A stretch of DNA of 63,861 nucleotides, counting the filler, from Hausera hauseri (lineage: Eukaryota), in the NCBI GenBank assembly GCA_046269625.1. It is 11 parts of 11 records of this genome, joined end to end, with 100 filler letters (N's around TTAATTAATTAA, not from the genome) between each part and the next. Parts side by side here need not be neighbours in the genome. Positions count along the whole stretch, not along the records: positions 32,620 to 41,648 come from JBJURY010481020.1; 10 more parts are not named here. One strand, written 5' to 3'. The notes under the pieces are model-generated. The model was given only the letters and a program-made list of their open reading frames with translations. It had not been told where the DNA came from and searched no databases. The translations under genes were made by a program, and so were the position numbers. Positions 1 through 63,861 of the stretch are shown piece by piece. Position 1 is the stretch's first letter. Each line of letters opens with the position of its first letter.

Positions 1-1395
1 CAAACATAATGTTTTTTATCACCATTGTCTAGCAGGAGTAGATCCCTATGATCTTCCAATTCAGCATCACATATTTGCAAGGGGTAGAATTTGTCCTTCT
101 ACTCCAGTCCAAAGATATTTATGGACATGTTGTTGATGCGACTGAACTTCTTGATTTCATCTATGGATGGAGGGAATGTGATGCACTTAAAGTCGTAGTT
201 GTGTTGGAAATTATTGTGTAGCCAAATTCGATCTGCTGCATGTTTTTGATCCCGTACGAGTTTACATAAAACGGCATACATGAAACACTTGTTGTCATTA
301 TTATGGATATTGATTCAAGCATTTTTCTGCCGAATCCATTCCGGAAGCTGTATATATGAACTGCCTCGCATGGGGAAGTATCTGTGTACATATACGAGCA
401 GTCTCTTGATGGTTGACAGAGTCCATCCACTCTTCTTATCCTGGCTCTCGCCGGCTTCACGGATCAGCTTCGCATGCTCTTCACGCAGCCAATCAGCTAT
501 ATTTGTGTTTTCCAATATGGGCCTATTTTTGGTCTTAAAGTCCCTATTGATTCTTCAGCATAGACATTGACGTATGTGGCCTCAAGTTTCATATTAACCT
601 TAATAGCCTTGAGCTCAGTCCTATTGTTCTGGAGGATCCCCTCTGTTTCTTCCTTTGCATATTCCAGGAACTCCTTAATGGTTCTTTGCCCAGCGGCATC
701 AATGACATATTTTCGGTCTTTTTTCTTTAATGCAACAGCATCAACTGGCCGCTGTCTTTGGCTTTTTGGCAGAGCCGCTACGCCTGTTAAGCCTGAGGCA
801 TCTGATGGACCTGATGGGCGTTTAAATCCTGAATCATCTGGCTGTACTGCGGACTGTAAAACTGGCCTATGCTCATTAATTATGATCTTCTTGGACTTTG
901 ATGCGAAGTCAGTCAGATGATGCTTGTGATCTTCATAGAACTGTATGTATTGTCTTCACATACAGTCGCATATCCTGGGCAAATATAATAGAGGGTCCTA
1001 TTGAATTTGTGACCATAATAGCTCCTCATAGTATTGTGATAATTCTCAGGGTTATGTATTGTACATGTGCAATACACATATGAACTGCACCTTTGGTTTT
1101 CTTTTGCCACGAAAGACGTTATTGGCATATTGGTAATGAATATTTGTTTTTTCGACTTGGCGAAGGAAATCAAGTGCTGTTTATGGACATTGTAAAATTC
1201 CTCGTACCCTGTCCTGCACACTACTTCACATGTAGGGCATATATAATACCCTGTTAAATATATGCCCAAAGTATTTCATCATAATACTATGGCAATTTGC
1301 CGGCTCATGGATTGAAGCCAAGCACTCTATGTAAAGTTTGCACATCTAAACAAAACAATTATTTGATAATGAGCACAAATAAGAAAACCTACCAT
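1..1395 (-). pseudogene. 5' part of Maverick/Polinton-type protein-primed DNA polymerase B (pPolB) gene with N-terminal tandem Cys/His modules; frameshifted and cut by the window start
   Basis: Fragments KSGWTLSTI...YFPMRGSSYIQLPEWIRQKNA and INNMSINIFG match the conserved N-terminal region of Polinton pPolB, and are collinear with the copies at 28721-31665 and 59930-63409, which carry the catalytic motifs. The reading frame is open from about 950 to about 550 and links the Cys/His module to the PolB region. Confidence 0.8.
1346..1392 (-). other. 47-nt spliceosomal intron directly after the pPolB start codon
   Basis: Minus strand reads ATG|GTAGGT...TTGTTTAG|ATG TGC AAA. Equivalent introns sit at 31619-31662 (ATG|GTGAGT...TTTAG) and 63362-63406. 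Confidence 0.7.
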
Positions 1396-1679
1396 TCGGG
1401 GAAGTGAATTTGGAAATAATGAAAAATATAGCTATGTCAACGTGCACTATCTAATTTTGATAATTGATGCAGTAAAACAAAACACATGTAAGGAAATAAT
1501 TTTAATGGCGGGGTAACTTTGGCACTACATATTGTTGCCAATATGTTGTGTTGTCAACATCATGCGTTTGTTTTAATGCATCAAATGCATGAACTTGTCA
1601 CGTAATTATGCCATCGTATTGCTTGTCAACATAATGCGTTTGTTTTAATGAATCAAATGATTTAAATATGTGGCGGCAC

Positions 1680-3052
1680 CATATTTGAATAGGTTTTCAT
1701 ATATTCGGAATCGATTAAAGCCATCGGATTCTTTGCATAGTGCATGCTTGACCTAGTTTTTGAGTTTGAATAGCTAAGTATTCGACTTGTAAGCTCGAAT
1801 TCGAATATCTGATGCCATATTCCCATTCGGCATACATGATTTCCTATCCAATCCGGCTATTAGATTTATCGAATTCCGCTTCACTAGGCTTCAAATGCAC
1901 ATTTTGCTTAATTAGAAATATTGATTTTATGCCTATATAGTACACTTTCATGGAATAATTTTTATGGAAAAAGGGGTTCTCATATACGAGGAATCGATTC
2001 CCGATGTTATATTTTTTGAATAGTTCGATATTCCATATTCGAGCCAAAAAATTATCGAATTTCGAGTTTTCGACTTGAGATTAGAGCTCGGCATAGTCGA
2101 TTTCCTATCTGTCCCCACTCAATGTTATACCGAATTTTGCTTCCTTAGGGCCTAAAAAACCTATTGAATGTATGACTATTTTTCACTTTGGATCGACATT
2201 AATCGACAAATAATAGATAAATTTAAATTCTAACTGCACATTCATATACCACACCATGTTTCCTTTCGAATTCACCCGGCCACATGTCCCAATTATCCAT
2301 ATTGGAATTATCGAACATTCGATATTTTTGATTTTTGCACACTTGCACACATGTTTTTGCACTGCACACCACATACCAAAGTGCATCCCGATGTGCTCTA
2401 TCCATTAGCACTTGACTTCGATCAATTCCATCAATCCTACGCTGCACAACTGCAAACGTGTGAAAAGTGAAAAAGTGTCCTGGCAACTGTATCCAAGAGC
2501 ACACCAATATCGAGTATTGCACTGATCGAAAGTACATCAAGTACTGCACCTGCCAGTATATGTGCCATATTGATATTATTGATTTAAAATTTATAGCGGA
2601 AAGGCCTGTGGCGGTTAGGTCCCACTTGCGAATTATTCGAAAACCAATCAACCAATTTAAATTCTATCTGCACAATCACATACGCATCATGTGTGCTACC
2701 GATTTCACCCGGTGCCGAGTGCTAATCATCAATATCGCATTTATCGGAAATACGATATTATTGATTTTTGCACACTTCCACATGTGCTGCACACCTTTTA
2801 TGTGCACGAAACTAGGCGCACTGATGTGCACTATCGATTAGCACTTTGTCACGATCGATTCGATCAGTACTGCACTGTGCAGCAATCGATTTGTCAAAAG
2901 TGCAAAAGTGACCCTAGCAACGGTGTCTAGCGGCACCGTTGCCTAGCACTTTTGGATCGATAGTGCTCCGGGTTCACTATCGATTGGCACATATGCAATA
3001 TCGATTCGCACACTCCCGGGGGTTTGGACCGAACCGCCATTTTCCTCCTACT
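1680..3052 (-). repeat. Putative Polinton terminal/subterminal region (TIR) built from diverged tandem repeats, ending in an AGTAGG terminus at 3052
   Basis: 1690-2200 is homologous to 31890-32519 and 63620-63861. There is a ~433-bp diverged duplication (TTCACCCGG at 2271 and 2704). The minus-strand end reads AGTAGGAGGAAAATGGCGG; Polinton termini begin with AG/AGT repeats. Confidence 0.55.
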
Positions 3053-5630
3053 TAATTTCAAAATTTATATCCAAATCTTGGTTCAGTGGCTTGTTTAACC
3101 TTCGTAATAATTGAGTTGTTTCATGTACTTGGATTGACCGGTCGATATTATTCTTCTTGTAAAGTTTGAATGTTTTTATTATTGATGCTATATTTTTGTA
3201 TAAAGAGTTGTCCCAAGTGTTTCCTTTTGCTATTTCATTACTTTTTATCGCATCACATGATTTTAACAGTAAAAATTTATCTTCTTCTGACATTTACTTG
3301 TAAGTTTTACCAAAATCCAATAGTATAGCATCTGTGTCTGGTTTGAATGTATTGTCCTCCTAAATAATATATCGATCTATTGCTATTCTGTTAAGTTCCA
3401 TTTGGACTTCCTCATCTTTAATCCAAGGTATACGTCTGGTTCGACTCTTGGCCATATACGACTTTTAACAGTTTCTTTTGTTGGGATAGTCGATGGTTCC
3501 TTCAGCAGTTGTAGTATATGAGGATTTTTTGACCATTGGTTCTTGGTCATTTCTACTTTGGGTATCATGTAGGTTTAAATGATCCTTTGGAGTGTTATAA
3601 TAGGAATTATACCTAAGAATTCTTCTCTACTGGTTTGTTTTTTGTTTTCCCATTGCTGTCTCGTGAATCGAATTAATTCAGTTAATTGTTCGACTGCATA
3701 TATTGCTAATACATATGATATGAAATTCACATATTTTGAGTAATCTTGTTCGCTTGAACTGACTGGTTGGGCAGGTCAGTTTACAATTGATCAGCATATT
3801 ACCAGGGTAGATAGAAGTATTGGATTTGGTCTACCATAGTATCTTTGGTTTTCCTGGTAATTAGGAGGGTTGATTCTTTGGCTGTCCTTTGATAGTATCT
3901 TACTACTCGGCAAAATTTATAAAATACTAGTACTATTACCGTGACTACAGTGTTACTGGCGAAACCAATTAGAAACATTAGCAGTAAAACTGATTTGTAA
4001 TCCACAACTGGTAGGGTAGGAATGAGTGCGTATTCATATTGGCTTGCTTCAGTTGAGGTTACACTGAGTGCTGACAAGGTAACATGTATTGCTAGTCGTT
4101 TGTAAATTCGTGGTGACTTGCCTGAAACATCATTATACTTTGGGGTAGTTCCTCATTTGCTGTTTCCATATGCAACATTAATTGTTCTCTTCTTACTGCT
4201 CTCCTTATTTCATAAGACCTTTTGATTAGTACTGTGATGTAACTGACTACTGCGAAAACGAATGAGATTAGTAACATTAGTGATATTATGTCCTTTATTT
4301 GATTGTATGCATACGCTTCTTTGTTACATGTTTTAGCTTTAACTATGGGTATTAGGCAACTTCCAATCATAAATCCACTGGTTGTTGGTAATATATATCG
4401 CCTAGTAGAATTGAATCGCTTATATCGATTGACTCTCTTGTTGAATAATATCATTGCTCCTATTATGAGATTAATTAAAAGTGTCAATATTACTGCAGAA
4501 ATAGTGTATTCCAGTATGGATATTGGAGAGAGTAATGGTTTGTTTACTGGTACTGAGATGTTGGTAATCATTTCTGCGTTAACTTTCTTAATTAAAAATG
4601 ATGGTATAAGTATTAATGTTGCTACAATAAAGGGTTTAGTTACAAATGTTATCCAATTATTGATTCTGTCTCGACAGATTGACTTTCTTTTTGCTATTAT
4701 TATTTCTCTTTCTAATTTAAAATTTTTGACTTTTTCGTTTGGTATCGGTAATGAACAAAATATTAAACGGTATCGGATAGCGTTTATTCGACCAGATAAT
4801 CCTTCTGCACTTACATTACAAAACGAGTATATGTTTTGGTAATCCTATTTAGAGAGTTCTTGATTTAAGCTTCGTTTCAAATATTTTTTCCATAGGATTT
4901 TAATTTCCTTTTCTTCTATTGCCTGTAATGCTTCTTCATCGAGTTTGTCTTTTAATTCTATGATTGTGTAAGCTGTAATACATGGGATTTAAATGTCACA
5001 TTTACATTGCTGTCTCAGTTCTAATCCAAACCATTCGTACAAAGTTAAGTAGTAATTAATTACACTGTACATTTCATGATCATCAATATAATCATTTATA
5101 CTAGGTAGTTCGTTCTCTATTTTTTTCTAATATGATTCATGGGTAAGGGAGCTCTATCGCCTCGGAGAAATCTTGTTAGGAAATTTCTTTAGGCTTTACT
5201 ACCTATAAACAAGGGTTCATAATCCATGCTGGATTCGATTACGAGCGTTTCGTCCGAATTGAAATCATGCCTTACATTCATTAAGTCAAGTGATCGTATT
5301 TTCTCTATTAGTTGTAGGATAGTTGACATTTGTAGTTCGTGCATAATTATTAGCTCATGTTTTTGATTTTCGAAGCGAATGAATATTATTCCACATCTAT
5401 AGTTTCAGGCTTTGGCTTATTCATGCATAGGGTTATACCATGAAAGCTTAAAACCAGATACATTCATGATTTCGTCAAATATTCTCATTACTGAGTTATA
5501 GTTTATTCGCTCATTCTCGTAGCGTTTTCTAAAGGATCTACCTTCATGTAGTGTTACCTTTGAAAGTTGTCGTTGGAAACTGGTGATTAGTAGTGAGTTA
5601 TCCCTGATGAAATGAGTGTTATGATTATAT
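3053..5630 (-). pseudogene. Degraded unknown polyprotein-like region with three signal-peptide/TM cassettes, probably mobile-element derived
   Basis: Minus-strand ORF chain with motifs LIKKVNA|, IPIVKA| and STEA|, each followed by a hydrophobic helix and a basic cluster. It is truncated at 3053 by the putative Polinton end. Confidence 0.35.
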
Positions 5631-5730
5631 NNNNNNNNNNNNNNNNNNNNNNNNNNNNNNNNNNNNNNNNNNNNTTAATTAATTAANNNNNNNNNNNNNN
5701 NNNNNNNNNNNNNNNNNNNNNNNNNNNNNN
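5631..5730. other. Artificial contig spacer (one of ten identical spacers)
   Basis: N-run, TTAATTAATTAA (stops in all six frames), N-run; the same 100-nt structure occurs ten times. Confidence 0.99.
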
Positions 5731-6356
5731 GTACAGTGAATATTATCCAAATGAATTATTCGGGATGAATCTGTTTGATTCGGTCTTTTTCCGTGACTAT
5801 TTCAGTCTAAAATGCTTCATGGGCAATTGAAAATTTTGATGAAATCTATTTTGTTCTATGTCAGCTACTTTTACTTGATCACGTAACTCAGATATGCAGA
5901 ATGGGGGTACTTAACTGTAAAACGTATGTACAACATTCAACAAAACGCATTTCCAAACGGCATTATAGAAAGATAAATCACACATTTATCCATACAACAG
6001 AACCAAACGTTGAACTGCACAACAATATGCATACGTGTGTACGTTGATAAATCGAAACACACGTAGAAACTGCAGATCAGAAATTCATGGCAGTTGTCAA
6101 TGTAATGCAATAAATCTACTCATTACGTTGTTACATAAGATGGATGATAAGTTTGTGTATTTGGTGTCAAAATGGGGGAAACTACGTATGTCAAAAGTAC
6201 TGATAATACAAAAATTATTATCCACAACTCAGATATTTATGGATAAGAACATAAATAATTTACATATTTGATTTCGGAATGCAAAATGACCTTACTACAC
6301 AGAATTTCATCAATTGTTCCGTTTAGGAGTAAAATAGTGTATGACTATAGAAAATG

Positions 6357-6420
6357 TCTACAAAAATTCCGGAATCTAATGTCATATTTATGATGTATTG
6401 AATTCCGGAATTTTTGTAGA
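6357..6420. repeat. Inverted repeat/hairpin with 19-bp perfect arms
   Basis: TCTACAAAAATTCCGGAAT ... ATTCCGGAATTTTTGTAGA, with a partly paired interior. Confidence 0.85.
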
Positions 6421-6497
6421 TGAGAAATATTTATAATATTTAATAATATTTTGTACATTTTCATAGATGAAAATATGGACTTATTTTTAATTGATTT

Positions 6498-7557
6498 ATT
6501 ATGTTACATTTGTAAAATTGTGATGAGCAATTAATGGTTTACTTTTCAATTTATTGTTATGAATAACTATGCACATCAATGCTAACATTTTTACATACTT
6601 ATGATGTGGTGGTATAAATAAACAATTGCAATAGCAAATAACGAATTCGGTAGAGTTGAATTCGTTATTAGAAAATTTCTGGAATGCAATTTTAAATTCT
6701 AAAATTTTAATGTACGAAAATATTTTCATATCAAAAAATGAAATACGACGTATAAAATTACGTCAAAAATCAAACTAATTGAATCAGACTTTTTAATTGA
6801 GCTATCGATTAATTTGTTTAAAAATCTCAAATTCAAATATTTGTATTATTAACTGATCGTATATACGATACGTAATCCGTTTGCAGCAGACTCATCATAG
6901 TTCACATCACCATATTCTCACTGGAACAAAAATACATACGCAATACACACCAAGTCATATTTGACTACATTTCTCCAATGAAATTTTCATTTTGTTTGCT
7001 GGTCACCATTTGCTCATTTCTCATCGGTGATTCGGCTGATAACTGTAAATTATCCAAATGATAATATCTGAAAACATCAACAATGGGCTTATAGTACAGT
7101 TGGCAATGAGTACATCAAAGTTCAACAATGCATATTTTTCCGTCTGCATGAATGTGAACGAAATTGTGTGTGTGTGAAATCGAATTGTTGAGTTGAGTCA
7201 ATCTGATAGTTTGTAATGAAGTCTTAAATAGATATATTGAAATATCGATTTTTTTTTTAATTTCATTTTAATTTTGTCTTAGAATGTTTATGATGGTTGT
7301 AGTTGCGTGTTATGATTATACTGCAATATTGTGCTTTTCCCTGAGTGTTTTTATACGTAATTTAATGAAATACTGCATTGTTCTAATTAACATCATTGGA
7401 TTGTCAAATATTTGGATTTATTATGTAATATTTGTAAAATTGTGATGAGCAGTTAATGGTTTACATTTCAATTTATTGTTATGAATAACTATGCATATCA
7501 ATGCTAACATTTTTACATACTTATGATACGGTGGTATAAATAAACAATTGCAATAGC
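6498..7557. repeat. ~140-bp direct repeat (6498-6636 and 7419-7557)
   Basis: Near-identical TTTGTAAAATTGTGATGAGCA...ATAAATAAACAATTGCAATAGCA segments; this explains the twin shadow ORFs at 6499-6729 and 7421-7603. Confidence 0.85.
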
Positions 7558-9279
7558 ACACACGAAATGGTTTTACGTTAGAGGTTTGAAATGTTTCCAA
7601 CATTCTGACGACAACCGACTGCAGGCCAAATATGAGATGCGCATATTTGATTTTGACAGAACATTACGAGAATTTATGCACACTGGGGTGAAAGTTGACA
7701 AGATCAAAATTTTGTTAAATTGAAAATTTCTAATTGCGTTATTTTGGCTTGTATTATCAATCCTCATTAAATTTTCCGCATTACGAGGAAAAATCCTTTA
7801 AGTAGCGACGATAGAAAATGTACGTGATATCCTGGCATGAATTGTTTTAGCCACATGGGTTGAGGAATTATTTTGTTGAAATTCATTGTTGTATTCAAAC
7901 AAGTCAATAAATTGCAATGCAAATATTTATTTGAGTCTCACGAAATAGCATCCCGTACCGGTAACTTTGCCTCCCGAATGATTCTGTATTATGGAACATG
8001 GAAATGCGGCCTCATTATCCTTGGTATCCAGCATAATTAGCTGACGCTTTTAATCAATATGTTTGGTAGTTAAATTGTGCAAAATAATTCATCAAGTACC
8101 CCTTTATTCAAATTACGTCCTACGAGTTAAATTGCCATTAACTACTGTATGATAAACATGTTAATTAACACTTGATTGAAATAATAAACTTCATTTGTAA
8201 TGAACGCACAAAAAGAACTGTTAGCCCTCGCCCATTCTTGAACTAGTAGAGTTTGATCCATCCTCCAAGGCAGCCGCGTCTGTGACACTGTGGAAATTTT
8301 GTAGCAGCAACTTAGTGCACAATGTCAACTAAAAAGTCATATTTCACATTGGCACACACACATACACAGTAGATATTGTGCAGGATGGTCAAAAAATATT
8401 CGGATTGTCGTTTGTTTGAATTATATATTTTGACCATGTTGCCATTGATCTCAATAACATTGTTTCTATCATAGTACACAACATGTGCCGCTTCATGACA
8501 GTCACGCGATCAATGAAAAATACTTCAAACTACAAATGCTCACTTCGTTCGTCCAAAAGTGCCCTGAAATACGGATAAACGTGTTTCATTTTTACGAAAA
8601 CACGATTTTATTGGGTCACGTAACTGTCACTGAAGCGCGATATATCGTAGAGTGTATGTGTGAGTCATACACTATAATAAATGATCATATAATGCATTTG
8701 GAGTGAATGTACAATTTGCAAATATTGTATAAAAATGACAACTACTTGAATATTAAATCTCAATAAAACTGATTATTCACATTAGGCTGATCCTTATTTT
8801 CCAACATTCAAATTTTCAACCTCTCATCCTCTCAATCATGTCTCCATATGAAATGAAGAAAGTGTGCAAAATTTTATTGACATTAGTTGGCATTTAGGGT
8901 GTACTCAAACATTGTGAAACATTCCACTTTTTCTCGAAAACGTTATTTTTGTCACTAGACCTCAGACAGACAGTAGACAGTAAATTCAAACATAGTCACT
9001 ACAAATTATGATGTATGTTATGTTCATAAAACCGGCTTTCTTCCTTATGGTTAATGCCCATTTGTTTTTAGTACAAATTTTGTTTTCCTTTAACGTCAAT
9101 TATGGTATTTTTATATTGAACATCAGCCATATGCAGAAATCTACATTCGTCACATTTGATAGAATTTCCCTTTTCAATGAACTTACAATAAGTTTTTGTG
9201 TGCTTTTGCATCGCTTGATTGTCCTTTTGAACTTTTTTCTTTTTTTCAACCATTCACTTAAACTCTGAACGTTATTTGC

Positions 9280-9607
9280 CCTGTGTAGTGCTACTACTTT
9301 TAAGTTAATGTAGAGAATTTTGATAGTACAGCATGATTTCATTACTCAAAATTGATATTGGTAATAACCAAACTCCAGCAAGAATAATAGTTCCGGACAG
9401 TACGCAAGTGAACGTTGCAAATTGATATGCGCAATTTTCGGTTTTACTGACGAAATATTTATCACCGAATTGTCGAAATTTGAAACGAGTCATAATAATA
9501 TGAGCTGTGATGCAAAGCATGATAAAATTCAGAAGAACGGTTACGCATGTTCTTAAAATTTCGTGAAAATCCTCGGTTTCCGTAGCAATGAACTCTCCCA
9601 CGTACAT
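9280..9607 (-). pseudogene. LMBR1: LMBR1/lilipod-like membrane protein, N-terminal fragment (divergent exon or pseudogene)
   Basis: EDFHEILR..TM1..TRFK and GVWLLPISILSNEIMLYYQNS resemble the LMBR1 family segments FHxxVRE and GAVLLLPFSIISNEVLL. The frame breaks immediately afterwards, and I could not find the next exon. Confidence 0.6.
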
Positions 9608-11154
9608 TAAAATGCTTAGAAGTTCATTTATTAGATTTCGTCTATTAACATTTTAAATTGACTAATCTTAGAAATATTGTTATTAATTTTCGTTTTACAA
9701 AATGTTTCTACAATTATTTGACCAAAAGTGTACTTACAAATTTCGAGCCGTACACCAGTCTAATTTTATTATTTAAATTTAATTAAACGAAAGCTGTGAC
9801 ATGAGGCAGTTGTTGGGGGCTTCATGAACAGATGTTGTGTTAATATATTGTTTTAAACACTCGATAAATACTAATTGAAAGTTCATATTTTTTAAACGTT
9901 TACAATAAAATTTTATCTGGTTCAATCGTTTTTTTCTTTTGAAAATTTAATGGGAACCAACAAAGAAAAGTACCTTTATTTATTTCCGAAGTGTATCAGA
10001 TGCTCTGAATTATCAAAATACAAAAATACGNNNNNNNNNNNNNNNNNNNNNNNNNNNNNNNNNNNNNNNNNNNNTTAATTAATTAANNNNNNNNNNNNNN
10101 NNNNNNNNNNNNNNNNNNNNNNNNNNNNNNTCAATTCCTCTGTTAGAGTTTCCGCTGTTATTTTGTGGCTAAGGATTCCTTTCACCAGCTGTTCGATTTT
10201 GTTGAAGCAGGAGGCCGATTCGGCTCCATTCATTCTGTAGTTCAATGCCTCGACCAGATCTCCGCACAGCGTTATGGGTTTTGCAAAGGCTTTTCTCAAC
10301 CGATTTTGGTAACCTTTTACCATCTGGCTCACCAGCTGGTGTTTTTCCTGTTTTTTGTCCGCCAACAGGCACAGGACTGCGGTTTACCGATCCAACTCGG
10401 ACATCTTTAAGAAGTCGAAGTAACTGTCACATTTTCCAATAAAGGTTTCCACGTTGTTACTGTCGTTTGGATTGAATCCAACAGAAAAATGAAGTAGGCG
10501 ATAAAGCGATTGTATTGTTTTAAACTTTTTAAATTACAACTTGATTAATCTGTAAAAAATCAATTTTTATACAATGAAACATATATCCACATATATACAA
10601 ACGTCTATTACACTGGCAACTCCTCAAAGTTCACCGATGCAGCAGAAATCATGGATACAGTGAATACACTGTAAATTATACACTCAAAAAGCAGCAATGA
10701 ATTTTAAAAGAACGATTTAAAATTTGAAGTCATAGACAATGCTAGCATTATCTTTGAAGATCTGTCTCTTTGTAATTATAGTTTTATTCCAATATTCTCA
10801 TTGGCATCATCATCTGCCAAAACGATGATGGAAGAACAGCGACAAAACCCACGACATTGTTCTTTGTTGAGAGTTCTCTGCTTTTCTGCATTACTGGATA
10901 AAATCCATCTTTTCCTTTAAGTGAAATTTCAAAATCGACGACTGCTATATCCATTTGAGCAGCATGTGGTGAGGATACAAGTTGTTTGTCTGAAATTTTT
11001 TGTCGAATTTATTGCTTTTAATTGCTTTTCAAATCGTTCGAGCTAAATGGCGCTGTCAGAAATTACAGTTTTTGCCTCGCATAATCACATGGTGGGGAAA
11101 ATCCTCTTACCTATTCGAAAGCCTTAAACAGTGCAGCCACATCCCAGGAATTAC

Positions 11155-14100
11155 ATCACCCTCCCCCCGTGGCAAGACGAAGACTATGAAGAGAAGAAAA
11201 TGAATGTGAATTATAGTAGTGTTAGGCGTTGGATTCCATCTATGAACTTCTCCCTGCTGTAAGTGCTGAATGTTACATGACGTGATCTGTTAGATGTTAC
11301 TGGTGCTTGTGGAGTTGTTTGAGGGGGAGATACTGTAGATTTTGTGGTGTTTTTGGAGAATGCTTCATGAAGAGGTGAAAGTGGAGAAGAAACTGAAGAG
11401 TGGAGTGGGGCAAGCGAAAAAGGCGCAACTGGAGGTGGAAGCAAATCGTGCAATGACGGTGAAAGGAGTAGTGAGTGTGCCGACGATGACGGCGAAGTAA
11501 GTGGTGAATAAGCAGTAAACGATGACGGAAATGAAAAGGACTTATTGTGACTCGATTGCTGCGACGGCTCAAAATTATCGAGGAAATTAGATAATGGCTC
11601 GCGGGTAGAGAAATTAGAGTCAGGATTTGAAACAAGGCTGTTATCCTGATCATCATCAACGAAGAATGCTGGCTTAAGATTAGAGATATGTACATTTTGA
11701 GGTTTGTCCTTGCGTAAAATAGTAGTGGTGTGCAAACAAATGTTTAGTAGTTTGTAAGGGTCAATGTATTGAGGCAGAAAACCAGACGGTGAAGGATCCT
11801 TCAGCCATACAAACTTGGCTGAGTATATGTCCTCTGGAATATAAGATTTGTCTTTATTTATAAGACGGCAAAAAGCGTTCGAGTTTACCTCTACAAAGTG
11901 GGACTGTGCTGCACAAATGACTTCATCTGATGGACTTTCATCCAGATTGGAGAGCTCAAATAGTGCACGAATTGGTGTCCCAATTAGTGCTTCAGCCGGG
12001 ACACATGTGGTAGTGGATGGTGCGTTGCGCCAACCAAGTATGACAAGAGGAAGAATCGAGGTCCAATTACGATTGTTTTTTGCCAGGATTTTTAAAGAAA
12101 TGTTCATGGTGCGGTGAAATCTTTCAAGAAGGCCATTTGCTTGGGGATGGTACGGCGTCGTATGGAAGTGAGCTATCCCCAAGTGCTTTACTAGATATTT
12201 AAAAAGATCAGCTTCAAATTGCGGACCCTGGTCAGTTATGATGTGACGTGGTACACCAAAACGGCTGACCTATATCTTGATAAATGCATCTGCTACTGAG
12301 TCAATGTTGGTTGATCGAAGCGGAACGGCTTCAGGCCAGCGGGAAGCACGATCCATCATTGATAAGATGTATTGATAGCCGTTGTCGGATGGCAAAGGAC
12401 CTACAAGATCCAAATGCACAGTGTCAAAACGGGACGCACAAGGGAAATGGTAAAGTGGTGGTTTTAGGTGTTTGTGGACCTTGTATTGTTGGCATGCGGC
12501 ACATCCCTTGACCCAGATCTGCACATCTGTACGCATAGTTGGCCATACAACGTGACGTTGCAGTAGGCTAAATGTGGCTTTTGAACCCAGATGATGAAGA
12601 GAGTGAAAGTAATTGAAAGCTGTCTTTTGTAGCGATGGAGCAAGAATGGTCTTCTTGTTGTTCGAGTTCGAAGTGTCATAAGCGATGCCATCAATGATTT
12701 TAACAGATTTAAAAGCTTGAAGAATGTCACATGATGACTGAGTGCTTCTCAGGACTTCAGAGGCGAAAAGTGGCTGAACTGTAATTGAGTTAACCGACCG
12801 CGAAGGAAAATCCGCTACTAAATTTTTGGTGCATGAAATACATTTCATGGAGAAAGCTAAACGTCGACAGGCATGATATCCGTCGTTCTTCTCTGGATGA
12901 TGGCTGTTTCAATGTCATTATATGAAGTAGAGGCTTGTGGTCGGTTTGGATGGTAAATTGACATGAAAGAAGCAAGTGCTTGAAATGCTTTACTGCTAGA
13001 ACTACAGCCAAGAATTCACGGTCGAATGTTGAGTATCGGCTTTCCGGTTGTGTGAGCTTTCGAGAATAGAACTCTAATGGTTCATCGACGCCATTGTATA
13101 TTTGGTGTAATGTCTCACCAGTTGCTGTGGTTGAGGCATCGGTAGTTAATTTTAGTTCAGCGTTTGGCTTTGGAAAAGCCAAGATTTCCACTGTTTTCAG
13201 ACCTTCACAAAGGCGATCAAATTGGTTTACTAGATCGCGAGTCCAATTGATGAATTGTCTTTTCTTCCCAGATGAGAGGTGTTCGAACGGTGCCGTTAGT
13301 TCGGAGCAGTGTTGGACGTATTTGTGTACGAAATGCAATGTCCCTAGAAAACTCCTCATATCGGTAGTTGTAGTTGGCAACGTTACATTTTTTAATTGTT
13401 GTAAGCGATCAGGCTGGGGCGAATGCCCTTCAGGAGTGATTATGTGGCCTAAGAAGTTTACACGTTTCTGGAAGAAATTGCATTTGTCGAAATTAATTTG
13501 CAGGTTACTTTGATGCAATCTGTGGAAAACGATTCTAAGATGCTCATGATGTTGTTTTATTGAGCTGGAAGCGACTAATATGTCATCTACGTATGGATGA
13601 GCAAAATCAAGTCCAGAAAGAACGGTGTCAATGTGGCGCTAAAAGGTCTGAGATGCATTACGTAGGCCGAAAGGCATGAAGATATATTCGTAAAGACCAA
13701 ATGGTATGATGACAGATGTTTTTGGAATGTCATCAGATGCAACAGGAATTTGATGGTAGGCCTTGAGCAGATGAATGATAGAATAGTTATTGGTGTTACT
13801 GGGGCTATGAAGAATATCCTTAATGCGTGGTAGTGGATAGGCTACAGTAATAGTTAGATTGTTTAATTGTCGATAGTCGCCACATGGCCTATAGAAACCA
13901 TCTTTCTTTACTGCTACATGAAGATGAGAAGTCCAAGGTGAATTCGATCTCCGAATAATGCCAGACCTTTTCCGTTTATTAAATTCCTGTTCCACAGCTT
14001 TACGTCTGCGTGGCGATAGAGGTCTGACCTTTTGTTTGATAGGCCTCTGATGCTCCCTTTCTGTATGGTGATAAGTTGTGGATGGAGGCTTGAAGTTGAC

Positions 14101-15902
14101 GTTTCTTTTGACTATGCGAAAGCAAGACGTTGTGACGTATAATATAAGATCGGAATTTAGAGATAAGAATGATTGAGGCATATCATTAGAAAGAAGAGCT
14201 CCAGTGATTGACGAAAAGCAACTGTCATCGCTACTGTCGACGCCTAATTTGGATTTTTGTTTTAGAATAGATTTATGATTGTCGTTCATAACTGAAACAT
14301 TACCCACTTTATCGGAAGTATTTTTTATAGATGACGAAGCGTTCAACATATACACAGATAATTGCAAGGAGCTCCTCGCTAGATTGTCTACGAGACACTT
14401 GTTTTGGGTTGCAATCAAGTTTTTGCTTAAAAAACAGCCGTATTTGTAATTGACCAATAGATCATGTTTGGCAAGGAAATCGGAGCCTATTATGGGAGAT
14501 TTTATGTTAGCCACGTGGAACTTCCAGACAAACTTATCTGGCAAGTTGGCGAATGTGAAAGTCAATTCCGTGGTTCCTGCAACGTGCAAAGGTTGTCCAC
14601 TGGCAATAAAAAGTGGAGGACAGGAAGTTATAGTAGATGTAGTGATGAAAGACAACGGAAAGAGTGAAAAGGTAGCTCCTGAGTCTATAAGGAAGTCGAT
14701 ATGCGAAGTGTCACTGCATAAAAGTGCAGCCTTTAACAGAAAGACTGCAGAGGCGCTGTTGAAACGGCCAAAAGATTGAGCGATGTTGCCTGCGCCAAAA
14801 GATGCCGTAAAATCTGGCGACATTGAGTTTTTTGGAGGATTTGGAGGAAAGGAAGAAGAGGAATAAGAGGAAGAAAAGCTAGAAGATTTTTTGTTGTAAT
14901 GTCTACAACTAGACATACATGATCTGGCCTGTGACTGATATTTGTTGTGGTATATACAAATAGGATTATTTACAGCGTATCGCTCACTAAACAATTGACA
15001 GCCCAAGAAACATTTCCTTGCTTCCTTTCGAAAACGCGTGTGGTAGAGCAAGTCATGTGTCCGCCAGGTGAAATGGACCGAGAGGAGTGCCTTGAAGCGC
15101 TTTTCCCCTTGAAGGTATGTTGTCAGTACTTTAAGGTTCATTAAGATTATTTAGTTGGATAGTAATGGCAAAAATCGATTGTTGTAACTTGTCAAACTGT
15201 TACTGCATCATTTGCAATTGTTGAGTAAAAAGTTTTGTGTATGTTGTTGGAGCACATGTGGTTGCAGCCGCAGTAGGGCGAGAACTGTTCTTATGAAGAA
15301 TCTCAAAGGATTTGTCAGCCATTATTGCCAGTTTTTCGATAGCAGTGGATTTGTCAACAACGGTTAGTAAGGTTCTGATTGAGGTGGGCAAAGACGATAA
15401 GAAATAACGGCGAATTAAATCCGCTTTATTCGTAGGGGTAACTCCTAGCGCGCTGAGTTGTAGAATGGCTGTTTGGAGAAAGTCGGATGGCTTTTGGTTC
15501 CCTATTGTGTGGTCATTAAAATACTTTTGTATTATATTGCCAATAGAAGGATCCATGACATGCAGTACAGCTTCACAGTGTCTCGTAATGTGTTGAGGAT
15601 TGGAGCAGCTCGGAGATATTATTAATCTGCTGCTTGACGTTGGCAGGTAGAAGAATTAAAAGGCTAATGGCTCGCACAAAAGAATCTGCGATGTTATTCG
15701 ATTTTAGCCACTGTTGATGAAATTGGAGCCATGATTTGCTGGAGTTGTTTTTGTCGATAAAGAATTCAACACAAGGTAAATTTAACGAACCTCGTGACTG
15801 TTGGAAGTGTAGAAAACGATAGACGTTACCTGTGTTTGTAAATTTGTCATCCAAGAAGGATGGATTTGGATCCGATCCACCTCGGAGAGGAAAGTTGAGC
15901 AT
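11155..15902 (-). mobile_element. Ty3/Gypsy LTR retrotransposon, CsRn1-like clade, degenerate (gag-PR-RT-RH-IN)
   Basis: CHCC knuckle CIYHNKYQSQARSCMSSC (C-x2-H-x9-C-x3-C); PR FLIDSGA; RT YRPCGDYRQLN, MPFGLRNA and PYVDDI (~13582-13593); RH LTTDAS and TDHKPL; IN HSLHH..CAAC, VHLDLVGP, TDQGPQF and NGLLERFH; PPT GGGGGGAGGG followed by TGATGT near 11155-11168. Multiple stops and frameshifts. Confidence 0.92.
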
Positions 15903-17589
15903 AAGATGAATAACTGGACGTTCATGGCATACGAAAGACGAGTGAGTCGACGGGATGTACAGTGATACCTCGATGTGTGAAATAAAAGTTGGCAGTGTCG
16001 AGTGAGGAGGATACAGAGGTGTACAGTAGCTGCGCCGTGGAATTGATTGGATCCTTAATGGTCGTTATGTGTTGATTGTTACTGAAGATAAGGAAGAAGA
16101 GTTGCAGCGAAGCAATTCCAGGAGAATGGTAAAATGTAAAAGGAGCTTGTGCGGTTTGCTTCCGTGTTAAAAGAGATATGGGCGTGCAGCCGGGATAGCG
16201 GTGGCAAGTGATGATTGGAGTAAAGGAGTATCCAAAGATATTAAGCTGGAAAACATTTTAAAGTGAAGAATGCTGTGAGCCATAAAAGATTTGTAAATAC
16301 GAAGAACATGGCCGCACCGGTGGGCATAAATCAGTAAAAAGAACTTCACCCACCTGTGTTTGAATATCTGAGTCCTGGATGTCGAATTTGGCCACATCTG
16401 AAGTGTTTTCCCCAGTGGATCATGCTCGTTAATCAAGTGGATGCCGGTCTTGTTGACACCTCTCGAATGTTGGTTCTTTCTTTTGGTAAATGGATTGTTG
16501 CTGAGAGACTTTAAGAGGATATCGTGAAGAATCGTAACGAATTTTGAACTCGTCGACGGATTGTCGCTACTCAAGAAATGGAGAATACTGTCAGTAAAGT
16601 AACTGCCGGATGCTACCAAACTCATCTCATTCAGCATAACATGTCGAAAGATTGCACCTTTGTTAACGGTAGTGAGACTGCAGTACATGTCTGTACCTGT
16701 CTGGGTGAATGGTGTGTCGTATGAGGAATCAGTATTATGCGTGTAAAGTAGAAATTTATGAAAACCCAATCTTACAGACCAATCGGCTAGATAATGTTTA
16801 CGAACAAAAGACTCACGAAAAGCATCGAGATTCCCCTCGGACGGGTCAAGGAACGTATGAAAAAGATGAACACCAGTAATTGGTTAGATAGTGGTGCCCA
16901 CAAGGTATTCCATTTTTTCTCTCTGCATCTACTTGATCGTGTTTCATGTCGGAAAGAGATGTGCGATAGTATAAATGTACAATGGCTTATCCGATAGTCA
17001 ATCGTTTGACGTAATGTAGTAAATGTATTTTGTAAATGTGAACTTGTTCAGTTATCAACTTGACGTATATATCGAGAAAGCCGTTACACCTTTCCACGTG
17101 GAATAGCATTATCGCATTGCAAGATTGGTGTTTCATTATAATCTCTTTAAACGATTGTTTCTGTTTCAAACATGTTGACGTGCGCATGGATGTGGTGAGG
17201 ACACTGATATTCTTTACTGATTTATTCGCAAAGTAACGAAAATTCAGATAAAAACTACTATAGTGAATACACGACAAAATAGGGTCTTGTATTTGAAGAA
17301 TATCGGAAAAAGTGAAATTCATATTAGTTTATTTTGACCTGTTGACATGCTATCTGTGTAGGAGTATTTTGATTCAGATGCATTGGTTGCAATTGCGCTG
17401 CTCTCAGTTTTCAGATCCGATTTTGACACAACCACTCTAACACCATGCAGTATATTCGGTCTATTTGTGTTATAAGTCAGAACAGTGTAATAGAGATCTG
17501 GACGTCCGTGTTGTTCTGATTCTAAAGTGTCACCAATTTCTTTCGTTTTACTTATGAAAACTTCATTTTTCTTTGTTAGATAATTACTA

Positions 17590-19164
17590 GACTTTTTACG
17601 TCGTCAAGTACCATTGGTTGATTTTTGAATAAGAAGAGTAATTGAGCCGTTTACGGAATCATATAGCGCTTTGGACATAACGGTACAACGATTTCTCTGT
17701 CTTCTTGACACAAATATTTCATCTTCACTATCTGAGTCAACTTCGGAACATTTTGTGAGCCAATTAGTGAATTTCATAAATGGCATAGTTAAGCCACCAA
17801 GGAATATAATTGTGAACAGAACTATGATTAAAGTAGTTGTAACTAAAACTTGCCGGGTTTCTTGTGATACGCCCTCTAAGTGAAGAGCCAAAGCAAATGC
17901 AATTGCACCTGGAAGTCCACTGAACCACATTACAAATTGATTCTTTCTAGTAATTTTTATTTCTCAAAAATAATTCAAAATAAATGAAAATTGTAAAAAT
18001 ATTAAAAGCACGACCGATCAAACACAACACTATGACCCAGGCAATTAAGGCAGGTTCTGGTCGATGTTTGAAACTAAATATCGCAAGTCCAAGATATGCA
18101 AATGCAATCGATTCAGCCATGAAGGCTAACGTTCGAAATATTTGTAGAACAGTCATCTGAGTAATTGGAAATAAATTCCTGAGTATAATGTGACATAACG
18201 ATACCAGAAAAAAGAATGGCCATGATTCCAGATAGACCAATAGCCTCCGCCAAACAATATGGAGCGTAACAAAATACTAGCATAATTCCAACTTCAAGAG
18301 ATGGAGTCTTTCTGAGGTCCAACAATTTTAGTCCCAAAGATGAGAGAAGAGCAAAAGTTATTCCTATGGCTGGTGATGCTAAGAATGTGACAAGAAATCC
18401 TCCTATAGCCTGCCCAAGCAACTTCAAGGCTGACTCATCTTTCAGTTTAGGCCTATCCAAATTCATAACTGTTGTAGTTAGAACTATGGACACAGCATTA
18501 TTGAGAATGGATTCTCCAAAAACAAGCATGTATAAAATAGGATCAACATCCATTGCCCTAAATATTGCCAAAGTAGCAACCGGATCAACATCAGAAATCA
18601 ACGATCCAAATCCGAAACTTTCAAAAATACTCAAACAATAAGCCAAATTGGCAATTCCACACAAGTAAAGTCCACCGCCAATGACAACGGCTGATATGAC
18701 AGTTCCGATAATGACAAAAACCAGAATAGATCCAATATTTTGGAAAAATTCCCTTTATGCAAATTATATCCGGATTCAAAAATAATTGGAGGTAGAAAAA
18801 CGAGAAAAAATACCATTGGCTGAAATTCTTTTCCCTGTCGCCAATTTCTAATTAATTTCAATATTAATCCGACTAGAGCGCCGATAAATACAATTGCAAC
18901 ATTTTCCGGTAAATATTGAAGTTTCATTGTTATCAAGGCATGAATAATTAAAATACAGACACCAACGATAACCAATATAAAAAATAATGTCAAACTTAAA
19001 TGGTGTTCTTTTTGAGCTGGTGTCAAATGAGAAATAGCCGTTGTAAGTACACTACGTACTGTGGAACTAGTTGATGATAAATTTAAATTACTGGCGTTTG
19101 ATATCATTACCAATTTATGACTCTTGTCGATTAAAAATTTTTTCAACGGAAAAAACTTTAACAC
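17590..19164 (-). pseudogene. SLC9A8: Intronless sodium/hydrogen exchanger 8 (NHE8) pseudogene
   Basis: FFLVFLPPIIFESGYNLHKGNF, FGSLISDVDPVATLAIF, LVFGESILNNAVSIVL, GLSGIMAILFSGIVMSHY and MWFSGLPGAIAFALALHL are collinear with NHE8. Three frameshifts, an in-frame TGA near 17968, and no introns across ~1.5 kb. Confidence 0.92.
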
Positions 19165-21099
19165 GCATTTTACATAACCTAGAATCTTAAATAAATTTTG
19201 ATATATTCAAACATACGCATCCGTTGCTTATTCGGTCCGTCTTTGGGTAACTTGAGCATACTTAACAAGTCGGCTATCAAGTAGCATAGTGGATCAAAAT
19301 TTTATTGAAGAAATAAATTTTTACTATAAAATTGATATTTTTGCAGATTATCAAATATTCGCAGATATTGTGTTGATAATAGTCATAATTTTTTTCAATT
19401 TCCTTTGTATATTTATAATACTTGAATCTGTCGATGAATTTATTAAATTTGACCTTATATGTTTATTCACACTTCGCCCGTCGTTTAAAATGCGAATTTG
19501 ATTAGAATTTATGGTGTTCACCTAACTTTAACCATACTCCTAAACATAACCTAACATAATGCGCAAAAATTACATGTTGTAAGGTGAANNNNNNNNNNNN
19601 NNNNNNNNNNNNNNNNNNNNNNNNNNNNNNNNTTAATTAATTAANNNNNNNNNNNNNNNNNNNNNNNNNNNNNNNNNNNNNNNNNNNNGCTCTACCTATA
19701 TCTTCTTCATTTTGGGCAATAATTGACTTATATTTGCATAGTAGTTCGTAAAATTGACAATATGCGTCTGGTGAAAACTTTGTTTCCACATGAGGCGAAA
19801 ATTTAGCATATTCATATGGTTTTTCTTCAACTGTTATTGCCGATACTTTATAAGTATGACCTAATGTAGTATTAACATAAGCCTTACGGGTGTTGGTGCG
19901 TTATTTACTAATCTGACTGGTACTCTTCCAGACGTTACTCTTGTCAAAATGTTACTAAGTATAATATTTGGATTAACGTCTTCATGTGGCTCAAAATATA
20001 CTGGTTGGTCGTCCTCTTCGCTGATTTAAGCATAAAATAGCATTTCCGTTCTGGGCGGAATATTTTTGTCAACAGGGATCCATACTTTTCCTTGCTTCCT
20101 TTCTTTCATTGTTTTAATCTCTTTTTCTGGTCCAAGTTCAAGTAATTTTCAAGTATGTAAATTTATTGCGATATTGGGTAATTGTTTCAATATATCACAT
20201 CCTAATACTACGTCATTGGTAAGTTGATCCATTATAGCAAACGCATGTTTAAGGATTTGACCCATTAACTGAACTAAGGGACTCAATTTAAATTTTGGTT
20301 TGGATTTTTGCCCAAAAGCTCCTATGCTGCCTGGGTCTAACAATGATGCAGGCTGCAGTGGTTTCCGTAATTCCGGCGGTATTGATTCTAATTTGGTAAA
20401 CGATTTTTCTAATCCAATGTCAATTAAGGCATAAACTTCCCAATCTTCAATGGTGACTTTTGTGAAGGGTCTTCCTTCCATAACTGACCCGTAACAACTC
20501 GACATGTCTTTTGGTCTTTTAATCGAAGAAATCTTATGTCCGTTTATTGTTATCTGTGGTGATGAAATATTATTTTCAATCAGCTGTTTCAGTTCTTCGT
20601 TAGGGTATAAGTCGTTAACTGCCATGTTATTCGTATTGTTCCTAATTAATGGTTCTTGTACTATTGGATTTTGGAACGATTTCACTCCTTTTGTTTCTCA
20701 GACTGTTGATCTGGTCTCTATATTACGAGCTATTCTCGGTGAGTACAATATCCCATGGTCATCTACTGCTCGTCTTTGATTAGTGATCTGCATTTTCTTT
20801 AATACTCCATATTGTTTTGTTCCTTCATATGGATCTTCATAGCTGAAAGGTTTCCGACAGAATGATAATCTACAGGACATCATAGATGTTTTGTCACAGT
20901 CCTCGTATATCGGAGCCGTTGGTGGCACGATAGATAAGGGTGCTCTAATTATTGAATACATTTTATGTCTATTTTGCCCGAGGACTACTTCTCCTCCTTT
21001 AGGCTCGTCATCATCGGAATCACTTCTTCATGTTGTTGATTTCTTAGCTTTTCGTTTTAGTAGAAATGCGCGTCTTGCTCGTCGTTTATAATTATGGTA

Positions 21100-22880
21100 G
21101 CCGACATGGCGTTCAACGTCATTCTTCCATCGATTTTCTTCGTATGCTTTAAGCATTTTACCAAATGGGGTGATAATTTCAATTAAAATCTTGCAGGAAA
21201 ATCCTGTTAGCGTGAATATTTCGTACCCATTTATAACCGCTTAGATTATTACTTTTACTAATTGTACCAAGAAATAGATTGCTAAAAATCCAGATGAGGC
21301 TTGCCCAAAGATTAAAAATCTTCCGTATATTTTGTAGAGTATTTCTATGGTTACCCGTTGGTAATTGTTCGCACCAAGCAGGGATTCCCATTTAGCCTGG
21401 TAGCGGACATCATCTACTACTGATGCCATAGTTTGGTTTAATTCGTGTGTACGTTGCCGTAGAAAGCGAGAAATTGTCGAAAAGCTTCTCTCTCTGGGCT
21501 TGTAAATACCCTTTTAAGATGTGTCCTGAAATTTGTCATCAGTAATTCCCCTCGCTAAATTAGTTCCAGTTAGTCTCTTGGGGATGAAAATGACACCTCC
21601 ATTAGGTAAGCTAACCCAATCTGTTTCGCTGCGCCTAAACTTTGGTTCACTCAAACGTGCCTTACAATCCTTTAATATTGTAGGTTGTGTTGCGTTGTCT
21701 AGCAACACTGTAGTGAGGGGCATGGATAATCGCGAAGTGTTCTGATAGATCACAGGAAACTCTTGCATACACCGTTTTTCTTCGACATTAATTGGTACGT
21801 CTCTTTTCTCGCACTCGTAAGTCAGTAGGTCCTCGCCAGTAACTTGCCCGAAGATTCCTCCTCTCATGAGAATGATCGGTGAAGCTAACTCAGGGTTTGC
21901 ATAAATAAGGGTTAATTTTGTCCTCATAATTTCCGTATCTAATTTGAAGTCATTAGTTATCATTTTGTGATATAGTTCGGCTATCCCGACTTTTCCTTTA
22001 TAATAAAAATAATAGTCTCGATTTTTCAGATAATCTTTAATACTAATATCTTGCGTTTCCAAGTTGTATGTCGTCGCGTTTATCTTTGTTTCTGCGACGA
22101 AGAAGGCTTCGTAATTAGTGGTGAACATTACTACTTCGCAGAGTGAAATCATTTCCTTTTTTATGAATTGCAATCCACGTTGATCAGATATTAATATCGT
22201 AGGTGCATGGAGCTCTGATACATCTTCACGTGCTGTTAACTGATGTCGGATTTATCTACATATCGTTTTCTGGTAGTTTCTTTAAATGTCATTTCCTTAA
22301 TCTTAAAAAAATTACAGCCTTTTCCGGTGAGCGGTTCCCATGTGACGACAGAACTTCTGAAAGCACAGGTTCCGTCCTGTATGTGACATTTTTGGTTTTC
22401 GGTATACAGCTTAGTAACGCTATGGAAAATTACTTTCTGTACTCGAATTTCCGCTTCGTAAAAGTCCACTACTACTACGTTTGCTCCTAATCCTTTTCCG
22501 GTGTTGTATTCCGCTCCACTACAGTGGCCGTTGTGCATATCTAGCCTTCCGACTACTATTTTGTACGCTCTGATTATCTTTCCGGGCTGAATTTTTAGTT
22601 CCATACTATCCCGTTTCAATCTTCCGATTTCTATGGCCTGCTTGCAGTGTTGTCTTCCTAAATTCATTTGAATGGGAGGAATTGTTGGTTTAATTATTGA
22701 GGAGTGCCCGTGCATTAGTCCACAATGGAAAATGCTACGAGATCGTCTCAGTATACATTCCATGCCATTCAAAGATATCAAATCTTGTTGATGACATAGG
22801 AAATAACTCTTCGTCTTTGTCTCCAGTTTGTGTGGTCTGGCATCTTCACATGCTTCTAAATCCATTAATGAGTATTTTTG
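21100..22880 (-). pseudogene. Chuvirus-type (class III, gB-like) glycoprotein, copy B; signal peptide and N-terminus deleted
   Basis: FHCGLMHGHSSI, GHCSGAEY, QDGTC, ELYHKMI, GQVTGEDLLTYEC, CMQEFPV and the TM GQASSGFLAIYFLVQLVKVII match the chuvirus/Jingchuvirales G motif pattern. Confidence 0.85.
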
Positions 22881-23401
22881 TCTACAATAATAAAAAAGTA
22901 CAATAATACTTTTCTCAGCTCTTCTATCGTATTCGCCATTATGATCTTCTTGACTATTGCGTCCTCAGTTAGGCTACTTTTTGACAGTTTGGACGGAGAA
23001 TTTCTACCTGCTTTAAATATCGCCTTTTCTTTATCATCTAATGTATCTTAGCGAAGACTTGAATTATTTACAACACGTATTAGATTCTTCATTAGCTCGT
23101 GTAACTCTTCATTGTCGGTGCTAAAAGTAGGGATCGACATCTGTCTTAGCTCTCTAATTAATTCTCCGTTATAGTCAACTTCTTCTCGGATCTTCCTAGG
23201 TCTTTCGACCGGGTGTTTAGTCCTTGGGGCTTTGGCTATTATTCCACTTAGTGGATTTAGATCCTTGTTATATTGTTCCTTGTCTTCGTATGTCTGTAAA
23301 TACTCGAAATACATTGCCGCATCTCGTACTCACATGATTTGTCCTACCCACTGTTCCGTTTTAGCCTTCCGCGTGGCTTCTTCTTTTGTTTGTTCATTGG
23401 C

Positions 23402-23620
23402 TAACGTTACTACTATTCGATTTGTTTTGCCGAGGATGATTCCTACGTCTAATAATTGTTCTAAATCGTCAAGTATTCTTCCTCTAAAGGAAAATCTGTA
23501 ATTTAGTTCATTTGTTCAGCCGTTATTTAATAGCCATTCTCTTACGTCCTTCACGTAGGAGTATGTGGTTAGCTCACATTCCGTTTCGTCCATCCACTCA
23601 GATGATATCATTATTTTCAT
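23402..23620 (-). other. Internal ubiquitin-like domain (copy B; one in-frame stop)
   Basis: MKIMISSEWMDETECELTTYSYVKDVREWLLNNG*TNELNYRFSFRGRILDDLEQLLDVGIILGKTNRIVVTL aligns without gaps to ubiquitin residues 1-73. Confidence 0.75.
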
Positions 23621-24289
23621 CGTTACCTCGGGTTTACCCTTCAAGATTTTTGCATAGTTCTTTATTAAAAGTTTCGGCGCTGTGTTGTTAATTATGTTTT
23701 CACTGGATAATTTAGTCAAAGTCGGAATGAGTTGTCTGAGCTTATTTTTAGTTATATTCACATTAATTGATTCTATCAAATCCTTTTCCGTTAACGCTGA
23801 GTCTAGGAGCATCTCCACATTGAATTTCCTGTTCTGCGGATACCTTTCTATTTCATCTAGGTGTACTGGAGTTACCGGATTTTAGGCCGTTATTTTTTCT
23901 AGATAAGCATCCCATTCTAATTCATTCCCAATATCTGGGAGTCCATACTCTACTAGACCTGTGTTCATTCTTTGCACATTTTCTCGAATTTCTTTCAATC
24001 TTGGCTGTATTTCTTTTATCTGCGTAGTTCGGAAACCTATTCCGTTTCCACAGGCATATTGAACCATTTTTAGTAGTTCACCTAATTCATTAGAATTGAT
24101 GAATCCCTTCTGGTGATAATCGGTTAGTTCAACAATTACATCCCTTTGCCATCTTTGTACGAATTCTCGCTTATTTTTGATTTCTGATTNNNNNNNNNNN
24201 NNNNNNNNNNNNNNNNNNNNNNNNNNNNNNNNNTTAATTAATTAANNNNNNNNNNNNNNNNNNNNNNNNNNNNNNNNNNNNNNNNNNNN

Positions 24290-26710
24290 CATCAGTGAAA
24301 GAGGCCTTAAATAGACTCTCAGGAGCAAAATGGTTCACCAGTCTGGACTTATAATCCGGATATTGGCAACTAGAAGTAAAGGACAAAGACCGTTATAAGG
24401 CAGCGTTTAAGACTCACGATGGCGTTTACGAATTTAATATTATGCCGTTTGGTATTATTACCGGACCAGCCATATTTACAAGAATGATGAACAAAATGTT
24501 AATGGGACGGAATCATGCCTCTGCATATTTAGATGATGTGATGATAGCATCGAGAACGGAGGAAGAACACCTAAAGGATATTGAACACACACTGATGAGA
24601 TTGGAACAAGTCGAATTGAAGTTAAATCCGAAGATATGCAAATGGGCTCAAAATGCCGTATCCTACCTTAGCCATATAGTTGGAGAAGGAGGATCGAAAC
24701 CTCATAAATCATTATTGGATAAAATATCAGATTGCATGGAACCACAAAATCAGAAAGAGTTAAGACACTGGTTAGGACTCTGTGGTTATTACGCAAGTTA
24801 TGCACCAGATAATTCAAAGATTAATGCACCTCTATATCGCTTACTTAAAAAAGGAATCAAATTGAAATGGACAGACGTTGAGCAGAGGGCTTTTGAGGAG
24901 ATGAAGAAAATATTAACAAGCGAACCCGTTTTGCGATATCCAGATTCTAGCTTACAGTTTATAATTAAGACAGACGCTAGTAAGGAAGGTATTGGATATG
25001 AATTAGCACAGAAAAGACAGGATGAAGAATTAGAACATCCAATTGCTTATGGAGGACGTTCTTTGAAAAAAGCTGAGAAAAATTATTCTGTTACCAAAGT
25101 AGAACCTCTAGCGGTAAAAGAAGCACTTCGAAATTTTAATGTTTATGTTTACGAGCAGAAAATTATAATCGTCACTGACCACAAGGCCGTTACGACTATA
25201 AAGGGGCAAGCCAATAACCCGACGTGCAGACTAAATAGATGGATTGAAGAAATCTCCAGATACAACATTGAATTCCAGTATAAGTCAGGAAATAAACATG
25301 TAGACGCTGACGCACTATCGAGATTAAAGACTAAGACAAGCACAATCACTGTAATGAAGAAAAGTCAACTTGAGGAAATAATAGACCGCCAACGCGCGTT
25401 AACGATAGATATAGCAATTAAGATTTCAGCAGAACAAAGAAACGATAAAGTTATCCATCAGATTATAGAATTTGCTAAAAAGGATGTCATACCGAAAGGA
25501 CGACAGATAAAGGAACATTTACACAGATATGGACATAAATGTTGCATCATAAACGACGGAAACAAAGAAGACATCCTATATTACGAACGAAAATGAAGAA
25601 AATTGATAGTTATTTCAAAAAGTTTACGAACCGAAGTACTGATGTCAGAACATGATTTATACTTAGCCGGACATATGTCTTGGAAGAAAGAATAGTGAAG
25701 AAAGAATAGTGAACAAATACTTTTGGCCTAGTATCTATATCGATGTAAGAAATTTGGTGAAGGCCTGTGAAGTGTGTGCAACTAAACAGAAAAAGACGAA
25801 AAACTACATGGCTAAATTAAAACCAATCAATGTGCCCGATAGGCCCATGAAAGCTATGTCAATGGATATCGTAGCAGCCCTGCCTACGACCCACAAAATC
25901 AATAAGTATATCTTAACGTGTATTGATCGATTAACTCATTTTGTCGAATTGGTAGCATTGGTTGATCAGAAAGCTGAAACTTTAGCCGAAGCAGTAGTAA
26001 GAAGAATCATTTGTCGTTACGGACCACCTGACCAAATATTAACGGATAGAGGAAGAAATTTTACCAGTGAATTATTCGAGAAAATCACTAAGATATTCGA
26101 AATCGAGAGATTAGCAATTACTGCCTATTATCCTCAATGTAACGGAATGGTCAAACGGATGAATGCTACAGTTATACGTATACTGTGAACAGTAGTGGCT
26201 AAGGATCAAAAGGATTGGGACGAATTTTTAGAAGGAACGCAATTTGCAATTAATACCACGCCACATCCAGCAACAGGATTTACGCCATTTTTTATTATGT
26301 ATGGACGTGAAGCCGTGTTGCCCACGGACTTAGGAATGACGCCATACATAGTTAATTTCAAAGATTTAGAACAGAATTTTGCAGAAGTGTTACAAACACG
26401 ATTGCAAAGGTGTTGGGGAATTGCCAAAAAACTATCTCAAGAATATCAAGAACAATTTAAGAAGCAATATGATAAGAAAGCGAAACAGCATAATATAGAA
26501 CAAGGAAATTGGGTTTATGTACATTATTTGGTAGCCAAAAAGGCACCTCACTAAAATTGACTCGTACGTATAGAGGACCGTACAAAGTTACAAAGGTTAC
26601 GCCAACTACAGTATATATTAACAAAAATGGAAAAGAAGAAGTTATGTCAATACAGAGAGTTGTCAAGACAGAAATACGACCCAGCAAACGTTATAATTTA
26701 CGCCAACGTG
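24290..26710 (+). mobile_element. Ty3/Gypsy pol (RT-RNase H-integrase), degenerate
   Basis: MPFGI, AYLDDV, KTDASKEGIG, TDHKAV, HVDADALSR, HHCC zinc finger, MDIV, LTDRGRNF, QCNGMVKR, GPY motif (YRGPYKV) and terminal RYNLR. Confidence 0.93.
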
Positions 26711-28155
26711 AAGTAAAAACTTCGTCGATAGTTACTAGACCAATATCATACGTTCAGATAGTCTTAGCATTATCGTTGATTGCCTCTTACCTCCCAAGAA
26801 CACAAGCCCAATGGTGGCACGATGAATCGTCGTTAGGAGACATATACGGACTTCGGAAGAGTGGATCAAAACCGGAAACTACCAAGACGGAAAAGGAGCC
26901 AACAGCTGAAGAAGTTTAAAAACGAGAATACACTAAATTACTGCAATCAATGACAATTCATTACTATTCAGCAAACTCCGTATGTGTGGGATTTAAAGCT
27001 TGGAAACTGCACCACGATTTCGGACGATTTCTAATTGTTTTACTTGACACAACCACAAGAGGAACAAAAAATTGCGATTTTGAACCTGGAGAAAATACGC
27101 AGTGTTGCGATATAGACTTCGGACACACTTATAACCTCACATACCGTCTATACTTGCCAGACTCAACTGAAGTTTATGTTGAAGTGAAACCACATTCTCA
27201 ATTAGTCATTCCTGCATGGAACAGACATAAAGGAGTAAAACTGAATGAAATATTACGATCCACTGACCCAGAGATAAGAATACTAGACGAAAATATTCAG
27301 AAAATCTCCGTGAATAAGAATAAACGATGCATTTAAGTAGACGCTAGAACAGGATTAACGTTCAGTCAGGAAATTAGTATCACGTTTGAAGCAACAGTTG
27401 GACCGACGCCAAATATAGAATATTGTTCTATTCGAGCAGGCGTGCAAAACCATGCTGTAAAATACCCGTAAACTGAGAATTCAAAATAAGATTTGACTTA
27501 TATGAAGTACGGCCGAATAAACCGAGTATACAGTTGAGAACTTACTACCCAGAAAATAGAATTTGGGAAATTCCAGTAACGACGACCACCAGAAGACCAG
27601 CTACCCAAATTAGTACCATTACGTCAATCATTGCATCAGCCAGTGTGCCTAAAAGAGAATTAGGAAGTATCCCTATTAAATATTCGGCATATCAGTCTAA
27701 GATCGTGTTCTCCGTGGAAGAAAAACAAAATTACGATATATACATAAATTGTCGGACAACGTATAACGAGCAAGTGGTGACGCTATTTAATGGTACTTAC
27801 CAAACAGAGTGAAAATCTGTTAAAACCAAAAACAAAGTATATAGTACAATTGTGTGCCGAAAACAAACAAAATCAGACTGTTACATTGCAAACTTTAGAC
27901 GAGATTTGTGCAGAATCCCATGTATACGAAGATGTAGATGAGCAAATCACAACTCCGATCATTACACACGCCCCAATGGGATTAACTACACTACCAATTA
28001 TATCCATCTCCATACTGTCAACATTTGTTCTCATTATACTAATTGCGATTTTTCGGATAGTTACCAAAAACTGCTATTCTAAGCGTGCTAAAAACTCAGA
28101 ATGAGAATTAAGGGAACTGGAAACCTCTGTTGATCCGTATGATAATATAACCTGA
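26711..28155 (+). pseudogene. Post-integrase type I membrane protein: signal peptide, two Cys-containing repeats, Thr-rich linker, FN3-like domain, TM, YxxI tail
   Basis: In frame with the integrase C-terminus in ORF 26509-26919. SP IVLALSLIASYLPRTQA; repeats ending NTQCCDIDFGHTYNL and (frameshift-corrected) CCKIPVNxEFKIRFD; FN3 hallmark LKPKTKYIVQLCAEN; TM IISISILSTFVLIILIAIF; tail YDNI. Confidence 0.65.
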
Positions 28156-28720
28156 CAACTACAGAGCGGGTTATTCTATCATCTAACAAATAATTGGTTT
28201 AATTTTAAAACCATCGTTTGTCGTAAGATTAACCCTTACTGTTTATTTTTCAGACTGATGAGTAAAGAAAGAAACATGAAACCGGATACCGGANNNNNNN
28301 NNNNNNNNNNNNNNNNNNNNNNNNNNNNNNNNNNNNNTTAATTAATTAANNNNNNNNNNNNNNNNNNNNNNNNNNNNNNNNNNNNNNNNNNNNAAGATCA
28401 TGCTGATGGACGGAAGAAGAAGTTATTTAATAGCACATTTCCAGAACTGCGAATATGTGCATACGAATGTTGTAAATTGGTGCCTATACCAAAGAACATT
28501 ACATGTATTTATCGTGAACATTGTTCACATTGTGCTTATAAAAAGTGTTTAGCGTTATGTCAAGGTAATATTGTTACTAAGTAAATGTGTGCTATGAAAT
28601 TAGTTGGTCTTAACCTATACAGTAGTTACTTAGTTTGACTTGGCCTTATCCTATATCCCACATTACTTGATCAAGAAAACAATACTATATTTCTATACAA
28701 TATTTATTAACAATAACTAT

Positions 28721-31665
28721 TTACAATGTTACATGTCTGTGAGGTAGTGTATGGATTCCATCGCTCAGGATCTGCCTCTTATCATCCATCCAATCTAAAC
28801 TTTTCTTATGCAGAGGTACTGTTTGGATGTTATGATTTATAGACAGCATCCTTCTCATTTCCGATATGATGTGAGTCTGCTCATACAGAACTCTCGCATA
28901 GTCCTCAAAACGGATCTTCTTGGCCAATGTAGTCCTTTGAACGTCCTTAGCTCTCTTTTTGATCTGACCACATACGTCTAGGGAATACAATTTGGACCTG
29001 AGAGCCACAAGTCTCGGGATGATTGCCTCATTTATCTCGTCTTTGAATTTCCCTATGACTTTCATATTGGCAATTGAATATTTGGGATGCTCCTTCGGAT
29101 AGTCCGATGTATCCATGTGTTCAGCCAATTTGGCAAAGTCCTCATAAATATCCTCAGTATGGATTTGATAGATGAAACTATCAGTATCCATGTACATCAG
29201 CTGTATGGACTTGAATGTGGGGACCATGATGTCGTAGTGGAAATTGTACATTAGGGTCTTTGATAGTTCCAATATTGCCATACCCACATATGTGTTTGTT
29301 GAATACCAATGCTGTTTTCAGCATATGGATTCCTACCAAGTTCTCCGTATATGTTGAGTTCCTGTGAAAATTGGGCTTGGCAATGAGCTTTTTTGCCTGC
29401 TTCCAATCACATACCAGCTCGATGTTGATCCTATTGCGGATATTCTCCATGGCCTTGCCAAAACGCTGTTATATAGTTTTAATTGGTCTTTCTCAAAGTC
29501 GTTCTTGGCATTAGTCCGCAGCTTTGTATTGAGATCTATGTATGACTGCAGCCACATGGACTGGTTGAACTGCAGGGCTCTATGGATCTTAGTAATGTGG
29601 AGTCTATGTCTAACTGCCTGCTGGAGATTGATGTAGTGGACTACATACCTCTCCCTATTACCCAGATGACAGCAGCATTATCTGCTTTCCATAGGACGGA
29701 GGCCTGCTCTCAGGGAGGAAAGGCAGCTGTTGATGCCTTGAGTGGATAGAAGCCGAATATTCCATATCTATCTCCAGTATGTATCCCGTATCTCCAGTGG
29801 GATCCAGGTCCAATACAGGGATGTTTTCAGGATTCTCGACCCATTTGAAGTTATCACATGTCAATGGGGCGCTCATTACCCATCCATAAAGGTTGTTGGC
29901 ATCCAGGTATGATATATATATGAGGATTCCTTGGATGGATCACACTGGGCCATATACTTGTTATTGGCCTCACTATACCGGTGAATGGCCTGGCATATTC
30001 CGCCTATAACGCCTCTCTCGATCATAAGGATCATATCATAATCCTTAATGATCTGCAGCCTAATACCAGTATACCTCAGCATTGCTGCCCAACTCCTTCC
30101 TGGAGCCGTAAAGAAATGAGCTGGATCCAAAGTATAGCATTGCTTACATATTTCTGTTTCCCATGATATTTCGTAATTTTTGATCTGACTAGACGCTTAA
30201 AGTTCTTGATCCAAACATGTTTCTTTTCTCCATCGACTAGTAGGAGCAGATCCCTATGATCTTCCAATTCAGCATCACATCTGCAGGGAATAGAATTTGT
30301 CCTCATCATCCAATCCAATTATGTTAATGGATATATTGTTGATTCCACTGAACTTCTTTACTTCATCTATGGATGGTGAGAACTTAATACATTGGAAGTC
30401 ATAGTTGTGCTTCAGATCATTATATAGCCAAACTCGATCTGCTTAATGTTTTTGATCCCGTACGAGTTTATATAAAATGACATACATGAAACAAATGTTG
30501 TGATTATTATGGACATTGACACATACTTTTTTATTAGAGATCCATTCCGGAAGCTGAATATATGAACTACCCTGCGTGGGAGAGTACTTGTGCACATGCA
30601 CAAGCAATCTCTTGATGGTTTCCAGAGTCCATCCATTCTTCTTATCCTGACTCTCCTCAGCTTCACGGATCAGCTTTACGTGCTCTTTATGCAGTCATGC
30701 TACTATATTGGCCTTTTCCAGTATGGACTTATTTTCGGTCCTGAAGGCACTATTGGATTCTTTGGCATCTACACTGATGTATGTGGCCTCCAATTTCATA
30801 TAAACCTTTAGGGCCTTGAGCTTAGCTATGTTGTCCTGGAGAATTCCCTGCGTTTCTTCCTTTGTATATTCCAGGAACTCCTTGATGATTGTTTGGTCAG
30901 TTGCATTAGTAACATATCTGCGGCATTTTCTCTTTAATGCTGGCGCATCAACTGGCTGCTCTCTTTGACTTTTTGTTGCAGCCGCTGCGCGTGATGGGCT
31001 TGATACGCCTTATGGGTCTGATGCGCATGATGTAGCTGCGCGTTTCAATTCTCTAAAAAGTTTCTCAGCTGCTGCACCAGATCGTGCAGCCTAATGCGAG
31101 GCAGAATAGTGCGAAGCAGATGCATCAATATTATGTTGCTCATTATAGATGGCCTCCTTGGACTTTGATGCGAAGTGACTCAAATGATGTTTGAGATTAT
31201 AATAGTACTGTATGTCATCTGCACCTCGTACAGTTTCGCATCCCGGACATATATGATATTGAATATTTTTGGATTTGTATCCATAATGCCGCTGCATCGT
31301 TTCATGACTCTGTTACGGCTTATGTGCATTGGATTTGCAATAAGCATAGGAACCGCACATCTGATTTGCTTTTAGGACAATTATTGTCATTGGCATATTA
31401 TTGTTGAATATTTCTTTCTTCGATCTTGTGAACGAATCCAAATGCTGTTTATGTTGGTTGTAAAATTTCTCGTAACCGGTCCGGCACGCTACCTCACATA
31501 CATGACATACATAGTATTGAATCTTATTGTGCTGGTATAAAAAATAATTCTGCATCACACTGTGGCAATTCTGTTTCTCGTGTTCCTGCGCCATACGAAA
31601 TTGGTAGAAGTTGCAAATCTAAACAAATCAATTATTTGAGGAGCAGAAATAACGAAACTCACCAT
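28721..31665 (-). pseudogene. Maverick/Polinton pPolB gene with N-terminal Cys/His modules and a large internal deletion
   Basis: Motif A YLDANNLYGW (~29880-29910), motif B KLYNSV, motif C YMDTDS, then IGKFKDE, ALRSKLY and DDKRQIL. ATG at 31663-31665 followed by a 44-nt intron; AATAAA just after the stop (~28703). Confidence 0.92.
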
Positions 31666-32619
31666 TCTTTGAAGTGCATTGGGAAATAATGAAATATGTA
31701 GCAATGTCAACGTGCACCGACTCGTTTATGGATTTTTTCGAACATTCTAGAACACTTTGTTTTAACGCATCATTTACATAAACTTGTTTACATTGTGCAC
31801 TTGACTTGTCAATGTTGTGCATAGATGTACCAAAATTTGTTTCAATGCATCAAATGCATAAATTTCTCAGCGCCAAATTTAAAATTTCATCAAGGTTTTC
31901 ATATATGGGATATCTATTGAGCTCGTCAGGTTCTTTGAACAACGTACACTTTATCGATTTTTTGAGTTCGGATCGATAATTATTCAATTTCGATTAAGGT
32001 ACTCGAATATCTAATACCAGATTCAGATTCACCATATGTTGTTTCCTATATACATGCACTATTAGATTTGTTGATTTCAGTCTGCTTCACCTCCAATTTC
32101 TCTGTCAAATGTGCAATCGAAATAAGCACCATTTAATTACTTGGTATTTTTATGTACTTTTTACTTGTAATTAAACCTTGTTTTACTACACCGCGGTACG
32201 TTGCACCACGCCGATATTGATTGCCCTATAAATTTGCCCGAATGTAGTATTTATTAAATCTATCAGATTCTCCAAATAATGCATGTCTGACCGAGTTTTC
32301 GAGTTCTAATAGATAAATATTCGACTTGGAAGCTAGAATTCGAATATCTAACGCCATATTCCGATTGACCATGTATACCTTCCTATCCAGACCCGCTATT
32401 AGATTTATTGATTTCTGCTTCACTGGGCTTCAAATGAACATTTTGCTTAATTCGAAATATTGATTTTGTATCTGCATAGCATATTTCCATGGAATAGTTT
32501 TTATGCATTGGAGGGGGGGNNNNNNNNNNNNNNNNNNNNNNNNNNNNNNNNNNNNNNNNNNNNTTAATTAATTAANNNNNNNNNNNNNNNNNNNNNNNNN
32601 NNNNNNNNNNNNNNNNNNN

Positions 32620-33673
32620 TTTTCGTCATTGGAACCAGGTTTCTTTTTTAGTGGAATGGTTAGTCTTAAGGTTTTTGCTCTACCTATGTCGTCTTCATTT
32701 TGGGCGATGATTGACTTATATTTGCATAGTAATTAGTAAAGTTGACAATATGCTTCTGGAGAAAAATTTGTTTCTACATGAAGCGGAAATTCAGCATATT
32801 TGTATGGTTTTTCTTCTATTGTTATTGCCGATACTTTATAAGTATGACTCAAGGTAGTATTGGCGTACAACTTTACGGGGGTTGGTGCATTATTTACTAA
32901 TCTGATTGGTACTCTTCCTGCCGTTACTCTTATCAAAATGTTACTAAGTATGATATTTGGATTAACGTGCTCTTGTGGCTCAAAATATACCGGCTGGTCA
33001 TCCTCTTCGCGGACTTAAGCATAAATTAGCATTTCGGTTCTAGGCGGAATATTTTCATCGACCAGAATCCATACTTCTTCTTGCTTTCTTTCTTTCATTA
33101 TTTTAATCCTTTCACTGGTCCAAGTTCAAGTAGTTTCTCAGTCTGTAAATTTATTGCGATATTGGGTAATTGCTTCAGTATATCGCAACCTAACTCTACA
33201 TCATCAGTTAACTAATTCATTATGGCAAACTCGTGTCGAAGGATTTGACCGATTAATTGAACTAGAGAACTCCATTTAAACTTTGGTTTGGATTCTTTCC
33301 CAAAAGCTCCTATGCTGCCTGGATCCGACGATGATGCTGGCTGTAGTTGTTTTCGTAGTGTCGGTGGTATTGATTCTAATTTTATAAATGATTTCTCTGA
33401 TGCTGTGTCGATTAAGGCATAGACTTCCTAATCTTCAATGGTAACTTTTGTGAAAGGTCTTCCTTCCATAACTGACCCATAACAACTAGACACGTCTTTT
33501 GGTCGTTTAATCGAAGAAATCTTATATGCGTTTATCGTTATCTCTGGTGATGAAATAATATTTTCGGTCAGCTGTTTCAGTTCTTCGTTAGGGTATAAGT
33601 CGTTAACTGCCATGAAATTCGTATTGTTTCTAATTAATGGTTCTTGTACTATTGGATTTTGGAACGATTTCAC
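32620..33673 (-). pseudogene. Aspartic protease and pre-RT region of pol (copy A)
   Basis: RPFTKVTIEDxEVYALIDTAS, then VxLGCDILKQLPNIAINL, RVPIRLVNN and KYKSIIAQNEDDIG. Confidence 0.85.
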
Positions 33674-33949
33674 TCCTTGTTTCCCCCGACTGTCGATCTT
33701 GTTTCTATATTGCGAGCTATTCTCGGTGAGTACAATATCCCGTGGTCGTTCGTCGCTCGTCGTTGATTAGTGATTTGCATTTTCTTTAATACTCCATATT
33801 GTTTTGTTCCTTCATAAGGATCCTCATAGCTGAAAGGTTTCTGACAGAATGCCGATCTATGATACCATAGATGTTTTGTCACAATCTTCGTATATCGGAG
33901 CCGTTGATGGCATAATGGGTAAGGGTGCTCTAATTACTGAATACATTCT

Positions 33950-35955
33950 GCCTATTTTGCCCGAGGATTGCTTCTCCTCCATTAAGCTCGTCATCGTCTG
34001 AATTATTTCTTCGCGTCATTGGTTTCTTAACCTTGCGTTTCAGTCGAAATATGGGTCTTGCTCGACGTTTGTAATTATAGTAGCCGACATGGCGTTCAAC
34101 GTCATTTTTCCATTTATTTTCTTCTCATGCTTTAAGCATTTTGCCAAACGGTGTGATAATTGCGGTTAAGATCTTACAAGAAAATCCTGTTAGCGTAAAT
34201 ATTTCATACCCATTTATAACCGCTTGAATTACCGCCTTTACTAGTTGTACCATGAAATAGATTGCTAAGAATCCAGATGCAGCTTGTCCAAAAATTAAAA
34301 ATCTTCCTCATATTTTGTAGAGTATTTTTGTGGTTACCCGCTGGTAATGGTTCGCACCAAGCAAGGATTCTCATTTAGCCTGATATCGGGTGTCTTCTAC
34401 TATTGATGCCATAGCTCGGTTTAATTCGTGTGTTCGTTGTCGTGGAAAAGCGAAAAATTGTCGAAAAGCTTCGATCTCTTTTGGTCTGTAAATGCCCTTT
34501 TGAGATATATCCTGGAACTTGTCGTCGATAATTCCTTTTGCTAAATTAGTTCCAGTTAGTTTTTTAGGTATAATAGTGACACCTCCATTGGGTAAGATAA
34601 CCCAATCCGTTTCTCTACGCCTAAACATTGATTCAGCCAAACTTGCCTTACAATTTTTTAAAATGGTTGCTTGTGTCGCATTATCGAGCAGCACTCTAGT
34701 GAGAGGCATGGCTAGACGTGGAGTATTCCGGTAGATCACAGGAAGCTCTTGTATGCATTGTTTTTCTTCGACATTAATAGGTACGTCTCTTTTCTCGCAC
34801 TCGTATGTCAGTAGAACTTCACCAGTAACCCGACCAAAAATTCCTTCTCTCATGGGAATGATCGGTGAGGCTAACTCCTGATTCGCATAAATAAGAGCTA
34901 ATTTTGTCCTCATAATTTCCGTATCTAATTTGCAGTCATTAGTTATCATTTTATGGTATAGTTCAGCTATTCCGACTTGTCCTTTATAATAAAAATAATC
35001 GTCTCGGTTTTTCAGATAGTCTTCGATTCGAATGTCTTGCGTTTCTAAATTGTACGTTTTTGCGTTTATCTCCGTTTCTGCTACGAAGAACGCTTCGTAG
35101 TTAGTGGTGAACATTACTACTCCGTAACGTGAAATCATTTCCTTTTTATGAATTTCAATCCATGTTGATCAGAGATTAATATCGCAGGTGTATGATGTTC
35201 TGATACGTCTTCACGTGCTCTTGAACTGATGTCGGATTTATGTACGTATCGTTTCCCGGTAGTTTCATTGAATTTCAGTTCTTTAATCTTAATAAAATTA
35301 CAGGCTTTTCCCGTGGGCGGTTCCCATATGGCGACAGAACTTCTGAAGGCACAAGTTCCGTCTTGTATGTGACATTTTTGATTCTCAGTATATAGCTTAA
35401 TGACACTGTGGAACATTACTTTTTGGATTCGCATCTCTGATTCGTAAAAGTCTACTACTACTACGTTTGCTTCCAGTCCTTTTCCGGTATGGTATTCCGT
35501 TCCACTACAGTGCCCGTTATGCATATCTAGCCTTCCGGCTACTATCTTATACGCTCTGATTATCTTTCCGGGTTGCATTTCTAATTCCATTCTATCCCAT
35601 TTCAGTCTTCCGGTTTCTCGGGCTTGCTTACAATGTTGTCTTTCCAAATTCATTGGAATTGGAGGGGTTGTTGGTTTGATTATTGAAGAATGTCCGTGCA
35701 TCAGTCCACAATGGAAGATGCTACGAGATCTTCTCAGCATACATTCCATACCATCCAAAGATATCAACTCTTATTGTTGGTATAGAAAATAGCTCTTCTC
35801 TTTTGTTTCCAGTTTATGTGGTCTGATATCTTCACATGCTTCTAAGTCCATTAATGAATATTTTTGTCCAAGTTTGAATCTACCACAATCGTAAACAGTA
35901 ACCGCACCAATCTGTTTTATTAGCGTCATTATGGTGAGTAAGCTGACTAACCAAT
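33950..35955 (-). pseudogene. Chuvirus-type (class III, gB-like) glycoprotein, copy A, with internal signal peptide
   Basis: WLVSLLTIMTLIKQIGA|VTVYDCG..SLMDLEAC, FHCGLMHGHSSI, GHCSGTEY, LYHKMITNDCKL, GRVTGEVLLTYEC, CIQELPV, KGIYRPKEIEAFRQFFAFPRQR, TM, then INGYEIFTLTGFS. The order and spacing of these motifs match chuvirus G and Pao-captured chuvirus env. Confidence 0.88.
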
Positions 35956-38900
35956 TTGATTCGTTCTTCCGGTTGTTATTATCCGTTGTCGTCAGGTTCC
36001 GTATGACGTCTTCGAGTCTATTGTTATTTCTCTTATCTTCCTTGTCAAACAATTTTGGCCAATTTACTTCACACCGAAGTTCCCTAGATGCTTTTCGCGC
36101 CAAACTCGTAACTTGATTTAGTTCATTTTCTCGATTTGGATGTCTTGATTGCTAAGTACAATAATATCTTTCTTAGCTCTTCTACCGTATTCTCGACCAT
36201 AATCTTCTCAACTATTGCGTCGTCAGTTAGGCTACTTTTTGACAGTTTGAAGCGCGAGCTCCTCATCGTTCTAGCTGCGTTAAATATCGCCTTTTCTTTA
36301 TCATCCAAAGTATATCCGCGGAGACTCGAATAATTTACGATACGTATTAAAATTTTCATTAACTCGTTTAATTCTTCATTATCTGTACTAAAAGTAGGAA
36401 TCGACATCTGTCTTAACTCTCTAATCAGTTCTCCATTATAGTCGATTTCTCGGGGCTTCCTAGGCCTGCCAATTGGGCATTTTGGTCTTGGAGCATTGGC
36501 TGGCATTCCACTTAGCGGTACTAGATTCTTGTCGTATTGTTCTTTGTTTTCATCCGTTTGTAAATACTTGAAATACATTGCCGCATCTCGTACTCCCATA
36601 ATTGGTCCTACGCATTGTTCCGTTTTAGCTTTACGCGTAGCTTATTTCGTCTGTTCATTAGTTATTGTTACTACTATTCGATTTGTTTCGCCGGGGATGA
36701 TTCCGACGTCTTAACTGTTCTAAATCATCGAGTATTCTTCCTCTAAAGTAGAATCTGTAATTTATCTCGTTTTTTTGGCATTATTTAATAACCATTCTCT
36801 TATGTCCTTTACGTAGGAATAAGTAGTTAGCTCACATTCCTTTTCTTCCATCCAGTCAGATGATATCATTATTTTCATCGTCACCTCAGGTTTATCCTTC
36901 AAGATTTTTGCATACTTCTTTATTAAAAGTTTTGGCACCGTGCTGTAAATTGTGTTTTCACTGGACAATTTGGTTAGAGTCGGAATAAGTTGTTTGAGCT
37001 TACTTTCAGTCATATACACGTTAATTAATTCCATCAAGTCCTTCTCAGTTAACGCTGAATCTAAGAGCATCTCTACATTGAATTTCCTATTCTGCGGATA
37101 CATTTGTATTTCCCCTAGGCGTACTGGAGTTACCGGATTTTCGGCCGTTATTTCTTCTAAATAAGCATCCCATTCTGGTTCGTTCCCCATATCTGGAAGT
37201 CCATAGTCTACTAAAGCTGTGTTCGTCCTTTGCACATTTTCTCGAATTTCGCAATTTTGGTTGTATTTCTTTCATCTGTGTAGTTCGGCATCCTATTCCG
37301 TTTTCACAGGCATATTGAATCATTTTCAGTAATTCGCCTAATTCATTAGAATCGATGAATCCCTTTGGTGATAATCAGTTAGTTCAATAATTACATCTCT
37401 GCCATCTTTGCACAAATTCTCGTTCATTTTTGATCTCTGACTCATAAAAGCATTTGTTCAGATAAACTTCAAGCTCTTTTGTTAGTTCATCCAACCTTGT
37501 TGCTCTTTGTTTTGTTTTAATACATGTTTCTACTTTCTGTATCTTGGGCATCAATTGTCTCATCCTCTCATCACTAATCTCCGCCATTTCTATCAATACG
37601 TAGGCTTACTCGTACATCTCATTTATAGTTTTTGAGTCAGAGTCCATTGCATCCGACAATTTCTTCACGATCTTGTGTTCCTGAAAGCTAAAATGTGGGT
37701 CATCTTTTATTTTTGTCAACCTAGTATGAAAATTCTGATCTGATCCGGCCATCCATTCTTGTGGTTTATGCAAGAATTTTATTGCGTCCGTTAACATGGT
37801 TCGATGTTCCGGACAGATATCTAAGATTTCAATATCTTGGGAAGAGATCTTATCGATTGGTTTTTCCGTTAAGTATTGGATTCCTTCTAGTCGAGCAACC
37901 TTCAACTTTGAGTTTACATCGTAAATCATGTTCCGTTTTTCCGTGAAGCTCGTCTCTTCGATCAAGTTATAGATCTCCTCCAATATCGACGTTTCTTGTT
38001 CTCTTCATAAATTTTAGTCGTCGTAATGCTTCGAATTGAGTGCGGATGTCTATTTCTATTCGTATTGTGCCTATATCATGTGCACTTTCTGCTAGCTGCT
38101 TCTTTACCATTGGCTCGCTTTGCGGAAATTCTTTTTTACGGTCTTCTACTAGTTTACTTAATCTTGTTATTAGTTCGGACTATTCTGACAATTGATTAGC
38201 GATTATTGGTTTCGCCATTATAGCCTTATCTAACATCTTATATGCATCTTTTAACCATCGTACGGCCCTCTTAGGAAATTCATAATTCGACCGACATAAC
38301 TAAACTCGTTTTTATATTCGTCAAATTCTATAATACAAGCCTTTATTATATATTTAGTTTCTTTATTATTTATAAACATAATTCGATTTCTTAAACTGTT
38401 GAGCTGTGACCTTTTTTCATTTTTCATTTTGATGCGGCTCTCTAAGTCCGCACATCGTCGGTTTTCGACAAAGGCAATTTTTATCATCTCCATTAAAGGA
38501 GGAATATCTATCAGATCTACACCCAATATCTCTAAATCGATACTACTTCGATCGCTAACCGGTTTTTCCCTAAGCCGATTAATCATTGCACAGCGAATTT
38601 CATCCTTTATACGTTCTAAATTACGGGCTACTCTCTTCAGTTTTGGGTTTGCTTCTAAGGTAGACAGTAGCGTTTGAGCCTTAGTAACTTTCACATCAAT
38701 ACTATCTTTGTTTTTACTCCATCCTGAAAATTCTACTCCGCTTTTAATCCACGACTCTAATTCGTGGTTCCATTTTATCAACGTATCTCGTGGCACCTCT
38801 TCCGGTTGTCTTATTGCAATTGCTTCATCGAGTTTCCCTTCACTCCACAATCTTAAACTTTTGTATAATTTCTCCGCAAATTATTGTTCCTTACCAGATA

Positions 38901-39477
38901 TATCTGTTTGTTTACTAATCTGCTTGAGCCTTTCTAAATTGTGTCTGAGTATCTCTGGATTGTGACATTTAACTCTCATCCTCTTTAATTCGTCAGCATT
39001 TTTCCGTGAACGTCGAACTTTCCATTTTCTCGCATCAGGATCATTATTATTGTCCGTTTCTTCCTCATTGGCGGGAAGCGGACAAACTTCGTCTTTCGTC
39101 ATTAACATTTATCATCTCGGGTGTCTCCAACACTTCTGGAATCCCTATAGGCGTAATAGAAATCTCAGGGCAAGTCATCTCTTAGGATAGCAGTGTGGAA
39201 ATCTCTTTTCTTCTGTATCCCTTTTAATGGGAGATCGTGAACGAGTCTTAGATTTTCTCTTAGGCGATGGGCTTCTACCTCTATTCTTCATTATCTTGAG
39301 AACTAATGGTCCGATAAATTCACTTTCGACTTCATCCATTATTTCGTCTGGATTATGCGTTTCGGCTTCTATTTCTGCATCTAATTCTATATTTTGAGAT
39401 GTTGATGGTTTCTCCGACTGAGCTATTCCTTGCGGAACAGACTTTTTACGTGCCATATTAGTATTATTTGGAGCCAA
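35956..39477 (-). pseudogene. ~1100-aa accessory region of unknown function (RS-rich N-terminus, charged helical repeats, UBL domain at ~36660-36878)
   Basis: The ORFs starting at 39477, 39108, 38850, 37983, 37596 and 37323 all share one frame with the Gag knuckle (39771). The 3' half is conserved in copy B. Confidence 0.7.
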
Positions 39478-39648
39478 TGCCCATTCTTTTTCAGTCTGGT
39501 TTTCTTAATCCATGATAAACTTCCGTTAATCGTAATTTCTTTCATATTCTTTTCTAGCGTTCATGACTTGGGGATTAGTAGTTTCACTTAGATTTCTTAC
39601 CGATCTGCGTAAATCTTGCATTTCAATAATCAGGCTTATATCTCCTCA

Positions 39649-40955
39649 TTTACCATAGATGGCTTCTAAGTTATTTTTGATCATACTTGTTTTGTTCGGT
39701 TCGGTAAATGTGACACTTCTAGGATTTGGACATGACCTAGCGATGTGTCCTTCTTTTCCACATGTAAAGCATATTAAATTCCCATTCCGGCCGATCCTTT
39801 GTCGACCATCTTCATTTACAGGCGATTTCGCTCTGTTTGTATTCTTATTCTAGCTCTGTAGCATTTATTTATTCTCTCCGTCATATCTATTATCCTTATA
39901 TTTATTATTAGGTCAGTAACCACCTTGGTTCCTATCTGAATTGTAACTCGATTTACTATACGAATTATTTCGATTATTACTAAAATTTCTGTCGTTTCTT
40001 TGATTTCTATTTTGGACATTTCTATTATCGAAACCTCGATTTCGGTTATTATCATTAAATCGTCTGTTATCTTGATTATTATTTCTATTTCGATTATTGC
40101 GGTCATTATTCCTTTCATATTTGTCGCCTTGATGTGCTTATCTCTAATGCCATTTTTAAGTCTTGGGCTAATTGTAACGTCTTTTCAAAATTATCGGGTC
40201 TAGCCAGAATTAACTGCTTAACTAAATCTCTTGACCATATGCCATTTATTAACTGAGTTGATATCATGACGCCTAAGTCTAGCGGTGTTGCCTTTTCTGC
40301 AGCATCACGTTCTGCGTCTGTCTTAGCTTTTACTACGTTAGCTATTCTCAAGATACTTATAACTATTAGCAAGTTGCTTTAATGCAAATGCAAACTGGGT
40401 AACCGATTCACCCTTTTGTTGCACCCTATTCTGTAATGCCATAAGTTTCTGTTGTGGCGTTACTGTCGGCAATAATTTACGGTTTAATGCTCCTACCAGG
40501 GAGGACCAAGATTTCTTTTCGTCATTAGTGAGCTCGCTATAAGCATAAGCGGTTAAATTTTTCGAATACAACGGCAAACGTTTAATCATCACTTCAGGAG
40601 TAAGACTAGTACCTTCTGCGTGCAAGTTATAAGTTCTCAAGATTTTATTTAACCCGTCCGGATCACCATCGTATGCCGGCAGGTTCAGAGAGTCAAAGAT
40701 AAAGATGTCCAGTTTTTGCGCCACTGGTAGGTTATCTGCAACCATATTAGTCTCAAAATTTACTTTATTAGCTCTAGGTTCCGCAAGAGGGATTTTAAAC
40801 TTATTGGTTTGCTCAACAGCGGTTAAATCTGTATTAACTGAATTTACTCTAGTGTCAGATAGTGAGCGTTTATCTAACTTTTTACTATCTCTATATATAT
40901 TTCTACGCATCTGGCGTATAGGCGAGTTTTCTGTGGCGTTTGAATCAAGGTTCAC
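39649..40955 (-). pseudogene. gag: Gypsy Gag with N/R-rich linker and CCHC zinc knuckle
   Basis: LPAYDGDPD, W..L..AL, RVQQKGESVTQFAFALKQL; knuckle CFTCGKEGHIARSC at 39730-39771. Confidence 0.88.
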
Positions 40956-41127
40956 TTTTAACCTATCAATATTTGTTCTCGAAAGAATTTTACTTTAAAC
41001 CATGTTCAACTTATAACCCGAAATTTAAAACTTTCAAACTATATTCAAATACTTGATGTGGGGCGTTGATCGCCGGTATGTCGTTAATTAGCTTTAAGCT
41101 GAAGTAAGTCTAGCGAGGCACTGATCT

Positions 41128-41145
41128 GTACTGCTAGGGTCGCCA
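41128..41145 (-). promoter_or_regulatory. Primer-binding site, probably tRNA-Arg
   Basis: TGGCGACCCTAGCAG lies 2 nt after the LTR-terminal CA; TGGCGACC is typical of Arg-primed Gypsy elements. Confidence 0.75.
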
Positions 41146-41147
41146 AA

Positions 41148-41648
41148 TGTTATATATTGGGGTGGCCCTTATACAACCCCCACTATATAACAATAATTAC
41201 ACTTGAGATTTGAGTACCTTAATGCAGGTAAGGTCTACCGTTATCGAATAGACAAATTGTGCCTTATAACAATTAGTTTAATCAGTAATGCTGGTACTCG
41301 CTTGCGGTCCTGTGCAAAGTGGTTAATAAGATTCTCCTCTTAACTATGTAATTTTACAGTGGAATTTTAGACCTTAGTGTAGTCAAATCACCCTTAAGGG
41401 GCAAAGAAAAACTATAGAAGAATTTTAGAATAACAATATATTTTTACAATAACAACAATTACGTCTTCTTGGATACGTCTCTGTTATCGGAATTGAATAT
41501 CAAATCAACTGGTTCAAGGATCTGTTTTCGCAAACAAAAATAATTCTCCACACTTTAGAAATGTTCTGGAACGCTTCTCCAAATGCTTTTCAAATAATTT
41601 TCGAAACTCTCAAAAACTTCGAATCAACTTCAAATAACTCACAAAACT
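41148..41648 (-). repeat. 5' LTR (partial) of the env-bearing Gypsy element
   Basis: Ends in ...TATAACA adjacent to the PBS, is non-coding, and runs to the contig end. Confidence 0.7.
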
Positions 41649-41748
41649 NNNNNNNNNNNNNNNNNNNNNNNNNNNNNNNNNNNNNNNNNNNNTTAATTAA
41701 TTAANNNNNNNNNNNNNNNNNNNNNNNNNNNNNNNNNNNNNNNNNNNN

Positions 41749-41932
41749 GTAGCGTATCGTTCAAATCCAGGTATTCATTGTCCGATGTCATAATGTTGAA
41801 TTGAATGTCAATGTTATCGTCCGTTGAAACCGAATTAACGGGGCAGATTTCTTTAATTGCCGCATTGTCAATAAAAACTTGTGGCGTCGCTTTGTCAAAT
41901 ATGCACAATTCAGATTTTGCAGATGACATCAA
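41749..41932 (-). CDS. Maverick/adintovirus major capsid protein (double jelly-roll, hexon-like), N-terminus truncated by the contig end
   Basis: KSELCIF...PQVFID...EICPVNS...IQFNI...EYLDLNDTL matches the Polinton MCP N-terminal pattern KSELDLF..P..Q..I.F....YLDL..T. Confidence 0.8.
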
Positions 41933-41940
41933 TCAATCAA

Positions 41941-42306
41941 TCAATCGAAAATCGTACGACGACGACGTTTGTTTATAGCTGATGAACTCGATGATGCTCT
42001 ACAGCATTTTCTTGTCATTAAGCCACTGCCGGCAAATTGTTTTTTGACTGAATTAACGACTACCGGTGCAGCGCTTTTTATTTTGGACAAGGCGTGTTCC
42101 TTCAGTGGTGGTAAAACCAATTTATTTTCATACAGTACGTCCTGTGCTGTTTTTTCTGTCACGGCACCGACTCGATTCAACACCGGAAATGCTAAGCGTG
42201 CCAATGTACGCAACCATTTGGAGCCATACTGTTTACCAACAAAATACGGTAGTTCACCGCCCTGCTGTGGTTTACTGTAAATAGAAGCGATTTCAGAATC
42301 AATCAT
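41941..42306 (-). CDS. Maverick/adintovirus small core/cement-like virion protein
   Basis: QQGG..YFVGKQYG followed by amphipathic WLRTLARLAFPVL, FAGSG, and a basic tail ending RRRRTIFD. It sits between the minor and major capsid genes, as in Mavericks. Confidence 0.7.
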   Translation of the reverse strand: MIDSEIASIYSKPQQGGELPYFVGKQYGSKWLRTLARLAFPVLNRVGAVTEKTAQDVLYENKLVLPPLKEHALSKIKSAAPVVVNSVKKQFAGSGLMTRKCCRASSSSSAINKRRRRTIFD

Positions 42307-42309
42307 ATT

Positions 42310-42926
42310 GTTGTTGGATTCGACGGAAATGAAGAGTTAGACTGGTTGTGGTACCGTACGAAAATTCAAAAAGTAACCCGCGTCACATCGAATATTCACT
42401 TTAACATTGTTTATAGATGTAAATGCCACAGGTAGGTACATTGAATTATCGAGCTTGACAGTGACATTGTCACCAGCAGTATACTTGCTGCTTTCCGATA
42501 AATTGCTCGGAGTAGCGGTACACATACTCCACCGACCAAAATCGGTTCGGAGACGTTCACGTAAATGTACATTTGACTTAGTTCCGTTTTCGGTTTGGGT
42601 TTGAGTGTTGCAACATTTGGCACCTCCGCTCCTGTTTTCGCATATCTTGTCTCAAACTGCTGTTTTTCAAAACCTAATATCATGGCCAAAGCTTTGTCCA
42701 ATGAAATGTCGACAATATCCTTTTCCAGTTCAAATTTAACGTACCCATTTTTATCTGACTCGAAAACTTTAAATATCTCCTTGTACATTTTATTAGAAGA
42801 AAAGTGTTGACAGAGCTGTGCTACAGATTCGCAATAGACATTGTCTCCAATCGATATGTATGACGTTGACACCCTTTGTGCTATATAGGGAAATTTCACC
42901 GTGTTGAGATCCCTTAAAACAAACAA
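42310..42926 (-). pseudogene. Maverick/adintovirus minor capsid (penton-like) protein, 3' part, frameshifted
   Basis: MYIYVNVSEPILVGGVCVPLLRAI, MYLPVAFTSINNVKVNIRCDAG and terminal LHFRR are typical of the Polinton minor capsid C-terminus. Confidence 0.78.
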
Positions 42927-45900
42927 TATTTCGTAACCAATATGTTGAGATCCCTAAAACAAACAATATTTCGTAACCAATATGCGGACATATATGGACA
43001 TTGACAATTCTTATTATGATCGTGATTGATGTATAGACATTGACAATCTCATAAATACTTTATTATGATCTAGTTTTGCAACAAATTGACATTTTATCCA
43101 AACATTCACAGTTTTGTGATGAATCGACATCTTGGTGTATTTCTTTTATGATTTTATGTCAAGTCCCATTTGATGGACATTCATTTTAGCTTGCTGTTAT
43201 GTGTGAGTGAATTGTTATCCAGACTGAAATGATCAATTGAAAATTCACCAAATAGATGACGAATAATTTCTTAAAATAGGAAATGAATCATCAAGTCAAA
43301 TTCCGAAATTGAACAAAATATGGACATGAATCATCAAAATTTCAAAATTGAATACTGCGAAATATACTGAAAGTGAATAAATGTTATTTTAAAAATAGAA
43401 TTTAGTAACAGAAATGACGTAAACAATTCAATTTTAAATTTAGAATTTTGCAATTGGAATGACTTATGCAAACAATATATAAACTGATCATTCCAACATA
43501 AAACACATAAAATATTTTATTGAGTAAACAGACTGAAATTTTCCAGAACTTGTACGTAAGTTTCTCATGTTTTCTGATCGATGTATAGAGAATATTAGGA
43601 AATACTAAAGTACCTGAGATTTATACGAATACTTATTTGGAGAAACTGATATATTCGCATATCAAAGTTAGAAGTCACGGAAAATTCCTAATCGAATATT
43701 CCTTGAACGGATAGAGAAATAAATCAAACTGAAATCAAGAAATGGCAGAAGGAAATGCTTTCAACCGAATACAAGGAAATGATGGTGAGTTGCCAATTGA
43801 TCTGATATGATGTTTGTGTTATTGATGTAAAAAATATTGTTATAAAATATAATTTTAATACACTAAATGTTTATGAGGTGATGAAGTGGAGACCCATGTT
43901 AGAGTTAGAAAATACTTTCAAAATAACGAAAATGAATCGGGAAATGGGATGTAGAGATGTACAGAGATCGGATGATGATTCAGAAGACGTCGATGAACGC
44001 GTCGTATAAATTAACCGAAATATGTTGGAGCGGTTGAAACGGTGATGTATAATATATACCCTACACGTCTGTGGATTCCAACGGGAACTCGAACACGCCA
44101 AGAGTATCGAATTTGATTGATGACAGTCTCTTCCAAGAATTATGCAAGGATCTGGAACTACCAACCGGGTATATTAGAGGTTTAGCACCCATTAATATTG
44201 AATGTAATAATCGTGAGTATGCCGAGTTCCTCTTCCGGTTTGGATAAATATGTGGAATCGCGGAGAATAATTGTGGTACTGGTAATTAGTTAATACATTT
44301 ATAAAATGAGAATAAAAATCTGATAATAATAATATTCTGTGTTGTCATTTATTATATAGAATTATTAGTCTGCATAACTTTGACGGTCACTGTCTTATGG
44401 TTAAATACAAAGTCTGCTACCTATTTATTAGAAATTTTTAAGGTATTATGATTTTCCCTATATTCATCGGAAATCTAATAATAATAGTAAAGGTTGAGTT
44501 ACTATGTATTAAAGACCAGAATGAAAGATCTTCGTGATGATATTGATTGTGCTTATATACTGATTCAGGTGTCCCCAGGATCTTAGATATTCGATACTGT
44601 TCCCATAAAGACGATGATGATTCTATTAAGGAGTTGGGATTCCGATGAATGATTGAAAGAGTAGTACGGGAGATGATGGGCTTGTCACGGATAATGATCT
44701 AGAGAGGCGATAGTAATGTGACCATTTATTTAAGCGGTTTCAATATAACCTGATGAACCGAGTAACGGTCGAATATTGTTACTAATATAATCCTTTATCA
44801 GAATATTATTTTATGGGGTATCCCAGGTTAAAGCACTTTGACAAACGAACGAAATAAGACGAATGGCAATTATAATAAGTATATGCACCCTTCATGTAAA
44901 AGGAGTTTATTTATGATGCTACATATACAGCATTCACTCAATCATATTCTAAGTGTATTAATGCATTCATGCAATACCATGCGAGGGGGGGGGGATAGAG
45001 TAGAAAAGCAGCTCCGTGCAAGTAAGGCTCCTCATCTTTTAGATGTTGATGGGGATACTTGCCACATAGTAAATAACCAAATGATGCCACCAGTCTCCCC
45101 TAATCTTTACTAATCAGACACGTCTAGGACGTGATTGGACGGCACTTGCGTGTGCTGCCATCGCCGTGTTCAGAGGACGAACTCTGACAATTCGTTCACG
45201 GGGAACAGAAACCCATCACCAGGGGTATTTGCACCCCGGGTGCAAACTTTTATCGGCCGCCCCCTAAACATACAACTAAAAGAAATTGCGTGTAGCATTT
45301 ACAAGTCATCCTTAGGTCATGCAGAAAAGGTGATTTTTTAAAATTTTCACAATGGGGGGGAGGACCTTTTCCGGCCGCCCCTCCGTATCACTTTTTGCCG
45401 CCCGGTTGTGCACCCCCGGGTTGGCGCGGCCCCGCCTCCGAGGAAACGGACGGAAGAAGTACACACACAATTGAGAGAACGAATAGAATTTGTTGTATAG
45501 AAGGATTCTGATATCGGACGGGAGTTTTTTTTCACGAGACGCCCTGTTGGTTGAAGTCTTACTTGGCCTCAGAACATCTCACGGACATCCATGTCTTACC
45601 CAGAATTCGAACGACGAATTAACGGCCCGAAGTTATCTGCGCAATCCACTGTGCCAGCAGATGGCGACACATTAGTTCTTGAATCTAATATACTTCTTAT
45701 TGTGAAAATATAACACGTCAGAAGTTTTAAAACAGTATTTTTTTTTTTTTTTTGCATACTAATTCAATCAAATATCTTGTAGTACNNNNNNNNNNNNNNN
45801 NNNNNNNNNNNNNNNNNNNNNNNNNNNNNTTAATTAATTAANNNNNNNNNNNNNNNNNNNNNNNNNNNNNNNNNNNNNNNNNNNNTGGCATTGAAGAGCA

Positions 45901-45944
45901 TGCCTTCACGGGAAGACATCCTCTTACCCAAAAGGGGAGGATAA

Positions 45945-46594
45945 TGTTAAAAATATTTTAAAGGACCATTCAATATTCTAAATCTCCCGACTCCCTCAAT
46001 AAAATCGTAAATTAATTCCTTTTCTAAAAAACCCCCATCTTTAAATTGCAACTTTTAATCTTGTATCTACCCTTTATCATATCATCTCTTTGCGCTTTCG
46101 ATTCTGACTTAATTATATAGAATTCACTTTCTTCTTATGTAAGCAATTTCTCCCGCCAGCGCCCGCTCTCTGGCGCCTTTCTCCCGTCTACTAGTGGCTA
46201 TTTTTATCAATCCATTTTCGAATTCCGATTTAGCCTATAACCAATAAACTGTTCACGCGTTTTAATGCCAAGTACTTTCTCCACACAAAGACGATTAAAT
46301 GCAGTAACCTTTTTTTTGGCGTCATTCTGAAGTAGAGCGCCGTGTGAACTCTTAGAATCAGAAGGTAAAAAGCTCCCGTATGGGAAAGACGCACAAAAGA
46401 TCTGTTCAAAAACCTTCTCCCCTTTTTAGGGATTTATGGTTTGAATAAATGTAAAATAAGGATATGATTAAATAAAGAATCAGAAGGACTTGAATGTGTC
46501 GCCTCTTCATTGTCAGAGATGGATTTTAGTAAGTAAGCTTAAGTTTTGTTTTCTTCCACTCGACCCGACTGACTGCATCCATGAAATCATAACA
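45945..46594 (+). repeat. LTR of the intact Gypsy element (TGTTA...TAACA)
   Basis: Terminal inverted TGTTA/TAACA and an internal AATAAA (~46243). PPT AAAAGGGGAGGA lies immediately upstream and a tRNA-Ser-like PBS (AGTCGACAGGAT, 46606-46617) downstream. Confidence 0.7.
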
Positions 46595-46666
46595 ACTTAA
46601 TGTAAAGTCGACAGGATATGGGAACGATATGTTTCCCACCTAGACTGAAAGTGAGGGAAAAAACCC

Positions 46667-47566
46667 ATGATATTAAGATCAAAGAAACAATTAAATTTTG
46701 TTGATCGACCACCACAGACTGACGAAAAAGAAAGTAAGACTTTACCAAAACTTGAACTTTCGAATCACAAGTATTTAAATATGGCGGCTGCACAGAACAT
46801 CAGTTTTTCAGACGAAAATTCGACGATCTCTATTATTAATTTACTAAAATTCCTCGAAAAGGATTTTGAAGAAAATACGACTGATGCTTTGAAAATAAAA
46901 TCTTTTGTTAAAGTACTAGCAGGCGACGCTTTGACGTTTTATTTTGAGGAGTGCGTCGAGATGAATAATTGGTCGGAGTTAAAGGCGAAATTTATGAATA
47001 AATTCAAACCCAGTCTTCCGAGTTATAAAAACTTTTCTGAACTTAAATTTACAACTAAAGAACATTTCAGTGAATATGTCAAAATGAAAACTAAAATAGG
47101 GAAAGACTTAGGATTGCGTGAAGAACTCATAATAGATGCTCTTAATGATGGGTTACCGAGTTGTTATAAAAATTTGCTCATTGCTCAGAATTTTTCCACC
47201 TTAGATGTGTGGCAGAAAGCGGCAAATAAAGTCATTCTGGAAGTGATGCCTGAAAAACCAGAAAAAATTGTTGAAAAAATGGACTTTAGACCTAGAGAAT
47301 TCTCCTCGCAGAAGAAATATTCCAGATTCCAAACTCCGAATTATACTCAAGATTCTTACTTTTCACCCCAATATTTTCCAAGAACACAACACTTTACTCC
47401 ACGTTTTTATCGACCACCTGCAATGCAACCGGTATATCAATATAGAAGTTATCCGGATAGACAATATCCATACCGCCCTCCGAATAATACCTGGAGAAAT
47501 CCAACTCCCAGTGCTGAATTTTCACAAACTGACTTGAACAATATTAAAAACGAACAAAATGCGTGA
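46667..47566 (+). CDS. gag: Gypsy Gag (intact, no CCHC knuckle)
   Basis: LAGDALTFY...WSELKAKFMNKF...EYVKMK...IIDALNDGLP retrotransposon capsid pattern; lies directly after the LTR/PBS. Confidence 0.85.
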   Translation: MILRSKKQLNFVDRPPQTDEKESKTLPKLELSNHKYLNMAAAQNISFSDENSTISIINLLKFLEKDFEENTTDALKIKSFVKVLAGDALTFYFEECVEMNNWSELKAKFMNKFKPSLPSYKNFSELKFTTKEHFSEYVKMKTKIGKDLGLREELIIDALNDGLPSCYKNLLIAQNFSTLDVWQKAANKVILEVMPEKPEKIVEKMDFRPREFSSQKKYSRFQTPNYTQDSYFSPQYFPRTQHFTPRFYRPPAMQPVYQYRSYPDRQYPYRPPNNTWRNPTPSAEFSQTDLNNIKNEQNA

Positions 47567-50500
47567 AATTTTATAAAAACTGTGGCCTTTTTAGGCGAAA
47601 CAAATTCGAAAGAAGTAAATGTGAACTTACCTGTGATTCTAGACACAGCCAGCAATGCCTCTATCATTGGGATTAATACATTAAATAAATTAAAGGATTC
47701 AAGTAAGTTAGAGGTATGTTCAACTCCTTCTAAAAATGTTAACCTTCGTGGATTGGCTGGAGGGGTGAGTATTTTTTGTTTTCTCAATATATCTGTTAAA
47801 ATTGGCAAAGTGGTTAAATTTATTAAAGTGCATGTTGTACCTTTTCCCCTTCCTCATATGATATTAAGTCTAGAACATATTAAATTATTCAAATTAAGAA
47901 TAAATTTTCAAAATTTTCAGGTGTATCAATTTAAACATAATATTACTTTGAAAAGAAATCTAAACAGTGCCACTTTTAATAACTATATTGATAACCACAA
48001 TATTGTTAATAATTATACTGATATTATTGATTTTTATGAACATTCTTATAACAGTAATCCAAATAATTTTGATGAATCCAATGTATATGTTTTCCCTAAT
48101 AATGACTTTGAAAATGAGTATACTAATAATCTAAATGGAGAGTTATATGATAATAATATTGATTCAAATGGAGATGTTAATGAAAATAGTTATAGTATTG
48201 ACCCAAATGAAAATTTTTATGAAAATGAGTACAATATTAATTCAAATGAAAGATTTTGTAATGATAATAGAAATGATGTATTTTATAATGATGAACAAAC
48301 TAATTATGATGGACCTAATGTGTATTATTTTCCTCCTAATGAGCAAACTGACTTTCCTCCACAAAATTCTTTTGAAGATTCCTTACCTATTTATGATATT
48401 CAAAATTCAAAACATAATTGTGATGAAATTCAGTATGTTCAAGAGGATCCATATAATGTTGATCAATATATTTATGATATAAGCCATTGTGATGATATAA
48501 ATGAATATTATGGAAATCATTACCATAATCCTGATATAAATATTAATTATAATGCATATTATGGATATAGTGATGAACTTATGTTCAATGAAGATAAATG
48601 GAACTCAAACGAATATATTAAAACTCAATTTCACTATAAGAATTATCCTAAAGACTATTTTCAAACTTCTAACTATAATGACTATAATACCAGAAGAAAA
48701 AGATATAAGAATTATTATTATTTGAATAATAGAAATTCTAGGAATTCCCATTCTACTAAAAATTATCATTCTAAATATAATATAAGAAAGAATACCTGGA
48801 CTAATCAGAATTATGTCAAAAAACATCATAACAATTCCTATAAAAACAATCATATACTATGTTACAGTAATTATTATAATGATCCGAGAGTAAATACTTC
48901 CAATGATTACAGTAATTATTGTGATAAAAGACAACAGGTGTATGTACCAATTCCAACATCCTATAATGCTCCTACATGTAAGAGAGATCAGATACAACCA
49001 AACTTAAATCAGAATGTTAATGACCCTACTTATAATCAAAATATTGAACTTTGTGAATCTATTAAAGAGCCTAAATTAAGAAAATTAGTTCGAAAACACA
49101 TTAACGTATTTGCAAAAAATAAATTTGACATAGGTACTTTAAATGTAAAAATACCTCCAATTAAGTTAACTTCTGACGCTCCAGTTGTCTGTAGGCCATA
49201 CAGGGCAAGTCCAAAAGATGAAATGGAAATAAAAACACAATTAGACGCTATGCTAGCCCATGATATCATAGCCCCCTCTTGTAGTAATTATGCAGCCCCT
49301 GTAACTATGGTTTATAAGAAAGATGAGAAAGCTAAAACAAGATTTTGTATTGATTATAGAAAATTTAATAATGTTGTCCAAAATGATTCAGAACCCCTTC
49401 CTCGAATAGACTCAGTATTAGATAAATTGCAAGGAGCCAGATACTTTTCCACTTTTGACTTAGCGTCGGGATACTGGCACATTAAGCTTAATGAAGAGGA
49501 CTCTTCCAAACTTGCTTTTACTACTAATCATGGACTTTTTGAACCAAAAAGATTACCATTTGGGTACCGAAATTCCCCTGCTCTGTTCCAACGGGCCTTA
49601 AAACATATTTTAAACAAATATAATGTGATCTATGCTCTTAATTATTTCGACGATATAATCATCTATTCCCAAAATTATGAAGAACACCTTGAACATTTAA
49701 ATAACTTCTTTCAAATATGCCATTCTGAGAACATTAAACTTAAGCTTTCCAAATCCCAATTGGCAACTAACAAAATAAAATTTTTGGGATATGAAATCAC
49801 TGAAGGAACATGCACCCCAGCTAATGCTAATATTGAAGTCATACAAAAATTGATCCCACCAAAAAATGTTAAAGAGTTACAAAGATTTTTAGGCAGTATT
49901 AATGTATATCACAAATTTATTCAAAATTATGCTAAAATAAGAGCCCCCCTCAATAAGTTGCTTAAGAAAAACATTTCATGGAATTGGACAAAAGAGTGCC
50001 AAGATGCCTTTCAAAATTTAAAAGAAACCTTGATCTCAAAACCCATCTTATCATTGTTTAACCCACAATACCCATGTCATATGTTTGTCGATGCTAGCCA
50101 AATTGCAATAGGATGTGTTTTAAAACAAACCCAACCTGATGGTACAATGCTCCCAATTGCATACTATTCAAGACAATTAAAGAGCTATGAAAAAAATTAT
50201 GCTATCACCGAACTTGAATGTTTAGCAATTGTCGATTCAGTAGACAAATTTCATTGTTATGTTCATGGGAATCAGTTCACTGTACACACAGACCATGCTG
50301 CATTAGTATGGCTCAAGAAAATAAAAAACCCCACTGGAAGACTCTTTAGATGGTCACTAAAACTTTCAATGTATGATATGAATATCCAATATAAAAAAGG
50401 AACCACTAATGTTGAAGCTGATATGCTAAGCAGAAACCCAATATGCTATTATCTTAATATACTTCCTCAATTACCTTTATTAGATGTAACAGAAATACAA

Positions 50501-52357
50501 CAAGCCCAACAACAAGAAAATATATCAAATATCACCAACCCAAAATTAAAATTAAGGCATAACCTATGGACCATAAAGAAAAAAGGACTTACAAAAATTA
50601 TTATTCCTACATGTTTAAAAACTAAACTCTTGCAAGACACACATGAAAGATTCGGCCATCCAGGCATTCGTTCTATGTTAGAGCTCATCTCCCCTCAGTA
50701 TTACTGGCCTAATATCATAATTGATTGTAAAAACTATGTTAAACATTGCGAAATATGTCAACTGAACAAAAAATCAAGGCAAAAGAAATTTGGTCATATG
50801 GAATCATTACCAGAAGTCGACCAACCTTTCCAGTTAATTTCTATTGACACTATTGGCGGTCTAAATTATTATCATTCTAAAAAGAAGTACATTCACATTA
50901 TAATTGATCATGCAACCAGATTTGTATGGACCTTCCCCTCTCAAAGTGTAACTTCTAACACGTATATTAACTGTTTAAAGCAAATATTCCAGATACAAAC
51001 TCCACTCCAAATTCTCAGTGATCGAAATGCTGCATTCACCTCATCTAGATATAAGCACTTCCTAAGAAATAATAATATCAAACAATTGTTAACTTCAGCA
51101 CATAGACCACAGACAAACGGTAAATTGGAACGCACGAATCAATCAATTATTACCAGGTTAAAATGTAAAATAAATTCCCAAACAACAAATGTACCATGGA
51201 CTAGATTACTCGAACAAGTCACTCATGAGTATAATCAAACACCTCATTCTGTTACAAAATTTCCTCCTACCTACCTGATGTATGGAACCTTACCTTATGA
51301 CACTAATTTGCCTGATACAGAAATATACCCATCAGTAGAAGAAGCAAGGCATTTAGCAAAAATCAGAACTGACCAAGCTCATGCTACAAGTAAAATCAGA
51401 TATGATTCTAAATTCCAAAAAACCACATTTAAAGAAGGAGATTTAGTAATGTATGAAAACTTCACTTATCCAAATACAAGAAAGCTCGAAAGCCCTTACG
51501 CGGGACCATTTACTATTCTAAAACAAATTTCACCTATACTATTTGAAATAGATAAACCCAATCATCTTACTCAAAAGAATTCTGAAATAGTTCATTCTAC
51601 CCGACTAAGATATTTCAACCCTGCTCATCAATTTGAATTACAAAGTAAAAAGCCTAAGGTGATTTCGCATACAAATAATAATTCTAAACCTTTGTCAAAT
51701 ACCAATGTTACCAATGAAAATAACTCTAACAATTACAATCATGTTTTAGGTCAAAACCTACCTTTTGCTGATGTTGATAATTTAGATGATCTTGTAAATA
51801 CTGAAAATCCTATGATATTTTCCAATGTTAATTATATGGACAATTATGTGGATAGAAATACTACAATGAATGAAAGTATAGTACCTACTGATAATAATCA
51901 TTGTGAAAATAAATTAAACTGTTTTGTTGTAAGAAATTATAATGATGATTATGCTGAAAATAATAGACTGATTACTGATAATAAGAATTATGGATTGTTT
52001 CAAGTAAATAAGGAAATTACTATACCTAAACAATGTTATGAAAATAATCAAAGTGTTCATCAAAACAATGTCATTGGTAATAATGCAAATCTTAATGATT
52101 CTGTACAACCAATTACTACTAACATGTTTGAAAGAATACCTTCTGTTTTATCTAATGTAAATAATCAATGTATCAATCATAATAGAAATATACTTGCTGC
52201 TAAAAATAATGTTATTAATAATGCCCACACATTTCCAAATTATAAAATTGTAGATCCATCATCTAGTGAATTTAGTCCAATAAAACAAGTGAAGATAACT
52301 CAAACGTGTTCCAGGTTTTTCCAAAATTCTACTTCTCTCATATATTCCTTGGGATAA
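47567..52357 (+). CDS. pol: Gypsy Pol (PR-RT-RNase H-IN), intact, with Asn/Tyr-rich insertion and Asn-rich tail
   Basis: VILDTAS; RFCIDYRK, DLASGYW, LPFGYRNSP and NYFDD; FVDAS and TDHAAL; HERFGH..CEIC, SIDT, LSDRN, NGKLER and AGPF; 1591 codons open. Confidence 0.96.
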   Translation, partial: NFIKTVAFLGETNSKEVNVNLPVILDTASNASIIGINTLNKLKDSSKLEVCSTPSKNVNLRGLAGGVSIFCFLNISVKIGKVVKFIKVHVVPFPLPHMILSLEHIKLFKLRINFQNFQVYQFKHNITLKRNLNSATFNNYIDNHNIVNNYTDIIDFYEHSYNSNPNNFDESNVYVFPNNDFENEYTNNLNGELYDNNIDSNGDVNENSYSIDPNENFYENEYNINSNERFCNDNRNDVFYNDEQTNYDGPNVYYFPPNEQTDFPPQNSFEDSLPIYDIQNSKHNCDEIQYVQEDPYNVDQYIYDISHCDDINEYYGNHYHNPDININYNAYYGYSDELMFNEDKWNSNEYIKTQFHYKNYPKDYFQTSNYNDYNTRRKRYKNYYYLNNRNSRNSHSTKNYHSKYNIRKNTWTNQNYVKKHHNNSYKNNHILCYSNYYNDPRVNTSNDYSNYCDKRQQVYVPIPTSYNAPTCKRDQIQPNLNQNVNDPTYNQNIELCESIKEPKLRKLVRKHINVFAKNKFDIGTLNVKIPPIKLTSDAPVVCRPYRASPKDEMEIKTQLDAMLAHDIIAPSCSNYAAPVTMVYKKDEKAKTRFCIDYRKFNNVVQNDSEPLPRIDSVLDKLQGARYFSTFDLASGYWHIKLNEEDSSKLAFTTNHGLFEPKRLPFGYRNSPALFQRALKHILNKYNVIYALNYFDDIIIYSQNYEEHLEHLNNFFQICHSENIKLKLSKSQLATNKIKFLGYEITEGTCTPANANIEVIQKLIPPKNVKELQRFLGSINVYHKFIQNYAKIRAPLNKLLKKNISWNWTKECQDAFQNLKETLISKPILSLFNPQYPCHMFVDASQIAIGCVLKQTQPDGTMLPIAYYSRQLKSYEKNYAITELECLAIVDSVDKFHCYVHGNQFTVHTDHAALVWLKKIKNPTGRLFRWSLKLSMYDMNIQYKKGTTNVEADMLSRNPICYYLNILPQLPLLDVTEIQQAQQQENISNITNPKLKLRHNLWTIKKKGLTKIIIPTCLKTKLLQDTHERFGHPGIRSMLELISPQYYWPNIIIDCKNYVKHCEICQLNKKSRQKKFGHMESLPEVDQPFQLISIDTIGGLNYYHSKKKYIHIIIDHATRFVWTFPSQSVTSNTYINCLKQIFQIQTPLQILSDRNAAFTSSRYKHFLRNNNIKQLLTSAHRPQTNGKLERTNQSIITRLKCKINSQTTNVPWTRLLEQVTHEYNQTPHSVTKFPPTYLMYGTLPYDTNLPDTEIYPSVEEARHLAKIRTDQAHATSKIRYDSKFQKTTFKEGDLVMYENFTYPNTRKLESPYAGPFTILKQISPILFEIDKPNHLTQKNSEIVHSTRLRYFNPAHQFELQSKKPKVISHTNNNSKPLSNTNVTNENNSNNYNHVLGQNLPFADVDNLDDLVNTENPMIFSNVNYMDNYVDRNTTMNESIVPTDNNHCENKLNCFVVRNYNDDYAENNRLITDNKNYGLFQVNKEITIPKQCYENNQSVHQNNVIGNNANLNDSVQPITTNMFERIPSVLSNVNNQCINHNRNILAAKNNVINNAHTFPNYKIVDPSSSEFSPIKQVKITQTCSRFFQNSTSLIYSLG

Positions 52358-53855
52358 AAATATGGTTGTGTAAAATAAAAGAGTGTTACATTTTTATTAT
52401 GATTTTAAATAAACAGTAAGTAAATAAAATAATAGTTTCAAAATTGGGAAGGGTTAGGAATTAATTAAAAGTTATTTGTGAAATGCGCAGCACAGGTGAC
52501 TTGTCTGGATTTTCATGTTTGTTAATCGTGGAACAGTTGTGTATCTTTGTTGAGTTGTTGTTTAACTTTCTGAGTTCGCTCTGTCCTATGTTGGCATCAG
52601 GAAATTCTGGAGATTAATTTCTTAATCATTTGGATTCTAAAACAATATTTTAAAAATTTTAAATTGGGTTTTAGAATAAATTTTATGGTTTTTATTTGAA
52701 TGCTTTTCATCATTAAAATGGGATTTTAATCAACTTCATAAAAATCTTAATTCCTTGTATATATATAAAAAAAAAAAATATTTGTTGTAATCTATAAAAT
52801 GTTAGGCAAGTATGGTAAAGATGATGTATCTACAGTATAGCAATATTAATTCTAAATATTATTTCTTCAATGGTAACCTGTTAAAAGAATAAAGTATAAA
52901 AGCACTTAAATCAAAGTTAAGTCAATTTTATAGTTTCTTAATCATTTCATTGATAGTATTAAATTGAAAGTTATCGTGGTAGGTCTGTTTAATTTTTTAT
53001 TCAAAACAACCCTTGCTTTAGACTTCCTGTTCAAAATTCTTTCCAGGAAGGAAGTTCTAACAAGTTTTTTTTTTGTATCAATAACAAGAACCTTAGAGTT
53101 CTTTTCTAACTGGATTAATCCAATCATTTTTGGAAAAGTCGACGTGGAATGCCCTCTCAGAAAACCCAGTGTTCTGTTTGGGTCATTTTTCTTTTTTTTT
53201 GCCCGACACTGCCCCCTTGCCCCCTTAGGAGTTCTCATCCTAAATGAGACTCATTCCTTCTTGTTTTCTTTTTTTTTTGTTAGAAGCAAGAATTTTAGGT
53301 AAGCTTCATCTTTCTACATGGACGTGTAGAAAATACACAGAAACTTACCTGTAGCTCTTACTTACTGGGAAGTAAACTACAAACACTTCACAAACAACAT
53401 AAACACATTTCTTTTTACACTTTTTTTGTTTGTTTGCTAACATTAAAAATACCATGGTTATTAAATCACCAAGGTTAATTAAAATTGTTTGCATATTGAA
53501 TTCCATGTCTTTAATTAGTGTCTTTTGAATTAATGTTTGTTGAAAATTAAAATTTATGTTACACTATTAAATTATGTACAGAATACCATATAGTGAATAG
53601 TATCATATATAATTAAAATTGTATTATGAGTATATCAATGGAAATTGAAAAATGCTACTTATGTTAAGGTAGCATGTTTGAATATTTAATTCCCTTTTGA
53701 TATGTACTCCAAGATTATTAATACTTTTAATCACCAATACGTATAATGTATAGTTACTCTATGATATTTTTATTATGAATCATGTGTTTAATCTATGTTC
53801 ACTTTTTATAGTATAATATGTTTTATATGGTCAGTTAGAATTCAAATATGTAGTA

Positions 53856-54639
53856 CGAGGGTTGTTTTTTTTTCAACCTCCGATCGTGCGCTGAAATCGC
53901 CAGGTGAGCAGTAGCAGACAAATCTGCGCGGCAGACATTTGCGCACTCCCCCTACTGTAACCTCAGCCGCTTCCAAGCACCTGACGACATTTGGAGTTGA
54001 TCTGATGGCACGTAAACATGGCAGCTACAATCGATTTTCCCGCCAAGAGCGAACTGCGGAGTGTGATACGGTTTTTGCAAGCAGAAGGACTGAGTGCAGC
54101 AGAAATTCATCGAAGAATGGCCCGAGTATACGGTGAAAACTTTATGAGTGATGGTGTATTGCGTGAGTGGTGTAGGAAATTTAAAGATGGGCGAGTTGAT
54201 GTTCATGATGAACCGGGCCAAGGACGGAAGTCTGTCGCTGAAGAAGACCTCGTTGAACGAATTGATCGAACGGTTCGAGACAATCGAAGATTCACCATAA
54301 GTGAATTGTCTGATCAATTCCCTGAAATTTCAAGATCAGCCCTGTTCACCATTGTAACGGAACATTTGGGTTACCACAAATTTTGTGCTCGATGGGTTCC
54401 AAAGATGCTGTCCGATGATCACAAAGATCGCCGAATGGCGTCAGCGCTATTCTTTCTGATGCGCTATCATACTGATGGTGAAGAATTTTTGAAAAAAATC
54501 GTGACAGGGGATGAGACATGGGTTCTTTATGACACTCTTGGAATGAAGGAACAAGCAAAACAATGGATGCATTCAAACTCACCAAGCAAACCAAAAAGAT
54601 GCATTCAAACTCACCAAGCAAACCAAAAAAATTCAAAAG
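53856..54639 (+). mobile_element. Tc1/mariner (mariner-type) DNA transposon, 5' part with transposase 54018-54639
   Basis: TA followed by a CGAGGGTTGTTTTTTTTTTCAA-type TIR; HTH (RSVIRFL..AEIHRRM..VYG), WVPKML and first catalytic TGDETW. A 32-nt tandem duplication at 54566-54629 shifts the frame. Confidence 0.93.
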
Positions 54640-54739
54640 NNNNNNNNNNNNNNNNNNNNNNNNNNNNNNNNNNNNNNNNNNNNTTAATTAATTAANNNNN
54701 NNNNNNNNNNNNNNNNNNNNNNNNNNNNNNNNNNNNNNN

Positions 54740-57700
54740 CAGCCTTCCAGCAATACAACAAACCTTATGGATATTGGAAATGCGAACCATGGATTTGCGG
54801 ACAAAGAATCAAAATAACTTTCGATGTAATGACCACCTTAGATACAGGATGAATCCTAGGGATGAATGTCTTACGGAAATTACAAGGTGTACACATAAAC
54901 CTACAATCTGGATCAATTTGCCCTAATAACTAAAATATTCCTCTTACCTACGATAATGCAGACATATGGGTAGGACATGATGAGAAAATACCACCCAATT
55001 CCAGGATAGTCATATATGCTAGAACGATATTTTTAGATAATAGTGTAATCGAGTTTGTACCGAAAATCCTCCGAAACGGATTTATAGTGTCACATTATTG
55101 CGTTAACATAGTCGGAGGAACTATCCCAATAAAAATTTTAAATCCGACCCCAACATATGTCATATTATTCACAAAGATGAAACTTGTACGGGCCCTTGAA
55201 ACTACCCGTCATGAAGAATACAATAGTAAAATCGCAGCCACCTCAACCAAAGGAAAGGAAAAGGAAGAAGATGTACTTGATATTGTTCTCTCAAAAGCGA
55301 AGAAAAACTTATCAGACGAATATCTGGAAAATTTTTCCGATCTTGTTTTTGAGTATCTTGACATTTTTGCCAAAGACGAAACAGACATCGGGCGAACCAA
55401 TTTGGATAAATTCAAACTATCATGATTGAACCGTTAAAAGGAAAAGAAAGACTTGCGGCAACCCATACCAAAGTGGTACCCTCCTCCAAATGCACTCCAA
55501 AAGGAAGTTGAGGAGCAAATTCAAACAAGGTTAGACAAGGGTATCATAGAGCTTAGTCAATCGCCATGGCCCTCTCCTATAGTTATGGGTAAAAAAGTTA
55601 ATACGACTAAACACAGTGTGAAGCACTCAATGAATCATGCCTATCCGATACCTCGAATAAGACACATTATAGATGAACTAAAAGATTTCAAATATTTCAC
55701 CATATTAGATTTACAGTTGTTTTTGGCAAATCCCCGTAGCCGAAGAAGATCGGTGGAAAACTGCGTTTAAGACACAAAGGAGTTTATCAATTTACACGTA
55801 TGCCATTTGGTTTGAAAACGGCCCCCACCTTCTTCCAAGAATTTATTCGTTTAGTATTAAAAGGCGTACGAGGATTACCCTACATTGACGACATTCTTAT
55901 CGCATCCCAGACTTGGTCAGCACATTTAGTAGAATTAAAAGAAGTGTTTGATCGAATCAGGCTTGCTAAGTTAAAGTTAAATCCGAAAAAATGCGAATGG
56001 TGCAAGAAGGAAGTTAGATACCTTGGATTTGTTGTTTCTAATCAAGGAATATCCACTAGTCCTGATTTAATATCCAAAATATTGGAATATCCCCCACCAA
56101 CGAATGTGCACGAGATGAAAGCTTTGTTAGGATTGGGAGGATTTTACGCTACCTCTATACCTGACTGCAGAAATTAATCAACCCCAATATAAGTTATTAA
56201 GAAAGGATCAAAATGGGAATGGACGGAAGAGAACCAGAATACATTTGACGAGATCAAAAGGCGGATGGTAACAGCACCGATACACAGATACCCAGACTTT
56301 TCACTTCCATTCATACTTAAAACTGACGCCAGTATAAAAGCTATTAGTTATATATTAGCTCAGCAAAACCCTGACGAGACAACTGAGCATGTGATTGCTT
56401 ATGGAGGACGAAGTTTAAATTATACAGAGCGAAAATAGTCAACTATTGAATTGGAGCTGCTATCCATTTGGGATGGATTGTGACATTACGAATATTATGT
56501 TTACGGTCACAAAATTGTAATATTTACTGATCATAAGGCACTGTTATCCCTGCGTTCCGACAATAGACATGTATCAAGCCGACTCCAAAGATTGAAGTTA
56601 GGACTTTTGAACTATGACCTTGAGTATCGATATCGACCAGGAAAAAAATATGGATGCAGACGCATGATATGTTACAAGAACAACGACAAATTCAGGTCCG
56701 GAATATAGAGACTTTACAAAATCAATATCCATTCATTGTTCAAGTCAAACAATTACTCAATGGACAGTTAGTTGGTCCAGTATCAAATTCCATTCAACAA
56801 TTTTATTCAAAACACATTGAATCTAGAAATTGAAAATGGTATTTTAAGATTAATAGTCGGTGAGCGACAACTGATCATTGTACCCACACCAGAAATTAAA
56901 GATGTTATGCTACAAGAACATGACTCACTTAGCGGGCCACTTGTCCTTGAATAAGACCTTGATGCGTATAACCGCAAAATATTGGCCTCAAATGAATAAA
57001 CGTATTGAAGGATGGGTACGTTCGTGTAAAATGTGTGCTAAACGAAAAGACAGAGGGTTTCGTGTAAAACCTTTTCTGGGTAGTCTACCTGAAGCACGCA
57101 AGCCAATGGAAGTGTGTTCAATTGTATCCGATTCAGGATACAAATATATATTATCACTTGTTGACTATTTCTCTCGCTATGTTGTATGATTATCCTTAAA
57201 AAATATGACTAGTGATACTGGCGGAAGCTTTTTTCTATCAGATCGTAGCCGTACTTGGCACACCGAAACAGTTGTTAACTGATCGTGCACCTTATTTCAT
57301 CAGCGAATTTTTCGAAAAACTGTCCAAAATATTCCAATGCAAACATCTGTTAACTACATCCTACCACACTCAATGTAACGGTATGGTTGAAAGGATGAAT
57401 AGTACAATCAAAGGCAGTCTTTCCATAGAAGTAGCTCATGATGAAAAAGATTGGCAAAGCCACCTCAAAACTACAGCTTTTGCAATTATTACTACTCCTA
57501 CTAAAGGTACCAATCATTCACCTTTCGAATTAATGTTTGGACGATTACCTTTGTTACCACTAGATACGGAACTATTACCATCATCCTTACTGACAAGTGA
57601 CCATATGGATGAGCAATATCAGAATTTACTCAAACGACATGGATATTTTCCGAAAGAAGCAAAAGAATTTGAAGAAAAATACAGAGCAGGGTACAAGAAA

Positions 57701-57920
57701 CAGTTCAATAAGAAGGCACGATCACATACAAAATTGGAGATTACATAATTGTTCATTATCCCGCTGCAAAGAAAGGAAAATCGTTGAAATTAACACGTAC
57801 TGGACAAGGACCGTACAAAGTTGTTGATATGCGCCCACAGACACTTTATCTAGAAAGGACCAAACAAATACGAAGCGGTTTCTGTTCAGAGTCACTCGAG
57901 CTCCTGCATCATATAACCTC
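54740..57920 (+). mobile_element. Ty3/Gypsy pol (PR end-RT-RH-IN), heavily degenerate
   Basis: IFAKDETDIG, SPWPSPIV, MPFGLKTAP, PYIDDIL, KTDAS, TDHKAL, HHCC, LTDRA, QCNGMVERMN and GPYKV. Confidence 0.92.
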
Positions 57921-59404
57921 AGCTTGGGTAGACACTTGGGTATCATTCCGTTCATTCTAATGACAATTTTTGTAAAGATTTCAACTATGGATATCAATCA
58001 TGGCAAAATACCAATAGCTAGTACAGAATTGATTACATACGCTTCTGTTATTTATATTGACAAAAGTAGACCTAACATTTGCCTGAGGACTCACGCACCG
58101 GTATTCGTACAATACGAGGTGAATTTTATCTTTACATCAAACCATAACACATCGTTTATCTGCACCATTACTTAGAGGCATAAAAACGTGTTGCCCATTT
58201 AATTACATAACGACTTACACCTACTATGTAGTACTGAAGGTTTACCATAAAGATATTGCTACTTGGGAACCCAACATGATCTTTCATGCTCCAAATTACC
58301 AAGACATGACAACGTTAGAAACTCCACATATAGTAGAGCGCGATCCTTTCATTGCACGATTTTTGCAGAATGATATAGAAATTTTAGGTATAAACCCAAA
58401 ACCCAAAATCCCATGTATGAATTTCCGTACCACACAATTACTACTTGACAACTATGAAATTCTCATACGACTCGATCCTGTTTCCGCAGTTATAACACAA
58501 CCATATTACTGTTATCTTAAGAGAAATGATACTCGGTCATGCTGTGCATTATACCCATACATTTGGTATAAACTCCGTTTTGATGCATGTCGAACGCTGG
58601 AAACTAGACAATCAATTCGGGTACATTCCCACCGTTTACCAATTCTTTTTTCGTTAAAGCCAGACAGCAATTCCAACTTTTGCCCAGCGTACAACACCCA
58701 CTCGGACGCCTGTAAAGAAGACAAAGACATCTGAATTACAAACTACATCTGCTTTGCGAGAACCCCCAATCATGGGTAGGGGAGATGATCTGCCACATAC
58801 GTTTAAACCTAAAGTAAATCGGCATATATTCTATGGAAAATGGATGAAAGAATTTCCAATAAAATTCAAATTAACACCTTATACAGAACGATTTGAAATA
58901 ACATTTCAAAATAAAATAAATGAACGAAACATTGTGATAACGTACTTGTTCTCATGAAAAAGTTATTAAGTTGGAGACAAATAGACGGAACTTCTGCGGA
59001 AAACTAACGTCGGATACCAATTATTTGGTAAGAATAGAAACCCCGGATAACTCCAAAATTGTAGCCATAAAAGCAACCAGCAATAGATTAATACCGCCAT
59101 ATAACATAGTGATGACGATGAGAAATGGAAGTTATCCACGACTACGGCAAAGATAACCGAAATATATTTCTTACAATACTGGTGGATATTTGTAATAGTA
59201 GCAGGAGTTGGTATAATCCTTATGATGGTTGTTACATTGGGCAGAAAACCCAGATGTAAAAAGAAAGGGCATTATGAATCACATTACTCTATAATTAGAG
59301 GTAATCAACCGTGCCCACAGTTCAGTAGAATTGAGGAACGAAATGAAATTAGAAACCACAATATTTCAGTCCCAACACTATCAGACCCAACATCACTTAG
59401 ATAG
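57921..59404 (+). pseudogene. Post-integrase type I membrane protein homologous to 26711-28155
   Basis: SP LGIIPFILMTIFVKIST after SYNL; repeats KTCCPFNYITTY and RSCCALYPYIWYKLRFD; FN3-like KLTSDTNYLVRIET; TM WWIFVIVAGVGIILMMVVTLG followed by RKPRCKKK; tail YSII. Confidence 0.65.
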
Positions 59405-59781
59405 AAATCAAATTACAAAAGAGAATAAAAGTGAGGCAACGTGTACTACGTTTTGCTTTGTCCTTATATTGGCTCTGGGAATAGTCAATAAGGAATTTTG
59501 TTATTTTAAAGAGACCATAACGAATTACTTACTCGTATCCCGTCTATTGTTTCGACAAATCATGTTAATTTATGCAGCCAATAAAATAATGACCAATGAG
59601 GAGGCGATAACCAAATGTTTCAGAAATTTGATTAGTTGGCCAATTACAATAGATTTTGAAGAATATAAATGCGATGTGCAANNNNNNNNNNNNNNNNNNN
59701 NNNNNNNNNNNNNNNNNNNNNNNNNTTAATTAATTAANNNNNNNNNNNNNNNNNNNNNNNNNNNNNNNNNNNNNNNNNNNN

Positions 59782-59929
59782 ACGCATCGCGTGACCAATC
59801 ACGTGACGCGTGGGCGGATATCACGTGACGCGTGGGCGGATCACGTGACCAATCACGTAACGCGTGGGCGGATCACGTGATGCGTGGGCGGACCCCCCCT
59901 TGAGCCAGAATCCCCTTTTTTCCCCTACT
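59782..59929 (-). mobile_element. Putative second Polinton terminus (AGTAGG) with a tandem ATCACGTGA/GCGTGGGCGG array, inserted in a pPolB gene
   Basis: Minus strand reads AGTAGGGGAAAAAAGGGGATTCTGG, similar to the terminus at 3052, and interrupts pPolB at FVAH|. Four GCGTGGGCGG and four ATCACGTGA units. Confidence 0.55.
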
Positions 59930-62900
59930 TATGAGCTACAAATCTTGAGATGATTCCCCCATTCACCTCATCTTTGAATTTCTCAAGGACCTTCTTATTC
60001 TTCAAAGAAATTTCTATGGTCTTTTGGATAGTCGGACGTATCCATATGCTGCACCAATTGAGCAAAGTCGTCAAAGATGTCATCTGTATGGATCTCATAT
60101 ATGAAACTATCAACATACATATACATAAGCTGCAGCTCCTTGAATGTGGGGACCATGATGTCGTAGTGGAAGTCATACGTCAAGGTCTTTGATATATTCA
60201 ATATCGACATGCCCACATAAATTGGCTTGTTGAACTCAAGTGATGTGCTGCTGAGGACTTTCGAATTAGCAATCAGTTTCTTGGCCCTCTTCCCATCAGA
60301 GACCAGTTCGATATTAATCTTGTTTCTGATGTTCTCCATCGTTTGCCAAAAACGCTGTTATTCAGCTTGAATTGGTCTTTTTCGAAGTCGGTTTTAGCAT
60401 TGGTCTGCAACTGCGTATTGAAGTTTACATAAGGTTTAAACCATGTACATTGGCTGAACTGCAGGGCCCGATGGATCTTCGTGATGTAGAGTCCCTTCTT
60501 CATTGCTTGGTGGAGATTGATGTAGTGCGCTACATATCTCTCCATACTATCCAGATGGCACAGCAGCTTTCTGTGTTTTCCATTAGGCGGCTGCTTGGTC
60601 TCTTGGAGGAAAAGCAGCTCTTCATGCCTTATGTGGATGGAATGTGAATATTTCATATCCACCTCCAGTAAGTAGCCCGTAACTCCATTGTATTGCGATG
60701 TCTTTGGGATGCTTGACCCATTGGAAGTTATCCTACGGCAATGGGGCGCTCATTGTCCATCCATACAAGTTGTTGACATCCAAGTATGTGATATACGAGG
60801 ATGGCTTTGATGAGTCATATTAGGCTATATACTTGTTGGCCTCACTATACCAGTGAATGGCCTGGCATATTCCACCTCTAATGCCTCCCTCGATCATGAA
60901 GATCATGTTATAATCTTTCAAGATCAGTAGCCTAATACCGGTATATCGAAACATTGCTGCCCAACTCATTCCTGGAACTGTGAAGAAATGAGCTGGATCC
61001 AGCCTGTAACTTGCAAGTGACAGCGAAAGCTTTCAAAGACATCCGTCAGCAACAGCACATCGGCTTGGAGATATGTCACTATATTCTCCTATTATTCTAC
61101 ATTTCAATGCTTCCCAGGCCTTTTGTGCGTGTTGATAATCCGCATCGCTGATATCCAAGTCTGAAAGCTGACTGTAAGAGTCCTTGGCCGGCAATGCTGT
61201 TTCCTCCAGTGATCCGCATGTGATGTAATCGTATGGGAAGATTCCTTTCCTTTTGAGCAAGTCAATTATAGTACGAAAAAATCGCTTCGTCTCCTTCAGT
61301 TCTTCTGCTGGGAGAATCTTCACTAGGCTATTAAGTGAAGACATGAATCAAAAACTGCATACGTAGCGGAATCGGACTTTTCCAACATGCTTCGTAAAGG
61401 TGACATTTCTCCCCACTGTTGGAAATCACATCGATGTTACCCTCAATGTTTCACAATTCTCGGACTATGAAATAGGAATCATAACCACTGATATTGTGGA
61501 ATACTACAGGCACAAATACCACTGTTCTGCAACGTAGATTGCAATTGTTGCAGGCTGAATCTTGATATTTGCCTGTAAAATGGCAGTGACTCCTGAATTT
61601 GCGATTCTCCGTTGTGAAGGATATGGAGCATAAGTAGCATATTGTTGCCTCGAGCCATTCTACTTCTTTCTTTTTTGACATGGTCATTTTATTCAAATCC
61701 TTATGCTGCTGCAACATAACTTCAATTCTATGGGCCATTTCTTCTAATCATTTCATAAAATGTAATGGTGCATTTAGATCCCTGAATAGAAATGGCTCCT
61801 TGTCCAGTCCTTTTGCATATATACAATATGACGAGGTCGTGAAATTTATATGCTGTCGTGGTGCTTTGTTGCGAATTCGGACTACGACTCTGAACTGGAC
61901 TCAGGATTGATTCAAAGTAGCAACAGATGACTATTGGAACCTTGAGCTTCTTTTCGAACTCTAAATTCTATATGGTCCTCCTTGGGAAATTCTGTCCTGA
62001 TACAATAATTGCCGTTGCAGTACATTTTGTGTAAAGAGGAGCAGATCCCTATAATCTTCCAATTCGGCATCACATATTTGTAGCGGATAGAATTTATCTT
62101 CCTTCAATCCAAAGATATTGATATATTGTTGAGTTGCCCGAATTTTCTGACTTCATCTAAGGATGGTGGGAACGTAGTACATTGCAAGTCATAATTGTGC
62201 TGTAGATCATTATACAACCAAACTCGACTTGCATGCTTTTGATCCGGTACGAGTTTTGAAAGAATGGAGTATTTGAAACACATTGCGTCATCATTATGGA
62301 CATAAATGCATGCTTTTTTCTTAACGATCCATTCCGAAAGCTGTATATAGGAGGAGTACTTGTGCACAAACACAAGAAGTCTCTTTATGGTTACCAGAGT
62401 CCAGCCGGTTTTCTTGTCCTGGCTCTCTTCAGCTTCACGTATCAGTTATGCATGTTCCTCATGTAGAAACTCTGATATATTGCTGGCTTCCAATATTGGT
62501 TTATTTTTTCATCTAGAAGGCCCTATATGATTCCTCGCCATCGACATTGGTGAATGTGGCGTCTAATTTTAGATTAACTTTGACATCTTTGAGTTCCATC
62601 AAGTTATCTTGTAGGATACCACAAGTTTCGTCCTTTGAATAATCCAGGAAATCATGGAGTGTTAATTGTCCTGTTGCCACAATGACATATCGAGTCACTT
62701 TTGTTTTGAATGTATGATTCTCTGGATTACTTATCCTTTGTGCTTTGGATTGAGCATTTGAATTCTTTGCAATCCGTTTTAAACCTGTGTGATTAACTGA
62801 TTGCACTGATGTTTTTCAGGATTGGATACAATTCAAACCACTTCATCTTTATGCTCATTAAAAATCATCTTCCTTGACTAGGTTGTGAAACCACACAATT

Positions 62901-63409
62901 GAGTTTTATGATCATGAAACTGCTGATAGTCTGATTTGCTGATAATTTCACATTTTGTACATAAGTCCAGTTTGTTGAATACGTTTGTATAATATCGCTG
63001 CATTGTACTGTGGCAGTTCTGAGGAATGTGTACATCAAATGTAGTCTGTGTATAAATCACATTGTAAATTCAAAAATAGGTAATTAATTCAAGAGAGCAT
63101 AGTAAAAAATTACCATTTGTGGAAAAAAGTCATTGTAGGTTTATTTCAGTTCAATATTTGTTTCTTCGATGTTTCATAGAATTTCAGATGTTATTTATGC
63201 ACATTGTAAAAATCTTCATAGGTGTTTTTACATACTGCCTAACATATTGGACATAAAAAATATTCGCATATATTGAAACTGACTGAATATGGTTTCATCA
63301 CCATGTGACAATTCTGCTCATCATGAACATTTGCTAAGCAGTAGATACAGAATTTGCAATTCTAAATAAAAAGTTAAATTTCAGGAGAGCAAAATTTAAA
63401 ACCCACTAT
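59930..63409 (-). pseudogene. Maverick/Polinton pPolB gene with endonuclease VII-like zinc domain and N-terminal Cys/His modules, degenerate
   Basis: CYLC...HCHFTGKYQDSACNNCNL, FHNISGYDSYF, KRKGIFPYDY, LDPAHFFT, YLDVNNLYGW, KLNNSVFGK, YVDSF and KFKDE. Confidence 0.92.
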
Positions 63410-63861
63410 TCGCTGAAATGGTTTTAGAAATAATGAAAAATATAACCATGTCGACGAACCCTGTCTTGTTTATCGATTTTTTAGAATTAAAATTTGAATT
63501 TATATTTTTAATTCAACTTTGAATTTCAAATTTATTAATTTTGAATATTCTAGAACAAAATTAAAAAATGTTTTAATGCATCAACTGCATAAATTTTACC
63601 ACGCCAAATTAAAAATCTCAATAAAGTTTTCATATATGAAGAATAAATGGACTGGTCAAATTCTTCGAACAATTTACGGTTGACTGATTTTATGAGTTCG
63701 AATCGATAATTATTCGACTTGTGAAGCGGTTTTTAAATATATAATATCGGATTTGGATTCTCCATATATGGGTTCCTATCTGTCTACGCTTAAAGATTTA
63801 CCGATTTCTGTCTGCTTCAATTTCAAATTCGCATTTTAAGATTTTACAATTAATTAAACAA

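What the first reader, a model, noticed from the sequence alone, without database searches (positions are those of the whole stretch)
23402..23620. Hidden ubiquitin-like domain inside the retroelement accessory region (both copies)
Seen: reading through one stop gives a 73-aa segment that aligns gaplessly to ubiquitin, matching M1, I3, E16, V26, R42, F45, G47, L50, D52, L56, D58, I61, T66, V70 and L73, with conservative I23V, K27R, I30L, K48R and E51D. Copy A (36660-36878) encodes the same domain (YRFYFRGRILDDLEQL.DVGIIPGETNRIVVTI) with two small indels. The ORF track misses it. It has no C-terminal GG, so it is an integral UBL rather than a conjugatable one. Known: Gag ubiquitination helps recruit ESCRT for budding, and integral UBLs occur in some RNA-virus polyproteins. 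Inference: a built-in ubiquitin mimic on the cytosolic Gag-fused part, for budding, proteasome targeting or as a DUB decoy.
Basis: partly seen in the sequence, partly recalled or inferred. Interest (0 to 1): 0.8.

Follow-up and report, generated by a model that had tools for sequence, protein, structure and literature searches.

The report
Ubiquitin-like domain in Burro-type retroelement
A decayed, very abundant virus-like jumping gene carries a conserved ubiquitin-like stretch, predicted to fold like ubiquitin, between its capsid and envelope genes, a cargo already noted in planarian Burro elements; its binding surface differs from ubiquitin's, so it likely docks a specific partner rather than imitating ubiquitin.

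Summary
Read with X at one private stop, 23620-23402 (minus strand) matches ubiquitin at exactly the 15 listed positions and is the best of 127,280 windows. A profile of 24 independent ubiquitin-like domains scores both copies far above 20,000 shuffles. The frame is under purifying selection, dN/dS 0.19, the same as its flanks. Pfam gives no hit and an unaided fold is unreliable; an alignment-guided model is a beta-grasp, which is partly circular. The host element is a Ty3/gypsy retroelement with the order Gag, accessory region, gB-type Env, protease. A ubiquitin/SUMO-like motif in this position is already published for planarian Burro elements (PMC6431247), and this scan noted it before in other genomes. 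The 'ubiquitin mimic' reading is weakened: no diglycine, none of ubiquitin's seven lysines, Leu8 is acidic and Ile44 is Tyr or Ser, while engineered Gag-ubiquitin budding needs Leu8 and Ile44 (PMC2958808). Best reading: an integral docking domain with its own partner, on the cytosolic side of the membrane-anchored polyprotein. Function untested. New member of a known kind.

The parts
23402..23620 (-). Ubiquitin-like domain, copy B (73 codons; one stop at 23516-23518)
   Evidence: stop not shared by copy A or by 99% of laid depth in run X1
36663..36878 (-). Ubiquitin-like domain, copy A (two frameshifting deletions, near 36781 and 36712)
   Evidence: 22.8 bits on the 24-member profile with X at the breaks
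41138..41145 (-). Primer-binding-site-like octamer just after a likely LTR end (copy A); resembles Arg-tRNA-type sites
   Evidence: comparison with the tRNA table of PMC13524379 supplement 1
40147..41003 (-). Gag capsid region (copy A, broken)
   Evidence: PF03732 E 0.016, below cut-off; frames
39730..39771 (-). CCHC zinc knuckle (one found)
   Evidence: PF00098 E 2.2e-07
36879..39729 (-). Charged, likely helical accessory region of about 950 codons upstream of the domain (copy A; copy B holds its last 190 codons, 23621-24187); includes an Arg/Ser-rich patch near 39230-39280
   Evidence: no Pfam family above cut-off in the pieces scanned; one distant relative P0003; dN/dS 0.22 for the shared part
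35957..36662 (-). Likely helical region of about 235 codons between the domain and Env (copy B 22884-23401, with a 272-nt deletion)
   Evidence: dN/dS 0.18; no Bcl-2 signal
35903..35956 (-). Signal-peptide-like hydrophobic segment in front of Env (copy A only; deleted in B)
   Evidence: highest in-frame hydropathy between Gag and Env, KD13 1.82; cleavage is inferred
34230..35902 (-). gB-type envelope ectodomain and transmembrane segment, copy A
   Evidence: PF24664 E 1.2e-11 and 5.5e-24; hydrophobic segment at 34271
21250..22883 (-). gB-type envelope ectodomain and transmembrane segment, copy B
   Evidence: PF24664 E 1e-14 and 1e-18; hydrophobic segment at 21291
20590..20922 (-). Late-domain-like motifs in the Env tail to protease linker: PTAP (20911-20922, copy B only) and LYPxxxL (20590-20610; also 33578-33598 in A)
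   Evidence: short motifs that may be chance; motif definitions recalled
20179..20478 (-). Aspartic protease, in frame with the Env tail (copy B)
   Evidence: PF00077 E 0.0014, just below cut-off; frame

Best explanation
The segment is a conserved ubiquitin-like sequence, predicted to form a beta-grasp domain, inside the coding frame that runs on into Env and protease of a decayed Gag-Env-Pol gypsy retroelement, and it likely served as a fixed docking module for one specific partner (probably the element's own capsid/nucleocapsid part or its own cargo proteins) rather than as a general ubiquitin mimic. Shown: homology to ubiquitin-like domains, purifying selection, position about 235 codons before the Env signal segment, no diglycine, altered Leu8/Ile44 surface, no ubiquitin lysines. 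Inferred: capture from a host gene; translation in one polyprotein with Gag; cytosolic location, held at the ER membrane by the Env signal segment; binding of a specific partner through its acidic, remodelled surface, as the coronavirus nsp3 Ubl1 domain binds nucleocapsid protein, which would link membrane-anchored Env to assembling capsids. Both copies in the window are broken, so the function belongs to the family's active period.
For: Profile of 24 Asgard/viral ubiquitin-like domains: copy B 20.0 bits (P 2.6e-08), copy A 22.8 bits, 0 of 20,000 shuffles each, best of 5,088 tiles at E 2.2e-04; holds without the motif-picked member and without true ubiquitins (19.1 and 23.0 bits); hhalign probability 93%, E 3.3e-07. 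A blind two-copy profile against the PDB returns 7 sequences at E <= 10, 3 of them ubiquilin/Dsk2-type domains. Alignment-guided model pLDDT 90.2, Z 12.7, rmsd 1.2 over 70 residues to a ubiquitin-like domain. dN/dS 0.19 over 70 codons, p 1.7e-04, other frames 0.89 and 0.94; 17 of 23 segregating variants are synonymous against 6 of 13 private ones. Surface: E8, S44, R48, net charge -4; Tyr at 44 in copy A. Fused-ubiquitin budding needs L8 and I44 (PMC2958808 passages). Ubl1-nucleoprotein binding: abstracts of PMC8769549 and PMC9938351 in the listing.
Against: No partner was tested; the docking role rests on analogy. No Pfam, NCBIfam or single-sequence PDB ubiquitin hit. The unaided model has pLDDT 42 and finds no beta-grasp; the confident model used ubiquitin-like rows and so leans to that fold. 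The signal sits mostly in residues 40-73 (17.4 bits against 0.1 for 1-39), and 20-23 bits is below the leave-one-out scores of all 24 reference domains (31-97 bits). Conservation is no higher than in the flanks (0.15-0.24). Trp9 and Tyr44 could rebuild a hydrophobic patch. The nearest PDB sequences are proteasome shuttles. Continuity from Gag to the domain is seen in one broken copy only.
Confidence: 0.42

Rival explanations
1. Adaptor to the host ubiquitin-proteasome or ER-quality-control machinery, in the manner of ubiquilin/Rad23 domains: it would tune turnover of the Env-Pol-bearing part of a single polyprotein, or serve the element's ubiquitin/apoptosis cargo.
For: 3 of 7 PDB hits of the two-copy profile are ubiquilin/Dsk2 domains (E 0.65-1.5); Burro elements carry BIR, MATH and other ubiquitin-pathway cargo; foamy-virus Env leader abundance is set by ubiquitination of its cytosolic part (PMC7828637 passages).
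Against: Those E-values are not individually significant; proteasome receptors use the same Leu8/Ile44/Val70 surface (recalled), which is altered here; no lysine at ubiquitin's chain positions; no BIR, MATH or RING found in the pieces scanned.
Confidence: 0.25
2. Built-in ubiquitin mimic that recruits ESCRT for budding, the natural form of engineered Gag-ubiquitin fusions.
For: Ubiquitin without its diglycine, fused to Gag, can replace a late domain, and K48/K63 are not needed for it (PMC2958808 passages); the element has a fusion glycoprotein; R42, F45, G47 are kept; W9/Y44 may give a hydrophobic patch.
Against: That activity depends on L8 and I44, which are acidic and Tyr/Ser here; the domain lies about 950 codons after the zinc knuckle and may be cut away from Gag; separate late-domain-like motifs exist in the Env tail.
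Confidence: 0.15
3. Captured host domain kept only as a well-folding spacer in the polyprotein, with no partner.
For: dN/dS equals that of the flanks; surface residues have drifted from ubiquitin while the core is kept.
Against: The same kind of domain recurs at this position in Burro elements, which a neutral spacer does not predict.
Confidence: 0.08
4. Chance resemblance: a coding segment that only shares a short motif with ubiquitin-like domains.
For: No curated family hit; unaided fold fails; most of the score is in the second half.
Against: Four separate sequence tests agree; domain length and hydrophobic core positions fit without gaps; strand-strand-helix-strand order appears even in the unaided model.
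Confidence: 0.06
5. Cleavage signal or decoy for host deubiquitinases.
For: Ubiquitin-like inserts act as cleavage signals in some RNA-virus polyproteins (recalled; search returned 0 papers).
Against: No diglycine or basic tail after the last strand in either copy.
Confidence: 0.04

Closest known systems
Burro / GYPSM1 giant gypsy-like LTR retrotransposons of planarians (PMC6431247, section 7 read whole, figure not seen; Grohme 2018 and Jurka 2007 not seen)
   Same: Gag with CCHC knuckle at the start, envelope related to mononegavirus glycoproteins in frame between Gag and protease, and a ubiquitin/SUMO-like motif (PF11976 there) in the Gag-Env interval.
   Different: More compact (about 8.3 kb from Gag start to the RT start); one knuckle found against two or three; no Bcl-2, BIR, MATH or ankyrin signal detected in the broken pieces scanned; direct sequence kinship to Burro could not be tested.
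GAG-ENV-POL HSV/gB-type errantiviruses of Nematoda, Bryozoa and Platyhelminthes (PMC13524379: abstract, part 1 of sections 5 and 6, section 22, passages, flatworm rows of supplement 1)
   Same: Gene order, gB-type envelope, many copies.
   Different: The paper's main text has 0 occurrences of 'ubiquitin' and does not treat the Gag-Env interval in the parts read; placement in its Pol tree is not possible because RT is not in these pieces.
Integral ubiquitin-like domains of ubiquilin/Dsk2 (PDB 6jl3, 1wx8, 2nbv)
   Same: Best ubiquitin-like sequence matches in the PDB; no diglycine; same predicted fold.
   Different: Weak scores (E 0.65-1.5); position 44 is Tyr/Ser; internal in a retroelement polyprotein.
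Coronavirus nsp3 Ubl1 (PMC8769549, PMC9938351; start of abstracts only)
   Same: Integral ubiquitin-like domain in a viral polyprotein that binds the virus's own nucleocapsid protein: the working model here.
   Different: An analogy only; no sequence relation was tested or is claimed.
Engineered Gag-ubiquitin fusions (PMC2958808, passages)
   Same: Uncleavable ubiquitin in cis on a Gag-containing protein.
   Different: Need L8 and I44, which this domain lacks.

Membership tests
Ubiquitin-like (beta-grasp) superfamily | Significant profile similarity to ubiquitin-like domains | tested here: met
   20.0 and 22.8 bits, 0 of 20,000 shuffles; controls; hhalign 93%, E 3.3e-07
Ubiquitin-like (beta-grasp) superfamily | Hydrophobic core positions kept | tested here: met
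   I3, I5, C15, L17, V23, V26, L30, F43, F45, L50, L56, V59, I61 hydrophobic; 13 and 36 are Thr, 67 depends on register
Ubiquitin-like (beta-grasp) superfamily | Beta-grasp fold predicted without help from ubiquitin-like rows | tested here: inconclusive
   single-sequence model pLDDT 42, fold searches uninformative; guided model pLDDT 90 is partly circular
Pfam ubiquitin family PF00240 (strict) | Score above the curated cut-off | tested here: not met
   0 families at E <= 1 for the decayed copy B
Conjugatable ubiquitin-like modifiers | C-terminal diglycine | tested here: not met
   neither copy has it
Ubiquitin mimics read by ubiquitin-binding domains | Leu8-Ile44-Val70 hydrophobic patch | tested here: not met
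   E/D at 8, S/Y at 44; 70 is Val or Thr by register
Ubiquitin mimics read by ubiquitin-binding domains | Binding to ESCRT or proteasome receptors | not testable with these tools
   needs binding assays
GAG-ENV-POL gB-type errantiviruses | Order Gag, Env, Pol | tested here: met
   PF03732 (weak), PF00098, PF24664, PF00077 (weak) in this order on the minus strand
GAG-ENV-POL gB-type errantiviruses | gB-type envelope with signal and transmembrane segments | tested here: met
   PF24664 above cut-off in 4 of 4 Env pieces; hydropathy
GAG-ENV-POL gB-type errantiviruses | Paired LTRs and tRNA primer site | tested here: inconclusive
   primer-site-like octamer at 41138-41145; the 3' end is not in the pieces
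GAG-ENV-POL gB-type errantiviruses | RT/integrase of the Ty3/gypsy lineage | not testable with these tools
   both pieces end at the start of RT; no genome is held
Burro / GYPSM1 | Env in frame between Gag and Pol in one ORF | tested here: inconclusive
   16 of 17 stop positions are private to one copy and the shared one lies out of frame, from 24187 to the protease; the Gag-side 2.3 kb is in one broken copy only
Burro / GYPSM1 | Ubiquitin/SUMO-like motif between Gag and Env | tested here: met
   this domain; only one found in the interval
Burro / GYPSM1 | Bcl-2-like domain before Env | tested here: inconclusive
   no Pfam or PDB hit; three-sequence profile: 3,461 of 10,000 shuffles score as well; tests are weak for a decayed copy
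Burro / GYPSM1 | BIR, MATH, ankyrin cargo, two or three knuckles, dUTPase-like region | tested here: inconclusive
   none detected and one knuckle found in the pieces scanned; not every frame piece was scanned in its right frame

The most novel reading that the evidence does not exclude
The domain is a natural, uncleavable, lysine-free ubiquitin surrogate with a rebuilt aromatic patch (Trp9/Tyr44) that lets an enveloped retrotransposon recruit ESCRT or the proteasome without any host ligase: evolution's version of the engineered Gag-ubiquitin fusion.
Probability: 0.15. Interest if true: 0.7.

Novelty: new member of a known kind. Interest (0 to 1): 0.3.

Why it matters
It extends the Burro-type cargo to a compact family with no close relative in the protein collections searched, and it sharpens the open question of what these ubiquitin-like domains do: the surface evidence points away from plain ubiquitin mimicry. 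If the domain couples the membrane-anchored envelope to capsids, or recruits ESCRT directly, it would explain how a single Gag-Env-Pol polyprotein builds an enveloped particle. As it stands the kind of feature is published and the function is untested.

Tried and rejected
Curated families: Pfam and NCBIfam gave no ubiquitin hit; PHROGs gave phrog_28929 of unknown function at E 0.0064 over residues 10-43, not followed. Single-sequence PDB search: one unrelated hit. Ubiquitin-only profiles were weak (P 0.00096; hhalign 1.8%), as expected from their low diversity. Unaided fold and its two fold searches were uninformative. Searches for relatives that hold the domain: 1 protein at E <= 0.001 among 1.84 billion representatives, matching only the upstream region; none in three word-seeded searches; none in viral contigs; the one metagenome locus, L124, is a bacterial TonB-type receptor by its sequence, a false positive. 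ESM Atlas gave no result. No RNA holder listed. A Bcl-2-like domain before Env, suggested by eye and by Burro, was not supported. A second ubiquitin-like domain in the interval was not found (frameshifts could hide one). PTAP is in copy B only. The control profiles failed silently and reported stale numbers; they were rerun. Sacco et al. 2022 is not held. Literature searches for a described function of such domains in LTR elements found only the Burro mention; subscription papers and the figures were not visible.

Full report
Setting. The window is 11 pieces of 4.0-9.5 kb joined by N-linkers; no whole genome is held. Piece 4 (19689-24189, copy B) and piece 7 (32620-41648, copy A) are 84-86% identical over 4.5 kb. 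On the minus strand copy A reads: primer-site-like octamer (41138-41145), Gag capsid (PF03732, E 0.016), one CCHC knuckle (PF00098, E 2.2e-07), about 1,250 codons of accessory sequence, a signal-like segment, a gB-type envelope (PF24664 above cut-off in 4 of 4 pieces), a transmembrane segment, an aspartic protease (PF00077, E 0.0014) and the start of RT. The family is abundant and diverged: 28,172 contig pieces of run X1 and 2,003 of run X2 lie on copy A, in 30 of 30 bins, most under 95% alike. The host was not determined; a flatworm is likely from the layout and from earlier notes on this genome, which I did not test.

The observation. The 73 codons and the single stop are as described. With a ubiquitin taken from a viral contig, the 15 identities are exactly those listed; the gapless score is the best of 127,280 six-frame windows (33, next 10) and 1 of 100,000 shuffles reaches it. 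Copy A has the same segment with a 1-nt and a 2-nt deletion.

Is it coding? Yes. Between copies, 70 codons give 13 synonymous changes on 45 sites and 11 non-synonymous on 165, dN/dS 0.19 (p 1.7e-04); the two other frames give 0.89 and 0.94; flanks, Env and protease give 0.15-0.24. One search listed 40 of 67 variant rows; I classed the 36 that lie in the segment outside the stop codon: 17 of 23 segregating variants are synonymous, against 6 of 13 that are private to copy B. The stop and Ser44 are private to B (99-100% of depth reads otherwise). Of 17 stop positions between 24187 and 19950, 16 are in one copy only, and the shared one lies after a 1-nt indel and is out of frame. So the domain, Env and protease were one frame. 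The stretch from Gag to 37460 exists in copy A only, so fusion to Gag is inferred.

Is it ubiquitin-like? Curated libraries miss it and so does a single-sequence PDB search. A blind profile of the two copies returns 7 PDB sequences at E <= 10, of which 3 are ubiquilin/Dsk2-type domains (E 0.65-1.5). I built a profile from 24 domains: 20 from Asgard loci chosen by PF00240, 3 viral ubiquitins and 1 motif-picked viral domain. Copy B scores 20.0 bits, copy A with X at its breaks 22.8; 0 of 20,000 shuffles reach either (maxima 11.4, 10.8); reversed sequences score below 0; the four best of 5,088 window tiles are this segment. Dropping the motif-picked member, and then the ubiquitins too, changes little. 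hhalign gives 93%, E 3.3e-07 over 56 columns. Against this: residues 1-39 alone give 0.1 bit, and all 24 reference domains score higher in leave-one-out (31-97 bits). The unaided AlphaFold model is unreliable (pLDDT 42) though its element order is strand, strand, helix, strand, helix, strand; its fold searches show no beta-grasp. With the 24 domains as alignment rows the model has pLDDT 90.2 and matches ubiquitin-like folds (Z 12.7, rmsd 1.2, 70 aligned; Foldseek E 2.7e-06). That shows compatibility, not independent proof. I put the chance that this is a true ubiquitin-like domain at about 0.9.

Surface. The core is kept, the functional surface is not: position 8 is Glu/Asp, 44 is Ser in B and Tyr in A, 48 is Arg, none of ubiquitin's seven lysine positions holds Lys, net charge is -4, and no diglycine follows. 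The structural alignment pairs residues 1-73 with ubiquitin 1-71, suggesting that the last strand is shifted by two, which would put Thr rather than Val at the 70-equivalent. Trp9 and Tyr44 could form a different hydrophobic patch. Phe at 43 resembles the SUMO-type motif (recalled).

Mechanism. No membrane segment was found in frame between Gag and the domain, and the first one is the signal-like segment about 235 codons downstream (the hydrophobic hit at 40369 is in an off-frame stretch). The domain would therefore be cytosolic and tethered to the ER by the Env leader (inferred). Ubiquitin fused to Gag can drive budding, but needs L8 and I44 (PMC2958808, four passages), so plain mimicry fits poorly. 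A viral integral ubiquitin-like domain that binds the virus's own nucleocapsid protein is known in coronavirus nsp3 (starts of abstracts), and the foamy-virus Env leader has a cytosolic part that is regulated by ubiquitination (PMC7828637, passages). I commit to a docking module for a specific, probably element-encoded partner (0.42); a ubiquilin-like adaptor to host degradation machinery (0.25) and an ESCRT mimic (0.15) follow. None of these was tested.

What is known. GAG-ENV-POL elements with gB-type Env are described for nematodes, bryozoans and flatworms (PMC13524379). For planarian Burro elements, PMC6431247 section 7 (read whole) reports Env in frame between Gag and Pol and a 'Ubi2/SUMO-like (PF11976)' motif between MATH and BCL-2. 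I reached that paper through earlier notes of this scan, which also record such domains in other genomes. This element shares the layout and the domain, but no Bcl-2, BIR or MATH signal was detected and only one ubiquitin-like domain. No close relative holding the domain was found, so the family itself seems unsampled in those collections. Five searches found no paper on the function of such domains; Grohme 2018, Jurka 2007, Sacco 2022 and the Burro1 B-IAP study (cited in PMC13465017, passages) were not seen, nor any figures.

Verdict. Interest 0.3.

Noticed in passing
window 18116-19206 and 16170-16883 (minus strand): Intron-free, decayed pieces of a sodium/proton exchanger (PF00999, E 2.1e-32) and an RNase III domain (PF00636, E 0.00096) lie upstream of another gypsy Gag-Pol in piece 3; possibly captured host mRNAs.
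   Followed up: partly
window 26494-27809 and 57828-58731 (plus strand): Two other gypsy Pol ends are followed, after integrase, by frames with a signal-peptide-like segment and cysteines and no Pfam hit above cut-off; perhaps a second surface protein. Whether either is the 3' half of this element is unknown.
   Followed up: partly
window 20590-20922 and 33578-33900 (minus strand): Late-domain-like motifs between the Env membrane segment and the protease: LYPxxxL in both copies, PTAP in copy B only.
   Followed up: partly
window 39230-39280 (minus strand): Arg/Ser-rich patch after the zinc knuckle; a candidate partner for an acidic domain.
   Followed up: no
window 37816-37893 and 38518-38595 (minus strand): Weak internal repeat of 26 residues, 46% identical, E 0.02-0.03, about 700 nt apart in the accessory region.
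   Followed up: partly
window 32661-33098 (minus) and 54934-55422 (plus): Beta-rich-looking region between protease and RT, where Burro has a dUTPase-like motif; no Pfam hit.
   Followed up: partly
window 1-1966, 28394-32519, 59782-63861: Three related pieces (68-81% identical) with frames that resemble Polinton/Maverick-type DNA polymerase genes (recalled; no Pfam hit for 28724-29317).
   Followed up: no
window 46655-52354 (plus) and 54006-54638 (plus): A gypsy Gag plus a 1,596-codon open Pol frame with long Asn-rich inserts, next to a mariner-type transposase start (PF17906, E 9.9e-09).
   Followed up: no

Follow-up and report, generated by a model that had tools for sequence, protein, structure and literature searches.

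An old Ty3/Gypsy lineage of Hausera hauseri with an apparently undescribed gene for a membrane protein at the env position

Genes for cell entry occupy the env position in other Gypsy elements (PMC13524379; PMC4402516). In the errantivirus survey of Chary and Hayashi, which used env baits with confirmation by HHpred, all env genes were classed as F or gB, and the terms 'fibronectin' and 'immunoglobulin' have 0 occurrences in the main text (PMC13524379). A survey baited in this way could have passed over an ORF unrelated to its baits. Errantiviruses share with the locus described here a Gypsy pol followed by an ORF with a signal peptide, an ectodomain and a transmembrane (TM) anchor, but their env is of the F type or the HSV/gB type (PMC13524379); the present ORF matches neither. 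Bdelloid Vesta elements are likewise Gypsy-like and carry a membrane ORF3 of unknown origin, and Vesta and other extra ORFs indicate that LTR elements do capture non-viral genes (PMC5408684). A membrane glycoprotein likewise takes the env position in the LTR element Tor of Oikopleura, but this Tor Env is described as furin-cleaved, with a putative fusion tripeptide and a transcript of its own (PMC4402516). Beyond retroelements, FN3 receptors such as neogenin and the class I and II cytokine receptors resemble the ORF in their type I topology, tandem beta domains of ~90 residues and an FN3-like signature, which is found in domain 3 of one of the two copies described below. The gene that we describe codes for a membrane protein, is real and element-borne, and occupies the env position in an old Gypsy lineage. 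It is apparently undescribed: no earlier description of such an ORF was found in the open-access literature, and an unremarked Repbase entry may exist.

The window, the whole stretch of DNA that was analysed (63,861 nucleotides of Hausera hauseri, assembly GCA_046269625.1), comprises 11 AT-rich contigs. Between them stand artificial spacers of 100 nt, each a constant 12-mer flanked by Ns (e.g. 24190-24289), so that contigs adjoining across a spacer are not true neighbours. Its content is animal repeat DNA, probably of an arthropod, with Gypsy elements, gB-type env genes and Polinton-like pieces. The two contigs of interest, A (24290-28293) and B (54740-59681), both start inside pol. Elsewhere in the window, two copies of an element that encodes a glycoprotein of the gB/chuvirus type (PF24664) are located at 19689-24189 and 32620-41648 (minus strand), with 84-86% DNA identity over ~4.5 kb; their order is gag-like, several unknown ORFs, env and protease-like, so that env precedes pol. 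An intronless, frameshifted Na+/H+ exchanger sequence (17604-19206, minus strand; PF00999, 2e-32) shares its contig with a Gypsy gag-pol and lies upstream of it by a few kb; it is either a retrocopy or a capture. Three contigs (1-5630, 28394-32519 and 59782-63861) share 68-81% DNA identity, one of them with a DNA_pol_B_2 match (E 2e-4), and we take them to be likely Polinton-like elements. A 250-codon frame at 4092-4844 (minus strand), hydrophobic in several segments, gave no significant match in Pfam, and 54006-54638 (plus strand) is presumably a mariner-like transposase fragment.

The Ty3/Gypsy pol order of RT, RNase H and integrase with a GPY/F tail is present on both contigs and is followed in each by a membrane ORF, which bears out the arrangement claimed by a sequence-only reading of the window. 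In copy A, whose contig begins within RT, the end of RT and RNase H occupy 24355-25593 (plus strand; Pfam RVT_1 1e-19, RT_RNaseH 4e-29), and the integrase, with zinc finger, core and C-terminal GPY region, occupies 25667-26700 (plus strand; rve 2.5e-14, Integrase_H2C2 7e-8, and translations), with interruptions at 26186 (a stop) and near 26535 (a frame switch). The pol of copy B (RT, RNase H and integrase with GPY tail; 55773-57864, plus strand) is decayed and was recognized by tblastn to A and by its place in the tree; its identity to A is 40% and 43% (tblastn). The GPY motif is found in both copies (at 26575 in A); the RYNL integrase end attributed to both is present in A and replaced by a variant in B. 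In a 16-row tree of RT-RNase H, from which 4 of 16 fetched proteins with a short or missing RT match were omitted, A and B are sisters with support of 100/99 and end branches of 1.01 and 0.84. Since the tree is sparsely sampled and contains no named reference clades, the clade of A and B cannot be named. A search with the A integrase matched 16 of 1801 candidates, the best identity over a long stretch being 43%, and none of these matched relatives has a TM-bearing tail behind the integrase. A further Gypsy element in the window (46655-52357, plus strand) has both gag and a pol of 1596 codons unbroken, the pol being Asn-rich in a long insert ahead of RT and in a tail behind integrase; its nearest neighbour in the tree is a pseudoscorpion protein, P0004 (100/99).

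The ORF behind integrase has the same layout in both copies: a signal-like segment, two four-Cys domains, a third beta domain, a single TM helix and a short tail, with a beta-rich ectodomain of ~400 residues and 3-4 sequons. In copy A, the predicted internal signal peptide (26737-26808, plus strand; translation, hydropathy 1.7, cleavage site placed by eye) is in frame with the integrase tail and has no start codon of its own. Domain 1 (26941-27213, plus strand) is intact, with Cys codons at 26983, 27073, 27103 and 27106, and is predicted to be a seven-strand beta-sandwich. Domain 2 (27262-27570, plus strand; Cys at 27328, 27424, 27453 and 27456) is supported by translation, A-B alignment and the Cys pattern, and contains two stops and one frame switch. 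It is followed by a Ser/Thr-rich linker visible in translation (27571-27650, plus strand), across which the alignment of other copies breaks off, and by domain 3 with the FN3-like signature (27648-27903, plus strand; one break near 27810). The TM helix (27997-28053) and short tail complete the ORF (27997-28155, plus strand; hydropathy), with an in-frame stop at 28102, a YxxI motif at 28138 and the final stop at 28153. The damage to the A ORF amounts to in-frame stops at 26917, 27334, 27474 and 28102 and frame switches near 27440 and 27810.

Copy B carries the homologous ORF at 57930-59404 (plus strand), traced from signal-like segment to tail by translation, alignment, hydropathy and Cys pattern, and it too is without a start codon just ahead of the signal segment. 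Its plus-strand features are domain 1 (Cys at 58080, 58161 and 58189/92), an intact domain 2 (Cys at 58414, 58510 and 58540/43) with the linker next to it, domain 3 (~58826-59087) and the TM helix (59186-59242; hydropathy), with YxxI in the tail at 59285. Four frame switches interrupt it (near 58170, 58735, 58956 and 59110). The proposed signal peptide and TM helix were thus recovered in both copies, as a hydrophobic signal-like segment at ~26737-26808 in A and ~57930-57986 in B, and as one TM segment per ORF with Kyte-Doolittle values of 2.9 at 27997 in A and 2.8 at 59186 in B. Two other claims stood in part. Fusion of the ORF to the integrase is seen directly only in A, in which one stop-free frame (26494-26916) holds both GPY and the signal segment, and in B a frame switch comes between them; the YxxI motif is present in both tails, in mid-tail in B, but in A it sits 12 codons beyond the in-frame stop at 28102.

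The ORFs were compared with X at each break, both copies being broken, and the protein-level reading is that of these two copies. They align significantly, with a Smith-Waterman score of 77, where shuffled sequences average 37-39 (0 of 500 shuffles as high; z 6.5-7); the ectodomain alone gives z 7.0 and BLOSUM45 z 9.8. The aligned part comprises the end of domain 1, the linker and domain 2, identity is about 20%, and the matching stretches of A and B quoted earlier do align. When stop-to-stop pieces were searched by tblastn, no A-B match past the integrase tail was significant (best E 0.008). Each ORF contains exactly two instances of the Cys pattern C-x(26-31)-C-x(~9)-CC, 4 in total where the rest of the window would predict 0.16, and 0 of 2000 shuffles gave as many, a P value that is optimistic, as the pattern was defined after being seen. 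The repeat of two homologous domains shows better in these Cys than in pairwise alignment. Among 15 domain pairs, the only clear one is A domain 2 with B domain 2 (z 9.2), and the other five pairings among domains 1 and 2 give z 1.1-2.7. The alignment of domain 3 between A and B is not significant (z -0.7). Homologous ORFs in sister pols only 40-43% identical agree with the proposal that the gene was kept across a long divergence.

The fold of the domains was approached through profiles, sequence searches and models. The FN3 signature L-x-P-x-T-x-Y ascribed to domain 3 is exact in A, while B lacks the proline. A domain 3 scores 12.8 bits against Pfam fn3 (cut-off 25; E 0.14; the third of 3 rows), and its single PDB sequence match is the neogenin chain 1x5g (E 0.78); for B domain 3, Pfam and the PDB sequence search gave no FN3 match. 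Domain 3 may thus be FN3-like, an assignment for which these scores provide weak support. The AlphaFold model of A domain 1, made from a two-row alignment, has seven strands in a beta-sandwich (pLDDT 63, pTM 0.54), and it supports a predicted beta-sandwich for this domain. Its Atlas neighbours with a family label all belong to the FN3 clan (FN3/Ig_J 0.82-0.83, all below 0.9), no more than a lead. With this model, Foldseek matched nothing in PDB or BFVD at E <= 0.001, and FN3 entries appeared in PDB only at ranks 15 and 50 (TM 0.51, E 0.2-0.4). In VIA the best Z was 6.9 (rmsd 2.8, 78 aligned), Z 5 was reached by 78 of 48,161 chains and Z 8 by none; the best 50 matches, which include no named FN3 domain, are tied among carbohydrate-binding, GOLD, SID-1, capsid and nucleoplasmin-type/jelly-roll-type sandwiches. 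The structure searches with the domain 1 model did not confirm the FN3 or Ig fold that the sequence-only reading had expected, and FN3 identity of the ORF domains is a lead. DesR rows in Foldseek were dropped as an FN3 match, VIA placing the match at residues 471-550, which we take to be a PA14 insert, and antibody rows from the PDB sequence search were rejected, resting as they do on a YYC motif out of register. PDB sequence searches with other ORF pieces gave noise or no match. For B domain 2, the single-sequence model has a pLDDT of 35 and Atlas gave nothing usable.

Known envelope types and relatives of the ORF were sought in several ways. Of the F-type hallmarks, the furin site (R-x-K/R-R) is absent, and each ORF has only two hydrophobic peaks, without a third as a fusion-peptide candidate; F or gypsy env Pfam profiles matched no ORF piece (E <= 0.1; second scan E <= 10). 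The gB/chuvirus-type profile PF24664 matched neither ORF but matches 4 ORFs on two other contigs at 1e-11 to 1e-24, and blastp of the ORFs against the gB-type genes of the window gave a best E of 0.29. For the phlebovirus-type class II env, the comparison was by profile, and Pfam gave no match on ORF pieces. The claim that the ORF is unlike known fusogens holds for the F and gB types by furin motif, hydropathy, Pfam and blastp; for the phlebovirus type the result is a blank profile scan. Among longer proteins, the A domain 1 piece found relatives in 0 of 81 candidates and the B piece in 0 of 185, and the widest search, with the B piece (188 residues) against 1.84 billion representatives, gave 0 at E <= 0.001. 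Scans of viral contigs and metagenome loci found no relative of the ORF; their sole motif match (L001, which is absent from the tree) was rejected as a Gypsy pol whose integrase tail lacks the signal segment. No host homolog or donor gene for the ORF was found. A PADLOC scan was also blank.

What such a gene might do can be outlined as follows. It belongs to a multi-copy Ty3/Gypsy lineage, stands right behind integrase and would encode a predicted single-pass glycoprotein with three beta-rich domains. As there is no start codon ahead of the signal segment, the protein would be made as a C-terminal extension of Pol, the alternative being a spliced RNA. The internal signal segment would bring the ectodomain into the ER and then be cleaved. 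Two disulfides would form in domain 1 and two in domain 2, each from four Cys, and the tyrosine motif of the tail may sort the protein to endocytic sites or sites of budding. Displayed on particles or by the producing cell, the protein would bind a surface molecule of neighbouring cells (e.g. germline cells) and aid uptake, with fusion coming from a downstream gene, from gB-type elements of the same assembly or from host uptake routes. The non-fusogenic part of this reading rests on the lack of a furin motif, an internal hydrophobic peak and any F/gB hallmark. We found no established precedent for an attachment protein without a fusogen in Gypsy elements. That the product is a Pol-linked, non-fusogenic surface protein for attachment, with fusion supplied elsewhere, we consider an evenly balanced proposition, and attachment as the job of the gene could equally go either way. 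The fuller proposal, a third class of Ty3/Gypsy env-position gene that is non-fusogenic, built of tandem disulfide-bonded beta-sandwiches, derived from a host receptor, made with Pol and kept while the pols diverged to 40% identity, is advanced tentatively and falls somewhat short of an even chance; capture from a host receptor is plausible, judging by the architecture.

The main rival to attachment is a decoy or interference receptor that would mimic a host cytokine or virus receptor and either damp antiviral signalling or block competing elements. The ORF combines two Cys-bearing domains in tandem with an FN3-like domain next to the membrane and a short tail, an architecture similar to that of truncated cytokine receptors and viral decoys. 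Domain 1 has FN3-clan clusters as its neighbours in Atlas (scores under 0.9), and the B tail carries S-x-Y-x-x-I. However, this context of the tail motif is missing in A, and the WSxWS motif, which defines class I cytokine receptors, is absent from both translations. The ORF differs further from FN3 receptors in that its scores are all sub-threshold, FN3 is not the assigned fold of domain 1 and the searches yielded no donor, and no cytokine receptor is among the PDB sequence or structure matches listed. An A-B identity of about 20% would also be low for mimicry of one conserved host ligand site. On this evidence a decoy function appears unlikely, at perhaps half the weight that we give to attachment.

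The gene might also encode one subunit of a two-gene entry machine, with the downstream ORF as the fusion protein, or an unrecognized class of fusogen. Behind the B ORF, a further open frame of 129 codons (59295-59681, plus strand) with hydrophobic stretches runs off the contig end; its 93 open codons past the stop have a chance of ~0.001. It has no Pfam or PDB match and may be an additional gene of the element. Copy A is likewise open for 46 codons up to the contig end, and in the placements of contig pieces described below, coverage persists into the last bin of contig A and 107 records of run X1 overrun the ends of the stretch. Against this reading, the downstream frames of A and B fail to align (score 22, reached by 1362 of 2000 shuffles), and the ectodomain is made of repeated small domains with 3-4 sequons and neither furin site nor internal hydrophobic peak. 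No named eukaryotic viral fusogen is among the best 50 BFVD matches of domain 1. We regard this explanation as improbable.

Whichever function applies, the surface-protein gene very probably belongs to the Gypsy element. Contig pieces of family A were collected from two public runs at 80% likeness, X1 being possibly the window's own source and hence non-independent and X2 being coded as another organism; depth was not taken as copy number. On contig A, 14,024 pieces (X1) and 1,087 pieces (X2) were placed, and 30 of 30 bins were covered in both runs, the ORF included. Most pieces are less than 95% alike, which indicates many diverged copies of family A. One X2 record (record 14; 26538-26771) spans the passage from integrase tail to signal segment with 42 differences in 234 letters and 0 gaps, and another (record 15; 26699-26959) extends on to the start of domain 1. 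Linkage of the ORF to integrase in other copies was seen in family A only. Other copies show length differences near three frame switches of A, so those breaks are not common to all copies. The A-rich skew of the plus strand runs on from pol into the ORF (0.19 vs 0.20-0.24 in A; 0.13 vs 0.11-0.13 in B). An LTR between integrase and ORF would have meant flanking host DNA, and no LTR-like repeat lies there; none was found anywhere in contig A or B, which end 140 and 280 nt past the ORF. With family A multi-copy and a diverged copy bridging the integrase/signal junction, the ORF is read as element DNA rather than flanking host DNA. The notion of flanking or transduced host DNA, or of chance motifs in decayed sequence, to which the broken state of both copies, the fragmented assembly and the lack of a database relative for the pieces searched lend something, is largely refuted and very improbable, given an architecture and a junction common to two pols that are 60% diverged, domains not separated by intron-like gaps, the bridged junction, and A-B homology and a Cys pattern above shuffles.

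If the attachment or decoy readings are true, the locus would represent a retroelement that splits attachment from fusion, or an LTR element that encodes a receptor decoy. Surveys baited with env would then miss a class of genes, the largest open survey of env-bearing Gypsy elements, as far as its text goes, knowing F and gB only (PMC13524379). The finding would also widen the view of how retroelements pass between cells or manipulate host signalling.

Follow-up and report, generated by a model that had tools for sequence, protein, structure and literature searches.

Copy A, which makes up one whole contig (positions 32620-41648) of the window, i.e., the 63,861 nucleotides analysed, in which 11 separate contigs are joined by N spacers, is best read as a decayed copy of a multi-copy Ty3/Gypsy element, likely from a triclad. 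In its family, Gag, an accessory region (X), a gB-like glycoprotein and Pol were likely parts of one polyprotein, for which threading through the ER membrane is predicted. We give this reading a probability of about three in four. An earlier note on this DNA regarded the layout as an unrecognised retroviral design. Its novelty is not supported, because in 2019 the planarian element Burro was reported to have its env between gag and pol in the same frame (PMC6431247), and a catalogue of GAG-ENV-POL errantiviruses with gB-type glycoproteins covers flatworms, nematodes and bryozoans (PMC13524379). Since the layout is known, copy A mainly adds another abundant family, likely planarian and with a large accessory region of its own, to the env-before-pol errantiviruses. 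The available parts of the published accounts do not show by what steps a fusogen placed between Gag and Pol is produced, cleaved and packaged, hence the interest of the design.

Organisation of copy A

All features described here are on the minus strand, where the order is PBS, Gag-CCHC, accessory region X, signal-like segment, Monjiviricetes-type glycoprotein, membrane span, tail, protease and pre-RT region. The order from Gag-CCHC to pre-RT had been claimed earlier, and it is borne out by Pfam together with the sequence. The 5' non-coding DNA (41148-41648) is covered by many family contigs, and its CA end is found two bases before a PBS-like motif (41128-41145), recognised from the sequence and beginning with TGG at 41145. 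This DNA is probably the 3' part of the 5' LTR, an assignment made with reserve because there is no second LTR copy in the window. No tRNA gene is found in the window either.

Gag (39720-40991) matches Retrotrans_gag weakly (E 0.016) and then zf-CCHC (E 2e-6). It consists of a capsid-like region (40529-40359), a linker rich in N and R and one CCHC knuckle (39771-39724), with frame changes near 40358 and 40140, and it is similar to the Gag of the env-first relatives P0009 family and P0018 (blastp E 2.5e-7 to 1.6e-5). Region X follows (35960-39720); it is nearer 1,250 codons than the approximately 1100 residues first suggested, and appears by eye to be mostly helical and charged. An internal signal-like segment (35903-35953, hydropathy 1.8), at which the Pfam match to the glycoprotein starts, precedes the conserved Y-D-C start of the class III (gB-like) ectodomain (34310-35902). 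The ectodomain matches PF24664 (Monjiviricetes_fusion) split over two frames (E 7e-19 and 3e-43) that switch near 35147, and it has several stops. Hydropathy then indicates a membrane span, a weaker hydrophobic segment that is probably amphipathic, and a basic stretch (34146-34301).

The tail or linker between the span and the protease (33467-34145) changes frame near 33949, 33860 and 33680; it is in one frame in the second copy in the window, copy B. The retropepsin-type aspartic protease (33167-33466) matches RVP with an E-value of 2e-4, exceeding the curated cut-off. Up to the contig end (32620-33100) there is a post-protease spacer, in the position of a dUTPase-like domain, and a pre-RT region; neither gives a Pfam match, and both are identified by tblastn with the PR-RT spacer of the relatives (E 1.7e-9, P0011), to which the spacer of copy A is homologous. 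The contig stops before RT, and RT, RNase H and integrase are outside it. A Gag with capsid and CCHC nucleocapsid and a retropepsin protease are the Ty3/Gypsy traits seen on copy A itself. As the contig has neither RT nor integrase, the Gypsy placement rests on the relatives, whose profile has Ty3 Gag-Pol as its best PDB match (E 6e-54).

Reading frame, decay and relatives

Copy A cannot itself make the protein. By inspection its frame changes about 19 times, also between Gag, knuckle, X and glycoprotein, so that one frame is not visible in this copy. About 17 of the 19 changes fall where copy B or other contigs of the family differ in length, and these differences cover the Gag/knuckle, knuckle/X, X-internal and X/glycoprotein junctions. 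The difference at the X/glycoprotein junction is carried by only 18% of the contig depth, a share similar to the 15-17% at three breaks that are uninterrupted in copy B. The inferred changes near 39500 and 39185 have no counterpart among the indels listed (12 of 71 and 12 of 37), nor do the stops at 39915, 39867 and 37608 among the substitutions listed (40 of 2,171 and 40 of 781).

Copy B (19689-24189, minus strand) is 86% identical to copy A at the nucleotide level, matches PF24664, and includes the end of X, glycoprotein, span, tail, protease and pre-RT region. It was thought to repeat the order of copy A, but does so only in part since Gag and the stretch holding the X end with the signal-like segment are missing. 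From mid-glycoprotein to beyond the protease it has a single frame with six stops in 785 codons; the two alternative frames have 70 and 65. Three stops had been described as private to copy B (21241-21243, near 21030 and 20698-20700). They are real and lie in one frame, but the frame contains three more (21516, 20151 and 20028), and the one at 20028 is common to copy A (33017). This shared stop is lacking in other family contigs; both it and the stop after the knuckle are absent from about 99% of the family contig depth. The dN/dS values between the two copies, 0.20 for X (421 shared codons), 0.15 for the glycoprotein and 0.19 for tail plus protease, range over 0.15-0.20 and indicate past purifying selection on X, glycoprotein and protease. 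The family most likely encoded one long ORF through Gag, X, glycoprotein and protease.

A single gag-X-env-pol ORF, as the earlier note had it, is most likely for the family but not visible in copy A; in relatives a glycoprotein within one ORF with Pol is seen directly. In 11 of the 13 clade relatives scanned, a protease follows the glycoprotein in the same protein; five of the 13 also have RT in that protein, and three have a Gag or knuckle match before the glycoprotein. P0026 contains knuckle, glycoprotein, protease, RT, RNase H and integrase within a single protein of 2,146 amino acids, while P0167 is a 4,844-amino acid protein running from glycoprotein to integrase through protease, RT and RNase H. 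The relatives that keep the in-frame fusion are only 25-35% identical, an indication that read-through of the entire frame has been selected for. Past integrase, a second unit of signal, ectodomain and span is predicted in frame in all five relatives that extend that far. This membrane protein is Ig-like in one relative, and the corresponding region of P0165 has no usable match in Atlas. No description of the second unit was found in the accessible portions of the literature; the figures or sequence files of PMC13524379 may show it, and may include the copy A family as well.

Glycoprotein and accessory region

The earlier note suggested a chuvirus-type fusogen. The window glycoprotein is a class III ectodomain of the Monjiviricetes family, as identified by PF24664, but a recent capture from a chuvirus is rejected by the glycoprotein tree, since it groups with 14 polyprotein-embedded glycoproteins in a clade supported at 100/99, and 23 others, stand-alone or of other kinds, lie outside (only one of the stand-alone ones is a named chuvirus G). 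The gB-like fold was modelled in the relative P0016 (pLDDT 83), which shares 30% and 44% identity with the two halves of the window glycoprotein; Foldseek matches the model to herpesvirus gB (E 3e-13), and all 40 matches listed are herpesvirus gB.

The ectodomain is flanked by a signal peptide and a membrane span, both predicted from hydropathy. On a rough scale a signal-like segment is present in 11 of 15 relatives; copy A's own segment is below the threshold, and both it and the span score poorly. The first of the membrane segments outscores the second in copy A and in all 11 correctly anchored relatives. There is no upstream Met in the frame of the signal-like segment, and the hydrophobic pattern of 14 relatives is compatible with a flavivirus-like topology.

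Region X has no homologue in Pfam, in the PDB sequences, in the regions before env of the 13 relatives or in a search of longer proteins (4,064 candidates), and of 115 pattern matches in metagenome contigs none was confirmed. One open stretch compared with Atlas gave low recognition and only unnamed or dynein-like weak matches. There is a weak hint of a ubiquitin-like domain near 36896-36660 (minus strand), where a three-sequence profile gave 18 ubiquitin-like proteins among 21 PDB matches (E up to 10; best E 0.018). Single-sequence, Pfam and fold searches for this domain were all negative. The model of the candidate (pLDDT 52) has the order beta-beta-alpha-beta-beta-alpha-beta, and gave no match with Foldseek. 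A Bcl-2-like domain at the end of X was also considered and rejected, having no support in the comparison with relatives or in domain searches.

Mechanism, alternatives and known elements

A plausible mechanism can be outlined for an intact member of the family. Gag and X would be made in the cytosol, after which the internal hydrophobic segment would send the glycoprotein ectodomain to the ER lumen, and signal peptidase would cleave ahead of Y-D-C, at a conserved motif of small residues. Beyond the ectodomain, the single span would bring the chain back to the cytosol, so that protease, RT and integrase would remain attached to the tail of the glycoprotein until freed by the element's own protease. 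Capsid, enzymes and fusogen would then be produced in equal numbers and come together on one membrane, and the result would be enveloped particles with possible movement between cells.

In retroelements a one-to-one ratio of Gag to Pol is unusual. The same element with the same genomic ORF might instead make Gag and glycoprotein mainly from spliced or recoded messages, the full-length polyprotein being a minor route to Pol and its threading incidental. Spliced messages are indeed known from Cer1, a nematode Gypsy element (PMC10309623), but a separate glycoprotein message finds no Met ahead of the signal-like segment in its frame, and the fusion stays in frame across the distant relatives; we regard this alternative as unlikely. 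Still somewhat less likely is a glycoprotein that no longer serves cell entry, and rather holds assembly at internal membranes or brings about fusion between cells, in an element that moves only intracellularly. Such a role would agree with entry by gB-type errantiviruses being stated as unknown and with the need of herpesvirus gB for partner glycoproteins (PMC13524379), while the purifying selection over the whole ectodomain and the full gB-like fold kept in the model of a relative argue against it. It is highly improbable, and already largely refuted, that an ordinary gag-pol element received X and the glycoprotein through the nested insertion of an endogenous viral element or another transposon, or only seems to contain them through chimeric assembly. 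The repeat family is known from short contigs, and one low-depth contig joins 39596 to 34088, skipping both parts. Against this stand the passage from glycoprotein to protease common to two independent contigs, the family contigs spanning all 30 bins (28,172 in X1 and 2,003 in X2), the same base composition across gag, X, glycoprotein and protease, and the same order in open frames of relatives; among the 15 joints listed of 154, none has more than one contig.

The membrane-threaded polyprotein might be taken one step further, if only tentatively. The post-integrase membrane protein of the relatives is a candidate for the missing attachment partner of the fusogen, and env-first elements could then be two-glycoprotein retroelements whose polyprotein crosses the membrane twice and releases two products, a conserved gB-type fusogen from ahead of Pol and, from behind integrase, a type I membrane protein that changes fast and serves attachment. 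To this the family of copy A might add a new cytosolic cassette of 1,250 residues with a ubiquitin-like domain. The two glycoproteins are drawn from the relatives, the 3' half of copy A being missing.

Among known elements, the giant Gypsy-like Burro/GYPSM1 elements resemble the copy A family probably in host group, in very high copy number, and in the series Gag-CCHC, long accessory stretch, mononegavirus-like in-frame env, protease, spacer in the dUTPase position and RT, before which copy A's own contig ends (PMC6431247). Having env in frame in one ORF is direct in the relatives and probable for the copy A family. Burro has an ORF of about 4,900 amino acids in an element of 25-30 kb, a dUTPase-like domain between protease and RT, and decayed copies reported in Dugesia japonica (PMC6431247). 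It also has a ubiquitin/SUMO-like motif before env, at the place of the weak hint in copy A, and two or three CCHC knuckles where copy A has one (PMC6431247). The BCL2-like, MATH, BIR and ankyrin domains of Burro (PMC6431247) gave no match in pieces of X, for which sensitivity is low as these are broken single sequences.

The HSV/gB-type errantiviruses, e.g., Smed_errantivirus_1-6, share with copy A env before pol, a gB-type fold and an ectodomain between signal peptide and span, but are intact and young whereas copy A is decayed (86% between the two copies); the available text does not discuss a single polyprotein, its topology or a long accessory region (PMC13524379). The Smed env sequences resemble the closest relatives by eye (PMC13524379, supplement 2). 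None of six 8-residue Smed motifs was matched exactly among the retrieved proteins, and copy A is therefore not identified with any listed errantivirus. In the elements of Sacco et al. from 2022, a single uninterrupted ORF reportedly spans gag, env, pro and pol in this order, and the glycoprotein is reported to be RNA-virus-like. These non-canonical endogenous retroviruses have, like copy A, a flipped env/pol order, but their hosts are nematodes (Sacco et al., 2022, as cited in PMC13524379). Anakin elements carry a chuvirus glycoprotein of the same family as that of copy A on a BEL/Pao backbone (PMC7642597), while copy A has no BEL/Pao domains and its glycoprotein is upstream of the protease. 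In Roo, Tas and Cer-7, also BEL/Pao, the envelope is downstream of the polyprotein (cited by PMC7642597), and stand-alone and BEL/Pao-type glycoproteins fall in another clade than that of copy A.

Copy A shares no LTR-like DNA with the Gypsy pol contigs in the window (24290-28293 and 54740-59681), and the RT tree did not resolve a link. That the host is likely a triclad flatworm is suggested by one gene on another contig. This gene, on a contig neighbouring copy A in the window, encodes a Na/H exchanger with 81% identity to that of Schmidtea and at most 68% to the other 119 listed.

Domain order and reading frame

Pfam matches bear out the element order that the earlier note claimed for copy A (contig 32620-41648, minus strand). 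A weak Retrotrans_gag match (E 0.016) is followed by a single CCHC knuckle (E 2e-6), the Monjiviricetes_fusion family PF24664 in two frames (profile positions 6-227, E 7e-19, and 274-602, E 3e-43), and a retroviral protease (E 2e-4). A PBS-like motif preceded by a CA end is found from 41145, about 1,250 codons without a Pfam family match separate the knuckle from the glycoprotein (G), and the contig stops shortly 5' of the reverse transcriptase (RT). Copy B (contig 19689-24189) is 86% identical to copy A 32677-37442 in alignment. The claim of the same order in copy B holds from the end of the accessory region (X, between knuckle and G) to the pre-RT part, except that the stretch with the signal-like segment is absent from it.

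The feature of copy A is real and was correctly read, but its layout is not new, having already been published. Chary and Hayashi (2026, PMC13524379) list GAG-ENV-POL gB-type errantiviruses from Nematoda, Bryozoa, and Platyhelminthes, among them six from Schmidtea whose copy numbers reach 215, and cite Sacco et al. (2022) for the nematode elements. The copy A element works like these errantiviruses and shares their tested features. It is not classed as Burro proper, a group of planarian giant Gypsy-like elements with env in frame between gag and pol (PMC6431247), since it has one knuckle and no Burro accessory domains were detected in it.

Copy A itself is heavily broken, with about 19 frame changes (our own reading of three frames) and many stops. 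These breaks are read as lesions because of the dN/dS values, the frame of copy B, and length differences among family contigs. Between the two copies dN/dS is 0.20 in X (421 codons compared), 0.15 in G and span (629), and 0.19 in tail, protease, and spacer (417). Only 1 of 17 stops is common to both (best frame, aligned blocks). In copy B one frame runs from mid-G to beyond the protease, apart from a single short compensated shift; its 785 codons contain 6 stops, and the other two frames have 70 and 65.

Contigs from two public sequencing runs, X1 (28,172 contigs; possibly the source sample of the window) and X2 (2,003), were aligned to copy A and covered 30 of 30 bins. Other members differ in length from copy A at its Gag, knuckle, X-internal, and X/G breaks, and together with copy B the family contigs explain 17 of the 19 breaks; for the remaining two no matching indel was found among the best 12 of 71 and 12 of 37 rows. 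The X/G length difference is carried by 14 X1 and 2 X2 contigs (18% of depth), similar to the 15-17% at three breaks where copy B is continuous. About 99% of contig depth is without the post-knuckle stop, and the same applies to the stop shared by the two copies. The stops at 39915, 39867, and 37608 have no counterpart among the 40 of 2,171 and 40 of 781 substitution rows listed. The proposed single frame is likely for the family; copy A itself does not show it. In 2022 Sacco et al. reportedly described a continuous gag-env-pro-pol ORF.

Two other accounts bear on this arrangement. A contig of low depth runs from 39596 straight to 34088, omitting X and G, as a nested insertion or an assembly chimera might leave it; among the joints listed each is backed by one contig at most, and with all 30 bins covered by family contigs both explanations were rejected. 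Spliced or recoded messages are a possible alternative to the single polyprotein route.

The glycoprotein and its relatives

The C-terminal half of G, used as query in a full HMMER scan, gave 470 proteins at E <= 0.001, the best matches being long proteins. The domain scan took in 15 of these, 13 of them from the near clade. An aspartic protease follows G in the same protein in 11 of the 13 (counting P0018, whose match is below the curated cut-off), RT is also present in five, integrase in four, and a Gag or knuckle match precedes G in three. P0026 (2,146 aa) has the order knuckle, G, protease, RT, RNase H, integrase; P0017 has about 600 residues from knuckle to G, P0167 (4,844 aa) carries ankyrin repeats, and P0016 and P0025 terminate shortly beyond the span. 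Several of P0011, P0013, P0017, P0019, and P0167 have two to four aspartic-protease-like repeats C-terminal to the glycoprotein. The relatives' profile has Ty3 Gag-Pol as its best match among solved structures. P0010, an animal retroelement polyprotein, is deposited in a Flavobacteriaceae metagenome bin, probably through misbinning of host DNA.

A tree built from 38 G halves, 37 of HMMER matches and one of copy A, places copy A on a long branch with 14 env-first proteins (support 100/99). The other 23 are stand-alone or otherwise fused glycoproteins, one a named chuvirus G. This placement argues that G is a long-standing resident of env-first elements; a fresh chuvirus capture was rejected, as copy A sits in the env-first clade apart from the stand-alone glycoproteins. 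The class III identity proposed for G is corroborated by the AlphaFold model of P0016 (pLDDT 83, 97 sequences in the alignment): all of the best 40 Foldseek matches listed are herpesvirus gB (best E 3e-13), and the G of this relative is, as modeled, a class III fusogen.

Membrane topology and flanking regions

On a rough scale, 11 of 15 relatives have a hydrophobic segment N-terminal to a conserved small-residue, Y/F-D-C motif; four miss it, two of these being without that part or the threshold. The copy A segment is below the threshold, yet its hydropathy peaks at 1.8, and no Met lies upstream of it in its frame. Of two hydrophobic stretches C-terminal to the ectodomain the second scores poorly as a span, and the first is better in copy A and in each of the 11 relatives with a correct anchor (one further relative is without anchor, one mis-anchored); a basic stretch then follows in most relatives. 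With hydropathy alone as basis, one internal signal and one span would be the simplest reading. Gag-X and Pol would then lie in the cytosol and G in the lumen, Pol staying membrane-tethered until protease cleavage, as the earlier note proposed.

All five relatives extending beyond integrase (P0010, P0011, P0027, P0165, P0167) continue in frame with a second signal-like segment, a region of 240-400 aa, and a hydrophobic span at the C-terminus. No two of these regions align; that of P0165 has an Ig_3 match. As gB-type fusogens usually need partners and the entry of gB-type errantiviruses is stated to be unknown in PMC13524379, the post-integrase unit is a candidate for an attachment protein. A two-glycoprotein reading of env-first elements is tentative, and we consider it rather unlikely. 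The literature searched, with key papers and figures beyond its reach, gave no description of the post-integrase unit or the membrane topology. Two decayed Gypsy pol contigs on the plus strand, 24290-28293 and 54740-59681, show the same post-integrase pattern, with hydrophobic segments close to 26743 and 27997 in the first and to 57936 and 59186 in the second. They are sisters in the RT tree (support 96/96) and could each be the 3' half of an env-first family; neither the RT tree nor any shared LTR-like DNA ties them to copy A.

Judged from sequence, X is under selection. No homologue of it was found among longer proteins, metagenome contigs, Pfam, PDB sequences, or the relatives. Copy A 36896-36660 resembles segments of P0017 and P0025 chosen by eye, and scores highest among 28 X windows compared with their profile, though at 5% probability. 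With the three-sequence profile, ubiquitin-like chains make up 18 of 21 matches at E <= 10 (best 0.018). A low-confidence model of the stretch has the strand-helix order of a ubiquitin-like fold, and gave no Foldseek match; a ubiquitin-like domain in X is a hint only. Profile comparison gave no Bcl-2 signal in X. A Bcl-2-like helical stretch is found directly before the glycoprotein signal in P0016 (Pfam, E 0.001), P0012, and P0025 (both recognised by eye), and Burro likewise has one before env.

Host and other contigs

A neighbouring contig carries a Na/H exchanger 8 frame whose identity is 81% to the protein of Schmidtea mediterranea and does not exceed 68% to the other 119 matches listed. 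The host is therefore likely a triclad flatworm, as indicated by this one gene and assuming that the 11 short contigs making up the window, with N spacers between them, share a source. The exchanger-like sequence (18113-19206, minus strand) has two overlapping frames and no visible introns, and is perhaps a retrocopy. A nearly intact Gypsy element without env (46655-52357, plus strand) has gag and a pol of 1,596 aa in which a long N/Y-rich insert separates protease and RT, and a further decayed Gypsy pol lies at 11211-15150 (minus strand). Three related decayed contigs (1-5630, 28394-32519, and 59782-63861) are 70-80% identical; frame 28721-29317, without a Pfam match, resembles by eye a Polinton-type DNA polymerase. 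A fragment at 54006-54639 (plus strand) was labeled by eye as a mariner-like transposase.
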